Source: an uncultured Nitrososphaeraceae archaeon (lineage in GTDB: Archaea > Thermoproteota > Nitrososphaeria > Nitrososphaerales > Nitrososphaeraceae). From it: a stretch of 64,000 nucleotides of DNA. The first letter of the stretch is position 1. Each line of letters begins with the position of its first letter. Shown here one piece after another: positions 1 through 64,000 of the stretch. Location: assembly GCA_963765895.1 (NCBI GenBank), contig CAVXZB010000036.1, positions 1-64,000 of the forward strand. Reading direction: 5' to 3'. The notes under the pieces were generated by a model, which had not been told where the DNA came from, searched no databases, and saw nothing but the letters and a program-made list of their open reading frames with translations. The translations under genes and the position numbers were made by a program.

Positions 1-80
1 TAGAAATATTTGCATCAGAATAATCATTTTTTCTGTTTTTAAACGTAAAATTGTAATATTCTCTAGACACAAGCATTCAA

Positions 81-404
81 CTATATGCATTTGCTTTGCG
101 ATACGAATAACTTATCCTTTATCTTTTTACGAGAATATTCAGTATTAAAAGTAGCGTCAAGTATGCAATTTACATTTGCGTCGTAGAGATATTTTGCTAG
201 CAGTGTTAAAATATCATAAATTAATCTTAGCTCTTGTTTTGTATAGGTTGGCCTTGGCAATATCTCTTTTCTGATTTTATTGGTAGATAAAATGACAGCA
301 TTAATTAGGCGAGCAAAATTCATTGATATCGTAGTTTTACCTATTCCGGGTGGACCACAGTTGATGTCCATAACACTCAAGTGACGACGCCATAAATTAG
401 ACAA
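81..404 (-). pseudogene. P-loop kinase (AAA_33 / predicted nucleotide kinase), truncated or frameshifted
   Basis: Walker A CGPPGIGKTT followed by ILDATF; ends well short of a full kinase fold. Confidence 0.6.
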
Positions 405-2513
405 TCTAATCGTTTAATTACATTTTTGATATTGCTTAAATTGACAAAGGTTCGAGTTTACATTCATGCTCATGGACATTTCTTAGGATATTTCCCATGG
501 AAAAATCATACTAACTCAAATATAAGTAGAATGATTGGACAATATGACTGATAGTTAGGTAGACTATATCAATAATTTAATTTTTGTTGTATCTAATCTA
601 GATAGATTAAGGCGGTGATTCGAATAATCACAATCCCGACAAATCAAATTAGAATAGCATAACCAAGGTTAAGGGCATTACGCGATATATAATCTGGATA
701 TCATAACATCATAGTTTATTCTGATTTACTAGTGCTAGGAAAAATATTCGGTTTATGTCAAGTCCTACTTTAGGATAACGAGAACATTTTAATTTCGCCA
801 TATTATGATCATCTATTAATAATGAGAAAGACTAGCAAACGAAGGCTTTCAGAATAACTCTATCGATACAGAAAGATATGTATATAATGGTTCTTCAGCC
901 GCAATAGATTCGCTAATCTCCTGTTTCAATACGAATTGAGAAGACGAAGAATCACATATTGATATGTTGAATTTTTAATCTCTTATGAGGATATTACTTA
1001 ATCGTGAAATAAAATTAGTAATAGTAAAATTACAATATCTATTGAGGTGGATATAGATTTTTCACTCCAATAACTGACTCTAATACGGTAATGATTATAA
1101 ATTATAGAATTCTAGAATATGAAAAGTCAGCTTCAATTAAATATAAAGGCTTGATCTTGATTATATTGTCAAAGGGATTATGAGTTGCATTTTTAGTCCC
1201 ATCGTCAGAAGGCGCAGCTACGTGATTACTAAGGTCGCTTTATTTTGGTGATATGCGGTGGTGGCAGAATAATTACACGAAGATCTGTATGACCAAATTG
1301 CACCATGAACACATTCAAATCATTTTATAAAATTCACAGAAGACAGATTTTATTTATGTGCCGGTTAATAACTTGCTTAATTTATGATTTTTCCACTAAT
1401 CACTTAAACTTAACTGATCAACAGTCCGCAAATCTCTCAATTAATAAATCTCGATTATTGAATAATTATTTATTTGGAGATTCTTCTTTTTTAGATTTAG
1501 AATGATTCTATATTTCTTTATATATAATAATTGAATCTTTCTAAGAAATGAATACCCATTTTAACTAACTTCGAAGTGAAACAGTAGTTTCTTAAGCAAT
1601 GTCTGTCCAGTATTAATATGATAAATCGTTATACTGGACGCTTGGGAGGGATAGAGCATAGGAATCCTAAGAATGGACATCAAAGAGTTGTAGAAAATAG
1701 GGATAATATCAGACACCTTGAGGTTTTTATCAATGGTCGTTGGATACATGATAATAAATGCAGAGGTTTTACGAATAAGGAATGTAAAAGGTAAAACATT
1801 AGTCGCTATTCGTTATTATTCTGCGGTAGGGTATATATCCTAATTTTCCTTTGACTCAATTATGGTTGAGATGTTATTTTGACCAATCGGATGGGTTTAG
1901 TAAGAAAATTGATCATTACATCCGTATTTTTTTAACAGACAATCCAGTGGCACTGGTATATGACAACTTGAGAGAGGTAGGATGAGTGAATTCGTCATAC
2001 TCTTGGTTACTACTATATTGCTTCTTTACGTCATTCAATCAATGTAGTGTACAATTTCACCACTTGTTATACTAATACAGTCTTATAGCGGTGACCACAA
2101 TTTAATTTACGAATACAATTACTATAGCTTTTACTCTTCTTTTAACTTGACTGGCCAATAGAACTAATTTTGACCTGAATTATATAGCACAGTAGTTATA
2201 ATAGTACATTTGGATGGAAATCGAATAAATTTCGACACAAATCATGGATCATTATGTGCAGAATCATAAGAGCTATAAAAAGTCGACCAGAGTGAGAAAA
2301 GAACCTTTACTGTTCGGTTCGTTTATTAGTATACCATACCTAAACGATGTATCATCATCAGCTAGAACAGAATGATAAGTTCATAAGAGACGATGCCTCT
2401 ACAAAGAGATGGACAACAAGTCGAAAGTCGAGATTCCTAAGATAATATCATCCAGTGTTTTAAACTCAAAGTTTCTAAAATCAAGAAACTTTATAGTAGG
2501 AGATTTGTGACCC

Positions 2514-2693
2514 TTGGAAAAAGTTTTTACTTCTCTAAGAACATATGCTCAGACCAAGGATTCTCGTAAGCGCAAAAACAGATTCTGTATAACTTGTGGC
2601 AATATAGCTACTACTGAAGCATTATTTGATGTCGGCGGAGGCGTTAGTGTAATAGAGAAATATTGTGATATGTGCGCAAAACAAGTGAAGTAG
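2514..2693 (+). CDS. small Zn-finger protein (59 aa, absent from ORF track)
   Basis: Manual translation from TTG: LEKVFTSLRTYAQTKDSRKRKNRFCITCGNIATTEALFDVGGGVSVIEKYCDMCAKQVK*; two CxxC pairs. Confidence 0.65.
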   Translation: MEKVFTSLRTYAQTKDSRKRKNRFCITCGNIATTEALFDVGGGVSVIEKYCDMCAKQVK

Positions 2694-3016
2694 CATGTAC
2701 TAACTTTTCTATAAAATGCTACTTATTTATTGTATTCTTAAATACTGGCTACGACATATTTTACTGACAAAGTTATGAGGTCTAAAAGAACCTTATTTAA
2801 GTCCACCATCGACTTTAACTTCTGATCCCTTCCTTGATAGATGATGATACTCCTAATAGATAGTATTAGGATGTAAGACAATACAGAGCATAATCGTTAG
2901 GATTTGAAAGATTGATCTAACAACTAGGCATCTTTCCATGAATGAATTAATGAGATTATTAAAACTTTTCATTACTTGCGGATAGACCTGCCTATTAACG
3001 AGACTAATAGAGTGAA

Positions 3017-3789
3017 ATGTCTTTTTGCGGACCGGAATTTAATGTGAAATACAATACTATCGCAACCCCAGGAGGAGAGGTAGGAATAACCCATACTATG
3101 GAATCACCGGAAGTATACTCGAAAAAAGATGATAGGGTAATAAGAGGAGAAGATATTATGAATAACCAAGAAGAAACAATGATTTCGTCTCCATCACCAT
3201 CATACGATAATCTGTCAATAGAACCGACTGTGAGTACACAATCGTCGTCATTTGATCATCATCAGTATGAGCAGAATTATCAACAACAAAGAGAGGAGCG
3301 AGCAATCCGAAATAAATATGGCATTAGAAGAGACTAGAGATAATATCAGAAACGAAATTCCACGTTTTACTCAAGCTGCTACTGAATACCAAGAACAAAC
3401 TATTGAGACGGCTAGAGAAATAGCAGATACCCTGCTAGAATCACAAAAGCAGATTCTCGGTTCATTTCAATCAGCATGGCTACTTCATATAGATGCAGCA
3501 AATATTTTTGTATCGAATTGGATGTCTCTTGGGCATTATTCACAAATATATGCAAATATGGTTAGCAATTTTGCTGATAATATAATAGTAGGAACCAGAT
3601 TAGCAAATAGCATGATGTTTTCAATATGGAAACATCTAAACATTAATGCTGCAAGCAAGAGATAATACAAAGGAATTATCTAGATCAAACGTGAATGCTG
3701 CAAGATCGTTAGAACAAACATCAAGAGATGCTGCTAGCAATGTAAGACAGAACCTTCGACTTCTTATACTAGAGAATATACAGCAATAG
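3017..3789 (+). pseudogene. helical thaumarchaeal hypothetical protein (possibly phasin-like), frameshifted twice
   Basis: ORFs 3017-3337 and 3252-3665 plus a third frame (QARDNTKELSRSNVNAARSLEQTSRDAA) join into one amphipathic helical protein. Confidence 0.55.
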
Positions 3790-4243
3790 AAGAAATGGAC
3801 CGAGGACTAGAATAAGGACGCTTTTAGGAAACATATCTAAGCTCCTAATTATCTTGATATCACTTGGTTGATAATATTTTATATAATACATCATGTCCAC
3901 TACGAGGTTTTAAGTGCATTGGCAACAAAAAGATCAAGAACAAACAATTTTCAAAATAGTCAATTCAATTATGTGCCTGATTGGCTAGACAGGCAATGTA
4001 ATACTTTTTATTTATTTATTATTATACTGGTGACTGAAAGTATCATCTATCATAACAACCATAGATAAATAATTAACTAATCAGATTTATTAAATTAATA
4101 CTCTAGCTAGCTTGATAATCACAGCACTACTATACTTACGTTTACTTGAGGTGCATACTAGCGCTGCCTGCTCTATTCCTACTCACTAGGAAGTGGTAAT
4201 AGTTTAGATTGTTATCGACATACACATTTAGCCAACTGGCCAA

Positions 4244-4978
4244 CTAGTAACCATATATATCCTCTTTAACGAAGTCATCATATGTTTTGAATATATATCC
4301 AGCCTCACTTTCTAGACCTTGTATTATCTCAAGTTGTTGATCTAAAGCCTCAGGAGGATCATGAGGCGGATGTAAAGCAATACGTAATATTGTCGGCTTG
4401 AACCCTTGCATTATTTTATCATAAATCTCTTGATTCTGTTTAATTGTAGGTTTATTTTGTTCTGAGTCACCAGATATATCCCAGTTCATTACCTGTTGTG
4501 TTACTATCGCAATGTCTCTTTGGATAAGATCAATTTTATCCAAAGATTCTGATACGTCAAAACCCATATCATGTAATGCTTCAGCTGTAGATGGACTAAT
4601 GTGCCATGCAGGAGAAATAAACACTTTGGGTTGCTGTATATCTGCTTCCTTTAATATTGCAAGACCTTTAGCAATTTCTTCTTTAGTTTCTTTAGTCGTA
4701 AGTGTATAATAGTCCTCCACAGACTGTCTATATTCATGATATAAACCATGGAGTGCTATATTTGGTTTATCTTTCATGATATACTTATCGATAAAAATTG
4801 AAAAGGTATCTTTGGTAACCGGATATTTCTTGAGGTAGTTGGGAATAATAGCTATATTATATTTCACGCTAGCTTCTTCTATTCGCTTCATAGTTTCAAT
4901 AGTATTAGATAAGTGGTCTTGAAATGCGCTAACATCATGGATTGTAATTATCCCTATCTTCTTAGAATGATAAGTCAA
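4244..4978 (-). CDS. DUF2334 / polysaccharide deacetylase-like protein
   Basis: IHDV, LHGLYH, FISPAW and RIALHP motifs of the NodB/CE4-like fold. Confidence 0.8.
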   Translation of the reverse strand: MTYHSKKIGIITIHDVSAFQDHLSNTIETMKRIEEASVKYNIAIIPNYLKKYPVTKDTFSIFIDKYIMKDKPNIALHGLYHEYRQSVEDYYTLTTKETKEEIAKGLAILKEADIQQPKVFISPAWHISPSTAEALHDMGFDVSESLDKIDLIQRDIAIVTQQVMNWDISGDSEQNKPTIKQNQEIYDKIMQGFKPTILRIALHPPHDPPEALDQQLEIIQGLESEAGYIFKTYDDFVKEDIYGY

Positions 4979-5638
4979 TATCTAGACGAACATTATGGTA
5001 TTTGTTCATTATTTAGTAATTGTTATCAATATGAGAGTACTTTCTGGTATAACTATATACTATACTAGATCGGATATTTGACTATTATACACTGGAGTTA
5101 ATACTTAATTTAGTATACATCAAATGATAACAACCGGAAAAATTTCGTATTCTAATTGACTATTCATTATAAGCAGTGAACATTAAGCTTGTCTATATCC
5201 TTTTCTAAGTTTTATAAAGTTCTCTCTCCAACTAGTTAATTTGAGTGAATTATTTAGTATATACTGATAAGAAATATTCGTAGCAAGAATAGGGTGTATG
5301 ACATCTTCAATATATCATTCTTTATTTATATTCCAAGAATAGTTTGGGATACTAATAAACGGTATTGGATTGAAGAAGATGAAAAAGACTCACGCCAACC
5401 ACATCCCAGTCCATGGAGCAACAAAATACACATAGTATGAATATGTCTATGATTATGTGATAAGTTCTCGATCGACAAGTGAGTGATAGGCTTTGCTCTA
5501 TCAAATTTGTGCTATCCTTTCGGTCTTTATATATGGTACTATATGAGATATTAAGGATACCACCTCTCAAAAAATATGATCTCCATGATGGTTTATATGC
5601 CTATAAATGTACTATAGAAATGTGTGTGGTAACAATTT

Positions 5639-5971
5639 TTGATACAGAACAGTTATCCAATGATAGAATGGCATGTTAAACATTTGGAGAAAGTAGTTTT
5701 GAAATTTGTAATGGGACTAGCAGAAAATGCAACCTCTTGGGAAAAAAGAAATAACAAACGCTATGGTAGAATAAGTAATGTTTGTAGACAAATAAACTAT
5801 GATATAAAACAAGGTGCTACATATGAACAGGTTACTTTGCTTTTACAAAGAATCCGAAATGATTCTTCCTTTTCCAGTCTTAGAGATAATCATGGTTCTT
5901 TAGAAAGATTAGGTGAGTTGGAGAAATATTTTCAACAGCGACCTGTAGAGACAAAAAGTTGGTGGTATTAA
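5639..5971 (+). CDS. hypothetical protein
   Basis: Intact 110-aa ORF with protein-like composition. Confidence 0.65.
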   Translation: MIQNSYPMIEWHVKHLEKVVLKFVMGLAENATSWEKRNNKRYGRISNVCRQINYDIKQGATYEQVTLLLQRIRNDSSFSSLRDNHGSLERLGELEKYFQQRPVETKSWWY

Positions 5972-7125
5972 TCTACTAGTCAAGATATTTTTTTATAACA
6001 AGTTTAAGTAGCTATTGTGATTATTTGTCTATTATTTTTCGGATTATCACTACTAGGTTATCTTTAAATTCAATTTTTACATTGCTAAAATTTGCTTACT
6101 TTCTAATACCTTTGAATTTTTAGTATTAAATAGAATACGAATGTAGCATATGTCGATACCATTATTCATTGAGGATACTTACATTACATATCGCTCTACT
6201 GACAATATTACAACTTATTTTAAATGAGAAGGACTGTAAGGATAGTAAAGAAATTAATGATATTGGAAATAGGAACCAAATAGATCCAATATATGATCTT
6301 TGACTCAAGTAAAAGAAGAAAGATATATAAAATCAAACAAAGCAATTCTCAAGTTCCAAAACATGTACAATATTAGGTGTTGGATCCGGTAGGCAGTCAT
6401 TCCAAATCTTTTACAATTGATAAATATTACTTGCTAACATAATGTCTGTATTGTCTTTAAATTATCATCCCTTTTCAGCGTTGAATGCCGGATATATCAA
6501 ATACTTGGGAAATGATTTAGAAAAAGCACGATCCTAAAGTCCGATCTCACTTAATTACATACTATACTAGTATTCTGAATCATTCATTCTAGAGGTTAAT
6601 TTCATACTTGTCCAAATTAGAATCTGGATTCTAGTTATTCTTGTCTAGTACTTCACTTATTATGTCGTGTCAATTTTTTGCTTCTAAATCGAACCATGTC
6701 AAAATCCTCTTGACAATTCATAATATCGTGTTGGATTGTTCCTATGCGCAGCTCGTGTAATTTGCACATCAGTCGTAGGGTTTGAAGTCCATAAGTCTAA
6801 AGCAGACTTTTCACTAAGCCTGACAGTCTACCAGTTACGTTCTATTAACAGGCCAGTAGCGAAAATGGTGTTGCCATTGGGTTTTCCATTTGTTTTACAT
6901 TCAAAGACTAGTACAACACATATATTCACTTACTATAACAAATGCGATCTATGTCAATTGTTGAATCAGCTACCTTGATTATTTTTAATGGAGTTGACAT
7001 TTTCATACTATTTTGTCCAGCCGTTAATTGGTATACGGCAAAACTTTCTAGTTAAGTGACAACGTAGAAAGGATTTGGATTTAATGAAATTAAAGAGCAT
7101 TTTTTGAAAATAAATCTTTACTTTG

Positions 7126-7515
7126 TTATTTGTCGTTCTTTAGAAAAATATTAGCTAGTTTGTCCACTATAGTTCCAGTACTGATTGGTTTAATAGCGAA
7201 TTCCTCTGCCCAGTATTCCAGAACTCTAGTCTTGTCATTTTCATCATCGGCTATCACGAATATTTTGATACCTGAATTCAGATGCTTGATTTTGATGATT
7301 AACATCACTCCACTATCTGCTGCTGTCTTTCCGTCCATGACTATGACATCTACTTGATTATTCAATTCCGTAATTATTTCTAGACATTGATCTGCGTTGA
7401 ATGCTTTGAATACTTGATGACCATTTAGCGCAAACGTACCCGCCAGTAGAGTTTGGATGTCGGCATTCTCTTCAGTAATGATGATTCTTAGTTTTTGTGG
7501 TTGCGTGGTAGTAAT
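7126..7515 (-). CDS. stand-alone response regulator receiver domain
   Basis: Frame stays open 50 codons upstream of the track start (KLRIIITEENADIQTLLAGTFALNGHQVFKAFNADQCLE); VIVMD and IKP receiver motifs; candidate ATT start preceded by GGTGA. Confidence 0.75.
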   Translation of the reverse strand: MTTTQPQKLRIIITEENADIQTLLAGTFALNGHQVFKAFNADQCLEIITELNNQVDVIVMDGKTAADSGVMLIIKIKHLNSGIKIFVIADDENDKTRVLEYWAEEFAIKPISTGTIVDKLANIFLKNDK

Positions 7516-8009
7516 TTTATATCACCTGTAATGGATTATTAATTTGATACCTCACTCTTCTTTTATGAAGATATTATATGTATATTTAATAACCTTTTTG
7601 GGGAAGTAACAATAATTTAAACTGTCAACGTATTAAATTCGCCTCGTCGTGAATTAGACTAATAAAGTGGCCGCGTTATGGGATAGCACAAAATTACTAT
7701 GATAATTATTAAGTATTATGCAGAGCTCAATGCCGGCAAATTTATGATTTGACTCTATTACTAAATGTGTAGTTGACGTATAGAAATAAGGAATCTAAAT
7801 CAAGGAATATAGCAATATCTCCTTTATCTCAAAGTTTTGATGGTTTGAGTCTTCCAACTCTAAGACAAGTATTGTTAATATTTATACAATCTTTAAAGAT
7901 AACATAGATAAATCTGACTAAAAGTCTTCTAAATAGAAATATTGTATTGAATATAACATAACATTAATGACGCTTAAGCGATAGAAACAAAAGAATACAA
8001 TCTGAAAAT

Positions 8010-8564
8010 GAACTTCGTAACGCGAAACTGTACTCCCAGCCGGCCAGCCGTATACCGATCTTTATTGCTGCATCTGGGCCTCAGTCCGCTAAGGCAGCTG
8101 CCAAATATTCTGATGGTTTAATTACATTTTTGAAAGCAAAGGAATCTCAAAAAATAATTGAAGTCTTTGATAAGTCGATAAAAGACAACCCAGAGGCGAA
8201 AAATATGAATTCCAAGGAGAAAATTGTTGAATATAAAGTATCTTATTCAGATGATTATGAGAAGGCTCTTGATTCTTCGAAATTTTGGAGTGCTACCTTA
8301 CTGAATAATGCATTTAATGCAAATATAAGCGATCCTCGACAGCTGGAACACCAGGCAAAGGCCCAAGTATCTAACAAGATGTTAAAAGAATCTATAGAAA
8401 TAACTACATCTATTGAAGATTGTTTTAAATCAATAGAGGAATATTTCACTGTTGGATTCACAAGAGTATATGTACATAGTACTAGTCCAGATGAAATGAA
8501 ATTCATTCGAGAATTTGGAAAAAAAATACTGCCATACTTTCAAGGATGGACTAAGAATAGTTGA
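8010..8564 (+). pseudogene. C-terminal half of an F420-dependent LLM-class oxidoreductase
   Basis: NAKLYSQPASRIPIFIAASGPQSAKAAAKYSDG...GFTRVYVHSTSPD; paralogous to 58161-59153; N-terminal half missing. Confidence 0.8.
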
Positions 8565-8839
8565 AAATAATACAGTTTATTTGCATAGCTTTAAAGAGAG
8601 ATAGATATCTATCCTCCAAACAAAAACCAGAGCCGAATCATTTGATAGTCTATATAACATAACACATTTGACGTAAACGCTGTGTCTTAGTGATTAGATA
8701 TTAATCGGAATTTAGTACATTTTTAATCCAATTGTTAAAATTAATCTTGAACAGTGTATGCCATATCAAAAAATAATAAGTTGCAACATCACGTTTAAGA
8801 GCCGATGAATAGAATTTTGGTACGTTACATATTAAAGAT

Positions 8840-10260
8840 TATGAATAATTCATTATCCATTCTCCCACCTTTGGCCATAGTTCTTGATGATCCTTTTTTC
8901 CTATCATCAGGCCTACATGCCATGAATCAATTCTAATATATTTTTATCATGACTCTCTGTTAATACGTCGTTGAGAGCCTTACTAGAATTAGGTTCCACC
9001 AAATCATCATATTTAGCTATAATATTGAGAAATGGCATATTGATATTCTTTAGATTAACGATCACCTTTTAGTAGTAGTATTCCCATGATCTTCTATACT
9101 CATTTTATTTTTAATGAGTAAATTTTGTTTATAGCACCGCACCACTCAGCGAATTCTCTATAAATTTCACCAATTATGGATGGACTATCATATAACCACA
9201 TCTCTGTTGCAAAGAATTCTATTATTGACTCTATACTACGAGGTTGTTCAAAGAAGTGGAAATAATTATGGCTATATTCGATAGGTCTTCTAAGATTAAA
9301 TCCTGAATTTAGTAGCATGCCAGGTACGTTTCCAAATGTGTCTAAAATATGATCTTCATTTATAGACTTTGTCCATAGAGAGAGTAAAGAATTATCGAGA
9401 TTAAAGTCTTCTGGCGTAGCAATAGTTATTACATTTTTACTTTTTCAGGATATAAAGCAGATATGAGTGCGAGATCACCTCCCCAACAGTAGCCAAGCAA
9501 AGATACCTTATCAGATTTTGTAATTCTTCTTATAATCTCTACAGAACTGTCTGTGTATCTATTAACAATGACCTATAGTTAAAGTTTTGTCATATTCTGA
9601 TGGTGTTCCCCAATCTGTGGCAAAGATGTCCAGTCCTTGGTATAACAAGTTCCGTACTACACTTATTTCTGGTAGGAGATTTAGGATAGAATGTCTTTTT
9701 ATGAACGCATAGATTACAAGCACTGGAGGAGGCTTGTTTTTCTCCCTATAATCATGATTCTGCATTGAGCATTTTTCATTCCAGAAATAGGGAGAGCTGG
9801 TTTATCATAATGAAATAACGAACATTTCTCTAACTCACAAATCTTTTGTGAAGGCGTTCGGTACAATATGTCTCTTATTGGTTCTACATAATTATTATTC
9901 CACACTGAAAGCTCGTTTGATAAATACTGATATATTTTCCCCAAACCTATTATCTTGACTAACTCCGAATTGTCGGAAACAATATCTGAAAGACTCAAGA
10001 ATTTTTCTTCTCTAAATTTTTCATCAAAAACTTTACCAAACCTTTTTCTCAAGGTCTTGTCGAGCTCACTTAGGTCGTTCCAAGAGCCATCTAATCTCGA
10101 GATTGTATCCAGGTATACCGAATATATTTCAACAAAAAAATTGAATAAGTTTGCATTGAATTGAAGTGAGCCTGATAAAGCCTGGGCAACTACCTCAAAA
10201 TTATATATAAAAGAAGTATTATAAAAAGGAAAAGATTCTATGTTTTTCTTAGATTTATTT
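8840..10260 (-). pseudogene. phaC: class III polyhydroxyalkanoate synthase with helical (PhaE-like) N-terminal extension, fragmented
   Basis: RTPSQK..LFHY, PVLVIYAFI, DWGTP, lipase box LLGYCWGG (~9480-9500), DDLV (~9000) and HVGLM (~8915); several frameshifts and stops. Confidence 0.85.
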
Positions 10261-10339
10261 GCTCTAGGATTAATAATAGATAATTATCTTCTATAAGGCT
10301 CTTCTACAACGTATTTTAAAGTTAATAACTTGTATAATT

Positions 10340-10945
10340 TGTGTTCGGTTAACAGCGATAAATCTATAGCTGCGAACATTCTCTTATATTCTATAAACTT
10401 ATTTGAACGTAAGAGAATATCTGCAACGTGATGCTGTATGCATTGTACTTTTATTCTAGGTCTGAGTTTCAGAAATACATCTAAAGCAATCCAACCATTC
10501 AAAGGAGGAAGGAGTAATGTTGCTATATAGAAATAGGATTCAGAGATTCGACCCTAGACGTCTATACTGTTGTAAAAGAGTATCTACTTTATGATTGATA
10601 AAACCATGTTGCAGATTGGTTCTGACCAAGAATGGTTATGGGTTGTCATAGAACCAATATACAAACAAATTCTTGGAGTTTATGTACATCTTAAAACATA
10701 AGGATTATTGATAGTTGCTAAATAATGGAGGTCATTAGTGAAGATATATGGTAAACAGATTGTATATTCAGATGGAGGTACTTGGGTATCCTGAGGCACA
10801 CATATCGTTAGGACTAGAGCATATGTTGTATTCACCATATGAAAAGAGCATAGTTTGAAAGAATGTTCGAATATCTCAAAGATGGAACCGAGGCATTTAA
10901 TGATTACTAACCATGTATAAGAGATGGGTTATGCAATTTAGGACT
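10340..10945 (+). mobile_element. IS6-family transposase remnant
   Basis: WLWVVIEPIYKQILGVY and YSDGGTW fragments; co-linear with 24249-24984; ends degraded. Confidence 0.75.
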
Positions 10946-11005
10946 TTTATGAGTCTGCGAAAGTATAGTATCCTACTTTAGTTTATACTTTACGTTATTG
11001 AGGAC

Positions 11006-11719
11006 GGCTCTGTTTACTTAACAATCTTTTCCATAATCTCTCTATTATGCATATCTACAAATAGACTCAACCAGTTCATGACATGTTTTAGCTTAGAATC
11101 ATTTTCTTTCCTACAAGGAAAATAATCATAAAAGCATTCGGTTCTATCTTTTATGTATTATATTGTCCTTTCTATGAAGCTTTTTTCTATTGATGAATGA
11201 TTGTGATGTTTAACATTCGGGAATCTACATGCTTGTGGATACCATGTACCACCATCTGTTGAAATATTGTGCTTTCCATATCATTTAATCAAAGATTGTA
11301 TAAACTGTTGTTCAGCTACAAGTATGTTCCTTTCAATGGAGATGCGAATACTAAGAATAGTCCTATCAGTTGGCTTAATAGCAACCCATAACCATACATA
11401 GTCACTGCCTACTACTCTAATCAATGTTTCATCTATCTATGATAAATTCAGATAGTTTGCATCTAGTTTGTTTGCAATATCTTCCTAGGCTTGTAACGCT
11501 GGATCCTGTTCCAAATAAATGGAAAACATGATTTCTTTTGATAAATTGAGATAGCCTTTATGATAATTTTCGAAGTGATAGGCCTGAAAAGTACAACTGT
11601 AAGGAGTAATAAACATACTTTGATGGGGTCCTACGTCTTTCTTTCTTTGTTTGGATATAGCCATCATCAGAGTGTAGGAAGTTTTCAGCTATAGGTCTAT
11701 CCGTTAAGTGAACAGAGCC
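11006..11719 (-). mobile_element. IS6-family insertion sequence (714 bp), transposase pseudogenised
   Basis: TIRs GGCTCTGTTTACTTAAC (11006-11022) and GTTAAGTGAACAGAGCC (11703-11719), 16/17 match; perfect 8-bp TSD TTGAGGAC; IDETLI, WLWVAI and STDGGTWYPQAC fragments. Confidence 0.9.
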
Positions 11720-11839
11720 TTGAGGACTATCCAAACGTCAATAATTTGTTTCCTTCTAAAAGGCAGAATTTTATTTTTTGCTATAGTTACAAAATGCTTT
11801 TATGGCTAGTGTGATCCAAGTTGCTATTGAAGCAAGACC

Positions 11840-12361
11840 ATGCTAAACCATACCAAGATAGACGATGATACTTCTCAGATCAATGAGATCAATCTTAAAA
11901 TTATCAATATTTTAAAAAAGGATTCCTCAACACCGTTTGTTGATGTAGCAAAACGAATTGGTGTTTCAGATGCAACCGTGCATCAGAGGGTTAGAAGAAT
12001 GATTGAAGCGGGCATTATCAACAAATTTACTATCTCTGTAGATAATGACCTTCTAGGATATGATCATATGGCGTTTATGGGAATAAATATTTCTCCTGGT
12101 TCTGCTGACCAAATTATATCAGACCTATTAAAAATCGAGGAGGTCTTGGAAATGCATGAAATGCATGGTAAATTTGATTTATTATTAAAGATTCGCGCTA
12201 AAAATCTAATTCAGATGAGAGAGATAGTAGAAAATAAGATTTGCAAAATCCCGCATATTCTCGAGTCGGAATTAATGACTGTACTTAAAACAGAAAAGGA
12301 AGAACAAACTGTATCTCTTGAGAAGGATATCAAATACAAAGAAAAGCTATATTTTGAATAA
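11840..12361 (+). CDS. Lrp/AsnC family transcriptional regulator
   Basis: HTH PFVDVAKRIGVSDATVHQRVRRM and RAM domain HEMHGKFDLLLKI. Confidence 0.92.
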   Translation: MLNHTKIDDDTSQINEINLKIINILKKDSSTPFVDVAKRIGVSDATVHQRVRRMIEAGIINKFTISVDNDLLGYDHMAFMGINISPGSADQIISDLLKIEEVLEMHEMHGKFDLLLKIRAKNLIQMREIVENKICKIPHILESELMTVLKTEKEEQTVSLEKDIKYKEKLYFE

Positions 12362-12569
12362 ACCAATTAAATATTCTCTAGCATAGCAATGTAACAAATT
12401 TGAATCGTAGAAAAGACCATGCAAACTGTTCTTAAAAATCTCGAAAAGCTTGTTTATAAGATATGCAGCATTCATATGACTAAGAATAATTGGAATTCTC
12501 TATACTATCTTCGTTATTAATTGTCTTTGTGTTGACCCCAATCAAGTTATTATTCAATATTCACAATTA

Positions 12570-13122
12570 GCTCATTAGCATGATCTTTCAGTGACTTTTT
12601 CGATTTTTTAGAAGTATGCGATAATCCAATCCATTACAAACACAAAATGCCTTAGTGTTAGTTCTGGTTTTGAAGAATGAAAATAATGAAGATTCGTACG
12701 TTTTTAGGTGACCTAGTTTGTGGTAATAAAAGAATGGCCGGTATCTGTAAATATTGAAAGACCATTTTTACCAGTTTCTGCCACAAGTTTGCTCAATGAA
12801 TCGATAAATGAAATGATATCCATGGACGACCCGAAGTACGCTCTACCTGCATCGATTATTATTAGCGATTCCTCTATTTTCGTACTTTTTAACATCAATT
12901 TTATTTTTGACAGTAGTTTTCTGGCTTCTACTATCGAATCATAAATGGCAGAAAAAACTGTATCATTATTTACTTCAAGATACTATCTTATGAGTTATGG
13001 ATACACATTTCTTAGCGTTTTTAGATCACGATACACTATTATATGTTATAATGAGAACCATAAGTGACTCGTTATATAATGAATAATACTATCATATTGA
13101 GATTGATAAGTTAGTTGGCCAT
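12570..13122 (-). pseudogene. MEDS-like sensory domain protein, degraded
   Basis: YGSH..IVYRDLKTLRNVYP, SLIIIDA and GLSIFTDTG fragments; paralogous to 36377-37249. Confidence 0.6.
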
Positions 13123-13509
13123 TGTGTCTTTCTTCCTATATTAGCTGTGTTATAATATGACTTCTAGTATTTGAATTAAAACATTACATCTAATCACCTT
13201 TTGATGCAGTGTCGCTTATTTGTATCTTGATTCAGGTATTTTTATTTCAAATTTTGAAATTCCTAATTGTGATCCAGCTAGTTCAATAATATATTCTTCT
13301 AGTTTAGTTATAAATTCCAAAATTATTTTACAAATTGTTTTAGTTGTAATGTACCTCTAGTAAAATACGTAGATATAAATAATCGTGACATACCAATTTT
13401 GGTAACTAACTGAGTCTTTATCTTAAATAAGTAAATCATAGAAAGTAGTCTCTCCTAATAGAATACTTTCCAATCCTAAGTATATGTGAGTGAGCTAAAT
13501 TATAACGAA

Positions 13510-13845
13510 TTATACTGGGAGTTTCTTCCTATGATTGAATTTTAATTCTATGCCTCGTTTTTCATTGTACGTAAAGGTAAAGGATTCGTTAGGTAAAATT
13601 GGAAAACTTGAAAGTTCAGTCTGCAAACAACACGGGCATCTATTCTCGGCAGGCAGCATATGTTTTCCAAAAAAAGTGGCACACCAAATACACGAGTCAC
13701 ACAAAATGAATATGGTTTCTTTTTTCTTTAAATTTGCTTTTTGGTTTACTTCAATTTGTTTCGAATGAGCTTTGGCTGCATTAGAAATTATGGACCCATT
13801 CTTTGACTCATTATTATTAGTATTCATTATCTCGCCTAGGTTCAT
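13510..13845 (-). CDS. small Zn-ribbon protein
   Basis: FILCDSCIWCAT...CPCC...LSSFPI...E.F. Confidence 0.75.
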   Translation of the reverse strand: MNLGEIMNTNNNESKNGSIISNAAKAHSKQIEVNQKANLKKKETIFILCDSCIWCATFFGKHMLPAENRCPCCLQTELSSFPILPNESFTFTYNEKRGIELKFNHRKKLPV

Positions 13846-14263
13846 ACTCCTTACGATGATGCAATATTAATCATTCCAAGTGAATTAAACTTCAGAGAAC
13901 AAGGAAATCTAATACTTATTATTTTATTAAATATAGATTTATCTAGATATAACTTAAGAGCAAATAAATAACAACTCATAGCGTAGTTATAGTAAGACAT
14001 GTTCGTATTCCATTCTTCTAAGATAAATTTAGATCCATCTACTCCTATCATGAAATCCCATTTTTAGGTCAATTCATCTGAATTTTGCCCTTAATATCAT
14101 CGTGGAAGTTTAAAGTGTACATACAGCACGTAATTATAGTATAATAACAATCGTTATTACTGGTTCTGTTCAATTATATCCAATTTTCTCATAAAAATAT
14201 GTAATCATATACAAAGTATATAGCTTGAGCGAAGTTGGAATATTGTAATAATTATATGCTTGG

Positions 14264-14614
14264 TTGCGATTATATATAACGAGTGGAATGAGAAAGGCAA
14301 ATGCTAAGGATGCATGGTATGACGTAGCAGAAGGAGAGTCTCCAGAGAGCTTGATTATCCCATATGAAGACATTCATCAGAAGCAAAGAAGAATTAGTGG
14401 AGAAAGCTTTCCACATTGCTTATTGGAATTATGCGATCATTGTAGATGGTCTTGCTCCTGTTTTAATGTAAAAGGCAAAATCGAAAATTGTCCTCTTTGC
14501 GGTCATCAGCTATCCGAAGTGCCTATGACTATAGAAGAGGTCTCTCAAATTGACTATCGAGTTGGCAGGCCAGGTATGACAATTATATTCGGTAGGCGTC
14601 CACCTCTCAGATGA
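14264..14614 (+). CDS. small Zn-ribbon protein (paralog of 13510-13845)
   Basis: LELCDHCRWSCS...CPLCG..LSEVPM..EE; same Cys layout as its divergent neighbour. Confidence 0.7.
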   Translation: MRLYITSGMRKANAKDAWYDVAEGESPESLIIPYEDIHQKQRRISGESFPHCLLELCDHCRWSCSCFNVKGKIENCPLCGHQLSEVPMTIEEVSQIDYRVGRPGMTIIFGRRPPLR

Positions 14615-16401
14615 TCATGGAGAAGTTTGCTTATCTACAGTATGAGTTAAGAATTGAGAATTAGGCGATAATTTGAACTAATCTTCGCATTAGAAGACAT
14701 ATCTAAAGGAAGTATTTACTTTTCAAAGAATAACCTTTTCACTCTTATTTAATAAGATTTGATTATCGCACAATCTCCCACGCGACATCGATCTTGAAGT
14801 TATATATCATGCTCCGTATACCATATTTAGATTAATTATACTAATAATAACGAAGTTTTATAAATATGACGAATTCTAAGTAACCTGGATTTAAATACTG
14901 ATGAATACCTTAGATATATTAAGTAACATAACCGGTATATCACCTTCGTGTCAATTGGCCAGCACGAAAACTGTAGTCTCATCAAGCAGATGGTGGATAT
15001 CCCTCATGCCAATGTGTTTGTCATAAAAATACCTTTTTGAACGCAATGGATTGATTAAATATTACACTAGAAAATATATAACCTGAAATAGTAAATATGA
15101 AATCACGTTATTTCTCAACGTGTCACCTCCCAAGATTCGGGCAATTGTTGAAACTGCTCCCACCTAAAACTATAGTAATTTTTTTTCTATACCTATGAGG
15201 TGTTGCCCAAATCCCGAGCATGTTTTATCAGCTCAAGCTTGACTTATCAAGACTTCTATTTGCAATAAGATAATTACTTCAATTGTTAACCTGTCTGTTA
15301 CCTATTGCGATTAACTTGAAGAATAGAAAAATTTTGGAGATAGTTCTGATACAGTTGTTTTGATGTCCTAGCATAATGTGATTCAAATATCGATAGTATG
15401 CCAACTCCAAACATTAAATCGCTGCCATATCTTTCCAATTTTACCATTTGCTGCAATTCTAAAGAGATCAAATCCAATGATGTTTATAGGTTCTCATTAG
15501 AATGTGTGTCCAATATTTTCGAGTAGACATACACACACCCACTATAACTTCAATGTCAGTATGGATACCGGATTTCCAGTTAGCGTCACAGTATAACATT
15601 TACAAGATATAAGATATGTTAGTCATAAATTATTACCACAAGCATATATGTGTAGTCGCTGGGAAGACTCGCCATAATACATGAATTTAATCTTTATAGT
15701 GCAAACTAGGTACATTCTATGGATTGAATTCATGGATTACTACCCAGTAGCCACACGATGTAACAGTATCTCTAAAATAGGATAGAAGTATCATTGAAGA
15801 TCCAATAATTCTTGTCTGGATATCTTTTTATTTTATTTTATTGCTTGTCAATTGTTCAGTTCAACATTGCATGAATGCTATAGTTTTTTCGGCAAGCAGA
15901 AAAACTTAAAATTGGTATCCCAATGTATATTATATGGCAAGTCATCGATGCCAGTACATCCAGTTATACCTAGTTTATGACGAAAAAATAGCCTTAGTTT
16001 TATACTATGTTGGCGAGAAAATTTCAGAGTTAAAATATGTAAATACTTCAGAATAATAAAATAAAATGTGACGCTGTAAAAGTCCCTAATGTAGTACAAT
16101 GATGCCTCGTTTGTAAGAAATTAATGCGCGTAGACTGCGAATATGTGATTCATTCCATAAGTCCTCCTTGAACGTTAAAGCATCTCGTCAATATTTTTTG
16201 CCAGTAGATCGACCATTTGAAGTTTGAATATAATTGACGGTAATTAGTTGGGATCGAGTAGCAGACCGAAGTATATAGCATATAATCATGTTTCCTGCTT
16301 GAGTCATAAGCCGTAAAGGAATCTCTAATTCTAAATATATTCTCGATGTCGACGATTGTGAAATTGTTTTCTATGATAATGACCATATATCAACGAGTAA
16401 A

Positions 16402-16587
16402 TTGACTAATACTGAGGACAAATCACAATTAGACAACAGGATGAAAAAAGCCGAACGTGTTGTTAAGTATAATGAGAAGGATAATGTACCAATTCAGACT
16501 GAAGAAGGAGAAGCCGAAACCCATGAAAATGCTGAGGTGGAGCATCTAGCAGATGAAAAGGAAATCAAACGCAAAAGAGAAGACTGA
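16402..16587 (+). CDS. small acidic hydrophilic protein
   Basis: 61-aa E/K-rich ORF. Confidence 0.5.
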   Translation: MTNTEDKSQLDNRMKKAERVVKYNEKDNVPIQTEEGEAETHENAEVEHLADEKEIKRKRED

Positions 16588-16813
16588 CATGCAACAATCA
16601 GTTAAGGGTTATAATGAGGTATAAGAAATCTTTGAGTTCCGAATTATGATGAGCGAGCGCAGTAAAACGTAATCACTGCACAAGACTACTTCGTTACAAA
16701 CCCAGATTATTATTTCGGTAGTTCAAATGTGCATCATTAACTATGAATTTCACCAGCAAATTGACATAGTTTGTAAAAAATGTTCGTTCAGTACATGTTC
16801 TGAGGTTTTTATT

Positions 16814-17317
16814 CTATAATATATATATATATATATATCTCTCTTTATTTTTTCTTCTCAATTCTGTTCGATCAGTATAATATTGTGATGCATGAGTTAT
16901 CTTAAATCCTGTTGAATCTATTCCTGCAAAGATATGCTTGGTACCACTAATTACAATGAATGACGAAATTATCTTTTCAAGCAATGAATTATTGATTCTA
17001 TCTGTAAACTTTTGCAATGTTGTAAAATGAGGAATACGTGACAACCGTAGAAATGACCTTAGGTAATAGGCTTCAATTAACCACTCGACAAACATTCTAT
17101 AACTCTTACCTTCATACTGTCGTATAGCAACTAGAACTATGTGCTGCCATATTGTAAATATGTGATTACTTTTCCTGTTAGAAAATAGAGGAATCCTTGC
17201 ATGCTTCAAAACACGGAACATAGTACCTGCAAGTCTGACGTACATTGATTCTTTCAATAGACTATTGGTATTATACTCTTACAAAGCTTTGACTGTATGA
17301 GATGGTTTCTACACAGC
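16814..17317 (-). mobile_element. IS5-like transposase, 3'-truncated
   Basis: KSYRMFVEWL, RIPHFTTLQKF and GIDSTGF (first catalytic Asp); breaks off in a (TA)n tract at 16817-16838; candidate end GCTGTGTAGAAACC at 17304-17317. Confidence 0.85.
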
Positions 17318-17362
17318 AGGTGTATAGAATCCATAAATATGATGACGTGATTTAAGCAGTTC

Positions 17363-17450
17363 ATGTCAACAGCAGAGGCCTTCAAATGTGATGAATGTGG
17401 TACATCGTGTAATTCGCAAGAAATTAGAGGATCACAATAAATATCAGTAG
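17363..17450 (+). pseudogene. tiny C2H2 zinc-finger remnant
   Basis: MSTAEAFKCDECGTSCNSQE then a frameshift to LEDHNK. Confidence 0.45.
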
Positions 17451-17710
17451 TGATTTCTAATACTTTACCTCATTTGATACACTAGTCCAATATGAGATGA
17501 GAAAAATATACTATCAATAATTTTAATTGTATATAGTTCCAATCAAATAATGCAACCGTGTTTCTTATGGAAGAACTCATGACATTAATTGTATTATGAT
17601 TGTATTATTAATATATACTAGCAGACACTTATTTAATGTGAACTACTTCGAATAACAGTCTCAAATAATAAAAGATCTGAAGTTATTTTTAATAATATAC
17701 ATGTATTATG

Positions 17711-18214
17711 TCATACCCTGTCCAAGTGAGCATGTAACATCCCTGCCATCTTTTCATGTTTTTCCATAACACCAATCAAAAAGTCGTTTGTGCCTATATC
17801 ATGATACTCTTCGCACCTATTAGCATCTGTACGTAAACTTCTAATTATCTGTTCATGGTCTGCAAACAGATTTGAAATCATTGTCAATTCATCGGGATAT
17901 TTTCCTGGACTTTCTTGAATTGAACCATGTTCTACGAATTCGGCAAGAGTACCAAGTGATCTGCCATTAAGAGTATGTACACGTTCAGCAACTTCATCTA
18001 TAATCTCATCTATTTGTTCATACTGTTCTTGGAAAAATTTATGTCTTTCACAGAAATTAGGCCTAACAACGTTCCAGTGATAATTTCTTGTTTTTGTAAA
18101 TGAAATATATTCATCATAATCTCTTATTCAAAATTTGTATTACACCATACGAAAGTCCTTGGACAAATCAATATTAATATCTTTATTACTCTCCATTGCT
18201 AGTTGGCTGGTCAT
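17711..18214 (-). pseudogene. dps: Dps (DNA protection during starvation, mini-ferritin), N-terminus disrupted; absent from ORF track
   Basis: KTRNYHWNVV.PNF..RHKFFQEQYEQIDEIIDEVAERV...D.GT.DFL...MEKHEKMA.ML; stops near 18120-18150. Confidence 0.9.
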
Positions 18215-18544
18215 ATTTTATATTAAGAATATGCGGCATAATATAAAAATGTGACAGGGACTTAGGGATCATGCACTTAGTCGCCATCTCATTAAAGAAC
18301 TGTATATGTGATATAGTTTCGCCTAACAATCATCTTTTCGTTAAACCTTGTTAAATCTACTACATTTCCTAAACTGGCAACTAACCCAAAAAAACGACTA
18401 GACATGGATCCTCGTTTAGAGATTGAATACATAGACTGAATAAAAGATTTATACTTGACAGAATCAGATAATACTATATTTAATTGATTACTGTTGACTA
18501 ATAATTTACAATAGTTATATAGAATACAATTTACCTTAGGATGA

Positions 18545-18829
18545 ATGAACAAAAATCTAGCAAGTATAGCTGTGGGTGTGGCCTTCAGTATATCATTGTT
18601 GTCAATGAGTCTGATCGCAGCACCAGCGATAGTATCCAAAGTATATGCCCAAAATTCAAGTGGAAGTACACCGACTAAAGTAAATAATACTGGTGGAGAA
18701 AGAGCTTCTCCAAAGGAATTGACGACATCAGGAATGCTCACTACTAAGAATGCCTCATCTTCTCCTGGCAAATTTATGGGTGGTGCTCCGTTAAACCAGA
18801 GTGGGTCTAACTCAAGCTCTACGAAGTAG
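18545..18829 (+). CDS. small secreted S/T/G-rich protein
   Basis: Signal peptide ending VYA|Q; low-complexity mature part. Confidence 0.7.
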   Translation: MNKNLASIAVGVAFSISLLSMSLIAAPAIVSKVYAQNSSGSTPTKVNNTGGERASPKELTTSGMLTTKNASSSPGKFMGGAPLNQSGSNSSSTK

Positions 18830-19036
18830 TGATAAGAAATAGGGCAAGCAACTATTTTTATTCATATTATCAAATATTACTGATCTACAGCCCATCTAGG
18901 CCTTGTATAAATAATGGGATATCTTTGGACCCTTAGATAAAAGTACTAATGGAAAGTTTGTCATAGGCTTTTAATACCAGAGATGAAAAATATGATCCAA
19001 TCTTTTACTTCTGTATGGATGAATAACAGATAACTA

Positions 19037-19146
19037 GTCCTGCAGGTAAGAGGCTTTTTTCGGCCAGTTCCGTATTTGGCCTTTCCTCTTTACCAAATAG
19101 TGCAGCGGGGAACGGAACAGAAACCCGCTACACCATTTTGCAGGAC
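19037..19146 (-). ncRNA. candidate structured ncRNA (three-way junction with kissing loop)
   Basis: GC-rich island; three abutting helices; loops GTTCCGT and ACGGAAC are complementary; mismatches become G-U on the minus strand; TTTAAATA box 19 nt upstream on minus. Confidence 0.6.
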
Positions 19147-19449
19147 ACATATAGGTGGATCTCTTTATTTAAAAGAGTATATCCCAAGCAAAATATATTA
19201 TTATAAGAAGATTAGATGTTCCGTCTTATAATATTCCAACTTTAACAAGACATCTACCCAAATCTAAAACCTAAAGACGCATTTGTGACATTAGCAAGAT
19301 TCTATAGAATAACAAATAAACATAACTAATGAAATCTAAATTGTTCAGCGCCATGGATTAACAGATTAAACGTAGTAAAGTGACCAAGCTTTAAGTAGTT
19401 TTTTCTCCAATATTATTACATAATATGTTGTCGACGATTATTCGTTACA

Positions 19450-20401
19450 ATGAAAAATGAAGTTACAAGTATAACATGTCCAGTCTGTGATAGCAACCGT
19501 GTACATGAGTATGGTCATTATAGGGTATCAACAGTTATAACGGATGTTGAATCGGGTGAATTAATTTGCTCCCAATGTGGTATGGTAATTAATGATCGCC
19601 TCGAAGATAGGTACAAGGCCAGATTCACGCACATTTGGCAATGAGCAAGACTATAATAAGGTCAGACTAGGTCCTCCAACTTCTATTGCATACCATGATA
19701 TGGGTTTATCCACTACGATTGGAAGAACAGATAAAGATGCCAGTGGCCACAAATTGGATAGTGCCACATATTCGAAGATGCAAAGATTAAGAACATGGAA
19801 TCTTAGAACACAACTTCACAAATCAACGGATAGGAATTTCATGATTGCATTTCACAAACTATTCCGATTAAAAGATAAGTTAGGTTTAACAGATGCGGTA
19901 GTCGAAAAAGCTGCTTACACATATAGAAAGGCTCAACAAAGAGGAATAGTAAGAGGAAGGACAATAGATACTATTCTAGGTGCCGCAGTCTATGCGGCTT
20001 GCAGAGAACTAGGAATCACAAAGACCCTAAGTGAGGTTGCGCAAGCTAGCTCTGTTAGGGAGAAGAGGATATCTAAGGCATATAGAATTCTCAGCATTGA
20101 ACTTGGAATATCTATCCCAATTTTAGATCCTATGAAGTGCATTGTAAAGGTGGCAAATAAAATAAGTCTAAATGAACGGACAAAGAGAAGAGCCATGGTT
20201 ATAATGAATCAAGTTACTGAAAAAGAGATATCCGCAGGAAAAGACCCAATGGGTATGGCAGCAACTGTCATTTATTTGTCTTGTCTAGGAAGTGGTGAAA
20301 ATAAGACTCAAATAGACATTGCAAAAGCAGCTGGCGTAACAGAGGTAACAGTCAGAAATAGATTTAAGGATCTTAAAAACAAGCTGGAATTACTCAGTTA
20401 A
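19450..20401 (+). CDS. tfb: transcription initiation factor IIB paralog, split by a frameshift near 19610
   Basis: Zn ribbon CPVC...GELICSQCG, HDMGLSTTIG, two cyclin repeats, GVTEVTVRNRFKDL. Confidence 0.92.
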
Positions 20402-21106
20402 TATTATATTAATCGACTTGATTAACTACCATTGATCGTTTTTATAATTGTTGTCTAATATATTCTATAATCGTATAGCAGAAGTAGTATAAAGTAGGCT
20501 CATACTGTTAAGCGATCAAATAATGAGGCACTGTTTTTCTAAGGATATCAATTACTTGATATATTCAGGCATATTCCAACTTCACTCTATAGCATAATAG
20601 GATATAAATCCAGATTGTTAATAGCACGTTAATGTCATTACTGCAATTAAGTAGTTATCATTATTATATAAGAGCAATATACCTAAAGAGGAAGATAATT
20701 TACATCCATAAATGGACATTAGCTAGTATTATTTGTCTAGAATACTGGTTTTTCGTTCCTGATCCACATTTTCTGCAAGGCCTTTCAGCTATTTGAAAAA
20801 AGTCAAAAAAGATATTTTTAATTTAGATCTTCCGACAAGGGTTTTCTGTCATCTTATTTTAGGCTGCAGAGCACTATTCGTATAGTTTAGAGTTATGTCA
20901 TGATATAAAAGATACAAGCATTCAAATGTAATCAAAAGAAAACATTAAAAATTCTAATTGTCGAGTCTACATGTTGTGCTCTTGGGTTGATCTATGTGAA
21001 ATAATCACGAAACCAACAATTATATCAGCTTCAAAACTAGCAAAACTCCTTTCATATAGAGATTATTGTTTAAAACTATTAAATTTTATAGTATCCTATT
21101 GTTTAC

Positions 21107-21517
21107 TTGTTGGCTTTACAAGACCTATTTGATAATAAAGTGATTGCAATGCATATTAAATTCATTGATGTAATGAAAGTACTTTTTGGAATATTCATAC
21201 TGATTATAATAATTATAACAACCACGTCCCCATTGTTACATCACAGTCAATTCGTAGACGCGGTAGGACAACCACAAGGCAACACAACAGATAGGATATA
21301 TCACAGTAATGCTACAGGGGCTACTATAATCTTTCATGGTCATAGTATTTCATCAAAAACTAGCAATATGACTGGCACGAATAATACGGGAATAACTGGA
21401 TTTGGTACAGAAAATTCTATGAGAAATATGACAAATCCAATGTTTCTAATGAAAAAGAATCCCTTAACTAATTTAAGCAATCCGCTGGCTAATATGACAA
21501 ACCCATTACGCAGATGA
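21107..21517 (+). CDS. secreted N/T-rich hypothetical protein
   Basis: Hydrophobic signal or anchor segment; repeated NMTNP/NP motifs; true start probably a downstream Met. Confidence 0.6.
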   Translation: MLALQDLFDNKVIAMHIKFIDVMKVLFGIFILIIIIITTTSPLLHHSQFVDAVGQPQGNTTDRIYHSNATGATIIFHGHSISSKTSNMTGTNNTGITGFGTENSMRNMTNPMFLMKKNPLTNLSNPLANMTNPLRR

Positions 21518-21948
21518 TTGGATCGACAAAACTAACGATATTCATAATTTGCTGTCGGCTATTCATATACCATGTCACTAACTGCTACAATCTAAAGCGT
21601 GTACGTTTAGATGTGCAAATTATATACAATAACTAGATTATAAATTTAGATAATACATTAATCAATTCTTCGTAGCCAAAGTAAATCGCAGGTAAATTTT
21701 GTAATATTATATTTATGGATTGGGTATAAATCTTGCCAAATAGCGTTACGAACTAGCATTTTTTAAACCTGACTGTTACATCTGCCTAAATATTCTGAGC
21801 CAAGACCAGGATAAGCGTTCAGTATCTTCGCAATTGGGTTGGCTGCTAACCCTCAATGAAATAATGAAGACGTTAAGACTGAAGGATATCCGTTTGAAGG
21901 CATAAGGATACGTTTATATTTTTAACTAGCTCGAATATAATCTCTGGA

Positions 21949-21964
21949 GTGACACCGGTGTCAC
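21949..21964. promoter_or_regulatory. perfect 16-bp palindrome (putative operator)
   Basis: GTGACACCGGTGTCAC lies between a TTTATA box (~21913) and the ATG at 21983. Confidence 0.5.
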
Positions 21965-21982
21965 ACTGGTGCGCTATTAGTT

Positions 21983-22461
21983 ATGATTAGAACAAAATGG
22001 ATCTGCCCCACTTGCAAGGAATTATCTCCTACGAGGCATTGGAGTGTAGAACGACATATCAAGAGAAAACATGCTGGGATAGGCGAACCATTAGTATAAA
22101 TACATATCAAACTCGAATTCAGATGAATATACAGTCAGGATGGTCTAATATTCATGCTTCTACCAATATGATGGATTTTACTCACGAGACAAATAAATCA
22201 CAAAGAGACGGCAGTAGCTACGGCTATCACAATAATTATACTAAAAGCGATAATAATACTAATACTAGTGCATATCAAAAAATATATCCAGAAAAAAATA
22301 CTATTCTTTCTGCTACTGCAAGTAATTATGACAATGAAAAGACAAGAAGAGGATTTCTATCTCAACATACTAAGAATAGAAGTGTAATAGATGATGAAAC
22401 TCTCCAACTGCTCCATCAGATAGCTGAGATAAAAAATTTTCAGAACAAAATCAATTACTAA
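21983..22461 (+). CDS. C2H2 zinc-finger protein, frameshifted near 22090
   Basis: Frame from 21983 reads MIRTKWICPTCKELSPTRHWSVERHIKRKHAGIGEP, then appears to continue in the 21997 ORF frame. Confidence 0.65.
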
Positions 22462-22559
22462 GACATAATCTATATTCTGGTATAGAAGATATAAGGCAGT
22501 TTAATGGTATACAATTACCAAATGAATTAGTTGCCCCTTATATTATATATAAAAATATT

Positions 22560-23120
22560 GTGGATAATAATAGAAATATTGGATATAGAGGTCGTCTTTG
22601 TTATAAGTGTTTATCATATTGGATTGACTTTGTGCATAATAATGAAGAAGGTGGAATGAAGTTACTAATGCGAGAAAAATTTTCTGGTCACGAATGTGAC
22701 CCCAAAAAAGTACTGGAAATCAGCAAGTGCAACAGTCTTGACCTTGGAAGTAAAAATAGCCAAGCGCGCAGGAAATTAAGTGATTTACTTACATTAATGG
22801 CATCTTCCGTTATTACCATATTTGGCCAAAAGCCACTTTATCTCCATATTGAAGAATTAATCGAACAAGATAATCGGCAACTATCTTCATGGATCAAAAA
22901 AGAAGATTGTATTGACCTAGGTAATATAAAGGAAATAAAGGAAAGCCATTGGGCCAATCGCGCAATTAAACAAGAAAAAGTAAGAGACAAAAAAAGTATA
23001 ATAGTAAACAGTAGCGAATTAATTGATTTCTTTAGAACTGCACTAGCAACTTTTGGTACATTCAGAGTGCAAATGGGAGAAGATAATTTACCACACTACT
23101 TTTTCATATACTTTATTTGA
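22560..23120 (+). CDS. hypothetical protein with CxxC...HxC motif
   Basis: GYRGRLCYKCL...HEC; intact 186-aa ORF. Confidence 0.7.
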   Translation: MDNNRNIGYRGRLCYKCLSYWIDFVHNNEEGGMKLLMREKFSGHECDPKKVLEISKCNSLDLGSKNSQARRKLSDLLTLMASSVITIFGQKPLYLHIEELIEQDNRQLSSWIKKEDCIDLGNIKEIKESHWANRAIKQEKVRDKKSIIVNSSELIDFFRTALATFGTFRVQMGEDNLPHYFFIYFI

Positions 23121-23224
23121 ACTAAAGAATTCTCTTTCAGAATAACTGGCTATCTATTTACCCAATATAATATTTGTATTATTAGTACTTTGATTTGTAT
23201 ATACAAAAGAAGTGATGGGTCATC

Positions 23225-24187
<963 letters not shown>

Positions 24188-24248
24188 GCGAATCTAATTG
24201 TTACAAATAGGATGACTGCATCAATATTTATATTTCATATTGAGGATA

Positions 24249-24984
24249 GGCCCTGTTAACTTAGCGATAAAGCTATAGCTGTAAACAATATCTCATATTC
24301 AATGAGTTTATTTGAACGTGAGAGAACATCCGTAGAGACAATATCGCTTGCGTTATTATACTTATATCTTCTAGGCCTAAGTAAGTTTCAGAAACACATC
24401 TAAGGCAATCCAACTACTTGGAAAAGCGAGAGGAGGAAGGAGTCATGTTGCTATATGGAAATAGGTTCAGAGATTCCAATCCCAGACGTCTATAGTGTTG
24501 TAAAAGAGTAGCAGCTTTTCTAATAGATGGAACCATGATGCAGATCAGTTCTGACTAGGCTTGGTTATGAGTTGCTGTTGTAGAACCAGTGCACAGACAA
24601 ATTCTTGGAGTTTATGTACATCTCAAGACATAGGAATATGATTGTATCTGAAGCATCCTTGCGAACGTTGATCAAGATTTATGGCAAACCATACTGTATA
24701 TTCAGATGGTGGAATATGGTATCCGGAATCATGTATATCATTGAGACTAGAGCATAGATTACATTCGCCATATGAGAAGAGTATAGTTGAAAGAACTGTA
24801 GAATATCTAAAGGGTAGAACCCAAGCATTTGATGATTATTATCCGTGTATGAGAGCTGGATTATGCAACCTTAGACATGTACACAAATGGCTCATTCTGT
24901 TCATATTATACACAATAGCGTTATGGAATTAGTACTAAATTTGACGATCTAAGGAGGTGGAAGTATCTCTAAGTTAACAGATCC
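24249..24984 (+). mobile_element. IS6-family insertion sequence (736 bp), transposase pseudogenised
   Basis: TIRs GGCCCTGTTAACTTAGCGATA and TATCTCTAAGTTAACAGATCC (18/21); flanks TGAGGATA/TTAGGATA (7/8 TSD); YSDGGIWYP and KSIVERTVEYLK motifs. Confidence 0.88.
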
Positions 24985-25524
24985 TTAGGATAGGATGATA
25001 AACTATGCTCATAAAGAGAAATTATGTTCATAATATTTATGGCACTCGAAACTAATTTTGCTATTTATCTATTGCATTGCAGAAATTGAAGTAATAAAGG
25101 GTCGTTTAGATGACCCAGATGCATTTATACGGACAGAAATAAGAATAAATTTAATTCATCAGATTAGCTGGCATTACATGATACTAAAGCGACGAAAAAT
25201 AATACAGGATACTATGAAAATGTTAAGGGCTAAGTGCTAACCTAGTATCATGTTTTATTCTGGGTAACAAGATATTATTGACCAACACTGTTGACTTTAC
25301 ACCTGAAAGCTTTAGTTATCTTCAAAATGCTACTTTGTTACTTTTAGTACAATGACTATAATGTTTGATTATTGAATAATAAGGACTATGGCTTGTCGAT
25401 GTACTGAGAATATCAGCGATTTTATTGTGGCATCCAAATAGCCGTACTTGTTTATGACTTACCAGATACTAATCGATGTACAAGATATATAAGAAAAGTA
25501 AGCCAAATGATGTCGATGTAAGTT

Positions 25525-26556
25525 TTGCGAGATCATGATGTACAGACCTTTATAATAGGAATGCAGAATTCACTTCTCGTGATTGAACCTTCCAATAAAC
25601 TCAAGGTTCATAGGCACTTGAAAGATATTGAACCGCAAAGCGTAGTATTTGATCCTAACAATCCGAGCCGTGCATATTGTGGCACGTTTGGTAACGGTTT
25701 GTGGAGAACTAATGACGGGGGCCAGACTTGGACTATCATTGGAAAAGATGCTATCTCTAGTCCTTATATAATGTCTGTCTCGATAAGACAGGATCATAGA
25801 AATAAATCTAATAAAATATATGTAGGAACCGAGCCAAGTGCCCTTTATATTTCAAACGATGATGGGCATTCATGGGAAAAAATGGGTGCACTAAACAGTT
25901 TACCATCATCTACTTCGTGGAGCTTTCCTCCTAGACCTTGGACTCATCATATACGTTGGATTGAACCAGATGTAAACAACATTAACTATGTTTTTGTTGC
26001 AGTCGAAGCAGGAGCACTAGTCCAGAGTCATGATGGAGGCAGAACCTGGATGGACCGGGTCGAACAGAGCCCATATGACACCCACACTCTATCTACACAT
26101 ACAAAGGCGCCTGGCCGTTTGTACTCTTCAGCTGGCGATGGGTATTTTGAAAGCCTTAACTATGGGGAATCATGGAAAGAACTAACTAGGGGTCTTAGAC
26201 ACCAATACCTGTACGGACTTGCTGTTGATTCAGGTGATCCGAATACGGTGATTGTATCAGCTTCTTTTGGTCCAAGTACAGCATATGTAGTCGAGGATGC
26301 AGAATCGTTTGTATACAGAAAATCAGACGAGGAGGAAAACTGGAAATCTATTTCAAATGGTCTTCCTAAGCCTCATGGAACAACTATTGCAACTCTTGTT
26401 GCAAATCCAAAAGTTGCTGGCGAATTCTATGCTGTAAATAATCATGGGATATTTATCTCCCGTGACTCTGGTATATCCTGGAAGGGACTAGATATTCCAT
26501 GGTCTAAGGAATATTATTCACAATGTCCTAGAGGGTTTGCGGTAGCGTATAATTGA
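25525..26556 (+). CDS. BNR/Asp-box repeat beta-propeller protein (glycosyl hydrolase-like)
   Basis: Repeated SxDGGxTW boxes (TNDGGQTW, SNDDGHSW, SHDGGRTW, SRDSGISW). Confidence 0.88.
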   Translation: MRDHDVQTFIIGMQNSLLVIEPSNKLKVHRHLKDIEPQSVVFDPNNPSRAYCGTFGNGLWRTNDGGQTWTIIGKDAISSPYIMSVSIRQDHRNKSNKIYVGTEPSALYISNDDGHSWEKMGALNSLPSSTSWSFPPRPWTHHIRWIEPDVNNINYVFVAVEAGALVQSHDGGRTWMDRVEQSPYDTHTLSTHTKAPGRLYSSAGDGYFESLNYGESWKELTRGLRHQYLYGLAVDSGDPNTVIVSASFGPSTAYVVEDAESFVYRKSDEEENWKSISNGLPKPHGTTIATLVANPKVAGEFYAVNNHGIFISRDSGISWKGLDIPWSKEYYSQCPRGFAVAYN

Positions 26557-26899
26557 TAGTCTTAATTGCAAATATGGCCAAGATTGACAATAGAGATAAA
26601 CAAAATGATGTGATACGTAAGAGATTGGATTGATGAATATAAAAGGAATCTTGTAATTGTTATGATATTTCTGCTTGTTACTTTTATTTCGACTCATCAT
26701 TAATACTAAATTTACCGAAGTCTCTCTTGTAGTGCATATAGTATTGGAGCATTTATTCTTCTTCCCATTGGATGCAACATCTATTATGTTAGGGGAAACT
26801 ATTAAGTTATATTGTAATTTCATCAGCTTCGCCTAATAATGATATTAAAAATAGGTTAAGAAAGGAAAATACAGAGTAAACAAACACCATTAAAATTGC

Positions 26900-27440
26900 T
26901 TTACTCTCAATGGAACACTTGTTGAGCAAATTTTTTCTATCAATCAATTTGAGTATAGATACATTTGGATAATAGTTTCAGTTTTATCTTAGCCATTTGG
27001 CATGTATTCTCAGTTCTTGATTTTGCTTCCCAATATATAGGTAATATTCTTCAACACATATCATTTATTATCAGAGGCAACTGGCTATTTAGCTATAAGA
27101 TTATTTGGTGAATCATTTAATCTGTTCCTTTTACTCTCTTTGATGTATATGATGAGTTTTGCAGGTTTATTATTTTCTGTTACACAGACTTCACTATATG
27201 TTGTATATTCTATACAAGATCACAATGACGCTGGAACATACATGATTATACCCTCAATACATCGCTTTTGATAGTCCTTCCAGCATATTTAATTCGCAGA
27301 GCATTATTCCATACTCAGATTGCTACTGAGAGATAGTAATAGAAGAAGAAGACGGCCAATTATTACCCTATATTGCTATTATCAAAAATGAAAGTGTGCA
27401 GTATTCCTGCTTGGGTATCTATCATGTCTGGTGATTAATA
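26900..27440 (+). pseudogene. degraded membrane protein (DUF1404/CtaG-like)
   Basis: FILAIWHVF..LDFA and ILQHISFII fragments with hydrophobic segments; many stops. Confidence 0.4.
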
Positions 27441-27650
27441 TTTCTGACATAGTGGTTGATATGATCTATACCATAGCATAGGTAATATGAATAAGTCTTG
27501 AATGTATGATAAAACAAAGCCTAAATTAACCAAATAGTCTGTCGACTATTAAGACGTTTACTAGAATTAGTATATTGTAATTATTGAATGGAAACCATAA
27601 TGCAACACAACTGTCAACATCTATATCCTTTATTTTCCATACGACTTATT

Positions 27651-28844
27651 ATGAAAGCATTAGTATATCATGGTCAAAATAATGTACAGGTAGATGACAA
27701 ACCCCGTCCTACTATACAAAGCCCAGAGGATGTGATTTTACGTGTCACAAGTACAGCATTATGTGGATCTGATCTTCATCTTTTTCATGGTACTGTACAG
27801 GGAATGGAACCAGGACAGACCTTGGGACACGAATTTATGGGAATTGTGGAAGAGGCTGGACCTGCAGTAGAGGAGGTAAAAATAGGAGATAAAGTAGTTA
27901 TTCCATTTAATATTAATTGCGGACGTTGTTGGTATTGTAGACATGAGTTATGGTCCCAATGCGACAGATCTAATCCTAAAGGAGAAGTAGGAGGTGCATT
28001 CGGATATACTCAAGTCCTTGGAGGATATGATGGAGGACAGGCTGAATATGTACGTGTACCGTTTGCAAATACAGTAGCAACATTAAAAGTACCTGATAAC
28101 ATCAAAGCAGATGAACAAGTACTATTTCTAAGTGATATATTCCCCACTGGTTATTTTGGAGCGGATATGGCCAATGTCCAGCCTGGAGACGACGTTGCAG
28201 TATTTGGGGCAGGTCCTGTTGGTTTCTTTGCAACCATGAGCTCATTTTTACGAGGAGCCGCCAGAGTATTTTCCATAGATCACTGGCCTACTCGTCTAGA
28301 CAGGACAAAAGATTTAGGGGCTGAAATAATTAATTTTGATAATGAGGATCCGGTAGAAAGAATAAAAAAAGAAACCACCGGAAAGGGAGCGATATGTATT
28401 GACGCAGTTGGATATGAAGCTGTAGGACATATAGGTAATGGTAATGGTCACAGAAGTAAAGATGGATCAGGAAATAACAATAATAATAATGGTCACGATC
28501 ATTCCAAAGTCTCAAAACCTGCATATGAACCAGCAAATCCACTACAGGTGATAAATTGGATGAGTCAAGCTGCAAGAAAATATTCGACCATCTCAATACC
28601 TGGAGTTTATGGAGCATCTTACGATCAGTTCCCCCTAGGGCAATTGTTTAACCGTGAGCTCCAAATCAGAATGGGCCAGTGCCCTGTTAAAAAATATAAC
28701 GAGCAATTACTTCATCTAATTGAAGTAGGTAGAGTAGATCCAACAAAGATCATAAGCCATACCATGAAACTTGACGAAGCACCTGATGCATATGATATCT
28801 TTGATAAGAAAGAAGATGCAACCAAAATTATCTTTAAGCCTTGA
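27651..28844 (+). CDS. Zn-dependent alcohol dehydrogenase (formaldehyde dehydrogenase-like MDR)
   Basis: MKALVY, CGSDLH, GHEFMG, CGRCWYC...C, GGQAEYVRVP, LSDIFPTGY and GAGPVG. Confidence 0.93.
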   Translation: MKALVYHGQNNVQVDDKPRPTIQSPEDVILRVTSTALCGSDLHLFHGTVQGMEPGQTLGHEFMGIVEEAGPAVEEVKIGDKVVIPFNINCGRCWYCRHELWSQCDRSNPKGEVGGAFGYTQVLGGYDGGQAEYVRVPFANTVATLKVPDNIKADEQVLFLSDIFPTGYFGADMANVQPGDDVAVFGAGPVGFFATMSSFLRGAARVFSIDHWPTRLDRTKDLGAEIINFDNEDPVERIKKETTGKGAICIDAVGYEAVGHIGNGNGHRSKDGSGNNNNNNGHDHSKVSKPAYEPANPLQVINWMSQAARKYSTISIPGVYGASYDQFPLGQLFNRELQIRMGQCPVKKYNEQLLHLIEVGRVDPTKIISHTMKLDEAPDAYDIFDKKEDATKIIFKP

Positions 28845-30768
28845 TGCTATAGTGAAAGTAAAGGAATTCCAGGGAAAGGAATATGATATCAATGTATCGT
28901 GGGATTTCATACGTTGTAAACAGACCTCTAAAAACTGTGCAGCATATAAATTAAAATTGAATGTCAATTGATGTTTATATAACTTATTTTCTGACCATAC
29001 TTTTTTTGTAGTTTTACCTTTGCCTTTAGCCTTATCACCCACGGTAGCCTTATATACCGTAAGGATTTACTTTCTTTTCAGACCTATTCTAACTTTTGAT
29101 ATACCTCGATCAAATTTCTGTTCCTCTGCAGTTGAATCAATCTGTTAGCTAGGAGGACCGGGTTAATTTAACGGCAGCATATCACCTAGATCAGTCTATT
29201 ATCTCTTTTGACATATTTTGGCAGATGACTTGAGACTCGGCTAATCGTTATTGTTATTGATCATGGAGTGTCCATATAATCAGGTAATTATTATATTCTG
29301 GCTTGTAAAGGTGAAAATTATGTTATTAGAATTGCGTTATTAGTTAAGTTGTCTAAAAAAATGTAGCACCAGTACTTTTATTGCTTGAAAAGTGTTTCAC
29401 TTTTTTATTCCTATCTATTACTTGTTTTAGTTCCCATTACATAGGTATAGACGTGATACCAGAGAAGTGTTGTAATACCGATGAATACATCTGCACAAGT
29501 GGAGGTTTTGCGCCAGAAATTGAGAATGGTACGTAGAGCTAAGACCACATTTTTCTGACCTACAGGAATCCTGGTTACTACATACCATACTCGTGACAAC
29601 GCACACGTCCTACATCGGCGAGCCGGACGTTTGCATCACCGCCCAACAATTCTAAAGGATAGTTATCGATATTTTCAAACATATCCTCTTAGTACTTGTC
29701 TAACTAAGTCTAAATTGTATTCATCTAATACAGTCTGTCGTATATCTTCAATAGAAATAATGCTAATATGTTGATTTGATTGGCTACTGATATCACGATT
29801 ATATTCAGAGTTTCCTCATGAAGATCTGAACTATGCTATATTTTTTTGAGGATCATCAAAACTTGCCGTAGTTAACTGACTATATACAGAAGCATTGTTT
29901 CGTCATTGGTAAGATAGAGATATTTCAACTTCGATGGCGCTGCATTTATGTTCTTCAGAGATTGAATTATAGCCTCATCTGCCAGCGATCGGTTTTCAAC
30001 TATATGCTAGATAAATAATTTTTAATATGCATCATTATGAAGGTTTGTTACTAGAGTCAACATTAGTAGTGCACTGCATAGATGATGAAGAAATACAATT
30101 TTCAAACGATATGAAGGGCTCCGATTAAAATAACTGAAACAACGTTGGATGAATTATAACGATGACTAGCAAAAACAAGAAGAAACGAAGCCATATTCAT
30201 TATTGTTTCAATGTGTCTAAGGGGATATATATGATAATTATGATAATGCTTAGCTCTAATGTATATTATACCAACCCGTATGTCTTGCATGTAAATTTGT
30301 CATGGGAAAGAGAGGTTATAAGGAAACGTTAGAAGACGACTGTGAATAGTTGTTTTCTTTTCATATTCTGTATCCTTGATAGCATTTTTCTTATAATACT
30401 CCATTTGGGCATACTTCTCCAACCACTTTTTTTGCACAGCAGTTTCCAATCCAGGATACTCCACCATTTTCTGTTCTAAATTTTCTTTTTTTATAATTTA
30501 CTGTTGCGTCACATAGACTTATAGCAGTATACTTTTAGATATACTGATAGGTCATAACTTTAGAAAATAATTCGAAAATTCGGACCAATGGCAAAGACTC
30601 TCTCATAAAGATGGAACACCCCCGAGTGCCTTGTTCAAGTCTTTTGGAAGCTACTATACAAGATACTACATTTGTTCATTTTTATTATAGTCTCAAATCG
30701 CATACTGATTATATGTAGTTACGATTTCATATCTGAATCATATTCACTCATTCAAATTACATTATTGC

Positions 30769-32379
30769 TTATTGGTTGGGCACATATTTTCTATCTCGCC
30801 ATATTAGAGGTTTTAATTTTTTAGGATGTATAATTAAAGGAAGAATACTGCTAATATATGCGACAAGAAGGAATATGGCTCCAACTGGCGACATAATAGC
30901 ATATATGGGTGAGATCTTGAATACCCGAATTGCATTAACCGTCGAACCTACAAACAACCCTATACATGCAGATAAATTTAACAATAATGTTGTAAAGTGT
31001 ATTTGGTATATTAGTCTAGCCTGATCCCTGATAGAATTTGTACTATAAAAGCTATCAATAATGTAATTATCCAATATTGAGTCTGGAAGTTTCATAATAC
31101 CCAAACTGTATGGAAGCATAACAAATGGTAGGACGGTCATAAAAAATATCGTTAATAAATCATAAATCACTCTTCTCCTCCTTTTCTTTCCATTCATATT
31201 AAGAAGCGCTGGCATTATTGTTCTAGCTATACCGTTCCATAATGTTTGGAGATCACTTGACCATAAAGCACTTAGGCTTTTATCCATTCGCAAACCCCTA
31301 ATTTTATAGCCCATTTGCTTAGCTCTTATCCCAAGTGCCTCATCTTCCCTGATATTACTACGAATCATTTTATAAGTTCCAATATTTTCAAAGGTTTTTC
31401 TTTTTATTACGATAAAGCATCCCATTAGACTAGCTGCATCAGATTTAGGATTGTTAATATCAGTTATATTATACCCGAAAAGGGTACCAATTAACTTCCA
31501 TACTGGATTTACTATTTTTGACCAAAAATCTCGAAGCTCAATTAATGGAAAACCAGTGAGTACATCTAAATTTTCTTTCTCGAAATAAGAGATAGACGAA
31601 CTTATAGTATCGCTATTCATATAGAGTGTATCTGCATCAGTAAAAATTAATATATCTCCTTTACTACAAAGATAGCCTTGTTGCGAGGCCCATGTTTTTC
31701 CGGTCCAGCCAAGTGGTCTGTCCTTTTTTAATGACACTATCTTTAATCTATTGTAACTCTTTTTATCACTTTTGCCGTAATTAATTGCTTTGAGATCATC
31801 TTTTTTTGATGATATCGTTACAGTTCCATCGCTGATTTTTCCCTTTTGAACGGAAGTTAAAATATTTGAATTGGTGGAAGAGATATTATTAGAATTTAGA
31901 TATGTTAATTCAGGATTCTCTTGCCACTGCTCGTATTGTTGCTGAGATAGTGGCTTTTTGTCTTCGTTTATAAGGCCTGTTTGTATTTCCTGCATGATTT
32001 TGAGAGTGTTATCACTCGAATTATCATTAACTGCAATTATCTCTAATTTAGTGTAATTTTGACTGAGTAAAGACGTGAGACACCTTGTAATATGGTTCTG
32101 CTCATTCCTAGCAGGTATTATTATACTTACATGTGGCATATTATCATCGTACTGAACTTTACCGTTAGTTTGACTCAATTTGCAGCAGGTTGAATGCGCT
32201 TTATTCCGACACCGATCTATGGATGGAGTGCGATAGTGATTTCTAAGTAATATGGCAAATAAATATACCCAGAGTATATTTAGTGCTATTAGTACCACTG
32301 GTACCGTTAAGATACTCATAAAATAAAATGCGGAATTCATGAGGTTTATTGATTGAAGAAATGCCGCAAGTATTTCCAA
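30769..32379 (-). CDS. membrane GT2 glycosyltransferase (HpnB/CrtQ-like) with low-complexity insert
   Basis: VSIIIPARNE, NDNSSDNT, GWTGKTWA, FTDAD, REDEALG; N- and C-terminal TM helices. Confidence 0.9.
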   Translation of the reverse strand: MEILAAFLQSINLMNSAFYFMSILTVPVVLIALNILWVYLFAILLRNHYRTPSIDRCRNKAHSTCCKLSQTNGKVQYDDNMPHVSIIIPARNEQNHITRCLTSLLSQNYTKLEIIAVNDNSSDNTLKIMQEIQTGLINEDKKPLSQQQYEQWQENPELTYLNSNNISSTNSNILTSVQKGKISDGTVTISSKKDDLKAINYGKSDKKSYNRLKIVSLKKDRPLGWTGKTWASQQGYLCSKGDILIFTDADTLYMNSDTISSSISYFEKENLDVLTGFPLIELRDFWSKIVNPVWKLIGTLFGYNITDINNPKSDAASLMGCFIVIKRKTFENIGTYKMIRSNIREDEALGIRAKQMGYKIRGLRMDKSLSALWSSDLQTLWNGIARTIMPALLNMNGKKRRRRVIYDLLTIFFMTVLPFVMLPYSLGIMKLPDSILDNYIIDSFYSTNSIRDQARLIYQIHFTTLLLNLSACIGLFVGSTVNAIRVFKISPIYAIMSPVGAIFLLVAYISSILPLIIHPKKLKPLIWRDRKYVPNQ

Positions 32380-32537
32380 ATTAGTATCTAGTGTATGTTC
32401 ATGGACCTTAAAGTATATAATGGATAAAATCCACTATTATAATTGAGTTAAATAAGGTATGGTAATTAAGGTAATTAAATCCTAGAAATGCTATTGTGTA
32501 TATAGATTTTTTTCTATAATAGCATTCAGTTAGATAT

Positions 32538-32990
32538 CTAGTCTTTAAGCTTCTTCATTAGGACATCATTATATACATATCCTAATTTCTCGTAAAAAGG
32601 CATTGTGGATATCGAGCAGTCTAATTCGATTTTAGCACATTTCATTTGCTCAAATCCATATTGTGTAACAAATTCAACTAATCTAATGCCGATACCCCTA
32701 CCTTGAAACTCCTTGAGAACAGCAACATCTTCGATATGCCCCACTCTATCTGCATTTCCTATCAACTTTGGTTCAACAAGAAGTGTACACGATGCGATAA
32801 CTTTCCTTCCATAATTCTCGCTATTAGCAAGTGCGATAAATATGTGGTGCAAAGGGTTAACAGCTATCTCTGTTTCATAAATAAATTTAGCAGTTTTCAG
32901 ATCCGTTTTTACCTCAACTAAACTTCTTAATACCTCCAGATATTGTGCGATATCTTGAACTTGAAGTTTACATATGGATATGGCAGTCAT
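32538..32990 (-). CDS. GNAT acetyltransferase, glucosamine-6-phosphate N-acetyltransferase (GNA1-like)
   Basis: LLVEPKLI...GHIEDVAV..EFQGRGIG, KIELDC, FYEKLGY. Confidence 0.88.
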   Translation of the reverse strand: MTAISICKLQVQDIAQYLEVLRSLVEVKTDLKTAKFIYETEIAVNPLHHIFIALANSENYGRKVIASCTLLVEPKLIGNADRVGHIEDVAVLKEFQGRGIGIRLVEFVTQYGFEQMKCAKIELDCSISTMPFYEKLGYVYNDVLMKKLKD

Positions 32991-33300
32991 GTATTACTCA
33001 CTGTATCTAAACAAATCATGTATTTGAAACCATAAATTTCTTCCTTGATAAAATCATTGCATGTATTTAGGTAAGGTAATATGCTCGGTAATATGCTCTT
33101 CTAGATCCTGCATTATCTACTTGATCTTTCATTAATCTTTCATTAATACATTTGATTTATCTTAACTAACAGTTATTTTACTGTTCCGTAGGTCACATCG
33201 CTTTTCTGGTGCCTGAGATTAGCTAGGAATTATAAGAAATTATAAGTTATAGCATCAGAAATTACCTACCTTAATATTCTATAAAATGTATATATAAATA

Positions 33301-33642
33301 ATGACTAATATCGCTAAGAAAGTTAAGGATACACTAGGAGACGTCAAAGATAAGGCAGTAGGAACTTCTGAACACACAGGAGATAAGGCAGAAGACTATG
33401 TAAAGCAAACAGAAAGTGATACTACTAGGGAGTATGAGGCAAATGAACCAATGTCGCCTGCAAAGATAAAGGAACATGAACCCACTGCGGTAAGAAGACA
33501 AGACAATACCTCAAGTTCTAGTTCGTCATCAATGCAAGATCCTAAAGAAAGATTAAGGAGAAGTGGAATGACCGAAGGAACAGGTGGTTCTACTGAAACT
33601 GGTGACGAGTATGAGCAAGGAGCAGCAGGGACAAATAAGTAA
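33301..33642 (+). CDS. hydrophilic LEA/CsbD-like protein
   Basis: KVKDTLGDVKDKA; very polar composition. Confidence 0.7.
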   Translation: MTNIAKKVKDTLGDVKDKAVGTSEHTGDKAEDYVKQTESDTTREYEANEPMSPAKIKEHEPTAVRRQDNTSSSSSSSMQDPKERLRRSGMTEGTGGSTETGDEYEQGAAGTNK

Positions 33643-33749
33643 TAGACAATTAGTTAACCAGTAGTGAGAATAAGAATAAGAGATTATTGTTTTTATTCAT
33701 ATTAAATCTCTATTCCTGTAATTTTTGATGATTATTCTTTTCAAGGTTC

Positions 33750-34030
33750 AGAGTTGTACTTTCCTTTCTGGCTTGAAGATGAGCTAAATTGACTCTTCCT
33801 TATATATTCCCTCATTAAGGTGATTTATCTCCATAAACATGTTTTGAATGAACTTCTTCCTCATTTATCAAAAGCCACAGATGCTTATCGTCATATACAT
33901 CTGCTGTATACTTTGGAATCCAGAATTTGTCTTTCTTTATTGAACCCTTCTCTAGACGAACATAATTATTAGTGTATCCTTAATCTCTCAAATATCCTTT
34001 CTATCATTTGTTATTACTTTTTTTTATCTT
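33750..34030 (-). pseudogene. PRC-barrel-like protein remnant
   Basis: NYVRLEKGSIKKDKFWIPKYTADVYDDKHLWLLI resembles 43727-43972. Confidence 0.5.
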
Positions 34031-34508
34031 TAAGTATGTTTTCATAAAATGTAGAGGCCAATCCTACTACCATTGCCATGGCTATTATACTACTACAAAC
34101 GTCATTGTGAACTCAACACAATTTTGAAGTATTGATATTGATAATCTAGTACTCATACTATGAGTTTTCAATTCATTAAATATATGATATATCAGATCCA
34201 GAAATTTTGTCAGGAGGATCAGCCTTATATTAATTTTTAATAGTTTATCCTAGTGCCCCTTATATTAGATCATCATTTAATTTGGTACTGTTCTTAGTGT
34301 CTCTTTTGTGGTTCCTAGAAGTTGCAATAGTAAGTGTATTATCTAGTGATTATTAGAGTATTCTGGGTATAGTTAGAAGTCTGGCAACAGCTGTAATAGA
34401 ATTGTAAAATTTAATTTTTGCCCGAACTATCATTTCAAGAGTGATAAAAGAAAGGAAGAAATGAAATGAAGCATAATGTTGAATGGCTAGGTTCAATTCT
34501 GGTAAATA

Positions 34509-34828
34509 TTAAATCTTCGTGACAGGTACTATATGTATCAAGATAGATTGTTGCTGAAACCTTCTCTCTAACGTGGATTTAAATGATGTAAGGAACTCTC
34601 TATTTGAGTTATTGTCTTCACAGATAACCCACATCATCCTATTTTTATCGTTGTAGTATACCTTGGTTTCGGGGTCCTTCCAACGCCCATCTATGGTAGA
34701 GTTATCACTGCTACAACGCCCAAATCTATCTACCAATTCATCATATGTCTGTGAAACCTTTTCGTTTTCTATAGGTGATCCATCGTTATAAAAAAAGGGA
34801 TAAGAATTTCTACTTTAATTTGAGACAT
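34509..34828 (-). CDS. conserved hypothetical protein, frameshifted in a T7 tract
   Basis: MSQIKVEILIP [frameshift] YNDGSPIENEKVSQTYDELVDRFG...GRWKDP...LERRFQQQSI. Confidence 0.7.
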
Positions 34829-36376
34829 CAAGGTTATTTTATAATATCGTATCTTATATTTTATTATCTAGTAAATAAACCACTTTTAAAAACGGATTAT
34901 CAGAAAGTTTTACACTCTGCTTCCATCAAAGTTAATGTCCGCAGACCTAATAATGAAAGAATGTTTGCTATATCTAGATCTAGTCCAAAACGTGTTGATA
35001 TGGAAATGTCAAAATTGCCCTGACATGTTAGAATCAGTCTCTAATGATGAGAAATAAGAATAATTAGTATTAAATAACATCTTACCTAGATGCTATTGCT
35101 GTCCTGGCACGCCGCCATTAGAATAAGACATATCTGATTGTCTGGACATCGCAGTGGCATTTAACTGTATACACAATTGACATAAATTCATATCGAATTT
35201 CAAACTGCTGCCGTCCGTTAGATATCCTGACAGGATATTTTACTCATACATTTAAATAATAAGAGTGATACTAGATAGCAGTAACTATATAGTATTCGAG
35301 GATGAGAACGAATTATTATATAGACTGTTGTACGAGTCAAATATGCGTATAAGACATCTGCCGTCAATGGGCTCGGAAATCTCTTGTCTCAACCATTCTC
35401 GAGTCCCAAAGACGGTAGCTCTTTCCTAATGCATCATAGGTTATATTCTATAGGAGCTGTGCTCTGACAGATGCATTTCAATATATGTATCATCACTTGG
35501 AATTCACTCTGTACAAACGTAGTTTGCTCCAGGATTGTTTAGGCGAGTCCTGATGACAAATTGTTTATTTATGATTAATTAAATAGTTGCTTAGTTATTA
35601 TTACATGATATTGAATGCCATTATGGTGCCTTCTAACACCAACAAAGGACAAATGAATTATAATCTCCTAATAGAATTGAAAGTATAGAATATTCTATTT
35701 CCTATTGCCAGAATACAGTCATTTTGACTAATTCTGTTTTATTCTACTAGAAGTCATTCAGTATAATTGGTTTGATATAAATATTCCACATTATGTAATT
35801 GAGTGATGTTCACATCAATCCTTCACATAAGTATGGGGCCGGATGAGTACCAGCAATTATTTCTCCATGTTCTTACCAGTCTGTAACCAAACTCAAAGCA
35901 CTTCTAAAACGATTAGGTGGGTCCTACATTCACTTAGACTTTATGCAACTTGATTTCCTTCCGCTTTATATTGATGACTATTAATAAAAATATGTTGGCC
36001 TTTTGTCAAGCCGTAATAATGTCCTTATATGTTGTTATATAACGACAGAAATTACTAACCATGATTGCTTCTCATTATCGGTATATTCGGAATAGTAATT
36101 GTAACAGGAAACATTGGTAGCACGCTCGGAAGTAGAATTGAATGTCTAGCGATGGCGGCTTTTACTCACTCTTTTTACCTTTCTGAGCAATAATATTTAC
36201 TTGATAATGAAAATAAATGATATTGAGACTTAACATTAAAACAAGACCTGACTATGAATCTAGCTGTCAGTATCATAAAATGTCAGTTAAACTCATTAAA
36301 TATCTATGGTATAATGCCTCAAACCAATAACAATATAAGCATTTAATATAATGTATAACATAATTAGGTATATCTT

Positions 36377-37249
36377 ATGGATAAAGCATATGCTAAAGAC
36401 TGGGAAGACGTAAAATATAACATCCATTCTAATGCACCAGATGAGAATAATATAACACGAGGAGCTCATCACGTTTTAGAGGCATTACCGACGACGCTAC
36501 CTGGCTCTCATAACCTTATAGTTTATTCTGATATACGAGTTCTAAGAAAAGTATATCCAGAATATGTCAAATCTCTACTTGAGAATAATGAGATTGTCTT
36601 AATATTGTCATATTATGAGCATCCATCTACAATGAGACAGATATTGCTAAACGGAAGTAATGGCAAGAGTAAGACTTTGAATGTGGAAGGATATATACAA
36701 GATGGTTCACTAGTAATTGTTGATTCACTAGCATCATATTTTAATCAAGGTTATAATAATAATAATAATAATAACAATAATCATCATCTTCATTATGAAA
36801 TAGATAAAGAAGATGATAATAACAATAATAATAATAACAATAATAATAAGCTGAACTTTTTATCACTCATAAGAATATTATTAAATCATGGTATAAAAAA
36901 CAATAAAACCGGTATTACTATATTTTCAGATATGGGTTCATTTTTTCATTTTAATTCTGCATCTTACAAGAACAATAATGACAATAACAATACTGAGGAT
37001 AAAGTTGATCACAATATTGATAATGATACTCTAAACAAAATCCTTGAATATGAAAGGTCAATTCCATCAAGCTATAAAGATTTAGAATTAAAGAAATTCT
37101 GCTTGTATCATCAAAAGGATTATGAATCACATTTCAAGTCCACGCGTCAAAAGGCACAGTTACTTGACTGTCATGGCCGGTCCATTTTGATTATGGATGG
37201 TAATAATAATAATAACTATGGTCATAATACCAAAAATAAGAATAATTGA
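36377..37249 (+). CDS. MEDS-like sensory domain protein with poly-Asn inserts
   Basis: GSHNLIVY, DGSLVIVDS, FSDMGSFF, ILEYER, FCLYHQKD. Confidence 0.8.
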   Translation: MDKAYAKDWEDVKYNIHSNAPDENNITRGAHHVLEALPTTLPGSHNLIVYSDIRVLRKVYPEYVKSLLENNEIVLILSYYEHPSTMRQILLNGSNGKSKTLNVEGYIQDGSLVIVDSLASYFNQGYNNNNNNNNNHHLHYEIDKEDDNNNNNNNNNNKLNFLSLIRILLNHGIKNNKTGITIFSDMGSFFHFNSASYKNNNDNNNTEDKVDHNIDNDTLNKILEYERSIPSSYKDLELKKFCLYHQKDYESHFKSTRQKAQLLDCHGRSILIMDGNNNNNYGHNTKNKNN

Positions 37250-37625
37250 TCCAGCAGGAATATTTTTTAGTTAGCTCGTTACATTTAGTTAGTTTTATAG
37301 TTAGTATATAGTGAAATCTTTCCAGTACGATTAATCTCTATGACATCTTGTATTGAGACTACTTATTGCCAATATTTAGAACAATAAGTAATGAACAATA
37401 GTCACAATATCGGTATATATTTATGATGGTTTGATTCTTGAAAGCGTCATTTAAAATACAATATCTGATATTTTATTGCATAATTTTAGTCAGATTTTAT
37501 TTTATCTTTTAAAAATAGGCAAACTTAAATAGTTTGCCGTCTATAATGAAAATGATATAATTGAATTTTTTAATTAGCCTTGGACTATATATTCCACTAT
37601 CAATCAATTATAATTTGATTAGCAA

Positions 37626-38135
37626 GTGGAATCTGATGCTATAATGGGACAACGGCTGTCAGCTAAGGAGCATATTCTAGACAAGCACGATTATCAGATA
37701 CTCAATCTTCTGACACAGGGTGCAGATAATAAGGCCATTGCTGAAAAACTGAGAATTCCATTATCCACAGTACAAAGAAGATCAAGGATTCTATTAAGAG
37801 AGGGATATGTTAAGCAGATATTCCAACCCAATTACAAGAAATTAGGATTAAAGAAAGGTTTACTTCATGTATATATACGAACTGGCAATATAAAGGAAAT
37901 GGCAGAAGAACTATTATCAAGAGAGGGTATAATGTCCGCTGGAATTCATGTCGGTAATTCCGATATAGTAGGAGAATTTGTTTATGAAGATAGCGAACAA
38001 TTAGTGGATCTGATTTCACATGTAAAGGAGGTGAATTCGGTAGATAGAGTAGTGTGGTCAGAAGAGGTCTTTCTTCTCCAGGGAAAAGAACATAGCATTC
38101 TTGCAGTCTTGGACAGAATAATTGATAGACAGTAA
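37626..38135 (+). CDS. Lrp/AsnC-like winged-HTH regulator
   Basis: NKAIAEKLRIPLSTVQRRSR; HVGNSDIV; VVWSEEV. Confidence 0.88.
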   Translation: MESDAIMGQRLSAKEHILDKHDYQILNLLTQGADNKAIAEKLRIPLSTVQRRSRILLREGYVKQIFQPNYKKLGLKKGLLHVYIRTGNIKEMAEELLSREGIMSAGIHVGNSDIVGEFVYEDSEQLVDLISHVKEVNSVDRVVWSEEVFLLQGKEHSILAVLDRIIDRQ

Positions 38136-38479
38136 TATGTTTATTAATATCACTCATTGGCTATAGGTAGTCTGTAGTTTAGTCGATCAATAACATAAGA
38201 TTAGATTAAAAAATGATTTTAAAAACATTTAGATAGATTAATTAACTAATTCTAAACGCCCCCTGATGAAGATCATTATGGATAAATATATTATAATGTG
38301 ATAAGATAGATAATTAATTAAATATAATAATTTTAACCAATCAAAGTTCTGTCAATGAAATATCGAATTAAATTTATTGTTATCATTAATTGCCTATCAT
38401 TTTTTGTCATCACTTTACTGGTTTAATCAAAGAAAGCATTAAATAATTCATTTAGTTCTACTCTTCAGGATAAGATAAG

Positions 38480-38660
38480 ATAAGATGATACTCATAATCG
38501 ATGATGATGATGATTATGATATTGCATTTAATCAAGACTAGTTTAGAGAAAGCAGATCTTTCAGTATCATCTTTTACTGATCCGTTAATGGCCTTGGAAA
38601 CGTTTAGGCAGATGCCATCCAGTTATGATCTTGTAATCTCAGATATCCGAATGCTACATC
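38480..38660 (+). pseudogene. response regulator receiver, truncated
   Basis: ILIIDDD...SFTDPLMALE...YDLVISDIRM, after which similarity ends. Confidence 0.7.
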
Positions 38661-38713
38661 TTATATTAAACTTGAAGTATCCTTTTATAGTTAAAATACT
38701 ATTTTTTCTGATA

Positions 38714-39027
38714 ATGCCAAAGTCAGCCGGACCAAGAAAAAGAAGTAGAAGCTCAAGTAGTAATAGTAGAAGAGAGACCAAGGGAAAAGATAAAGAGCTA
38801 TCTGCTATAACAAAAAAGCAAATCGATTCTTTACCAGAACACGCACAGCGTATATATAAAAAACACATGCAAGCTCTATAGAACAATATCAAAATCCTGA
38901 AAAAGAAGAGGTGACAAAAGAGAGTCCAGAGCAGGTAGCTCACAAAGCAGCTTGGGCTGCAGTAAAAAGGCAGTACAAGAAAAAGGGAAGTCAATGGATA
39001 AAGAAAGAAGAAGAAGAGCAATTGTAG
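38714..39027 (+). pseudogene. chaB: ChaB family protein, frameshifted
   Basis: LPEHAQRIYKK [frameshift] ...EQVAHKAAWAAVKRQYKKKGSQWIKK. Confidence 0.8.
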
Positions 39028-39885
39028 TTCTCTATATATAGTAACACTACAAATTGTTAGTGTCATAACTGATAAGTAGCACAAGGAATATGGTTGGATA
39101 TGAGAAAATTGTTAGCTGTAGGTTTATTAATAACAACAATAATGCTTCTGACTGCATTCACTATAGGATCTGCATTTACTACAAGTCCATCCTGAACTGA
39201 ACTATAAAGTAGTTTAATATCATAAGTGCTAATCTTGGACTTGTAGTCTTCAAACTAGACTTTTCTGGCTGCATAATCTTTTTCAGTCTGAATTTTTGCT
39301 TTTGTATCTTGTTCAGTATTTTTTACCTTCTTCGTAATATCTATTATATAGTAACATATCTATAATACAGTACAAAATAAATTATAAGACCTTACTGGCA
39401 TGACTGGCATGACATGTATTTAGATTATTGTTCATCTAAAATAATACAAAGTGTAGTGTATTATAGTTTAAGACCAGATAATGTCATGGATCCATTGTTA
39501 TGAGGATTGATCACATTATCCCCTTGCAGAATAATAAAATGACAAAAAAATAATACAATTGATCTTGTTTGCTATAGATAGATGCTAGTCTCCGCAGTGA
39601 TATGTACTTAATATAATAATGTTCAAAAATAATGTATATGCAGGAATTGACAACATTCAGAGATCACTAATAATAATAACATATCTCAATTATCATACGA
39701 TATTAGAAGCTGTCAAAGGCGACTGCAGGATATACAGAGAATGAATATTCTGAAAAATGCAAATTATACATAAGGTTTCAGAGATGAAAAAGGGTTCCTC
39801 CAAATCTCATCAATATATATAAGTTCAATCAGCAGGCCTCATTAATACATAAAATCACTTATAGGATGATTTGTTTTCTTGTAGC

Positions 39886-40344
39886 TTAAGTTGTCTCTTT
39901 TTTTAATTGACCAACTAACTCTTCCAATACCTGTATTAATCGCTTTTTTTGTGCCTTATCTGTTGTACTCCATTTTTCGCTCGTGGATCGCTTGTGTGCT
40001 AATTTGTATTTGATTCCGGTCATAGAAGTTGTATAACTATTCGCATCTAGTTTTTTAACATTTTGATGCGCGAGGATATACCAGTGATACTCTGTCCCCA
40101 CTGGAACACCCGATCCTTCTGGAGCGTGGCCTGCCCTTCTTTTGTTGACAGCATAAGTAAATTCCCATTTATCTGGCATTATCTTTTTCTCCTTCCATTC
40201 TCCTTTATCATAATACCACGTGTGGCTTCCTCCTACTTTCATGCCAGTATATTTCTTGCCTTCAAACTCTTTGTATTCATTATAAGAGTTCAAGTCATTT
40301 CTTTTAATTTGACCATTTTTTCTTTGAATAGTTTCTTGGCCCAT
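39886..40344 (-). CDS. conserved hypothetical protein
   Basis: YTGMKVGGSHTWYYD...APEGSGVPVGTEYHWYILAHQ; intact ORF. Confidence 0.8.
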   Translation of the reverse strand: MGQETIQRKNGQIKRNDLNSYNEYKEFEGKKYTGMKVGGSHTWYYDKGEWKEKKIMPDKWEFTYAVNKRRAGHAPEGSGVPVGTEYHWYILAHQNVKKLDANSYTTSMTGIKYKLAHKRSTSEKWSTTDKAQKKRLIQVLEELVGQLKKETT

Positions 40345-41000
40345 AAGAAGATCATGTCCATAATAATTTATTAAAGATATAGAATTACGAAGAATACTAC
40401 ACTCCTAAAATCTCTCCTTCTTATATTATTTGCGTTAAAATTAAAATCCAATATATTTTCTAAAGATAATATGAATAGTAGACCAACGGTCAGATAATTA
40501 TCATTTGCAATAGTTTTGCTCATTCTTCATCGGTACAGGAGTAAATGACAGATTTTCCATTTTGCTTTAAATACTTTTAAATAATTTGTATTATAGGATA
40601 ATTATCCAATATCTGTTCGTCATTAGAACTTATTATCTTCTATTTCTCATACCTTTTTAAGCAACTTCAACGACGGCGTTTTCGTTCCAATATAGCAACT
40701 TACCCTGTTTAAGGCATATCGTGAATTTCTGACCAAGAGCTATGTTGTAGACCCTTTTGAGTTATGTTAACTATTCTAAATTCTACGCCGCTACCTTTCA
40801 CGCCAATTCTAATTAGGCCCAAACTTTCCAACCGGTCTAGATAATTATAAACTTCCTCCTTAGGTAATCCACTTTTTGTAACAGGGCAGTATCGCATACG
40901 CCGTTACGGGTATTACCATCTGACATCTCTGCAATGTGACTAGGGATATTTTTCATCTCTTTGCTTATAAACGTAGCAATTAGATTGATTAATTACTGCT

Positions 41001-41726
41001 TTAATTCTTCGACGGCATAGAATGTTGAATCAACTGTTCATAGATTGTTTGAGTCAGTTTAATATTTTCAATCCAAGCTTTTACAAATTCATTATATACA
41101 TTAAGCCATGCGGTATTATGAGCTTGCCAAAACTTTACTCTAATAATGAATGGATTATTATTGTTATTATTAGACAGATTAGAGTGAGATTCTTTATTTT
41201 CGTTGTCATAAACCGTAACAGATTTACCTAAAGAATCTTGTTTTTCAGATTCCTCGTAAACCTGAGCAATATTTGTTTCTACGTTATGCCACTGTTGTTC
41301 TAGCGCCTCCTCTATCGATTGCATTACGCTATGTTCTTTTCCTTTTAGGGTCGGATTTGTGTTAACAAGAAAGCCAGTGGCATAAGAGTTTGTTTTTAAA
41401 CTATTTTTAGGATCGGCATTTCTAATACTATCACTAATACTTGTAGTTAAAGTATCTAGCTGTCGTTTTTCTTTAACGTGTAAGAATACTTTAGCTGTCT
41501 TATCTGGCCTCATATCAGCTACTTCTTTCCTTTCCGACATAGCATTATCACTAGATGAGTCAAATACTTCTGGTTGAGGTGTTGGTGATGATGATGTATG
41601 TAGTGGCGATAAAGATTGCATCGTGATTGCTCCTGGTGATGATGATGATGGTGATGTTGTCTTTTCTTCCTTTTGATTTATTTTTTCAGTCTTTAATTTC
41701 TTCTCTTCTTCCAGTCCTATGCTCAT
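41001..41726 (-). CDS. low-complexity hypothetical protein
   Basis: 241-aa ORF with S/N-rich tracts. Confidence 0.6.
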   Translation of the reverse strand: MSIGLEEEKKLKTEKINQKEEKTTSPSSSSPGAITMQSLSPLHTSSSPTPQPEVFDSSSDNAMSERKEVADMRPDKTAKVFLHVKEKRQLDTLTTSISDSIRNADPKNSLKTNSYATGFLVNTNPTLKGKEHSVMQSIEEALEQQWHNVETNIAQVYEESEKQDSLGKSVTVYDNENKESHSNLSNNNNNNPFIIRVKFWQAHNTAWLNVYNEFVKAWIENIKLTQTIYEQLIQHSMPSKN

Positions 41727-43282
41727 ATCTATATTTCGATTACTATCCTTATTATCAGTTTGATTGTCAGAATTATTTTTTGAGAATCTTTAGCAGTTCG
41801 CTATGATTTGCTTTTAAGCAGCGTAGATACTGTTCGTTTATTCTCATATTACTGGTGGTTTCACTTCTTATCATTATTCATTTTCTATTTCATAAAAAAA
41901 AGCAGCAGCATTTGTTGTCCATATTCTACATATAAGTGCCAAATTGTATAGTTAGTTTTTCAGAACGGATTACTCTAAATGCTAATTAAAATAATTTATG
42001 TAACTCGATTTTATTTCTTTATTCAGATGTAATATGAGCTCTCCTGGTTGATTATCGTCGTCGGTGCTTTCACTGCTTCTTTATGTAGACCATAATGCTA
42101 TGCAAACTATTGGAATTTATCAAAGATGAAATGTTGATCGAAGTAGGTAGACAGGGACTATGTGTGGTTAAGGATTGTTCTTGAGTTAATTGATAGAACA
42201 AATCTAGGTATATATCTTTTATTGAAAGAAATATACTTGTGACTGAATATTTTATAAAATCACTGATTAGAAAATATGAAAACACGATATTTTATTAGAT
42301 GATGGTATGATATCCATAAGCATGTAGTTTCTAAAATATTCGACCATCACAATCATTTACCAAAGGAAAAAGGCTTCAAAGAAAGAACAATACGGTAAAT
42401 AAAAAAATAGAACTGGTGTTTTGATGATTATTTCCTCTTATAGAAATGATTGTGATTGTAAGCTGGAGTACATCATTAATGGGCTGAGTTTATTTGTAGA
42501 TATGCATAATATAGATGATGGAAGAGATTGTTAAGTTTAGTTCAAAATATCTTGGGTTAGTTAATATATCTATGATATTATAATAATACATATTTACTAT
42601 TAATTAAGTTCAGCGCTATTAACATATAACGTCACGGTGAAAAATTGATCTAAAAAAGAAAAGGAAATAATTGAATCATTTATCAATGTAACGTCCTAGT
42701 TATATTGACAATATTGGCTTAGCTTTATGTGTGTACAACGTCCCGATAGTGAACTGTAAAAAGAAATTTAACACTTTTATCTTTGACTGCAGGCATATCT
42801 TGTTACTAAAATAAAGTAGTTATAAGCTGAGATAATTTACAAATACTCGATTCATGAATGTATACATTAAACTTGTTATATCTGATTTCTATATTTGGGC
42901 TAGCAGGATAATCGTGTTTTTATAAGAATGGAAAAAAGTTAAAACAATAATTAGCATAATACATTAGGATCAGTATGCTACTTGGAAGACTTTTGCACCT
43001 AAACTCATTAGTTTCTGTTCAGATACAGACACTTTCTAATGATGATCTTAATGATTTATCATACGCTAGAGTGAATGTTAAAGCCTTTTCTTCCTTTATT
43101 TACCCATTCGTTGAAAATAATTAATAGACATGCGTAATAAATATGTCGTGACAATCATTATAGTGTATCACCTTAGAATTATCAACGAAATCAGTGATTC
43201 TCTACAGTTAGAATGTACTCGACTTTCATAAACCATATTTATGAACAGTACATTCTCAAGCTATTCATTTTTGAGATGAGCT

Positions 43283-43684
43283 CTAAGCAGAATATGCATC
43301 AGAAGGAGTCAATGTTGCAGAGCCAGTAACATACTCTATTTGAGGATCGTCAATTAATAATTTGTCAAGCTCATCAATATACATGCGCATTACTTTGAAT
43401 CTGAGCATTCTGTCTTCTTCCATTGAAGGAACACGTTGATATCTCTTGAATATCAATTCCTTTTTAGCCTCTAGATTTGTTCCTGCTGGATAGACTACCT
43501 TGAGCATCACACTCCCTTCCCAGTCTTTGTACATACCTTCTAGGTGTAAAATATCCAATACTAACTTTTGATCTACCTTGGGAAATAAGGTCTGCACATC
43601 GTGAAGAAGATTTTGGTATGAAGATTTCAATTTTGAGGAGGATAATGACATCTTTGTATATTCACCAGCACGATCGATTGTCAT
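43283..43684 (-). CDS. hypothetical protein
   Basis: Intact 133-aa ORF. Confidence 0.7.
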   Translation of the reverse strand: MTIDRAGEYTKMSLSSSKLKSSYQNLLHDVQTLFPKVDQKLVLDILHLEGMYKDWEGSVMLKVVYPAGTNLEAKKELIFKRYQRVPSMEEDRMLRFKVMRMYIDELDKLLIDDPQIEYVTGSATLTPSDAYSA

Positions 43685-43726
43685 ACAAATAAGAAATGGA
43701 TAGCATATAATTTAACTATTTATAAC

Positions 43727-43972
43727 TTATTCAAATTTATAATTTTCATCTACAAATTCTGAGGTGTTATTCAAATGTACAACTCCGCTTTCGAAATCCT
43801 TTACAGATGATGTCGGAATAAGGTACTTGTCTGGAGTGATCGGTCCGGATGTAACTAGAAGTTTTTCGGATTGAACTGAAGAAATAATCCCGATTTCCTT
43901 ACCCTCGCTAGAATATACAGGTTTGTTTACCAAGTTTTGTAGTTCATTAATCCATTTATTTTCAGAGCCCAT
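43727..43972 (-). CDS. PRC-barrel domain protein
   Basis: LVNKPVYSSEGKEIGII...YLIP..V. Confidence 0.75.
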   Translation of the reverse strand: MGSENKWINELQNLVNKPVYSSEGKEIGIISSVQSEKLLVTSGPITPDKYLIPTSSVKDFESGVVHLNNTSEFVDENYKFE

Positions 43973-44339
43973 GATATATACTAAGGATCTAAAACATCGC
44001 TTATATCAATTCTAGTTTAGGGGTATTTGAGATGTTAAGCCAAGCTATGAACTAAACCAAATTGATAGACTTTATATTCAATTACAACCCACGGTCTTAT
44101 CTGGTACGTGATTTGATCTTTTAGATTCAGTATAACTTGAACTATAGTTCGAGATGCATTGTAAAAACCATGCTTTGAATACAGTTAGAGCTTTCTAAAC
44201 GCATGATCCGCTATACATGTTGAGAACCAAGATATGTCAGGCTAGCGAATACTATCTAACAGCTTCTCCTGAAGGCATTTACCTAAGAATAAAGGATGCC
44301 ATATAAAGTCAAGTTAACACAGATTTCGCAAACATCAAT

Positions 44340-44640
44340 ATGAGTTATATATAATAAGTACCGATTTTTTATAGTATCAATAACCCTTCTTGTAGTACTG
44401 CCTATTCCTCTAATTGTTGAGGTTAATCTGTGACTGGCCATCACTATTACATCAAATTGGCTCTGATTTGCTACCTTAATTATTTCGCCTACAGCACTAC
44501 CTGTATGACTCTCAAACGCAATATTCTTTATTATTCCAGCTTTTTTTTATATAATCTTACCTTCTCCACTATTATTCCCTTCAATAACCTTGGGTAAAGA
44601 ATCTTACCTTACATTTTCAAAATGAATAACAAGAAGTGAT
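44340..44640 (-). pseudogene. universal stress protein (UspA) remnant; absent from ORF track
   Basis: TGSAVGEIIKVANQSQFDVIVMASHRLTSTIRGIGSTTRRVI matches the USP C-terminal motif. Confidence 0.75.
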
Positions 44641-45133
44641 GATATACGAGTAAATAGTGTAAAAGAATCCACTGAATTAGGCCACGAGCTAATAAAGTAG
44701 AGATTCTATGACTACAGATATTTTATTCAAAAATTTAGTCACACCGTGTCTATATAATATTTATCTACAGTGTAGAATCTCTAGATTATATTATAAAGCC
44801 TATCACGGTTGAAATGGTCAGTTTTGTTTGTATGTCTTGCAGATAAGAATCATGTACATCACAAGACCAGCACTCATTAAAATAACAAGTTCATAAATAT
44901 TATTGTTGATGATTCATAAGTGACAGTTTAATCTTGGATTTTAATTATTTTTTGCCGTGGTCAATAACATACTTAATGATAAAAAGTCAATTAATTTGGG
45001 ACAACAATATAAAGGGGAAAATAGAAATCAGTTTATAAGACTGTCTTGTAATTCTGGCCTATGAGCCAATTCTAGGTAAAGAAGGGATTTCAAAGATGTT
45101 ATGTTTGTTTGTTATCTAAACTGAAGTAAGGAA

Positions 45134-48100
45134 TTAACGTTTTCTAGCCTCTATAAATGTAAGGTGTTGTTTTATTTGTGTAGCATTATCATCTATATCA
45201 AAGCCATTTCTTTTATTACATTTCTTAGATCTGATAACCTACCGCCTTGATCTAATTGGTTCGTTGTCTCTGCTATAAACAACCAACCTTTTGATACTAA
45301 ACACCTGTTTGCTTCTGCTAAGTAATCTCTCCAGTTTCTTCCCATGAGCGAGAGTGAAAATACCACTATGTCCAACTCTCCATCTCGTATATGTTTTGAT
45401 AAGTCTTTAATATCGCATGCTATAATCTTATCATTCATAATATTGCTGTGATCAAAACTATACACCTTATTCTCCCGTAATAGATCTGCTAATTCTGCTC
45501 TACCACATCCAAAATCTCCTATTTTTAGTTTCATAACAATATGTTTTGGAATGTTTAGTCCAAAGTTGATCTTATCAGCAATTATATTCACAGGATTAAA
45601 TCCCCAAACTGTCTTTCTTGTATCAAGTTTCGCAAGATAATCTGGTAATACGTTAGGATCTTGCTGTATTCTCTCATGGGTTATCTGTGAATATTCTTCA
45701 TTAATCTGTTTGTTCAGTACTCCTAATTCACTAATCTTTCTTTTTGCATGTTCTAATTCTGATTCTGTCGAAGTTAGTTGCATATTAAGATCCCTTCTTT
45801 TAAAAGTAGAGATCTCATTTCTTTCTAGTCTTTCTAACCACTTTACTAATTCATTATACATCTGTTCTTTACTCTGTAAGAGGCCTATTGGAATTATTCC
45901 GTCTACAGCACAATCCGCTAACATTCGTTTAATTTCAATACCTAGCCATTTTTCTTCGTCATATTCATAGCCAGAATTGATGCTTTTATGACTTGAACTT
46001 TGACAGTATGTTTCTGTCCCATTCTATGTAATCTACCAATTATCTGTCTGAATTGTGTATTCGTCCAAGGTAGTGTATTTATTATAAGGTTACTACATAC
46101 TTCCTGCAATCCGTCAACACCTATAGAAATAGGACGTGAAGCAATTAACACTTGTATATTCTGTTTAGGATCAATGAATTTCTCTAATGTGTCATTAGTA
46201 TCACCTGTGTATTGTATATATGTAAGTCGTACTTTTTTAACAGCATCAACTAAAATTTCATTTACTATTCCTGTGACATATTCTGTATAGATTATTGTCT
46301 TACCTTCTATTCTTTTAATTATTTCTGATATTCTAGCCTCAGTTAGTATTTGTTCCATCAGTAACGGATGTCTCTTAAGATCTTTCGCTTTAATATGAGA
46401 AGGCTTTACTGCTATGACATTTACTTCTCTATATTCTACAGTTGTCTTATATTCTGGCACTTGTCTTATTGATATTAATGATAGTTTTACATGTAATGTC
46501 ATAGCATTAAAAATATTTGGTCTATTTGAAAGATCATCATAGACTTTATGTGTTATGTATGCTAGTAATGACTTACCTTCTTCTAGATCATTTATCGCAG
46601 GAGTTGCAGACATTCCTAATGTTTTAACTCCTTTATTGCGCTCTCTAGCCTCAGTTAATAGATTTCCTAACACTTCACGTCTTTTACTCTCACCACTATC
46701 GTTGCGTTTCTTTATGAAATGTATTTCATCTAGCACAATAAAGTCAATCTTCTGTTTGACTAGCATTGATACTAGATATTTAGAATTGCTCTGACTAAAT
46801 TTATCATAGTTCAATACAAGATACATATTGCACGCTTTTCTGTTCTGCTCCCAGTAAAATGCAGGTTTACCCATTATTACTCTAGAGTTAGGAAATACCT
46901 CTACAATGACATTAGACCATTGCTCAACTACATCATTAGGACAGATTATTAAAGTAACTTTGCTATCTATGACACGACTTGCTAGGATAGCCGATAATGT
47001 TTTGCCTGTACCTGTGTCAGAAAAATTAGCAAAATGCGGTAGCTGATAGACTTTAGAAGCAACATATCGTTGCATGAGATTGGGTTTATATCTGAAAGAA
47101 TAATCCTCTGGTAATCTCGATGTTGTTGCTAACATTGTGTCATATTCTAACAAAAATATATTTCTTACTTCATCATGGAATTTCTTTCCGGTCAACCGTT
47201 CCTGTCTCATTTTTTCAACAGTTTTGATATTTCCATTCTCTTTTTGTGATTGACCATTTACTGAATCAGCAAAAACATTTTTCCCTAGTTTAGTTACTTC
47301 ATTAAATACGAAGAATCGTAATAATTCCTCATCCTCACAAATTGATTCTAAAACTGGATTAGATAACTGCTCAAGTATTTCTTCAACAGACTAAAGGTGT
47401 TCTGATCTTAATGGATCATTATTATCTTCTTTTTCTAATTGATTAACGAGTTGTTCAGTTGTTACTGGTTTTAGTTCGTCGTTAGGAGAAGAAATGTCTG
47501 GAATAGTTTGTTCTTCCCCGGGTTTAGAATCAGAGTTTACAAAGTCCTCCAAAGCCTTTCGTTGTTTCTCGGTCTGAAGTCCCAGCAGGAGATCTTTCAT
47601 AAGTGGTGCGAAGCGATTATGGCCTTGCAAATTCAATATTCCTTTTGCAAGACAGACGTGATATCGTTCACTGTCAGACATCCCATCCAATACTTTGTTT
47701 TCGAGCATATCTCTGACTATTGTCTTAACTTTAGATATTGACATGCTCGTAATAGCATATGCAATAGTACCTGTACCTAACCAATCTCCCCAGTTCTTCC
47801 AATCCTTTTTATATACTTCAGCAGGGTTAGATGGTATGTCTTTTGGCTTCTTTTCAGATTTACAATATTTCCACCATTCACTCTGATTCTTTATTCCTAA
47901 GGAATGTACAAATTTCCTAGCTTGTTCAAATGAGCTGTATTCTCTATTAAATGAGGCTACTACTCCTGTACCTAACCATCTCCCCAGCCTTTCCATCCAT
48001 CTTTTTTATATTCTCTGTCAGGATGAGCTGGAATGTCCTCTGGTTTTTCCTTCCATTTCGCATATTCCTTTTTTGTCTGTAGATTCTGATTTCGGACATA

Positions 48101-48749
48101 CTCTTTGGCCTCAAGAAAAGGTCGCCACATTCTTGTCCGTTGAAAACCTAGGAAATCAAAATAATCGATCCAACCCTTATTTTTGTATACTCGATCTGGA
48201 TCACTTGGTATTCCTATCGGTTTCTCAGATCTCAAATAATTTTTAAACTCTAAAGAGCTTTTCAGACCTTTTGAAAGTACTTTTGATCTTGCTTGTTCAA
48301 ATGGCAGACCAAATTTTTGCCGTAAAATGACCGGCCGTATCACGTCCTTTCTTTTTTTGAGTACCGAGAAAATCAGGCCAATCAATCCAACCTTTGCCCT
48401 TATACTGTAGTTGAGGGTCGCTTGGTATATCAGCTGGTCTATTTCCAGAACTAGCGTATCTCTTATAATCTTCAATATTTTTTAGTCCTAACGAACGTAC
48501 AAACTCTTTTGCTTCTTCAAATGGCCTAAACTTCCTCTTGAAAGTTGCGGTATTTTGAGTACCGAGAAAATCAGGCCAATCAATCCAACCTTTGCCTTTG
48601 TATATTTTATTAGCATTACTTGGTATATCTGATGGTCTCTTTCCAGATTTAGCATACTCATACCATTCTATAGTGCCCTTTAATCCTAATGAACGAACGA
48701 ACTTTCTAGCTTTCTCAAATTTCCTCCAAATTTTATCCTTTGCTTTCAT
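45134..48749 (-). pseudogene. ~1,200-aa fusion: five Trp-rich repeats (integrase-repeat-like) + SF2 helicase + Rrp8-like SAM methyltransferase
   Basis: Track ORFs 48297-48749, 47972-48475, 47391-47996, 45942-47210 and 45193-45924 are joined by frameshifts near 48355, 47978, 45972 and 45210 and an in-frame TAG at 47391-47393; helicase motifs TGTGKT, DEIH, SAT, QIIGRLHRMGQ; MTase motifs DFGCG and VFSLSLMG. Confidence 0.85.
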
Positions 48750-48886
48750 TTTGCCTCACTAGCTACTTTAATATGTGTGTAAACATTTTTCTGACATAGC
48801 GGTAAAGAATATGATAATCCAAGTATTCTAAAATCGTCCTTAGTATAACCAATTTACTAATCTGAAAATAGACAAATATTCATGTT

Positions 48887-49694
48887 CTATTCTCTACCTT
48901 CATTAAACAATACTTTAACTAATCTTAATGCCAATTGTAACTCTTTAATTCTATCTTTGTTTTTCTCTTTGCCTTCTGTTGTGACCATAATCAGGTTCTC
49001 AATAATATTCTTAGTTGGCAGCAGATAAGGAATTGCATCGTGGAGAGAAATACTGTGTGTCACATAAGGATTCTTAGTATCACGATAAATGAAACCGTTA
49101 TTGCAATCTAATATTATTGAACTTTCATCTTTGATTCCCACTTCAAAACTTACATTGTATCTTTGTAACGCCAACTTTGCAAAATCGAATAAAGATTCAT
49201 ATGCTTCTATTAGATCCTGTTTAGTCTTCCCTTTCGGATCATACAATATCGATTTAAGAACTTGCTCTGTTATCTCAGATATATTGATTCCCACTTCCTT
49301 TGCCCTTGTAATAACATCTTTGCTTATTCCGAGAGTAAGTTTTTGTTTTGAATAAGTAGTACCGAGCCAATCTCCCCAGCTTATCCAATTATACTTATAC
49401 CTCATATTTGGATGGACAGGTAAATTATGTGGTTTATTCCCGGATTTACAATATTCTATCCATTCGCTCTGGCTATTTAATCCGAGTTGATGTACAAATT
49501 GCCTAGCTTCCTCAAACTGTAGAAAATGCTCTTTTTTGATCTGTAATCATTCCAATACCGAGCCAATCTCCCCAGTCTTTCCATTCCCACTTATATGCTG
49601 CTGGGGGATTCGAAGGTATATCCGGTGGTTTTTTTCCAGATTTAATATATTGTTGCCAATCATTAGTACCTTTTAATGATTTAGAACCCAACAC
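48887..49694 (-). pseudogene. Trp-rich repeats (1.5-2 units) fused to an RHH/CcdA-like domain and helical tail; frameshift near 49525
   Basis: KPPDIPSNP..YK..WKDWGDWLG; FEEARQFVHQLGLNSQSEW...WISWGDWLG; then KQKLTLGISKDVITRAKEVGINISEITEQVL. Confidence 0.75.
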
Positions 49695-49741
49695 GTATTA
49701 CACACGCGTATAGTTATATATACGTATTATTCATACGTGTT
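49690..49741. promoter_or_regulatory. ACGTAT-type repeat cluster with 9-bp inverted repeat
   Basis: AACACGTAT (49690-49698) and ATACGTGTT (49733-49741); internal CGCGTATA and TACGTATTA. Confidence 0.5.
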
Positions 49742-49902
49742 AAGTATGAAGCGTTGTCTGACCAATGAATATGCCAAGTACTGATCGCATAAACTTTGAG
49801 GATCTGAAAATGCAATCATTTGCAAAACCAAGATTTATAATTCAAAAGATATCGAATGTAAGTCTGTGTCTCTCGATTTGTGGGAGTAATATTCATATTA
49901 AA

Positions 49903-50244
49903 TTATACTATAGTAGGTTCGAAACGATGTGTTATCGAGTATATTAAGTAGTCAATTTTTGGTTCTGTCAACTCTCCGTCGGTTTTCCAGTCTTTTCTAG
50001 ACTGTAAATTTTCGTCGGATCTGAATGACTCTATCTCATCCATTTGTTTATGAATCCGATCAGCCATCTGATATAATGCATCTCGATTTGGTAATGTTAT
50101 ATTATTCTTCTTTGCATATTCTAATATGAAGAATAGAGTTCCGCCGACTTGATCATATAATTCCTGAACTAGTCGTTTCATACGGCGAACTCGTTTCCAT
50201 TCTGTGAGAATCTCTTGCCAAGCGTCAAATTGTTCATTAGGCAT
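49903..50244 (-). CDS. small helical passenger protein reading through the left TIR
   Basis: 113-aa ORF; ...DGELTEP is encoded by the TIR and the stop codon lies in flanking DNA. Confidence 0.65.
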   Translation of the reverse strand: MPNEQFDAWQEILTEWKRVRRMKRLVQELYDQVGGTLFFILEYAKKNNITLPNRDALYQMADRIHKQMDEIESFRSDENLQSRKDWKTDGELTEPKIDYLIYSITHRFEPTIV

Positions 50245-50682
50245 GGACCCTCTTTATCTTTTACCTCATCTTCTCGATATCTTTTCTCCCATCGTATAAA
50301 ATCTGTTATGTCGTCGAGTCCTAACAGTCTCTCTCGTAATGTTTGAACCTCTAATTCAGTGTTCGCTTTAGTACTGGCAATATCCTTTTTCCATTGCTGC
50401 CTTCTGAATATGAAATTCGGTGGGTAAGTTATCAACAAATTTCTCAAATCTTGTCGCTGTAAAAGAATGATCATTTAATACCTGCATGAATACTGTGGAA
50501 TGTTTGAAAAGTAGAGATAGCATAGCCAGTGAATCCCAACTGAGAAACTCCAGAAGAATCCGAGTTTCAGCATCAATATTCCTTGACTCGACCAGTTTAT
50601 TCTTAATATCATTTCGGCTCTTTATTAGATCATTCGAGATTTCTCGATAGTGTGAAACTATCTCGTCATCAAACACAACCAT
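50178..50682 (-). pseudogene. coiled-coil passenger protein, apparently frameshifted near 50385
   Basis: ORFs 50368-50682 and 50178-50474 join at an A-tract (AAMEK/DIAST); start overlaps the stop of the AbrB-like gene. Confidence 0.55.
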
Positions 50683-50918
50683 TAATATTCAGCCCTCTTG
50701 CGTCTTTGTTTCATAGAATACCGAGTTAGTTCTACGGAGCCAGTGTCATCAGATTTCTTTGAGACAATCGTCGTACGTTCGTTACCGGATGTATTCATCT
50801 TCCATTCTAATTCGTCTTTATCAGATAGTTCTAGAAACTCGGCTATGCCTTCTGGTATAGTGGTTTTAAGCGACTTCGTTCCCTTTTTTGCAGAAGCCAC
50901 TCTAGTAATCAATCCCAT
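50682..50918 (-). CDS. AbrB/MazE/SpoVT-type DNA-binding protein
   Basis: MGLITRVASAKKGTKSLKTTIPEGIAEFLELSDKDELEW; start reassigned to Met at 50918. Confidence 0.85.
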   Translation of the reverse strand: MGLITRVASAKKGTKSLKTTIPEGIAEFLELSDKDELEWKMNTSGNERTTIVSKKSDDTGSVELTRYSMKQRRKRAEY

Positions 50919-50932
50919 TATCAGTCGTCTAT

Positions 50933-50988
50933 TATATCGACCGATGGATATATTCTTATCCATCGAAGTATATATCGACCGATGGATA
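50933..50988. promoter_or_regulatory. operator-like repeats in the divergent abrB/transposase promoter
   Basis: 18-bp direct repeat TATATCGACCGATGGATA (50933-50950 and 50971-50988) with an inverted core TATCCATCG (50957-50965) between. Confidence 0.7.
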
Positions 50989-52097
50989 CGACGAATGAGA
51001 GAGAATCACTAGGTCGGATTATCGCTGATAAAGAGAAGGCTGTCAAGAGATACAGCGAATCTCGATATGTAGTTAACTCCCAGTCTGGAAAGGATAAATA
51101 CAAAGTCATTCTAACTAAGATCGGATGGACGTGTTCATGTCCTGACCATAAGTTTCGCGGAGTTAAATGTAAGCACATCTATACTGTCGAAATCTCTTGT
51201 GCTATACGTAGTCAAGTAGAGGTAACTCGAATTGAACCTATCGTTAACGTTCATGAATGCATTTATTGTAAGTCGCTGAACATCGTGAAAGATGGCTTAC
51301 GTCATAACAAAGCCAGCGATATTCAGAAGTTCAACTGCAAGTCATGTAGTAGATATTTCACTATTAACATAGGCTTTGAGAAGATGAAACATAATCCTCA
51401 AGGGATAGCTACGGCAATGCAGTTGTATTTCGCCGGCGAATCCCTACGTAATACCTCCCACTCATTGAAACTAATTGGAATGGATGTAACGCATCAGACA
51501 GTGTTCAATTGGATCAAGAAATACACAACGCTCATGCAGACATATCTTAATCGAATAACATCCAACGTTGGTAACGCTTGGAGAACAGACGAATTGTATG
51601 TGAAGTTCAAGGGTAATATGAAATACATGTATGCATTGATGGATGATGAAACGCGTTTCTGGATAGCGCAACAAGTTGCAGACACAAAGTTTACCGCTGA
51701 CGTAAGACTGCTATTTAGAAAGGCAAAGGAGATTGCCGGCAAAAGGCCGACAGTATTGATAAGCGATGGCGCAAGGAACTACGACGATACATATAGACAC
51801 GAATTCGCTACCATTAGAAGCCCGCGGACTAGACATATTCGCCATATTCGATTACAAGGCGATCATAATAATAACAAGATGAAAAGGCTGAACGGAGAGG
51901 TTAGAGACAGAGAGAAAGTTATGAGAGGTCTGAAGAAGATGGATACTCCAATTCTTACTGGGTATCAGTTATTTCATAATTATATCAGACCTCATATGGC
52001 ATTGGAAGGAAAGACTCCGGCTGAAGTTAGTGGAATTGAGATTGGAGGTGAGAATAAACGGAAGACGATTATAGAGAATGCATCTAAAGATCTCTAA
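50982..52097 (+). CDS. IS6-family DDE transposase with N-terminal SWIM finger and Zn ribbon
   Basis: CSCPDH...CKH (SWIM), CIYC...CKSC, HTH, WRTDELYV, ISDGA; NNKMKRLN has Lys where the catalytic Glu is expected. Confidence 0.92.
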   Translation: MDTTNERESLGRIIADKEKAVKRYSESRYVVNSQSGKDKYKVILTKIGWTCSCPDHKFRGVKCKHIYTVEISCAIRSQVEVTRIEPIVNVHECIYCKSLNIVKDGLRHNKASDIQKFNCKSCSRYFTINIGFEKMKHNPQGIATAMQLYFAGESLRNTSHSLKLIGMDVTHQTVFNWIKKYTTLMQTYLNRITSNVGNAWRTDELYVKFKGNMKYMYALMDDETRFWIAQQVADTKFTADVRLLFRKAKEIAGKRPTVLISDGARNYDDTYRHEFATIRSPRTRHIRHIRLQGDHNNNKMKRLNGEVRDREKVMRGLKKMDTPILTGYQLFHNYIRPHMALEGKTPAEVSGIEIGGENKRKTIIENASKDL

Positions 52098-52750
52098 GTC
52101 TGCGCTTCTCAAACCAACTTAGTTTTCTCATACTCAATCTATTCCATTGAGTGTCGACATGTAATCTAAAGTATCCTCGACAACTTACATTTCCAGATGT
52201 TACAGTTATTTTTATATCATAATCAGCCGGCGAATATCCATTTTCAACAATCCTTGGTGTTTGTGCTGTAAGCGCTGCTGTGGATGAGATGACAGCATGT
52301 TTCGGCGGAGGCGGATCTACCGATATTGTTGGAAAACTAGAGTCAGAAAATACAACGTGCACTAACTCTCTAGATTTCGGGTTAATGTCTTTTCCCGGCT
52401 CTATATTTTCATTAACCCCATCAACAGACCCTTCCCAGCCGAGTATCACTTCTTGTATTGCTGGATACGGTTGGTCTACTGTGGGTATTGTTATCAATCT
52501 TGCCTCACAGTTAGTAGCAGTTTCTCCACCAAAATTTCTTACGTGGACTCTTAGATAAGTTCTCGAAGTTTAGGTATTAGTATATGTTCTCTGCAGTGCA
52601 TAAATGGCCGGAAGTTTAGCTTCATCATGCTGAATCTCTAGTTTCGGTTTTCTAAAAAACCGGCTCGGCGTTTCCGGCAGTAAGTGTGGACGCAATTATT
52701 GCTAACCCAGTTTTGATTTCACTTGGAATCGAGTCTGTTTCCGCGTTCAT
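52084..52750 (-). pseudogene. beta-rich passenger protein, probably membrane-anchored; 5' part disrupted
   Basis: Upstream frames give GLAIIASTLTAG, RKPKLEI and YLRVHVRNFGGETATNCEARL leading into the 137-aa track ORF. Confidence 0.6.
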
Positions 52751-52976
52751 CAATAACGATATTGAAACGGGATTTATAAGATTCTATCGATAACATCTCA
52801 ACATCCGACGCTTTTTTACAGTCTTTTACCCGACGCAGACTTGACAGAACCCAATTTTTCATTAGAAATGCAAAGCTGTCAGTTTATATTTTTAGTGCTT
52901 AATGCTTTCACAACATACCAAATGATAAATAGATAGATAGAATTTTATCAAGCTTTAACGTCTACAGCTTAAGGAT

Positions 52977-53441
52977 GTGAACTTGGAAAGGAGGGCTATT
53001 AACCGATATAGATTACCTGTCCCGAAGAATTTCTTGGAAAGAGTAGATGTTACCTCCTCCCCAGCTCATATAGGAACACTCCGAAATGCAATAGATTTCC
53101 TCGTTCCTGAAAATACTCCAGTGCTTGCTGCGACTAGCGGTATGGTTACTTATGTTAAAGACGATTCCAACGTTGGTGGGCCTAATCCAGTTTATTGGAA
53201 CTATACGAACTTTATAACTATTATGCATGCCAATGAAGAATATTCAAGGTATGATCATTTGGCACCTCGAAGCTCAGAAGTCAAAGTGGGCGAAACTGTT
53301 ACCGAAGGGCAAGTGATCGCGGAAGTGGGTATGACAGGATATACATTCCGACCACATCTTCACTTTCAGGTCTTTGTTTATACTGGATCTAATATCTGGA
53401 CAGATTTTGACACTGTATATATTCAAGAGTTTAGGTCATGA
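52977..53441 (+). CDS. M23 family metallopeptidase
   Basis: H...AIDF, TPVLAATSG.V, YDHL, VKVGETV..GQVIA.VGMTG...PHLHF. Confidence 0.9.
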   Translation: MNLERRAINRYRLPVPKNFLERVDVTSSPAHIGTLRNAIDFLVPENTPVLAATSGMVTYVKDDSNVGGPNPVYWNYTNFITIMHANEEYSRYDHLAPRSSEVKVGETVTEGQVIAEVGMTGYTFRPHLHFQVFVYTGSNIWTDFDTVYIQEFRS

Positions 53442-53743
53442 GTAGACACTTTAATTTCAATTTCTATAATTAACGATCATTATCATTTTTCTTCTTGCTT
53501 CTTTTGGCAGCTAACTTACGATTTACCAAAGTCTGTAATCGCGACGTTTGTAAACTGCTCCATCACTATTAAAATTAAACTAGGAAGTACTATTAGAGTG
53601 AATAAAAAAGCTACCGATCAACATAAATGCAAAAATAAAAAAGAAGAGATTGCATAGCATTATGTAAATAAATAAATAAATACGACATCTGCAGTTGCCT
53701 TGTCCATCTAAAACGTAATGTTTACAGCAGCAAGCAAGCATTA

Positions 53744-54985
53744 CTATCTTCTTCTAGATAATAATTCATTAAATATGGTTTTAAACCCATCGATATAGTG
53801 TGAATTAGAGAATTTATTTATACCATTTCTCATCTTGATTCGTTCTGTATCTGGCAGATGGTTAAAAATACAAGTTATAATTTCCGCAGCGTGCTCTATT
53901 GTATTAAATTGATATTCTTGTGGAACAAACTCAGCAGGGCCACTGTCTTTTGGGACCACTGGGATTAGTCCAGCAGCCATAGCCTCTACTACTGTCATAC
54001 CAAAATGTTCTCCTACCATTGGATGAAAATATATTCTTGATTTTTGTATGATAGAAAGAAGCTTATCCAAGCTAGCATTAACTTCAAATGTAACATAGTC
54101 AGTCAAACCAAGTTCCAGAATCATCTGTTTGAGCCCTAAGTAATAATCAAGAAAATAATGGTAGAGGTTTCCAACAATTTTCATTCCTTTGGCTATATTG
54201 TTATCTTTTAATACTTTTGCAAGTTTGATTGCATTTTCAAGCTTCTTATGAGGGGCGATTCTGGCTATTACAAGAATGATATCATTTCTTTCATTATCGC
54301 AATTTGCCATCAATGTACAATTACGAAAAGTCTCAACATCTATCGGCGGGCTGAGTATGTAAATATTGTCTAATCCTAATGCATTAATTATTGCCCTACG
54401 ACTGAATTCAGAATTAGTAATCACTGTAGAGTTTCTCATCAAGTTCCAATATCCATAGTTTATTATTTCAAAACATTCATTTTTTCTGCGAACCAGAACC
54501 TTAGTTTTTAAATGCTTGGAATTATTGATATTTTGATAATCCATATTATCTAAAAAGCCATTTGAGCTTTCTGTCATACCAAGATCTGTTTTTAGATAAT
54601 CAATATTTTCAAATTCTATATGAAATTTTGTACTAGGAAAGTGACAGTAAGTAATAGAATTATCTTTTGAAAAAGATGAATGATAGTAAGGAGCTGCATC
54701 GCCGTTAGTATTTATTGTAATATCATAATCGTACTCTTTATGATGTTGCTGTCGCTGTTGCTGGAGTTCTTCCATTATATTTATGACATTAATTTTGTTT
54801 GTGCTTTTCATAACTGAGACAAGATTTTTACCATATGAATTTTCTAATTTTGATATATTAGGGGTCTTCAAGGTTGTAACATCAAAGTCAATTCCGATTT
54901 CTAATAATGCCTGCATAGTCACAAGTGACACTCTTTCAGCACCTCCACAGGGATTAAAATCTCCATGTATAACATTTGCTTTCAT
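53744..54985 (-). CDS. GT4 glycosyltransferase (Alg11-like)
   Basis: GGAERV, YCHFP, NSEFS, EHFGMTVVEAMAAG. Confidence 0.9.
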   Translation of the reverse strand: MKANVIHGDFNPCGGAERVSLVTMQALLEIGIDFDVTTLKTPNISKLENSYGKNLVSVMKSTNKINVINIMEELQQQRQQHHKEYDYDITINTNGDAAPYYHSSFSKDNSITYCHFPSTKFHIEFENIDYLKTDLGMTESSNGFLDNMDYQNINNSKHLKTKVLVRRKNECFEIINYGYWNLMRNSTVITNSEFSRRAIINALGLDNIYILSPPIDVETFRNCTLMANCDNERNDIILVIARIAPHKKLENAIKLAKVLKDNNIAKGMKIVGNLYHYFLDYYLGLKQMILELGLTDYVTFEVNASLDKLLSIIQKSRIYFHPMVGEHFGMTVVEAMAAGLIPVVPKDSGPAEFVPQEYQFNTIEHAAEIITCIFNHLPDTERIKMRNGINKFSNSHYIDGFKTIFNELLSRRR

Positions 54986-55518
54986 ATTAGACAGCCTATT
55001 CTACAAAAGACCAAATTCTGTCACCATCTTTTTCATTGGTATTTTCTCTTTCTTCATCAGGCCACAAAGTATATAGAGATAAGCATTACACGAGATAGGT
55101 CTGTATAGTTAAGATCACTTCTCCACGTAGTGAATTAAGTCATAATGGATATGTATAACGGATATCAACCTTGCCACAAGTTTCCAGCTTGCAAGTTAAG
55201 CCGATAAGATCTAATCAAAACCAAAAGAATATATTAGTTAGTCAAATTCGGGGCTATTCATATTTACTAATGATGATGGGATAGTCAGTCAGGAATAAGC
55301 GATGCAGTATATGGATCTTCAACAATCTTCGATTTGAGGGATAATAAAGTGTAAACCATAAGCGGTCTCTGTAATTATTATTAAACATCAATGCATATAC
55401 TGATTGGTGTTCGCAAACGAAAGTATTGGTTATAAGTAGCCCTAATTTACCTACTCCGCCTCCCGATTAATTTCATCTCGAAACTTGAAGATCGAATGGA
55501 GGTCTGGAAGCCATAGTT

Positions 55519-56535
55519 ATGTGGGTTTCTAAAAATATAGCCAGAAAATCTCATGATGTGACTTTGATATCATCTAGAGGTTCTTCAGGTAAGGTAAAAG
55601 AACTGCCATCCAATCTACACATAATAGAAACGATAAAACCTTCTTGGGAAGGAATGGCTGCTGAAGAAGCACACTATCTCAGGTACAAGGAACTTCTGGA
55701 GAAAGAATATGGAAGTGGAAATGGAATAGTATGGGATAATACATGGCACTGCTTTTCCTATCTGTCAGCAAAGAAATTTCCAAAGATGAAAATAATTCAT
55801 ACTAATCATGGTACCGTAGAACGCCAAAAAGTTCCGGTTAAACAATTGCGATATCCTAGGTATATTGGACTATCTAGTCTTCATGCTAAATATATGTCGT
55901 CTATTCTTAAAATACCAGTTAGGTATGTTCATCATGGAATTCCTCTACCTCCGATAGAGGAACTAAAAAGTAATTATAACAATAAGAACGGAGGGTACCT
56001 TCTCTCGATAAATAGAATAGTCAGAGAAAAAGGAATTGAAGACTCTATTGATTTAGCTATTAGAACAAGAAATGCTATAAAAATAGCTGGTGACGATATT
56101 CATGTACGAGATCTTTCATATGTACAAATGATAAGAGAAAAATGCCAAAATTCCAATGGTTTGGCAGAGTACATTGGACTTGTAGACAATAAAACAAAGG
56201 CAGAATTAATTAAGAAATGTAAAGCTGTTATTGCTTGCCCTAAGCCCACCTGGATAGAGGCATTTGGATTATATGCTGTAGAAGCTAATGCTTATGGTAA
56301 ACCGGTACTTGCTCGAGCTAATGGAGGACTAAACGATATAATTGTAAACCAAATCAATGGATTTCTAGCTAGAACTCCACGAGAGTTAGAAGAATATGTT
56401 GAGAAGATCCACGAATGTTCGCCAGAATCTTGTAGAGACAGGGTTGAAAGGCATTTTACAGATGAAATAATGACTAAAAATTATCTTCAGATCTTCGATA
56501 AAGTAATAGAAGACGAGCCCACCTTTCGATGGTAG
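55519..56535 (+). CDS. GT4 glycosyltransferase; N-terminus probably disrupted upstream
   Basis: RIVREKG, EAFGLYAVEANAYGKPV; upstream fragment VLVISSPNLPTPPPD* near 55420-55470. Confidence 0.85.
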   Translation: MWVSKNIARKSHDVTLISSRGSSGKVKELPSNLHIIETIKPSWEGMAAEEAHYLRYKELLEKEYGSGNGIVWDNTWHCFSYLSAKKFPKMKIIHTNHGTVERQKVPVKQLRYPRYIGLSSLHAKYMSSILKIPVRYVHHGIPLPPIEELKSNYNNKNGGYLLSINRIVREKGIEDSIDLAIRTRNAIKIAGDDIHVRDLSYVQMIREKCQNSNGLAEYIGLVDNKTKAELIKKCKAVIACPKPTWIEAFGLYAVEANAYGKPVLARANGGLNDIIVNQINGFLARTPRELEEYVEKIHECSPESCRDRVERHFTDEIMTKNYLQIFDKVIEDEPTFRW

Positions 56536-56971
56536 TAAAGAAGAGGATTGAATTAACAATCGAATTTTTATCTTCAAAATCTTAAAGGCTAAGCGGCCAT
56601 TCATTATTAAATATGTCTTAAAGAAAATTAACTACTATACAAATAGTTGATTTACATAGAAGAAATACATAGTATTAAGATCTTTCAAATTCCAGAAGAT
56701 GAATATCCAAAGTAAAAGGCTTACGTTTAAGACCAATCAAATGTTTTAGATTGTTACTATACGGGCCGTGGTAGTAAGGGGTATTTACTAGCGATACATA
56801 CCCAAGAGGATGAAATAGTGATAATAAGCAAGTTGAAATACGGTTTGGTTAATACAAAACAGAAACACCCAGCTACTAAATTGTAGCTCATCTCAGTAAG
56901 AGGTCCTACACAAGCTATGGATAGACCTCTAAACTTTAATACCAAGTATTTTAAGACAAAATGCGAAAGGA

Positions 56972-58108
56972 TTATTGACAGGATATATGATACCAATAAT
57001 AATAACAAAGATGTATTATGATAATAATGAAATTCATAAAAAGGCAGAAGATTGTTATATTTTCTCCACGATCGGACGGCCAGAATTGCGAGCAATAAAT
57101 AAAGCCTTCGTATTCAAGTTGCGCTGCTTTATTTAATAGCTCATCAGCTAGTTCGTTTTCCATTTCTCGCTTCATAGATTGGGCCAATCTTTTATAGAAT
57201 TTTGCTTTAATCGTGGGTATTTCCTCAGGCTTTAGGATACCTCTTGCAAGCGCAATTTCAATTGCCTTGGAAAACCCATCAGTATCAACTCTTGCTTTTA
57301 TTTGATTAAAATTGCTCTGACCTATTCTGGTTCTTGAAGTTTGATATTTCATAAAACTTGGTATTCTGTATTTAGTCGGGATTGATGAAGTATATTTAAA
57401 GTTGGCTCCAAAAGCTGACATTCTCATCCAAGAATGAAAGTCTTCTGACGCTTTCTCATCCGGGAAAGGGCATTGATATGCAAATTTTGTACGTACAGCT
57501 GTAGAGGAGGTTATATTAGTAATCCCAGTTTCTGTTCCCATTTTTATCCAGATGTTATTGCCTTCCAAGGGGTTCTGCATATGAGATTCCAATATTTCTA
57601 AAATCGGTGAAGAAATTTTTTCAGCAGGTGTTAATCTATTATTCTCATCTATTACTTCAAAGGTAGAATATACTACATCGATTTGAGGCTGTTCCAAAAA
57701 TATTTTCTTGACCACTTCCAGCCGCTTTGGGTGAGATATGTCATCTGAATCATTAAAAAGTATTATACTATGATTACGTTCTAATGCTGCGAGAATCCCT
57801 ACATTTCTACTTACTCCAGGACCCACATTTCGCTCCAAAAAAATGATGTCAATCTTTGGATAGTAATTTTGCTTTAATTTCATCAAGTAATCGTAGTTTT
57901 CTTTACTAAGATGCATATCGACTACAATAATTGCACTCCAGTCTTCATCAGTTTGTAAAAACAATCCTTCGATTGTATCAGCAATTACTAGCTTTTTTCT
58001 GTCATGTTGATCATCATATCCATTTGCATGATATGGAATAATAAATGCACTGGAAAGCTCTTTACTATTGCTTGTTTTTATCATTTTGAGCTTGTTACTC
58101 CTCCTCAT
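56972..58108 (-). CDS. GT2 glycosyltransferase
   Basis: FIIPY, NVGPGVSRNVG, FNDSDD, SEDF. Confidence 0.88.
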   Translation of the reverse strand: MRRSNKLKMIKTSNSKELSSAFIIPYHANGYDDQHDRKKLVIADTIEGLFLQTDEDWSAIIVVDMHLSKENYDYLMKLKQNYYPKIDIIFLERNVGPGVSRNVGILAALERNHSIILFNDSDDISHPKRLEVVKKIFLEQPQIDVVYSTFEVIDENNRLTPAEKISSPILEILESHMQNPLEGNNIWIKMGTETGITNITSSTAVRTKFAYQCPFPDEKASEDFHSWMRMSAFGANFKYTSSIPTKYRIPSFMKYQTSRTRIGQSNFNQIKARVDTDGFSKAIEIALARGILKPEEIPTIKAKFYKRLAQSMKREMENELADELLNKAAQLEYEGFIYCSQFWPSDRGENITIFCLFMNFIIIIIHLCYYYWYHISCQ

Positions 58109-58160
58109 CCTCTATTTTTTCAGCTAACTATAATCTATAATTCTGTAACTACCCTACTTT

Positions 58161-59153
58161 CTAACCTCTAACCTGAGGAATTATCTCTTTTGAAAGTAGC
58201 CTTACCAAATTGTTTCTGTCAGGGCTGGAGTTAATTAATACTATATCAGTAAATCCTATCTCGGTATATTGTTTTATTCTCTTTATACCTTCTTCTGCAT
58301 TTGATACGACAAATGCCATTTGCTGCATTGTATCATCCCCTACTACCTGACCATTTTCCTGTATTTCTCGGGGGTCATGGACATCTACTTCGAAAAATGC
58401 CTTTATCATTGCACCTTTCCAAAAGGCAATTGACTTGATCGCCTTCTCTTTATCTTGGTCATAGGAGGCCGGTATAAATACTGCTTTTGTTAATAAATTA
58501 TAATCTTTTCCGGATTTCTCTGCGCCTTCTCTGAATGCTGGTAAGACTTTATTCTTTAGATTTTCCAAATCAAGCTCATTTGTTACTAGCCCATCACCTT
58601 CTTCACCAGCTAGCATAGCTGACTGTGGTTTCATGGCTGCCACAAACAAGGGAATTGGCTTCTGAGGCTTGGTATATAGATTAGAATTCTTAACCCAATA
58701 GTACTTGCCATAAAAATTAACCCATTCTTCTGTCCATAGTTTTTTGATAAGAGCTATTGCTTCCTTTAATCTTTCGAATCTTTCCATATTTGATGGCCAA
58801 TTGTTTCCAGAGGGAATTTCATTTACTGCTTCTCCTGTTCCAACAGTTAAAAACACCCTATTTGGAAACATGTATCCTAACGTAGAAAATGCTTGAGCTA
58901 CAATTGCAGGATGATATCTTAGTATTGGTGCTGTTACGGAAGTTCCAACATGTATCTTATTCGTCTTGGCTAGCGCTGCTCCTAACCATGGCCAAGTGGC
59001 GCCGGCAAACCCTCCATCATGCCACCAAGGCATATAATGGTCACTAACCCAACATCTTTCTAAACCGCCTTCTTCCATAGTTATGACATCAGATAACAGA
59101 TCAATTGCATTCACTTGTTCCTGAGATGCCATAATACCAATTCTTATAGCCAA
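58161..59153 (-). CDS. F420-dependent LLM-class oxidoreductase (G6PDH-F420-like)
   Basis: SQEQ, SDHYMPW, GTSVTAP..RYHPA, GTGEAVNE. Confidence 0.92.
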   Translation of the reverse strand: MAIRIGIMASQEQVNAIDLLSDVITMEEGGLERCWVSDHYMPWWHDGGFAGATWPWLGAALAKTNKIHVGTSVTAPILRYHPAIVAQAFSTLGYMFPNRVFLTVGTGEAVNEIPSGNNWPSNMERFERLKEAIALIKKLWTEEWVNFYGKYYWVKNSNLYTKPQKPIPLFVAAMKPQSAMLAGEEGDGLVTNELDLENLKNKVLPAFREGAEKSGKDYNLLTKAVFIPASYDQDKEKAIKSIAFWKGAMIKAFFEVDVHDPREIQENGQVVGDDTMQQMAFVVSNAEEGIKRIKQYTEIGFTDIVLINSSPDRNNLVRLLSKEIIPQVRG

Positions 59154-59719
59154 ATTACATTATCAATGCTAATAGCATATCGCACTGTCCTCTCATTTCC
59201 CTAAGTATACAATATTATATAAATTACTTATAGTATATCCAAAATGATAGTAATATCACGATTACTATTTTTTAGTTCTCCGTCATTAATGTTATAGAAA
59301 CTGATTCTAATTATGCTAAATTTACCTACAGTCCATCTCATTAAGAGCAAGTATAACATACCAACCTTGATATTAAAAAATATAGCCCAGCATTAATTGT
59401 GATCCAGTCAAGACAGCCTGGATGGAATAGTGATGAAAATGATTAGCGTGATTGAGATAAGTCCTAATAATAATGTAAACTATTTTAGCTGATCACTGGC
59501 TAATCCACCTAATACAAGTTAGAAAATGAACGTATAGGAGAAGGATGTACCATACCTCTTTAATATTGGTAAGAGTCACAAATTAATGGTTAATTCTAGT
59601 TGATAGTTTTGATTGACTTACAGTAGTAAGGACTATAGATATATTTTATGATAATCAATCTCGGACCATACATACCCTAATTTTACTCTATTCAATAAAT
59701 AAGTGCTGGTATTTTATGT

Positions 59720-59962
59720 CTACTGCGTCAATTTCTCTTGTTTTGCTTCTTTTGCTAATGCCTCTCGCAACATCTGCAAATGTCTAGTTCGATCTTGCTT
59801 TATCGTGTTCCACATATCTACAAGATCCGATCTGTTTTCTTTTTCTGCATCAGACTTGTAGGTATCTACAGTAGAGTAGAGAAACTGAGCCTCTTTACCA
59901 AGAGCTATTAGTATATTAAATGTCGTATTTTCTAATCCTGTTGTTTGATGTTTTGTATCCAT
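59720..59962 (-). CDS. small two-helix (half-ferritin-like) protein
   Basis: Y..DAEKE...W..I.QD..RHL.ML pattern. Confidence 0.7.
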   Translation of the reverse strand: MDTKHQTTGLENTTFNILIALGKEAQFLYSTVDTYKSDAEKENRSDLVDMWNTIKQDRTRHLQMLREALAKEAKQEKLTQ

Positions 59963-60696
59963 AGTGGGTGTCTGTATTCAAGACAATAAGACTAAAAACA
60001 GTTATAGTAAGGTCATTGTTCTTTACAATAGGCCTATTGGTTTATAACATCATTATACTGATAGAATATGATTTATATGTTGATCCTTATTCAATTATTT
60101 AAACACAAATAACTAGAACATAATTATTTATCTGTGTATGTGTGGCTCACAACTTCCAATCAGTCTGCAGTCATTATTTGTTTGAAGATGAATATCAAAT
60201 TCAGTAGGATCTTTATATTCATGCTTTCTATACCTAACCTATACCGGTTATCATTAGAGTTTGTCTAATCTTATCCACCGTTTCATAGTAAGCGTACAAT
60301 ACTATCCTATTATCCTCAAATGACACCTCACAATAATTAGAATAACTCTCTATGGGCCAACATAGATCTGTGTAAAGGAGGATATTGTGCTATCCATGTT
60401 CTGTCATATTGAATAAGAATAGTAATCATCTAGTCCTCGTCTCTTTTACTGATATCTCATAATCTAAGGTAACATGAGTACAGACTTTAGTCTAAAAGAA
60501 AAATTTCAATTTCTAAATTTCTTAGATACATTATTTTTTATGCAGTAGACACAACCAAAAATGTAAGTTTGCAATGATCACCATCAGCTCCTTTATTTTG
60601 ACGACTAGTACAAGTAGTAAATTTTATTGTAGTCCAACAAATCTGTTACAAACAGCAAAGTTCGTACAAATGTATCTGTTCTCAATATACTAATAG

Positions 60697-61011
60697 TTAC
60701 ACTATAAGCACTTGTTTTACTGTACTTGCTTTAATATCCCTGATTGCTTGAGTTAGTATCGAATTACAGCAAGGGCAGCGTAATATGTCGGTCTTGGTAG
60801 CAGTGATAAATTCACATATCCTACAGCGCTTCAGGCCAAGATCTTTGTGTTTAATCGTATAACGTTTGGCTAGGCTTGATTTCATCCTTGATTTGACTGT
60901 ATATAGTTTATTCATACTACTGCGCCAGAATGTATAGTTCTCTTTGTTTTGTAGTAACTTGATTGAGAAGCATTCGCTCCTACATAAACCGTTACATTGT
61001 CTTGGACCCAT
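60697..61011 (-). CDS. small Cys-rich Zn-ribbon protein
   Basis: CNGLC...KRCRICE...CPCCNSIL. Confidence 0.6.
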   Translation of the reverse strand: MGPRQCNGLCRSECFSIKLLQNKENYTFWRSSMNKLYTVKSRMKSSLAKRYTIKHKDLGLKRCRICEFITATKTDILRCPCCNSILTQAIRDIKASTVKQVLIV

Positions 61012-61599
61012 AAGGTACTAATTATAACATGGATTACTTAGTAAATAAAAGCATCATTACCCACTTACCTATCTATTGTTGTATTACAATTATCTTAAAC
61101 ATGTACTGACCAAGCAGTGACAGCTGTTTCTCTACACTTATTAATACTAGGAATAATATGGAAGAAAACGTAAGCAATTTTCAAATACTGCCAGTTCGAT
61201 TCTCGGAAAAAAAGACATTTACAATTGCGTACTAGACTGACTAAAAAACTGCCATGTAGTAAGACATTTACATTCTTATTAATCTGTATAATAGTTGATG
61301 GCTGAAAGCGCCATTTATCATAATTATCCAATAGAAAAGCAATTAACTGGCCCGTCTACCTTGTCCTAGTTCTACTAAACTCATCTGGGAAAACGGAACT
61401 TATATGAAACCCAGTGACAGTATATAATATAATATCCAATCTCCATAATAAATAGATTATAAAATAGATTACGAATTATTAGCTAATTACAGATTTGATA
61501 GCAATAGTCGACAGGAGATTACTATTGGTATAGTGGGTTACAAGATGTCTAGACAGGTGTAATATGTATTGTAACATTCACTGTAACACTTTGTTCATG

Positions 61600-62115
61600 T
61601 TATCCTATCTTCGACCTTTTTATTTTTTCCTGTAGCAGCATCGTGCCTTGAATCAATGTTTCTGGTCTAGGAGGACAGCCAGGAACATATACATCTACTG
61701 GGATGATTCCATCAACTCCAGGAAGAACATTGTATGAATCAATATACAAACCCCCAGTAATTGCACAGGCGCCCATAGCGATCACGTATTTGGGGTCAGG
61801 CATCTGATCATAAACCATTCTAAGTCTTGGTGCCATTTTTCTAGTAACAGTTCCCTGAACGACAACCAAATCACATTGTCGTAAAGAGCCAAAAGCTTCT
61901 ATAATGCCAAACCTTTCGACATCGTATCTTGGTCCAGAAGCAGCGCCAAATTCTACACTACAACAGGCGGTTTCTAGATGAACAGGCCACAGAGACCAAA
62001 TTCTACCCCAATTAATGGCGTAGCCAAGTGGCTGATCAAGTGCTTTTACCAATACGTCACCCAGCTTACCTACTAATACATTAAAGTTAGTAGGATTAAT
62101 CAAGTCCTTTAACAT
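61600..62115 (-). CDS. nuoB: NADH-quinone oxidoreductase subunit B
   Basis: ACCSVE, QGTVTRKMAP, MGACAITGG, VYVPGCPPRPE. Confidence 0.96.
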   Translation of the reverse strand: MLKDLINPTNFNVLVGKLGDVLVKALDQPLGYAINWGRIWSLWPVHLETACCSVEFGAASGPRYDVERFGIIEAFGSLRQCDLVVVQGTVTRKMAPRLRMVYDQMPDPKYVIAMGACAITGGLYIDSYNVLPGVDGIIPVDVYVPGCPPRPETLIQGTMLLQEKIKRSKIG

Positions 62116-62367
62116 AACCCTTCATATAATTATCCACATTTTAGTTATTTAATATTATCCGATGCTGTACTTTAACTGACTTGCAGAGTAGGTTAGCTTG
62201 GTATGGGCTTTTTAATATTTATCTCTAATATAATAACGATTTTTGACGCCGCTGGCAGCAGATTTTTAGCAGATTCTCAAAAATTAGTCACTGTCTCTCC
62301 TAAAACTTATTGCTTGGCGACACAGCTTATCTAGACTTTTGTGTGTCTTTCCAGCACCAATCTGTGT

Positions 62368-62584
62368 TAGAGTTATCACTGCTACAACGCCCAAATCTAT
62401 CTACCAATTCATCATATGTCTGTGAAACCTTTTCGTTTTCTATAGGTGATCCATCGTTATAATGAGATGAAGTAAGAATTTCTGCCTTAATCTGAGGTAT
62501 TAAAATTATTTTATAATAACATATCTTATATTTACTGTCTAAAATAAGGATCTATTTGAAAGCGGATTAGCTGAAAGTTTTACT
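62368..62584 (-). repeat. partial duplicate of 34697-34913 (5' part of gene plus promoter)
   Basis: 95 nt identical (62368-62462 = 34697-34791), then ~120 nt of diverged homology. Confidence 0.9.
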
Positions 62585-62801
62585 CCTATCATTTTGGGCG
62601 ATATAATAGAATCCTTACTAATAGAGTATCTGACGTATTGGTGACATGTGAAAAAACATACAGTAATAAATAATACAATTTTTCTTTTTTGTAGGAAACG
62701 ATCAAGTGTCTCTAAACCATATATCTCTTACTACTTCGATCCTCCCCTCTCCCCGAATGGTGTTATAATTGTTATAAATTATTCAGTCTAAACTAGACAA
62801 T

Positions 62802-63650
62802 ATGGCTCATTTAGATACTAACAAGGTTCAAAGTAGTCAGCACCAACAAAATCAAACTGAAATTCTGGAGTATGGAGATATTTACTTCTTCTATAGGCCA
62901 AAAGTTAGATCTGAAAAAGTAAAAAGTATTGAAGATGTTCGACGCTTTTTTATGATCACTGCACCTGAGCAGCGAGCGAATGATAGTAATAGTGATAATC
63001 AAATCTACAGACTTTTTGTCGTAGGTAAGAAATCACTTCCGACTATTAGAAAGAGTGAAGCTAGAGCATCCGAACGATTTTGGGCAAGAATAGGCGGCAT
63101 TTTTAAGAATGCAAATGAGCTTACTAAAGAACTTTTGTCGGATGAATTTAGGAGAGGTGATGCCGCAAGACCCGTTGGAGAAGGAAAGTATGCATTAGTG
63201 AAGTATCGAAATCATGCCGAGATTGCGTATATACTTGAACTACCAAAAGAACCAGGGGAAGCGCAAAAGGAATTAGGTATAGAAAAAGAAGCAAGTTATA
63301 TAATATCAGTTATTAACCCTAAGATAGGACCATCGACAGAAGGGTATCCTAGTACAGAAGAACCCGCAAAATATCCGCCTGAAGTGCTAAATGAGTTCAA
63401 TGAGAATGAGAACTTTATTTCATTAACAAAGGATACGAAATTGATCGATTACAAAAATGCGCAGATAATTCTTATTGGCGCAAGAGAAGGAAAAGACGTA
63501 ATAAAGAACGACATTGGAATAGAAATAGAAGCAGAAGAAGAGGGCGATGGTCAGACCCAGCGACAGCAGTTTTCAGATATATTTAGTAAGCTCAAATTAC
63601 GAAAAGATCAAATTCCAATAAGACCACTTATAGAAGGAACGCTAGAATAA
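62802..63650 (+). CDS. conserved hypothetical protein
   Basis: GDIYFFYRPKV, RLFVVGKKSLP, ARPVGEGKY, YILELP.EPGEAQ.ELGIEKEASYIISV.NP. Confidence 0.85.
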   Translation: MAHLDTNKVQSSQHQQNQTEILEYGDIYFFYRPKVRSEKVKSIEDVRRFFMITAPEQRANDSNSDNQIYRLFVVGKKSLPTIRKSEARASERFWARIGGIFKNANELTKELLSDEFRRGDAARPVGEGKYALVKYRNHAEIAYILELPKEPGEAQKELGIEKEASYIISVINPKIGPSTEGYPSTEEPAKYPPEVLNEFNENENFISLTKDTKLIDYKNAQIILIGAREGKDVIKNDIGIEIEAEEEGDGQTQRQQFSDIFSKLKLRKDQIPIRPLIEGTLE

Positions 63651-64000
63651 CTGGTAACTGTTTTCACAGGGAAAGGTAGCATCTCGAAGCGATACTTACG
63701 TAAGAAAATAGATATAGATACATTGGCATGCTAGAATAGATCTCTTATTGGCAGTATAATTGGAGGCATTGGAGTAGCTTGGAATTAGCCTATTTTTATT
63801 GAGCCAAGAATGTGTTAACGATTACGAGCCCGGTATTTCATCGCCTACTATATATTAATACAAACCGACAATAAAGTGAAAAAGTTTCATAATTCTAGCC
63901 AGATATTTGTTTAGTATAGACTTTTTAAGCATTATAAAGCTCTTATATTATTAATGATCTAGTATAGTGATTTCCAAATATGGAAACTACTATAATTACA

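What the first reader, a model, noticed from the sequence alone, without database searches (positions are those of the whole stretch)
19037..19146. Unannotated 110-nt structured RNA candidate: three-way junction with a 7-bp kissing loop
Seen (+ coordinates): P1 is GTCCTGCA 19037-44 with TGCAGGAC 19139-46. P2 is GGTAAGAGG 19045-53 with CCTCTTTACC 19085-94 (one bulge), extended past an internal loop by GGCCA 19062-66 with TGGCC 19077-81. P3 is 19095-19109 with 19124-19138 (15 bp). The helices abut with no linkers. The two terminal loops hold GTTCCGT (19067-73) and ACGGAAC (19112-18), which are exact complements. Both P3 mismatches are A-C on + and become G-U on minus, and the internal loop is A-rich on minus (AAA/GAAAAAAG). 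A TTTAAATA box sits 19 nt upstream on minus. No ORF covers it and it diverges from tfb. It lacks tRNA, 5S and hammerhead (CUGAnGA) signatures. Inference: a stand-alone small RNA with tertiary structure that I do not recognise.
Basis: partly seen in the sequence, partly recalled or inferred. Interest (0 to 1): 0.8.

Follow-up and report, generated by a model that had tools for sequence, protein, structure and literature searches.

The report
New kissing-loop small RNA, soil archaea
A roughly 110-base non-coding RNA gene, folded into a Y shape whose two arms are tied together by seven base pairs between their end loops, is conserved across one family of soil ammonia-oxidising archaea and matches no described RNA family.

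Summary
It is one member of a conserved RNA family. A covariance model finds it in 108 of 151 genomes of the window's own family, where named records read Nitrososphaera, Nitrosocosmicus or Nitrososphaeraceae. It finds it in 0 of 127 genomes of 19 sister families, in 0 of 150 further genomes of the phylum and in 0 viral contigs. Compensatory changes support every helix. The 7-bp loop-loop helix stays paired in 97.8% of cells across 84 distinct sequences, with six fully complementary variants. G-U counts (277 against 83) show that the minus strand is the RNA. TATA-like boxes peak 21-35 nt before P1, which marks an own promoter. No Rfam family, tRNA, conserved ORF or MITE signature fits. The next gene downstream lies on the same strand in 60 loci and on the opposite strand in 60, so this is a free-standing gene and not a leader. 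Genomes give 1-8 matches. Neighbours are often Rieske-flavin reductases, SOD, catalase, Dps, UvrC or PolX (35 of 123 loci), so I infer a link to redox or oxidative stress. The mechanism is open. My best guess is a shape-driven, protein-binding regulatory RNA. The transcript ends are not shown.

The parts
19166..19173 (-). TATA-like box (TTTAAATA on minus), centred about 26-27 nt upstream of 19143 and 19 nt from the first base of P1
   Evidence: Sequence. Across 84 copies, TATA-like hexamers pile up at -35..-21 from P1 on the RNA-sense strand: 98 matches in three 5-nt bins, against 1-9 in each other bin. 48 of 84 copies have one at -40..-24, against 16 of 84 on the opposite side.
19161..19177 (.). 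Inverted repeat CTCTTT/AAAGAG around the TATA box, a possible operator (by eye)
   Evidence: Sequence. Similar TTCTTT..AAAGAA repeats stand at the same place in copies from two genera. No function was tested.
19037..19146 (-). The RNA gene: a 110-nt three-way junction closed by a loop-loop helix. The 5' end is about 19143-19146. The 3' end is not defined.
19139..19146 (-). P1, 5' strand (pairs with 19037-19044)
   Evidence: 7 pairs, all 7 with changes on both sides, 87.7% of cells paired in 84 sequences.
19095..19138 (-).
   Evidence: 13 pairs, all with changes on both sides, 89-92% paired. Most members carry a 2-nt bulge in the arm.
19112..19118 (-). Kissing strand a (GUUCCGU in the RNA)
   Evidence: Pairs with 19067-19073. 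7 pairs, 97.8% of cells paired, 4 pairs with changes on both sides in 9, 20, 21 and 4 sequences. Six fully complementary variants occur. These pairs were not in the model that made the alignment.
19045..19094 (-).
   Evidence: Lower helix: 10 pairs, 9 covarying, 96.0% paired. Upper helix: 5 pairs, 97.8% paired.
19067..19073 (-). Kissing strand b (ACGGAAC in the RNA)
   Evidence: As for kissing strand a.
19037..19044 (-). P1, 3' strand
   Evidence: Cross-genus conservation stops at its last base. No T-run follows at a fixed place.

Best explanation
This is a free-standing gene for a small structured non-coding RNA of about 110-115 nt, read from the minus strand from its own TATA-box promoter. 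It starts at or within about 3 nt of the first base of P1. Three points are shown. It folds into a three-way junction of a 7-bp closing helix and two arms of about 15 bp. The terminal loops of the arms pair through 7 Watson-Crick pairs. It belongs to a family confined, among the genomes searched, to one archaeal family (Nitrososphaeraceae by record titles), with 1-8 model matches per genome and no match in about a quarter of good genomes. The remainder is inferred. The RNA acts through its locked shape and not through a free seed sequence. It most likely binds a protein, as a scaffold or decoy, or a small ligand at the conserved A-rich junction. It takes part in the redox, oxidative-stress or DNA-damage response, because its copies lie unusually often beside such genes. 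My odds: a real structured RNA family on this strand 0.95, a free-standing trans-acting gene 0.75, loops paired within one molecule about 0.6, a redox-stress role about 0.4, a protein-binding mechanism about 0.35.
For: Fold: (z -7.64). Homologs: blastn; model R1: 108 of 151 genomes of the family, 77 of 103 good-quality ones, 16 of 18 genera; without the two unpublished genomes G062 and G100, 106 of 149. Restriction: 0 of 127 genomes in 19 other families of the order; 0 of 150 further genomes of the phylum; 0 viral contigs. Structure: 21 sequences, 94.4% of cells paired against 86.5% shuffled, 0 of 500 shuffles reach it; slid partners 33-47%; 84 distinct sequences, 93.4% against 81.2%, 36 of 42 pairs with changes on both sides; 38 distinct sequences not used before, 94.3% against 85.6%, 27 of 42 pairs. 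Loop-loop helix: 100%, 97.8% and 95.8% paired in these three sets, with 4 of 7 pairs covarying in each. 78 of 85 copies have 7 of 7 pairs and six Watson-Crick variants occur. The two copies in the window's own genome carry different, self-matching loop words. Strand: 277 G-U against 83 A-C cells. Promoter. Not a leader: the nearest downstream ORF is on the same strand in 34 and the opposite strand in 48 of 85, and in 26 against 12 in the second set, 60 to 60 in all. Not coding: 42 of 85 copies have no ORF across the element and the rest use all three frames. Context: 28 of 83 loci have a Rieske, Fe/Mn-SOD, Mn-catalase, AhpC, thioredoxin, ferritin/Dps, UvrC, PolX, Ku, DinB or glyoxalase gene among the nearest ORFs. 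So do 7 of 40 loci fetched after the list was written down. Rieske genes, mostly fused to FMN or NAD reductase domains, stand in 12 of 123 loci in five genera, in three different arrangements. A random point in the own genome lies within 1.4 kb of one of eight of these eleven kinds (SOD, AhpC, thioredoxin, Dps, UvrC, PolX, Ku, DinB; Rieske not included, and the catalase and glyoxalase queries found no copy there) about 1% of the time. The window itself has a Dps-like gene about 820 nt away.
Against: No transcript with defined ends or strand is shown. The runs laid are contigs of RNA libraries, which may hold DNA. One abundant contig (X7, 590 letters, depth 499) ends at about 19143, where a minus-strand start is expected. 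However, it runs on at least 255 letters past 18905, into the convergent gene. By my recall of Illumina adapters, the adapter letters at its end would mark the 3' end of a plus-strand RNA if the library is dUTP-stranded. No terminator-like T-run follows P1, so the 3' end and the size are inferred from conservation only. About a quarter of copies lie just upstream of a co-oriented gene (29 of 85 within 350 nt), for example 4-22 nt before Rieske genes in L017, L047 and L248, so some copies are probably leaders too. The stress-gene list was drawn up after seeing the first loci. Many loci share ancestry, for example 5 SOD loci in one genus and 7 UvrC loci in two genera. The background came from one large genome and left out the Rieske genes, which make up 12 of the 35 loci counted; with them my own estimate of the background is 2-4%, so the enrichment is real but overstated. 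The short junction strands (about 2, 1-2 and 0-1 nt) do not by rule of thumb (recalled: Lescoute and Westhof families) predict side-by-side arms. The loops could therefore pair between molecules. No protein partner or ligand is identified.
Confidence: 0.75

Rival explanations
1. The two loops pair between molecules and not within one.
For: Covariation cannot tell pairing within a molecule from pairing between molecules. The junction strands are very short, which by recalled rules does not favour parallel arms. Paralogs in one genome carry different self-matching loop words (the window copy has GTTCCGT/ACGGAAC and the second copy GCTCCGT/ACGGAGC), which would keep assemblies apart.
Against: The two arms are about equal in length in most members, as expected if the loops meet within one molecule. 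Seven-bp or six-bp kissing between parallel arms is known (lysine riboswitch, recalled). There is no phage context (0 viral contigs).
Confidence: 0.2
2. It is a cis-acting leader (a riboswitch or protein-binding 5' UTR element) that controls the gene downstream.
For: The three-way junction with kissing loops is the architecture of purine riboswitch aptamers (recalled). Some copies sit 4-22 nt before Rieske genes (L017, L047; L248) or 83-122 nt before PolX (L015, L021). No terminator follows. The 3' strand of P1 often reads GCAGGAG, which resembles a ribosome-binding site.
Against: The nearest downstream ORF is on the same strand in 60 loci and on the opposite strand in 60. Only 29 of 85 copies have a co-oriented ORF within 350 nt. 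Downstream genes are of many kinds. No expression platform is conserved, and conservation stops at P1.
Confidence: 0.1
3. It is a base-pairing regulatory sRNA, comparable to OxyS or RyhB. One loop kisses target mRNAs and the internal loop-loop pairing is a closed or storage state.
For: The neighbourhoods (Fe/Mn-SOD, ferritin/Dps, Fe-S Rieske proteins) resemble the target lists of bacterial iron- and oxidative-stress sRNAs (recalled). Several paralogs per genome is typical of sRNA families.
Against: The loop words change between species and between paralogs while staying complementary to each other. Targets would therefore have to change in step. No free conserved seed remains if the loops are paired. 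I did not test for targets.
Confidence: 0.1
4. The functional strand is plus. The structure would be the 3'-end or stabiliser structure of the convergent gene's mRNA (the small secreted protein, 18545-18829).
For: The plus strand also folds well (z -4.71). The X7 contig joins the convergent gene region to the element and ends at about 19143. Under a dUTP-stranded library, the adapter type I recall marks a plus-strand 3' end.
Against: G-U pairs on the minus sense number 277, against 83 A-C. The positioned TATA box lies on the minus-sense side in copies with every kind of neighbour. A convergent gene is present in only about half of the loci.
Confidence: 0.03
5. It is a mobile DNA repeat (MITE) or a small protein gene (the 38-aa ORF 19034-19150).
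For: P1 looks like terminal inverted repeats. Genomes give up to 8 matches. An ORF covers the element in the window. DDE transposase genes stand near 3 of 83 loci (L060, L085, L109).
Against: The own genome gives only 2 matches. The flanks are unrelated beyond promoter and RNA. Changes are compensatory in helices, which is the signature of selection on RNA. 42 of 85 copies have no ORF across the element, and the others use three different frames with varying ends. Length differences are not multiples of three.
Confidence: 0.02

Closest known systems
Purine riboswitch aptamer (Rfam RF00167), and the L2-L3 kissing of the lysine riboswitch
   Same: A closing helix and two hairpin arms radiate from a three-way (lysine: five-way) junction, and the arms are held together by loop-loop pairing. 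In the lysine riboswitch about 6 Watson-Crick pairs join parallel arms (recalled).
   Different: There is no sequence or model match. The arms are about twice as long. It has 7 plain Watson-Crick pairs and not two pairs plus base quadruples. The junction strands are only 0-4 nt, not a ligand pocket of about 7-8 nt each. It is not placed in leaders (60 to 60 orientation). It is archaeal and has its own promoter.
Alu domain of SRP RNA
   Same: A three-way junction whose two hairpin loops pair with each other to close the fold, and which works as a protein-binding platform (recalled).
   Different: It is a separate gene of about 110 nt, not the end of a roughly 300-nt SRP RNA. It gave no match to the SRP models of Rfam. 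There is no UGUNR-type turn in the junction (by eye; the motif is recalled). The arms are far longer, and the kissing helix has 7 bp against 2-5 bp.
Packaging RNA (pRNA) of phi29-like phages
   Same: About 120 nt, a three-way junction, and two loops complementary to each other (recalled).
   Different: In pRNA the loops pair between molecules to build a ring on the phage portal. Here the mode is unknown, the context is chromosomal, and no viral contig holds the motif.
Hammerhead ribozyme (natural forms with loop-loop contacts)
   Same: A three-way junction with tertiary contact between two arms.
   Different: It has no conserved catalytic core. The junction strands are too short and read AA.., not CUGANGA / GAAA (the motif is recalled). 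There is no Rfam match.
Bacterial stress sRNAs (OxyS, RyhB/PrrF) and Y RNA-Ro60
   Same: A small stand-alone RNA gene, often in several paralogs, linked by neighbourhood to oxidative-stress, iron or DNA-damage genes.
   Different: No homology. No free seed sequence. No Ro60 (TROVE) gene in 5 of 5 genomes searched. Induction by stress has not been tested.

Membership tests
Any family of Rfam 15 (4227 models) | Score at or above the family's gathering threshold | tested here: not met
   The whole window gave 0 matches. At E<=10 nothing lies on the element's minus strand. In 10 homologous loci at E<=5 the only match lies elsewhere.
tRNA / tmRNA | A cloverleaf recognised by ARAGORN | tested here: not met
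   0 genes in the window.
Hammerhead ribozyme | Conserved catalytic core in the junction strands | tested here: not met
   The junction strands are 0-4 nt and A-rich. There is no Rfam match. The core motif is recalled.
Purine riboswitch | Three-way junction with kissing loops | tested here: met
   This is a likeness of architecture only.
Purine riboswitch | Match to the family model, conserved junction pocket | tested here: not met
Riboswitch / cis-regulatory leader (generic) | Consistently upstream of a co-oriented gene | tested here: not met
   60 same strand against 60 opposite strand. 29 of 85 copies have a co-oriented ORF within 350 nt.
Riboswitch / cis-regulatory leader (generic) | Binds a small ligand | not testable with these tools
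   Needs in-line probing or ITC.
phi29-type pRNA | Phage DNA-packaging context | tested here: not met
   0 matches in viral contigs. The neighbours are chromosomal.
phi29-type pRNA | Loops pair between molecules | not testable with these tools
   Covariation cannot separate pairing within a molecule from pairing between molecules.
MITE / mobile repeat | Many copies with shared ends and target-site duplications | tested here: not met
   One blastn copy and two model matches in the own genome. The flanks are unrelated.
Y RNA-Ro60 particle | A TROVE-domain protein in the genome | tested here: not met
   0 of 5 genomes, while the control genomes gave hits.
Archaeal C/D or H/ACA guide RNA | C/D boxes or ACA box, K-turn | tested here: not met
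   Only weak snoRNA-model matches (E 2.7-8) on the other strand, beside the element. By eye the internal loop has no G-A/A-G K-turn and no ACA follows.
Small protein gene | Conserved reading frame | tested here: not met

The most novel reading that the evidence does not exclude
The RNA is a self-assembling module. This would be the first cellular (archaeal) counterpart of the phage pRNA principle. In soil ammonia oxidisers it would serve as a scaffold that gathers redox or repair proteins under oxidative stress.
Probability: 0.12. Interest if true: 0.9.

Novelty: categorically new. Interest (0 to 1): 0.78.

Why it matters
Very few structured non-coding RNA families are known in archaea beyond the universal ones, and I found none described for the soil ammonia oxidisers. 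Four full-text searches gave nothing on this RNA. The one paper I opened names only SRP RNA and RNase P RNA as non-coding RNAs of Nitrososphaera viennensis (PMC13475601, passages only). This family has a long-range tertiary contact proven by covariation and its own promoter. It is found in only one family among the genomes searched. It keeps company with superoxide dismutase, catalase, Dps, Rieske-flavin reductases and DNA-repair genes. These organisms drive nitrification in soils and are known (recalled, not checked here) to be unusually sensitive to hydrogen peroxide. An RNA tied to that response would open a testable route into their stress regulation. The compact, rigid fold is also a good target for structure determination. 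The architecture itself has precedents; what is new is the family and whatever it does.

Tried and rejected
(1) Y RNA/Ro60: no TROVE gene in 5 of 5 genomes.
(2) The palindrome TAGAACnnnGTTCTA upstream of the copies of one genus, tried as a regulon motif: exact matches only at the RNA locus in three of the five genomes searched (one other place in a fourth), and matches with one mismatch no more frequent than the reversed-pattern control. It is a local site at most.
(3) A C/D-box sRNA next to the element (18974-19049, +): E 2.7-8, boxes imperfect, conserved only in the 95%-identical relative.
(4) A terminator: a first TTTT lies within 40 nt in 32 of 84 copies downstream and in 31 of 83 control stretches.
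(5) The 159-aa ORF 18292-18771 (-) as a downstream gene: its length is not kept in relatives (75-159 aa). The opposite strand holds a conserved 92-94-aa secreted protein, so the 159-aa ORF is spurious.
(6) RNA evidence: 19 RNA runs hold small shares of the words. I laid 4. They hold matching contigs but show neither strand nor ends. X1 (683 letters, depth 14) spans promoter and flanks and may be DNA.
(7) K-turn, loop-E and H/ACA pocket readings of the internal loop: not fitting by eye.
(8) Orientation bias toward convergent genes in the first set (48 against 34) vanished in the second set (12 against 26).
(10) The first literature search was too loose and useless. One search found only reviews.
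(11) No 3D modelling of RNA was available, so pairing within or between molecules stays open.
Full report
**1. What is in the sequence.**
Every coordinate in the finding is correct. On the plus strand, GTCCTGCA 19037-44 pairs with TGCAGGAC 19139-46. GGTAAGAGG 19045-53 pairs with CCTCTTTACC 19085-94 with one bulge, and GGCCA 19062-66 with TGGCC 19077-81. The stretch 19095-19109 pairs with 19124-19138 over 15 positions. The two loops hold GTTCCGT (19067-73) and ACGGAAC (19112-18). ViennaRNA gives this same three-way junction as the minimum-energy fold. The minus strand folds at -52.3 kcal/mol against -27.7 +/- 3.2 for 200 dinucleotide shuffles, z -7.64, and none of the shuffles is as good. The plus strand folds at -44.7 kcal/mol, z -4.71. 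A 38-aa ORF (19034-19150, minus) and a 51-aa ORF (19076-19231, plus) overlap it. They are dealt with in section 5.

**2. It matches no known family.**
Rfam 15 gives no match at gathering thresholds anywhere in the window. At E<=10 over 18800-19450 there are nine weak matches, none on the element's minus strand. Five of them are C/D-box snoRNA models at 18974-19049 on the plus strand, E 2.7-8. Ten homologous loci (36,578 bases) scanned at E<=5 gave one match, at an unrelated place. ARAGORN finds no tRNA or tmRNA in the window.

Four full-text searches found nothing on this RNA: Nitrososphaera + ncRNA, Thaumarchaeota + kissing loop, Nitrososphaera + riboswitch, and Nitrososphaera viennensis + sRNA. 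Two looser searches were useless. The one paper I opened (PMC13475601, passages only) names only SRP RNA and RNase P RNA as non-coding RNAs of N. viennensis. Its supplements were not looked at.

**3. It is a conserved family.**
Blastn of the element against 61 related genomes found clear homologs at 76-95% identity, all in the window's own family. In the own genome blastn finds one copy. I aligned 21 homologs (A1) and built covariance model R1 with the nested helices only.
- R1 matches 108 of 151 genomes sampled from the family (E<=0.001). These include 77 of 103 genomes of good quality and 16 of 18 genera, with 1 to 8 matches per genome. The tally includes two unpublished genomes, G062 and G100, both with matches. 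Without them it is 106 of 149. No sequence of theirs was used further.
- The own genome has a second, diverged match at C19:178591-178708 (60 bits).
- In a sample of the order, R1 matches 18 of 23 genomes of this family and 0 of 127 genomes of 19 other families.
- In a sample of the phylum it matches 0 of 150 genomes besides the own one.
- A degenerate pattern of the two loop regions was scanned over one genome of each of 185,579 species. 79 of the 80 listed records carry titles of Nitrososphaera, Nitrososphaeraceae, Nitrosocosmicus, Nitrososphaerales, Thaumarchaeota or Thermoproteota. One 2,979-base contig is labelled Burkholderiales and is probably misbinned.
- The same pattern has 0 matches in 2.9 million viral contigs.

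About a quarter of good genomes of the family lack a match. The RNA is therefore widespread but not universal.

**4. The structure is under selection, the loop-loop helix included.**
I tested three sets. A1 holds 21 sequences aligned by MAFFT. A2 holds 85 matches (84 distinct) from 83 loci, aligned to R1. For A2 I left out duplicate loci of the same places, the chance-hit loci L001-L004 and L026-L034, and L048 of the unpublished G100. A5 holds 40 further matches (38 distinct) fetched later.

| Set | Cells forming standard pairs | After shuffling partners | Shuffles reaching the observed value | 3' partners slid 1-3 columns | Pairs (of 42) changed on both sides |
|---|---|---|---|---|---|
| A1 | 94.4% | 86.5% | 0 of 500 | 33-47% | 23 |
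| A2 | 93.4% | 81.2% | 0 of 500 | 33-48% | 36 |
| A5 | 94.3% | 85.6% | 0 of 500 | 35-46% | 27 |

The seven loop-loop pairs were not part of the model, so the alignments are not fitted to them. They are paired in 100%, 97.8% and 95.8% of cells in the three sets, and 4 of 7 covary in each set. In A2 there are six fully Watson-Crick variants:
- GTTCCGT/ACGGAAC
- GTCCCGT/ACGGGAC
- GCTCCGT/ACGGAGC
- ATTCCGT/ACGGAAT
- GCTTCGT/ACGAAGC
- ACTCCGT/ACGGAGT

Several of them recur in more than one genus, and 78 of 85 copies have 7 of 7 pairs. The copies with 4-5 pairs are low-scoring and look decayed. The two copies in the window's own genome carry different, self-matching words.

Two caveats apply. The sequences are related, so the shuffle counts are not probabilities. 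A2 and A5 are fitted to the nested helices.

**5. Strand, promoter, ends and coding.**
- *Strand.* Read on the window's minus strand, the helices hold 277 G-U cells against 83 A-C cells, which would be G-U on the other strand. 20 of those 83 sit in one doubtful pair next to the junction. The minus strand is the RNA.
- *Promoter.* On that strand, TATA-like hexamers start at -35 to -21 from the first base of P1. There are 98 matches in three 5-nt bins against 1-9 in every other bin. 48 of 84 copies have one at -40 to -24, against 16 of 84 on the opposite side. In the window the box is TTTAAATA at 19166-19173, inside an inverted repeat CTCTTT/AAAGAG. Its centre lies 26-27 nt from 19143. By the usual archaeal spacing (recalled), the start falls within the first bases of P1.
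- *3' end.* Conservation between genera stops at the last base of P1. No T-run is placed behind it: a first TTTT lies within 40 nt in 32 of 84 copies and in 31 of 83 control stretches. The 3' end is therefore not known.
- *Coding.* 42 of 85 copies have no start-to-stop ORF across the element. The other 43 use all three frames (23, 12 and 8) with varying ends. Element lengths of 111, 112, 113 and 114 nt are all common. It is not a protein gene.

**6. RNA libraries.**
Nineteen soil, rhizosphere and plant metatranscriptome runs from 18 studies hold small shares of the words of 18900-19300. I laid four of them, all kept as contigs.
- X7 has a 590-letter contig of depth 499. It lies on 18905-19141 and, after two more letters, runs straight into what I recognise from memory as Illumina adapter. 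Many molecules therefore end at about 19143, where a minus-strand start is expected.
- That contig also continues at least 255 letters beyond 18905, into the region of the convergent gene.
- If the library is dUTP-stranded, the adapter type I recall would mark a plus-strand 3' end. I cannot check the library type.
- X5 has a 182-letter contig on 18972-19153.
- X11 has short contigs that match only 19038-19094 and then differ, so they are relatives or paralogs.
- X1 (683 letters, depth 14) spans everything and may be DNA.

As the tool states, contigs cannot give strand, ends or level. Expression as a discrete minus-strand RNA is therefore likely from the promoter evidence, but it is not shown.

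**7. It is a free-standing gene, not a leader.**
The nearest downstream ORF of 60 aa or more is on the same strand in 34 of 85 copies, on the opposite strand in 48, and absent in 3. In the second set it is 26 same, 12 opposite and 2 without one. That makes 60 to 60 in all. Only 29 of 85 copies have a co-oriented ORF within 350 nt. The nearest upstream ORF is on the same strand in 39 and divergent in 40.

Paralogs within a genome share only about 45 nt of promoter, the RNA, and about 25 nt behind it. The duplicated unit is thus a compact gene, like a tRNA or sRNA gene. Some copies are nevertheless placed as leaders. They lie 4-22 nt before Rieske genes (L017, L047, L248) or 83-122 nt before PolX (L015, L021).

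In the window, the RNA diverges from a TFB gene (19450-20401, split into two overlapping ORFs). It converges on a conserved 94-aa secreted, Ser/Thr-rich protein (18545-18829). The 159-aa ORF on the minus strand there is spurious.

**8. Neighbours.**
I scanned the ORFs of 90 aa or more among the two nearest on each side, within 1.3 kb, against Pfam: 40 + 137 + 86 proteins.

In the first 83 loci, 28 have a neighbour from this list:
- Rieske: L017, L043, L047, L069, L078, L093, L096, L097, L102, mostly fused to FMN_red or NAD_binding_1 domains
- Fe/Mn superoxide dismutase: L018, L024, L061, L062
- Mn catalase: L101
- AhpC: L050
- thioredoxin: L075
- ferritin/Dps: L011, L074
- UvrC: L019, L038, L051, L066, L106
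- PolX: L015, L021
- Ku: L012
- DinB family: L016
- glyoxalase: L025

I then wrote this list into the notebook and fetched 40 further loci. Seven of them have a listed neighbour: Rieske in L248, L254 and L284; glyoxalase in L257; Mn catalase in L279; SOD in L263; UvrC in L266. An Fpg/Nei glycosylase (L278) is not on the list and was not counted.

In all, 35 of 123 loci have a listed neighbour. Rieske genes stand in 12 of 123 loci, in five genera and three arrangements: downstream on the same strand, upstream on the same strand, and convergent. TFB genes are neighbours in three genera.

For scale:
- The five genomes checked have 6-15 Rieske genes each, and an RNA copy lies within 1.3 kb of one in 3 of the 5.
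- In the own genome a random point lies within 1.4 kb of any SOD, AhpC, thioredoxin, Dps, UvrC, PolX, Ku or DinB gene 0.97% of the time.
- The window itself has a Dps-like gene at 18214-17714 with two in-frame stops, about 820 nt from the RNA. It was not counted above.

Four caveats apply. The list was made after seeing the first set. Many loci are the same ancestral arrangement, for example 5 SOD loci in one genus. The background comes from one large genome and leaves out the Rieske genes, which are 12 of the 35 loci counted. The ORFs are raw ORFs and not gene calls. Adding the Rieske genes and allowing for the smaller genomes of most members, I estimate (from, not simulated) a background of 2-4% for the full list, against 7 of 40 (17.5%) in the second set. 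I take the association as real but smaller than the raw numbers suggest.

**9. How it probably works.**
Three things are shown: a promoter-bearing gene, a rigid three-way junction, and a 7-bp loop-loop helix under selection. The rest is inferred. The remaining conserved single-stranded bases are the A-rich junction and, in most members, an A-rich internal loop. The RNA most likely works by its shape. It would be a platform or decoy for a protein, or less likely an aptamer for a small ligand at the junction. It would belong to the redox, oxidative-stress or DNA-damage response.

Whether the loops pair within one molecule or between molecules cannot be told from sequence. Roughly equal arm lengths favour pairing within a molecule. 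A Y RNA-like role with Ro60 is excluded for lack of a TROVE gene (0 of 5 genomes). A palindrome upstream of the copies of one genus is local and not a regulon motif.

**10. Comparison and verdict.**
The architecture has precedents: purine and lysine riboswitch aptamers, the SRP Alu domain, phi29 pRNA, and natural hammerheads. Every membership test that could be run failed, so this is a resemblance of design and not of descent. I rate it a real, previously undescribed family of structured archaeal RNA. It is new as a family, and its function is unknown. Its tertiary contact is proven by covariation, and it has a testable link to oxidative-stress biology in soil nitrifiers.

Noticed in passing
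window 16847-17317: A 471-bp repeat, holding most of the 147-aa ORF 16814-17257 (-), occurs in more than 50 copies of 97-99.8% identity spread over the own genome's contigs, plus many copies near 80%. It is a recently active small mobile element or MITE-like repeat. It is unrelated to the RNA.
   Followed up: partly
window 17714-18214 (-): A Dps/ferritin-like gene with two in-frame stops near its start. It is 95% identical over 549 nt to an intact-looking copy on contig C6 (84341-84886). It is a probable pseudogene duplicate, about 820 nt from the RNA.
   Followed up: partly
window 19450-20401 (+): The TFB gene is split into a 64-aa zinc-ribbon ORF (19450-19644) and an overlapping 269-aa cyclin-repeat ORF (19592-20401). 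Relatives have one ORF of 296-331 aa. This is a frameshift, a pseudogene or an assembly error.
   Followed up: no
window 18545-18829 (+): A conserved 92-94-aa protein with a signal-peptide-like start and a Ser/Thr/Asn-rich tail, 68-79% identical in three relatives and without a Pfam match. It is convergent with the RNA. An abundant metatranscriptome contig (X7, depth 499) may extend into this gene region; the 255+ letters it runs on past 18905 are too unlike the window to be placed.
   Followed up: partly
window 18974-19049 (+): Weak matches (E 2.7-8) to five C/D-box snoRNA models, with imperfect boxes, overlapping the first 13 nt of the element. They are conserved only in the 95%-identical relative.
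   Followed up: partly
G000:C19:178591-178708 (-) = L072:2592-2709: A second, diverged copy of the RNA in the same genome (60 bits). Its loop pair is GCTCCGT/ACGGAGC, against GTTCCGT/ACGGAAC in the window copy.
   Followed up: partly
L017, L038, L047, L051, L066 (about 45-60 nt upstream of P1): A perfect or near-perfect palindrome TAGAACnnnGTTCTA lies just upstream of the promoter in copies of one genus. It sits between the RNA and a divergent 100-112-aa ORF without a Pfam match. It is not enriched elsewhere in those genomes. It may be a local operator.
   Followed up: partly
L087 (2567-2683 and 5654-5770); L086 (2591-2707 and 10474-10592): Two copies of the RNA lie on the same strand 3 kb and 8 kb apart in two genomes. 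RTX-repeat (HemolysinCabind) genes lie between or beside them.
   Followed up: no
L201: A 2,979-base contig labelled as a Burkholderiales bacterium MAG holds the RNA motif. It is most likely a misbinned archaeal contig.
   Followed up: no
L025, L052, L055, L056 (directly before P1): In one subgroup a hairpin (CCTTTC..GGAAAG type) stands immediately 5' of P1, where other copies have the spacer after the TATA box. It may be a different promoter arrangement or an extra 5' stem.
   Followed up: no
window 14000-25000: Only 9 ORFs of 90 aa or more lie in 11 kb. Coding density by long ORFs is low around the element.
   Followed up: no

Follow-up and report, generated by a model that had tools for sequence, protein, structure and literature searches.

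The locus at 45134-48749 of the window (the whole 64,000-nucleotide stretch of archaeal DNA analysed here) is very probably a recently inactivated pseudogene of a family that joins a Snf2 helicase to an Rrp8 methyltransferase. It is the single copy of this gene in a 4.9-Mb Nitrososphaeraceae MAG (88% complete, 88 contigs). On the minus strand, from 48749 to 45134, five ORFs combine into a frame of about 1,205 codons. Together they represent one ancestral gene, in agreement with an earlier note on this DNA, which had joined them into a gene for about 1,200 aa; in hundreds of intact homologs the parts typically follow the same order (repeats, linker, SF2 helicase, helical linker, SAM methyltransferase). 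The frame is not that of a hidden working gene: the copy is dead, with lesions that are reproduced in other contigs. The window copy itself represents ordinary gene decay, with no function left in this genome.

Layout and lesions of the pseudogene

The five ORFs on the minus strand (48297-48749, 47972-48475, 47391-47996, 45942-47210 and 45193-45924) lie in frames 2, 1, 2, 2 and 0, respectively (end coordinate mod 3), and the start codon is the ATG at 48747-48749. The intact homologs P0001, P0002 and P0004 are collinear through all five ORFs in tblastn, and with the same queries a last piece (45137-45226) is found in a further frame that ends at TAA 45134-45136. Sixty open codons separate the in-frame TAG from the helicase ATG, as the earlier note had counted, giving an open frame of 482 aa against an ORF of 422 aa. 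The features are as follows.

45134..48749, minus strand: whole pseudogene; five INT_rpt units, N-terminal domain, Snf2-like ATPase, helical linker, Rrp8-like methyltransferase
48348..48734, minus strand: INT_rpt units 1 and 2 (custom INT_rpt HMM, 2 units, E=8.8e-24; AF2 model pLDDT 88)
48300..48320, minus strand: frameshift 1 (FS1), near 48308; '...AKIWSAI*' vs '...KFGLPFEQA' in a three-frame view
47978..48307, minus strand: INT_rpt units 3 and 4, in a second frame (tblastn, custom HMM)
47970..47985, minus strand: frameshift 2 (FS2), near 47976, in the WGDWLG motif of INT_rpt unit 4
47760..47984, minus strand: INT_rpt unit 5 (Pfam E=2.5e-4, 21.7 bits, cutoff 26.5; custom HMM E=8.3e-31)
47391..47393, minus strand: in-frame TAG; Gln in P0001, the nearest homolog
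47211..47759, minus strand: conserved helical N-terminal domain/linker with the in-frame stop, no Pfam family; 85% identity to P0001, helical in the P0117 model
45975..47210, minus strand: Swi2/Snf2-type SF2 ATPase, assigned by Pfam (ResIII, DEAD, SNF2-rel_dom, Helicase_C) and motifs (TGTGKT, DEIH, SAT, QIIGRLHRMGQ)
45968..45982, minus strand: frameshift 3 (FS3), near 45975; AATTCTGG; homologs run on from 'ASI' to 'SGYEYD'
45205..45975, minus strand: helical linker and Rrp8/nucleomethylin-type SAM methyltransferase (DFGCG, SFDH, VFSLSLMG; PF05148 E=1.4e-25; 2ZFU E=2.6e-16)
45134..45226, minus strand: frameshift 4 (FS4, ~45205) and displaced C-terminal tail 'NGFDIDD...FIEARKR'; AAAGAAATGG; stop TAA 45134-45136
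48887..49697, minus strand: neighbouring second broken INT_rpt gene; 5′-truncated unit, frameshift, second unit, CcdA-like ribbon-helix-helix segment, unknown C-terminal part
50982..52097, plus strand: IS6/IS240-type DDE transposase with SWIM zinc finger (Pfam DDE_Tnp_IS240 E=1.2e-13, SWIM E=4.2e-5)

At FS2, GATGG stands in place of the GATTGG of the other repeats ('GWGDG*' vs 'WLGTG'); the frames part at FS3 as 'KASILAMN..*' vs 'SGYEYDEEKWL' and at FS4 as 'VIKEMALI*' vs 'NGFDIDD...EARKR*'. The TAG is a substitution, the homolog codon being CAG. These lesions were checked against Logan contigs, not raw reads, of four soil-metagenome runs (X1-X4) from one study, with a depth of about 2-5 and samples that are possibly those behind the genome assembly. 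FS2 is covered gap-free and without differences in contigs of X1, X2 and X4, and FS3 (X1, X3, X4), FS4 (X2, X4) and the TAG (X1, X2, X3) are likewise unchanged. The robust lesions are hence three frameshifts and the TAG, reproduced in independently built contigs of the four runs. The remaining frameshift of the four previously claimed is less secure: at 48308 the window carries an extra base relative to the public contigs of X2 and X3, whose frame is restored ('AKIWLPFEQARS'), so FS1 is a strain variant or an assembly error.

It is barely credible that the gene is intact, with interruptions that stem from faulty sequencing or assembly or that are recoded in a programmed way (by frameshifting or by reading through the TAG). 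FS2, FS3 and FS4 can each be read as the loss of a single base within a short run of T or A, where errors are frequent, two public runs have contigs that lack FS1, and the genome is a draft; however, FS2, FS3, FS4 and the TAG are identical in separately built contigs from two to three runs each, and the TAG is no homopolymer slip. Truncation and a frameshift also mark the neighbouring INT_rpt gene, and broken or remnant copies of the family occur in other lineages (G020, G023, G089, G005). Five recoding events in one gene are implausible, with none in hundreds of homologs, and both pyrrolysine and programmed recoding were rejected because the homologs have plain frames. That the pieces work on as separate genes after fission, as a helicase of 422 aa and a methyltransferase of 243 aa, is very unlikely, even though both ORFs begin with ATG and keep all catalytic motifs. 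The databases hold 158 methyltransferase-only proteins of 133-426 aa, one of which (P0271, 82% identity) is found on 27 contigs, but most of these short matches are fragments, since they lie on short contigs or carry a partial Helicase_C. Moreover, FS3 cuts the helicase ORF off from the final conserved stretch of the core and from the brace-like helix, and FS4 costs the methyltransferase ORF its conserved C-terminal strand.

Domains of the fusion protein

All the motifs quoted in the earlier note are found in the window. In the helicase, SF2 motifs I, II, III and VI are present and are invariant in the family; motif VI of Swi2/Snf2 enzymes is of the QxxGRxxRxGQ type, and the Pfam SNF2-rel_dom profile gives the window helicase 33.9 bits (cutoff 24.9). 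When the AF2 model of the homolog P0117 (pLDDT 82.4) is searched with Foldseek, the top 50 hits are Snf2 remodelers, Mot1 (E=3e-17), Ino80, ISWI, CSB, Rad54 and SsoRad54 among its neighbours, plus the methyltransferase structure 2ZFU, and the model has helices after motif III and ahead of lobe 2. Judged from sequence and this predicted fold, the helicase part is of Swi2/Snf2 type. Its only PDB sequence match is RapA (E=0.003), and its closest PADLOC and NCBIfam profiles are DrmD of DISARM, RapA and HmaA, which share the type of motif VI but from which it is far removed in score (46 bits vs a cutoff of 950 for NCBIfam DrmD_b, and 35 vs 576 for RapA). DISARM, Hma and other PADLOC systems were ruled out, as the matches are only partial helicase-motif matches (best E=9e-13) with no partner genes nearby.

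The methyltransferase is assigned to PF05148 (Methyltransf_8) with 90.9 bits against a cutoff of 27, the runner-up being Methyltransf_11 with 23.6 bits, and its sole PDB match is human nucleomethylin (2ZFU, E=2.6e-16). These scores bear out the earlier placement with Rrp8/nucleomethylin and not with the NPPY DNA type, and they also speak against a generic small-molecule methyltransferase. The window ORF carries IGDFGCG (motif I) and the VVFSLSLMG strand, and D758, G760 and G762 are invariant among 41 family members. The P0117 model, which represents the homolog and not the window protein, superposes on 2ZFU with TM 0.78, rmsd 2.0 and 31% identity, and the alignment takes in the family-specific helical extension ahead of the Rossmann fold. 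The likeness to Rrp8/nucleomethylin thus extends over sequence, predicted fold, DxGCG, the VF(C/S)LSLMG strand and the preceding helical extension, whereas Rrp8 itself is a eukaryotic nucleolar protein without helicase or repeat arrays, which makes m1A645 in 25S rRNA (PMC3553958). In the sections of that source available here, the characterised Rrp8 enzymes act on N1 of adenine in rRNA, not in DNA, and N1-adenine methylation of large-subunit rRNA is described for the yeast and human enzymes only (PMC3553958).

The five repeats seen earlier are present, each of about 60 aa here in place of the ~66 aa first given, and they are probably units of the Pfam integrase repeat INT_rpt (PF14882), to which the earlier note had likened them: the window pieces reach 21.7 and 21.4 bits, under the cutoff of 26.5, and the intact homolog P0068 reaches 83.4 bits. 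The genome has seven INT_rpt units, all at this locus (custom HMM, E 3e-14 to 8e-31). They are divergent tandem domains with 19-66% pairwise identity and are basic (58 K+R vs 39 D+E in 286 aa), and pairwise comparison of the window's repeats revealed no TALE-like code through which they might set the specificity, as the earlier note had proposed they could. The predicted fold had no significant match in PDB (best E=1.7); in BFVD it matched giant-virus helicase proteins, weakly apart from one unnamed protein, and precomputed Pfam lists give a faint I-HmuI NUMOD-like overlap. In the literature, as far as its text was accessible, PF14882 appears only within lists.

Among the 120 INT_rpt proteins listed, 56 have an Mrr_cat_2 restriction nuclease, nearly all of them with helicase domains, and 10 have PF05148. 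The Mrr_cat_2 proteins, e.g. P0402, represent the commonest INT_rpt architecture and resemble the present fusion in combining the array with an SF2 helicase, but in them a PD-(D/E)xK nuclease takes the place of the methyltransferase, the array stands at the C-terminus and the helicase is of a different lineage (weak matches only). As the earlier note stated, the window pieces hold no nuclease domain.

Intact family members and their possible role

Intact homologs in which the parts are fused are plentiful: 824 proteins of at least 740 aa were found at E<=1e-3, single phmmer alignments cover helicase and methyltransferase together, and 116 of the 120 homologs listed have PF05148 plus helicase domains. 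A phmmer search with P0117 against 1.84 billion representatives gave 3350, 1618 and 546 matches at E<=1e-3, 1e-10 and 1e-30, respectively, the last figure counting clusters at 50% identity. The conserved core consists of the N-terminal domain, the Swi2/Snf2-type ATPase, the helical linker and the Rrp8/nucleomethylin-type methyltransferase, and the catalytic motifs of both enzymes are invariant in 41 diverse members. On this one core the N-terminal array is interchangeable, being made of six to nine DUF4379 zinc fingers, DUF723, INT_rpt, or absent altogether, which lends support to the modular nucleic-acid reader suggested by the earlier note. Intact members include P0068 of Nitrosotenuis (1,226 aa), P0117 (883 aa, no array) and a bacterial DUF4379 form encoded on a Crinalium plasmid. 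The 90 confirmed genomic relatives are spread over Nitrososphaeria, Chlamydiota, Cyanobacteria, Planctomycetota, Verrucomicrobiota, Chloroflexota, Myxococcota and others. The core is rare within the class (E<=1e-30 in 3 of 300 other sampled genomes), just 3 of 40 relatives have a strong match, and the gene has frequently decayed. Three copies lie on plasmids, one of them adjoining an FtsK/SpoIIIE transfer gene. IMG/VR has only one strong match, and no tblastn match was found among the GenBank phages (50,697 records); therefore, the Atlas label 'commonest Uroviricota' has no backing from isolate genomes.

With at least 546 clusters at 50% identity, the family has apparently been studied by nobody: searches of the literature on INT_rpt, Methyltransf_8, DUF4379/PF14311 and Rrp8-helicase fusions found no paper on this architecture. 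To that extent it is undescribed, as the earlier note thought possible, but public databases already hold its members under generic names such as 'integrase repeat-containing protein' and 'zinc-ribbon domain-containing protein'. In its available passages, a paper on polyvalent proteins mentions neither Rrp8 nor treble clef (PMC5512222), and one on thaumarchaeal mobile elements reports an SF2 helicase in one element, in passages that do not identify the present family.

As a whole, it seems rather probable that the pseudogene belongs to a horizontally spreading family of stand-alone DNA-tracking methyltransferases of genome-conflict type. A DNA-directed conflict function of the intact members is proposed more tentatively, as plausible but not quite probable. 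In such a protein the basic, aromatic-rich array would hold the polypeptide on DNA, and the Snf2 motor, if it behaves like other members of its family, would track along duplex DNA and leave the two strands paired. Carried along in this way, the C-terminal methyltransferase would reach its substrate processively and with ATP coupling, the likeliest substrate being bases in DNA, and the outcome would be a stand-alone modification enzyme that marks or protects the DNA of a mobile element or of the host, or disables foreign DNA.

This logic would be functionally analogous to that of the DarB-type methylase-Snf2 dyad of phage and plasmid polyvalent proteins (Iyer et al. 2017, PMC5512222). In the parts of this source at hand, DarB also combines a Swi2/Snf2-type ATPase and a SAM methyltransferase in one polypeptide, resides on mobile DNA, has no nuclease and is proposed to track dsDNA at the expense of ATP for DNA methylation; however, it has an EcoKI/TaqI-like N6-adenine methyltransferase N-terminal to the helicase and an LPD36 domain (PMC5512222), whereas the present family has a C-terminal Rrp8-like methyltransferase, a different N-terminal domain and repeat arrays. 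Membership of the DarB-like dyads was ruled out on the identity (PF05148) and C-terminal position of the methyltransferase and the lack of a GenBank phage match. Type ISP and Type III restriction-modification systems likewise unite a helicase-like motor and a methyltransferase in one DNA-acting system, but have their own nuclease, N6-adenine methyltransferase and target-recognition domain, none of which is present here. The N6-adenine methyltransferases of these systems are of the NPPY/F type. Restriction-modification of types I, III, ISP and IIG was ruled out, as neither a nuclease nor N6_Mtase is found in the window pieces, P0068, P0004 or P0117.

Alternatively, the same pseudogene and family could derive from an enzyme directed at RNA, making Rrp8-type m1A (or modifying another base) on rRNA or nascent RNA, with a motor that acts on transcription complexes like RapA/CSB or remodels RNA-protein particles; a possible payoff would be tolerance to a toxin or antibiotic, conferred by the modified ribosome. 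All characterised relatives of the methyltransferase make m1A in rRNA, and bacteria do have rRNA m1A resistance methyltransferases, according to the available text (PMC3553958); the likeness to 2ZFU includes the helical extension, and RapA is both the sole PDB sequence match of the helicase and an NCBIfam neighbour. We nevertheless consider an RNA-directed enzyme unlikely. Snf2 ATPases are duplex-DNA translocases, as are all the top structural neighbours, the arrays also occur in DNA enzymes, the Mrr-nuclease/helicase proteins, a housekeeping rRNA modifier would be far commoner than 3 in 300 genomes, and no linkage to ribosome genes was found in the flanking ORFs of 49 loci.

Within the preferred DNA-directed reading, a more specific and decidedly doubtful version would have exchangeable small DNA-binding modules load the Snf2 motor on duplex DNA, where the Rrp8-type methyltransferase would write a mark on the Watson-Crick face, e.g. 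N1-methyladenine, which could mark the DNA of a mobile element or block the replication of foreign DNA; in this version eukaryotic Rrp8/nucleomethylin would also have its source, or its sister group, in the prokaryotic family. Rrp8/nucleomethylin sits on rDNA chromatin. We know of no DNA N1-adenine methyltransferase, and to our knowledge such a mark in DNA has so far been regarded only as damage. In this family a motor of the chromatin-remodeler type is joined to a kind of methyltransferase known only in eukaryotes, as a modifier of rRNA, and the plug-in arrays (INT_rpt, DUF4379), of unknown function, are shared with a nuclease-helicase family. Knowledge of the substrate would reveal what three 'unknown' Pfam families do, test for enzymatic N1-adenine or other unusual DNA methylation, and inform the origin of Rrp8/nucleomethylin.

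Genomic setting

The defence role put forward in the earlier note remains inference, with no conserved partner, clear defence-island context or PADLOC family to sustain it. No partner gene recurs among the neighbours examined, and the first 150 of 227 flanking ORFs (49 loci) do not clearly point to defence islands or mobile elements: PIN, the most frequent family, occurs three times, DarTG and type I R-M turn up once each, and ordinary housekeeping genes are present as well. The Mrr-helicase counterpart lies near the fusion at only 1 of 81 loci and is absent from five gene-carrying archaeal genomes and from this genome, with no co-occurrence in the genomes tested; a pairing with the INT_rpt-Mrr-helicase family in the manner of restriction-modification is therefore not supported. 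Both flanks of the window locus are matched by the near-identical relative G004, on two contigs that end there. The locus is flanked by an IS transposase and many short repeats, in a region rich in repeats and IS elements.

The broken gene and its lesions

The earlier note had joined five ORFs into a single gene between 48749 and 45134; it lies on the minus strand, and both the gene and its coordinates were borne out. The five ORFs are collinear with the intact homologs P0001, P0002 and P0004 in tblastn searches against 44001-50500, which place a terminal 30-residue piece at 45137-45226 in yet another frame. Lesions were located from three-frame views and the nucleotide sequence. All motifs quoted in the note were found in the window ORFs, as was its open stretch of 60 codons without a stop between the in-frame TAG and the helicase ATG (a 482-aa open frame), and the read-through length is about 1,205 codons.

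ORFs and lesions of the window gene (FS, one-base frameshift; frame, end coordinate mod 3)
48297-48749, minus strand: ORF 1, 150 aa, frame 2
47972-48475, minus strand: ORF 2, 167 aa, frame 1
47391-47996, minus strand: ORF 3, 201 aa, frame 2
45942-47210, minus strand: ORF 4, 422 aa, frame 2
45193-45924, minus strand: ORF 5, 243 aa, frame 0
near 48308, minus strand: FS1, placed by three-frame view and sequence
near 47976, minus strand: FS2, GATGG within the WGDWLG motif, GATTGG in other units
47391-47393, minus strand: in-frame TAG, Gln in the 84%-identical homolog P0001
near 45975, minus strand: FS3, at 'ASI|SGYEYD'
near 45205, minus strand: FS4, at 'KE|NGFDIDD...EARKR', followed by TAA at 45134-45136

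The same stretch is present in four soil-metagenome runs of one study (X1-X4), and their separately built contigs, which are assemblies, not raw reads, and perhaps stem from the genome's own samples, were aligned to 45100-48800 at a depth of 2-5. Four of the five lesions counted earlier stood: FS2, FS3, FS4 and the TAG are each spanned by contigs from two or three runs with zero gaps and zero mismatches, and are therefore reproducible. The fifth, FS1, did not, since one window base at 48308 is missing from the X2 and X3 contigs, which restores the frame ('AKIWLPFEQARS') in agreement with the repeat consensus; FS1 reflects strain variation or else an error of assembly. The gene was inactivated recently, because it retains 84-85% identity to P0001 along its full length without large deletion (tblastn). 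The window copy is an ordinary pseudogene, dead in this genome whatever the substrate of the family.

The fusion family: catalytic parts and distribution

A search with the helicase piece for longer proteins returned 824 at E<=1e-3, with lengths of 740-2110 aa, and PF05148 (Methyltransf_8, Rrp8/nucleomethylin) occurs together with helicase families in 116 of the 120 listed, many of which carry the repeat family PF14882 (INT_rpt) too. Fusion is thus the rule, and the condition that the earlier note set for refuting it, homologs with the three parts in separate, unlinked genes, does not hold. Database names are limited to 'integrase repeat-containing protein', 'DEAD/DEAH box helicase family protein' and 'superfamily II DNA or RNA helicase'. 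With the array-less 883-aa member P0117 as query against 1.84 billion representatives, phmmer reached 3350 proteins at E<=1e-3, 1618 at E<=1e-10 and 546 at E<=1e-30, with helicase and methyltransferase both covered by single alignments. Ninety relatives were confirmed and 80 loci retained on one-genome-per-species contigs, in Nitrososphaeria, Chlamydiota, Cyanobacteria, Planctomycetota, Verrucomicrobiota, Chloroflexota, Myxococcota, Gemmatimonadota, Binatia, Dependentiae, Bacteroidota and others. Methyltransferase-only proteins gave 158 matches, mostly short contigs, Helicase_C pieces or the same broken gene called elsewhere, like P0270 (99% identical).

The methyltransferase is of the Rrp8 type claimed for it: PF05148 scores 90.9 bits (cutoff 27) against at most 24 bits for generic methyltransferase families, and its only sequence match in the PDB is the human nucleomethylin/RRP8 domain 2ZFU (E=2.6e-16), in an alignment that takes in the helical extension preceding the Rossmann fold. 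For the helicase, the Pfam families ResIII, DEAD and SNF2-rel_dom all score alike, PADLOC and NCBIfam models match partially and far below threshold (best DrmD, HmaA and RapA), and the PDB gives only RapA by sequence (E=0.003). Structure was predicted with AlphaFold2 for P0117, which is 47% identical to the window helicase and stood in for the broken window protein, from 41 diverse homologs (pLDDT 82.4, pTM 0.70). Of the top 50 Foldseek matches in the PDB, 49 are Swi2/Snf2 remodelers, led by Mot1 (E=3e-17) and followed by Ino80, Chd1, ISWI, CSB, PBAF, Rad54 and the Sulfolobus Snf2 core; the lone exception is 2ZFU at rank 15 (TM 0.78, rmsd 2.0, 31% identity). On this model the 'helicase' part is a Snf2-type ATPase, because all these matches except 2ZFU are Swi2/Snf2 remodelers. 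Snf2 ATPases are duplex-DNA translocases and not unwinding helicases, and the family motor would likewise be a duplex-DNA translocase. Catalytic residues of both ATPase and methyltransferase are invariant in the 41-member alignment, and no nuclease domain was seen in the fusion polypeptide.

Clustering of 1186 ORFs from 81 loci yielded no neighbour family in more than six loci. Among the first 150 of 227 flanking ORFs (49 loci), compared with Pfam and PADLOC, PIN was the commonest Pfam family (3), followed by Uma2, SRAP and Phe-tRNA synthetase (2 each) and others once, and PADLOC gave DarT/DarG, type I R-M, PbeA and candidate systems as single cases. The context is mixed and the gene self-contained. 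It is also rare and patchy: of 300 further genomes sampled from the class, 3 have the core at E<=1e-30, strong matches occur in 3 of 40 relatives, and one of six same-genus genomes has the gene. Three copies lie on plasmids (one in Crinalium, two in Rhodococcus), and on one Rhodococcus plasmid the gene adjoins an FtsK/SpoIIIE transfer gene; GenBank phages gave no match and IMG/VR one strong match, on a 266-kb contig.

Damaged copies and remnants in comparison genomes
G089:C1:270531-273095: one internal TGA, in one of the three carriers among the 300
G020:C61:13732-14879: second copy in G020, four stops
G023: remnant of 74 aa
G005:C29:27184-27721: 544-bp methyltransferase part, 86% identity

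Repeat arrays and proposed working

The window array consists of five units of ~60 aa with pairwise identities of 19-66%, and is basic, holding 58 K+R against 39 D+E in 286 aa, with 15% aromatic residues. An alignment of 44 two-unit segments contained no hypervariable position pair in otherwise identical repeats, and the INT_rpt units are ordinary diverged tandem domains. A confident two-unit AF2 model (pLDDT 88) has four short helices per unit; it matched nothing in the PDB (best E=1.7), and among predicted viral structures it matched one unnamed protein (E=8e-8) and, weakly, giant-virus SF2 helicases.

Arrays in other members of the family
6-9 DUF4379 treble-clef zinc fingers: cyanobacterial, chlamydial and Thermoplasmata loci
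DUF723 + DUF4379: Polaribacter
INT_rpt: bacterial (Simkaniaceae, Parachlamydiales, Chloroflexia)
none: core forms of about 880 aa

Longer INT_rpt proteins number 1751, and among the best 120, which were examined for domains, the Mrr_cat_2 restriction nuclease occurs in 56, almost always alongside SF2 helicase domains, and PF05148 in 10; Mrr_cat_2-SF2 helicase with C-terminal INT_rpt is the commonest architecture among these best matches. Planctomycetota have INT_rpt-helicase proteins without a methyltransferase. Because array types vary on one core and INT_rpt is found mostly on DNA enzymes, the comparison supports, without proving, a reading of the arrays as exchangeable DNA-binding modules. 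The Mrr-helicase family neighbours the fusion gene in only 1 of 81 loci, and was not found in five archaeal genomes with the gene or in this genome. Its member P0402 runs from nuclease through helicase to nine INT_rpt units, in a large uncharacterised family with up to ~9 units. In a Nitrosopumilus single-cell genome (L016, 8.4-17.8 kb), 31 INT_rpt units in 17.8 kb are distributed among several ORFs to either side of an 874-aa helicase-methyltransferase core.

Array, Snf2-type motor and Rrp8-type methyltransferase sit on one polypeptide, the array being exchangeable and the catalytic centres of motor and methyltransferase conserved; there is neither a nuclease nor a partner gene, and the gene is horizontally scattered and often lost. 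In the working proposed here, the array would hold the protein on DNA, the motor would move along the duplex or remodel a protein-DNA complex, and bases exposed by its action would be modified by the methyltransferase; the role may lie in conflict between genome and mobile elements, with DNA marked or protected, or foreign DNA poisoned. DNA as the substrate is a tentative choice, somewhat short of an even chance. RNA, the main rival, is an unlikely target, in whose favour the sole characterised relatives, the Rrp8-type enzymes, make m1A in rRNA (PMC3553958); a substrate of another kind takes whatever probability remains.

The DNA reading would share its logic, a methylase coupled to a Snf2 motor, with the DarB-type dyad (Iyer et al., 2017; PMC5512222). 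The fusion family lies outside this dyad, DISARM and every R-M type, no PADLOC or NCBIfam model covers it, and no paper on it was found in literature whose coverage was thin for subscription journals and did not extend to supplements. We rate the family as belonging among motor-coupled methyltransferases of mobile DNA.

Genomic surroundings of the window gene

The genome (4.9 Mb in 88 contigs, 88% complete; the window is contig C36) holds the helicase in single copy and seven INT_rpt units, every one at this locus; related loci are labelled Nitrososphaeraceae or Nitrosocosmicus. Runs of 100 or more codons without a stop make up only 31-34% of window 1-16000 and only 60% of the genome, so that low coding density extends throughout the genome and is not special to the locus. 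In a same-genus relative, ~96% identical, the flanks 38001-44767 and 53945-57999 are matched on two contigs, with nothing between. The region is rich in short multi-copy repeats, and glycosyltransferase genes lie farther along from the transposase and AbrB/PrlF-like ORF.

Features beside the window gene
48887-49697, minus strand: second INT_rpt gene, directly upstream, 5'-truncated and frameshifted
50682-50963, minus strand: small AbrB/PrlF-like ORF, preceding the transposase on the opposite strand
50982-52097, plus strand: IS6/IS240-type DDE transposase with N-terminal SWIM zinc finger

The second INT_rpt gene reads as a truncated unit, the frameshift, a second unit, a ribbon-helix-helix segment resembling CcdA (E=1e-5) and a C-terminal part without relatives in the compared loci or the rest of the genome. 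Segment 41021-41934 is multi-copy, 65-77% identical to many sites in this and same-genus genomes, and its ORF 41001-41726 (241 aa) matches no Pfam family. A MITE-like repeat of ~100 bp at 44160-44258 has at least 18 copies (~83% identical) scattered over many of the genome's contigs, and further copies in same-genus genomes. In the glycosyltransferase region, 55271-58000 is 99% identical to a contig end of the same genome (C18:43263-45991), through either duplication or assembly redundancy.

Follow-up and report, generated by a model that had tools for sequence, protein, structure and literature searches.

A decayed gene for a probable self-repressing ribbon-helix-helix regulator, and the promoter boxes of its family, in a Nitrososphaeraceae archaeon

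The window, that is the whole stretch of 64,000 nucleotides analysed here, carries a short gene in which INT_rpt repeats (PF14882) are joined to a ribbon-helix-helix (RHH) segment resembling the antitoxin CcdA, and this gene stands directly before an INT_rpt-helicase-methyltransferase locus whose protein contains the same repeat. The arrangement raises the question of whether the small gene encodes a regulator or an antitoxin, whether it acts on its own promoter through the boxes at its 5′ end, and whether it forms a two-gene system with its neighbour, as a preliminary description of the sequence had proposed. Our analysis indicates that the locus is probably a decayed copy of a gene for a transcription factor that represses itself.

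As had been described, the RHH gene stands upstream of the helicase-methyltransferase locus and has the same orientation; it lies on the minus strand, the distance between the two is 137 nt, and it consists of the following parts:

49694-48887, minus strand: RHH gene with 1.5 INT_rpt repeats, CcdA-like RHH segment and C-terminal domain
49512..49694, minus strand: first frame, GTG start within box 4, 60 codons, TGA at 49514-49512
49537-49532, minus strand: A6 run where the frame breaks, by comparison with the intact P0002-P0005 and P0008
49358..49534, minus strand: complete INT_rpt repeat 2, 59 aa, in the second frame
48887..49405, minus strand: longest ATG-started ORF of the second frame, 172 aa, starting within repeat 2 and covering the RHH segment and C-terminal domain
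49241..49348, minus strand: RHH segment (KQKLTLGISKDVITRAKEVGINISEITEQVLKSIL), Pfam CcdA match at E=1e-5
48890..49228, minus strand: conserved C-terminal domain, ~113-115 aa, predicted as a helix, four strands and two helices

The interval 48887-49741 had been taken as one open gene, but it is divided into two frames by the break in the A6 run, which leaves a 60-aa piece and a 172/219-aa piece. The first-frame product, from GTG 49694, begins MLGSKSLKGTNDWQQYIKSGKKPPDIPSNPPAAYKWEWKDWGDWLG and encodes a partial INT_rpt repeat 1 (49694-49554) without the first helix, owing to a stop codon two codons upstream of this GTG; the orthologue P0005 has the same start, and its repeat 1 likewise lacks the first helix. 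The second frame is uninterrupted over 219 codons (49546 to the stop at 48887-48889), has the ATG at 49405 as its first start codon, and includes KEHFLQFEEARQFVHQLGLNSQSEWIEYCKSGNKPHNLPVHPNMRYKYNWISWGDWLGTTYSKQKLTLGISKDVITRAKEVGINISEITEQVLK followed by ~115 more residues. Of the 1.5-2 repeat copies counted before, one is partial and the other a full copy, both of the neighbour's repeat. The RHH/CcdA-like peptide named in the preliminary description, KQKLTLGISKDVITRAKEVGINISEITEQVL, was also found, and the 172-aa part matches Pfam CcdA at 26.2 bits, above the cut-off of 22.4, at profile positions 1-36 of 71 only, which make up the ribbon-helix-helix half; the same part weakly matches DUF6364.

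Directly before the gene lies a candidate operator/promoter element, composed as follows:

49690..49741, minus strand: candidate operator/promoter, 52 bp, with four ATACGTAT-type boxes
49740-49733, minus strand: box 1, ACACGTAT
49727-49720, minus strand: box 2, ATACGTAT
~49723-49714, minus strand: TATA-like element TATATATAA, between boxes 2 and 3
49711-49704, minus strand: box 3, ATACGCGT, degenerate, with 2 mismatches to ATACGTAT
49698-49691, minus strand: box 4, ATACGTGT

The box sequence ATACGTAT is an 8-bp palindrome, the start-to-start spacing of the boxes is 13/16/13 nt, and both pairs lie on one dyad axis at 49715.5. The four ACGTAT-like boxes and the 9-bp inverted repeat that had been reported are both there, the repeat being perfect (AACACGTAT, at 49741-49733 and 49690-49698), with the qualification that box 3 is degenerate. 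This 9-mer has only 2 copies in the window and 17 in the whole genome (4.9 Mb), against 61 expected from base composition; nowhere else in the genome do the outer 9-mers form such a pair within 80 bp, and the box array is its only such ACGT-core cluster. When genome contigs were scanned for the outer inverted repeat with a gap of 25-45 nt, more than 119 matches were returned, every one of those listed being bacterial, and these were taken as chance. The GTG start is located inside box 4, ~25 nt from the TATA centre, and this position suggests a leaderless transcript. Searching the literature for ATACGTAT gave nothing relevant by title or start of the abstract among the matches listed.

To see the gene in its family, homologues were collected, 23 of them by word search, and a profile search over 1.84 billion representatives returned 417 family clusters at E<=1e-3, 257 at <=1e-10 and 113 at <=1e-30, most of them 160-225 aa long with the match beginning near residue 1. 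ORFs were recovered from 35 of 37 distant loci, two being cut by contig ends, and all 35 are standalone proteins of 161-214 aa; viral contigs yielded one weak partial match only. Among the aligned members, CcdA was matched at E<=0.001 in 46/46 and DUF6364 in 39/46. The RHH strand KQKLTL (K20 Q21 K22 L23 T24 L25) is invariant in the family, and so are N, S, T, E and L in the helices of the RHH segment. Judged by these sequences, this is an uncharacterised and mostly archaeal family, in which a predicted RHH segment is followed by a conserved C-terminal domain of ~115 aa.

The AF2 model of the 219-aa frame (pLDDT 85) contains a compact four-helix INT_rpt unit, then, after an extended low-confidence stretch at the ribbon position (66-72), the helices 76-84 and 89-100; the ribbon strand itself is unformed in this monomer model, residues 68-70 having pLDDT <50. 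The C-terminal domain is modelled as a helix, four strands and two helices with pLDDT ~90, and the isolated INT_rpt repeat 2 reaches 93.8. By its model, the C-terminal part is predicted to be a folded domain, conserved in the family, rather than a tail that binds a toxin. Compared with the PDB, the 219-aa model had no Foldseek match at E<=0.001 and a best VIA-align Z of 4.6, while a single INT_rpt repeat model had no Foldseek match and a best Z of 2.8; neither of the two profiles (family and repeat) nor the RHH segment gave anything significant when searched against PDB sequences, and none of the solved RHH structures was matched by sequence or by fold. NCBIfam and PADLOC gave no match for the RHH gene, Pfam, NCBIfam and PADLOC none for the C-terminal domain, and the protein Atlas no usable match.

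The N-terminal repeats are the part that this gene has in common with its neighbour. The repeats of the window's gene score 21.4-21.7 bits against INT_rpt, below the cut-off of 26.5, and they are 26-54% identical to repeats of proteins above it, such as L096 (83 bits); the orthologues P0002, P0004 and P0005 carry a precomputed INT_rpt domain, and P0228 scores 39 bits. Aligned with the neighbour's repeats they are 40-53% identical (21-25 of 45-48 and 23-31 of 58-59 aligned residues), which bears out the proposal that the regulator shares the repeat module of the effector. That the fusion be unique to this genome had been named as something that would count against the proposal; it recurs elsewhere, the number of repeats ranging from one to three, in P0003, P0228 (366 aa, with three repeats), P0162/P0009, P0184, P0208, P0178 and P0202, and in P0010, P0252 and P0232 the same N-terminal slot holds a wHTH domain (winged helix-turn-helix) of the MarR/TrmB type. 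In a maximum-likelihood tree of 69 core sequences, with none dropped, the 13 INT_rpt rows fall into three to four groups, all inside one poorly resolved clade; the tree requires four fusion changes, of which the well-supported branches force at least two, and therefore the fusion was gained or lost more than once. Since the slot is common to INT_rpt and wHTH domains, INT_rpt is probably an extra nucleic-acid-binding module, and this provides a first functional hint for the repeat, for which the accessible literature text on PF14882, INT_rpt or 'integrase repeat' held only a table row (PMC8078820). In the accessible part of a study on thaumarchaeal integrated elements, a CopG/RHH arCOG is listed among their common genes, and the family of RHH segment plus C-terminal domain is not described there (PMC6563490).

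The evidence that carries our reading is the conservation of the boxes. In the 160 nt upstream of the RHH motif at 30 unique, unrelated loci, 94 matches to ATACGTAT with at most one mismatch were counted, and 61 in the remaining 180,251 nt of these loci, that is 1.96 versus 0.034 per 100 nt, or a 58-fold enrichment. At least one box is present at 30/30 loci, at least two at 29/30, at least three at 23/30 and at least four at 11/30, and a matrix from the 93 sites with full flanks reads A(89%) T/C A(99%) C(100%) G(98%) T(100%) A/G T. At the other loci the boxes of a pair are spaced 12-14 nt apart, the two pairs are separated by a TTTAAATA/TTATATA-type element, and the start codon comes ~0-10 nt after box 4; the window matches this family-wide layout, in which boxes surround a TATA-like element. 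At L229, the single other INT_rpt-fused gene with its DNA read has no box cluster upstream, and its 5′ end carries a broken extra repeat. What is new here, as judged by comparison of these loci, is the box array conserved across the RHH family. The earlier idea of autoregulation through the array gains comparative support from it, and the conservation strongly supports autorepression by the RHH protein as the predicted mode of control.

Based on these findings, we propose the following mechanism for the intact gene. First, RHH dimers would read ATACGTAT in its major groove by inserting there the invariant strand K-Q-K-L-T-L, as a palindromic 8-mer together with an invariant strand suits a dimeric RHH reader of an invariant site. 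Upon binding to the four boxes, which flank the TATA-like element two by two and of which the last overlaps the start of the probably leaderless transcript, the protein would block TBP, TFB and RNA polymerase, because the boxes flank the TATA and overlap the transcript start, and it would thereby repress its own gene. The C-terminal domain could give dimer-dimer cooperativity or sense a signal, and the INT_rpt repeats, occupying the winged-helix slot, could contribute additional contacts with nucleic acid.

The decay of the locus is clearest in the neighbouring gene, which had been described as a helicase-methyltransferase gene; a locus of that kind is indeed located downstream in the same orientation, but it is a pseudogene in at least five pieces, a point missed before. 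Its features are:

45137..48749, minus strand: INT_rpt(x5)-SNF2/ResIII helicase-Methyltransf_8 pseudogene, by comparison with the intact 1203-aa P0144
~48308, ~47977 (inside WGD/WLG), ~45980 (KASI/SGYEY) and ~45208, minus strand: frameshifts relative to P0144
47391-47393, minus strand: in-frame stop, a Gln-to-stop change relative to P0144

The copy is collinear with P0144, its closest intact form, apart from these five lesions. Intact relatives, annotated as 'integrase repeat-containing protein' in Nitrososphaerota, are single proteins of ~1100-1350 aa with INT_rpt repeats, the SNF2/ResIII helicase and Methyltransf_8, and 705 long homologues were found at E<=1e-10 among 7,999 candidates scored. 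The lesions were checked against independently assembled contigs from four soil runs of one study, aligned to 45100-49900; the coverage of these runs was ~3-5x and contigs rather than reads were compared, so that rare variants would escape. All lesions of the helicase-methyltransferase appear in the soil-run contigs except that at 48308, where one base is missing from the contigs of two runs (X2 and X3), so that these are in frame. Upstream of the helicase gene, the search for an operator-like site gave a single match with 2 mismatches (48771-48779), within chance expectation.

The alternative that survives best, and that we nevertheless consider unlikely, is that the RHH locus still works, the 172-aa ORF from ATG 49405 being translated from the operator-controlled transcript with only the INT_rpt part lost. 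The product, an RHH segment and C-terminal domain with a 19-aa lead, would then act like the standalone members, which have only 5-25 residues before KQKLTL; moreover, the frame, which shares 85% identity with P0002, is free of other lesions, and the operator is largely intact. However, this ATG lies 107 nt past the first-frame stop and has no evident ribosome-binding signal in its sequence, box 3 has degenerated, and the one lesion in ~268 codons of the RHH gene is about as dense as the five in ~1200 codons of the dead neighbour. Such similar lesion densities fit a joint neutral decay of both genes.

Very unlikely, in our judgement, is the reading in which the box array is a general promoter element or is read by a different host factor, with the RHH protein acting elsewhere. 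The link between protein and boxes is drawn from comparison, and the boxless L229 would agree with such a separation; yet the boxes travel with the gene across differing contexts and taxa (Nitrososphaerota and varied metagenomes), the flanking 180 kb in which they are so much rarer holds many other promoters, and the palindromic box is what a dimeric RHH reader with an invariant strand would be expected to recognise.

That the gene is truly broken follows from the comparison at the A6 run. Five metagenomic orthologues, P0002-P0005 and P0008 (268-284 aa, 69-85% identity), are uninterrupted and read ADQNKHFLQFEEAR across the point of the window's break, and A5 or A8 at the run would restore the orthologous ...TDQK(K)EHFLQFEEAR. 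One soil-run contig (X1, record 8) covers 48636-49739 with two SNPs and no gap at the A6 run; owing to these SNPs it is not the same assembly, and represents a slightly different strain with the same A6. A second run (X2) also covers the bin of the A6 run with no indel reported, the support for the A6 thus being one contig at ~4x from one study plus this cover. We therefore regard it as highly improbable that the break is bypassed, by a programmed +1 frameshift or by transcriptional slippage on A6, or that the run length was mistaken in assembly or sequencing, even though the break sits in a homopolymer, perfect re-pairing in the +1 frame would be open to a Lys-tRNA on AAA, and elsewhere, at 48308, there is a one-base difference between the window and other contigs. 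AGA, the codon that follows the run, is the most frequent one for Arg (45%) and therefore no 'hungry codon' for a programmed shift, which together with the five intact orthologues argues against a +1 shift; A6 is short for slippage; and four further lesions in the neighbour gene are confirmed by contigs from 2-4 runs. Consequently, the A6 frameshift is predicted to prevent the full-length RHH protein from being made in this genome.

Whether the two genes formed a system before their decay can be asked in other genomes. At L229, from another genus of the same family, a 366-aa gene of three INT_rpt repeats and RHH segment is located 128 nt upstream of a co-oriented gene whose product shares 48% identity with residues 207-453 of P0144, and shortly beyond it the contig ends. 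P0004 and P0144 have the same longest contig (62,833 bp), as do P0005 and P0024 (32,133 bp), and these equal contigs suggest that the members of each pair are on one contig, not necessarily adjacent; the closest relatives were not found in scans of metagenomes and genomes. The RHH family was matched in 1/300 other genomes of the order and 6/237 of the taxonomic family, and the helicase-methyltransferase in 8/300 of the order, a tally that includes the unpublished genome G260; none of these 8 helicase-positive genomes is among the RHH-query matches of the same order sample. A CcdA-like gene was absent near the other helicase-methyltransferase at 6/6 loci read, the RHH gene was absent from four further helicase contigs of the L229 genome (G342), and 0/98 neighbour proteins of standalone members at 35 family loci were a helicase or Methyltransf_8. 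The proposed two-gene system is hence borne out directly at L229 and by inference in two close relatives, and it fails at the six other helicase loci; in the same way, the suggested co-occurrence across genomes holds for the L229 pair and not for the eight helicase-positive genomes of the order. From its distribution in these sequences the pairing appears real but lineage-restricted, a trait of one sub-lineage, in which the RHH gene may control or assist the adjacent INT_rpt-helicase-methyltransferase gene.

In the wider family the neighbours vary. At 8/30 unique loci, counted without a matched control, nuclease, restriction-modification or defence Pfam families occur within two genes (GmrSD_N/DUF5343, Mrr_cat, HNH, ABC-3C MC3/DUF3732, Cas1, MvaI/BcnI, Eco57I/N6_Mtase and N6_N4_Mtase), 3 more of the 30 have integrase or IS genes, and the rest have housekeeping or unknown genes. 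Outside close relatives no partner recurs, with the exception of a 67-68-aa ORF in L002, L016 and L017 and a protein of ~600-700 aa in L022, L033 and L034. The reading of the gene as a CcdA-like type II antitoxin neutralising the helicase-methyltransferase as its toxin, which had been offered in the preliminary description, is the least probable of all, since neither the Pfam name and match, nor the upstream, co-oriented and autoregulated position familiar from toxin-antitoxin operons, nor the frequent nuclease and restriction-modification neighbours can offset a CcdA match confined to the DNA-binding half, a folded C-terminal domain of 115 aa, helicase-methyltransferase loci that lack the RHH gene, no CcdB match among the window neighbours scanned or the 98 neighbour proteins of the 35 loci (0/98 CcdB/MazF-like), and no partner recurring across divergent loci. 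A self-repressing regulator of variable cargo fits these observations better than an antitoxin.

In this genome both genes of the pair are relics, and the lasting value of the locus is the family-wide repressor-operator relationship to which it leads. To our knowledge, few repressor-operator pairs have been defined in archaea, and hardly any in the ammonia-oxidising Nitrososphaerota. The invariant strand predicted to read DNA, matched to a near-invariant 8-bp palindrome at four sites of fixed arrangement, may offer a testable and possibly portable pair of this kind, and a family labelled 'CcdA antitoxin' in automatic annotation would receive a likely role as regulator. A broader reading, speculative and rather doubtful at present, would make the family an 'island regulator' widespread in archaea, with a single universal operator word (ATACGTAT four times around the TATA) through which it would silence variable neighbouring cargo, be it restriction, defence or mobile-element genes, until the C-terminal domain senses a signal, and in the INT_rpt branch the common repeat would aim regulator and effector at the same target; if true, this would be a dedicated regulator-effector pair of a new kind.

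Among known systems, CcdA of the F-plasmid ccd locus (PF07362) resembles the family in the N-terminal RHH DNA-binding segment (26 bits), in the location upstream of a larger gene and in the autoregulatory logic. However, only the first half of its profile is matched, the window family lacks a CcdB partner and has the folded domain in place of the toxin-binding tail, and it is archaeal, with N-terminal INT_rpt or wHTH modules. The 'integrase repeat-containing protein' has INT_rpt in common with the RHH gene and is its adjacent gene in the window and at L229, but belongs to a separate and much larger family, usually without an RHH gene.

Regulators of the NikR type combine an RHH segment with a C-terminal sensor or oligomerisation domain, and the window family likewise places after its RHH segment a larger C-terminal domain with the potential for ligand binding or for the coupling of dimers; its domain, however, matches no solved structure (best Z 4.6), and no metal-binding motif was identified in it. 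Controller (C) proteins and regulators of the BrxR/CapW type are small autoregulated DNA-binding genes beside restriction or defence genes, and the functional analogy lies in an autoregulated gene beside varied genes of these kinds, although the window family is RHH and not HTH or WYL, and its link with defence is one of neighbourhood, counted without matched control. A parallel in the mode of DNA reading is that of the RHH repressors of the MetJ/Arc/CopG/omega type, whose dimers read short palindromic or repeated boxes in arrays, cooperatively and with promoter occlusion. For the window family no solved RHH protein was matched by sequence or fold; its box pairs of 12-14 nt flank an archaeal TATA, and it has a C-terminal domain of its own. 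The tandem 8-bp AGACGTCT boxes and the K-x-T strand of MetJ resemble ATACGTAT and the K-L-T of the window family.

At window position 48308, within the helicase-methyltransferase pseudogene, one extra base is found relative to X2 and X3, the contigs assembled independently from two other soil runs, and once this base is removed pieces 1 and 2 of the pseudogene fuse in frame (…FTAKIW-LPFEQAR…). The extra base is either a strain polymorphism or else an assembly slip. The helicase-methyltransferase family itself looks multi-copy and decay-prone, as the single genome G342, from another genus of the same taxonomic family, holds five matches (contigs C625, C613, C122 and C181; loci L235-L243), among which one is an intact frame of 1247 aa, one has a single internal stop, another has five, and two are shorter and partial. 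In the whole 4.9 Mb genome that contains the window, frames that run for 100 aa or more without a stop cover only about 60% of the sequence and only 629 ORFs are at least 300 aa long; both values are low for an archaeon and suggest that many genes have decayed or that the coding density is low.

Near the window gene of the ribbon-helix-helix (RHH) family, the following features were located:

50982-52097, plus strand, transposase of an IS element, carrying a SWIM zinc finger and a DDE_Tnp_IS240 domain (Pfam)
50682-50963, minus strand, small AbrB/MazE/PrlF-like ORF (weak match, E=1e-3)
50368-50682, minus strand, first of three overlapping ORFs in differing frames that follow it
50178-50474, minus strand, second of these ORFs
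49903-50244, minus strand, third of these ORFs

A transposase of the same SWIM/DDE_Tnp_IS240 type also lies two genes away from an RHH-family member in the metagenome locus L024. The three overlapping ORFs gave no match in the Pfam scan, and the minus-strand stretch 49903-50963 may be a further frameshifted gene.

At other loci, short frames adjoin or overlap the RHH-family genes:

L229:3187-3282, truncated fourth INT_rpt unit terminated by a stop, directly 5′ of the three-repeat RHH fusion
L002:1841-2044, L016:2109-2315 and L017:1132-1338, one ORF each of 67-68 aa, overlapping the RHH-family gene at its 3′ end

The truncated unit at L229, in G342, suggests that INT_rpt repeats are gained and lost at the 5′ end of the fusion gene. 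The 67-68-aa ORF, whose three loci are divergent, is 33% identical between L002 and L016 and is possibly a small partner gene.

As for the large protein, its methyltransferase domain was assigned as follows:

45193-45924, Methyltransf_8 domain (Pfam, E=1.4e-25), found also at the C-terminus of the intact orthologue P0144

Methyltransf_8 is the Rrp8-type rRNA methyltransferase family, and not a typical DNA methylase.
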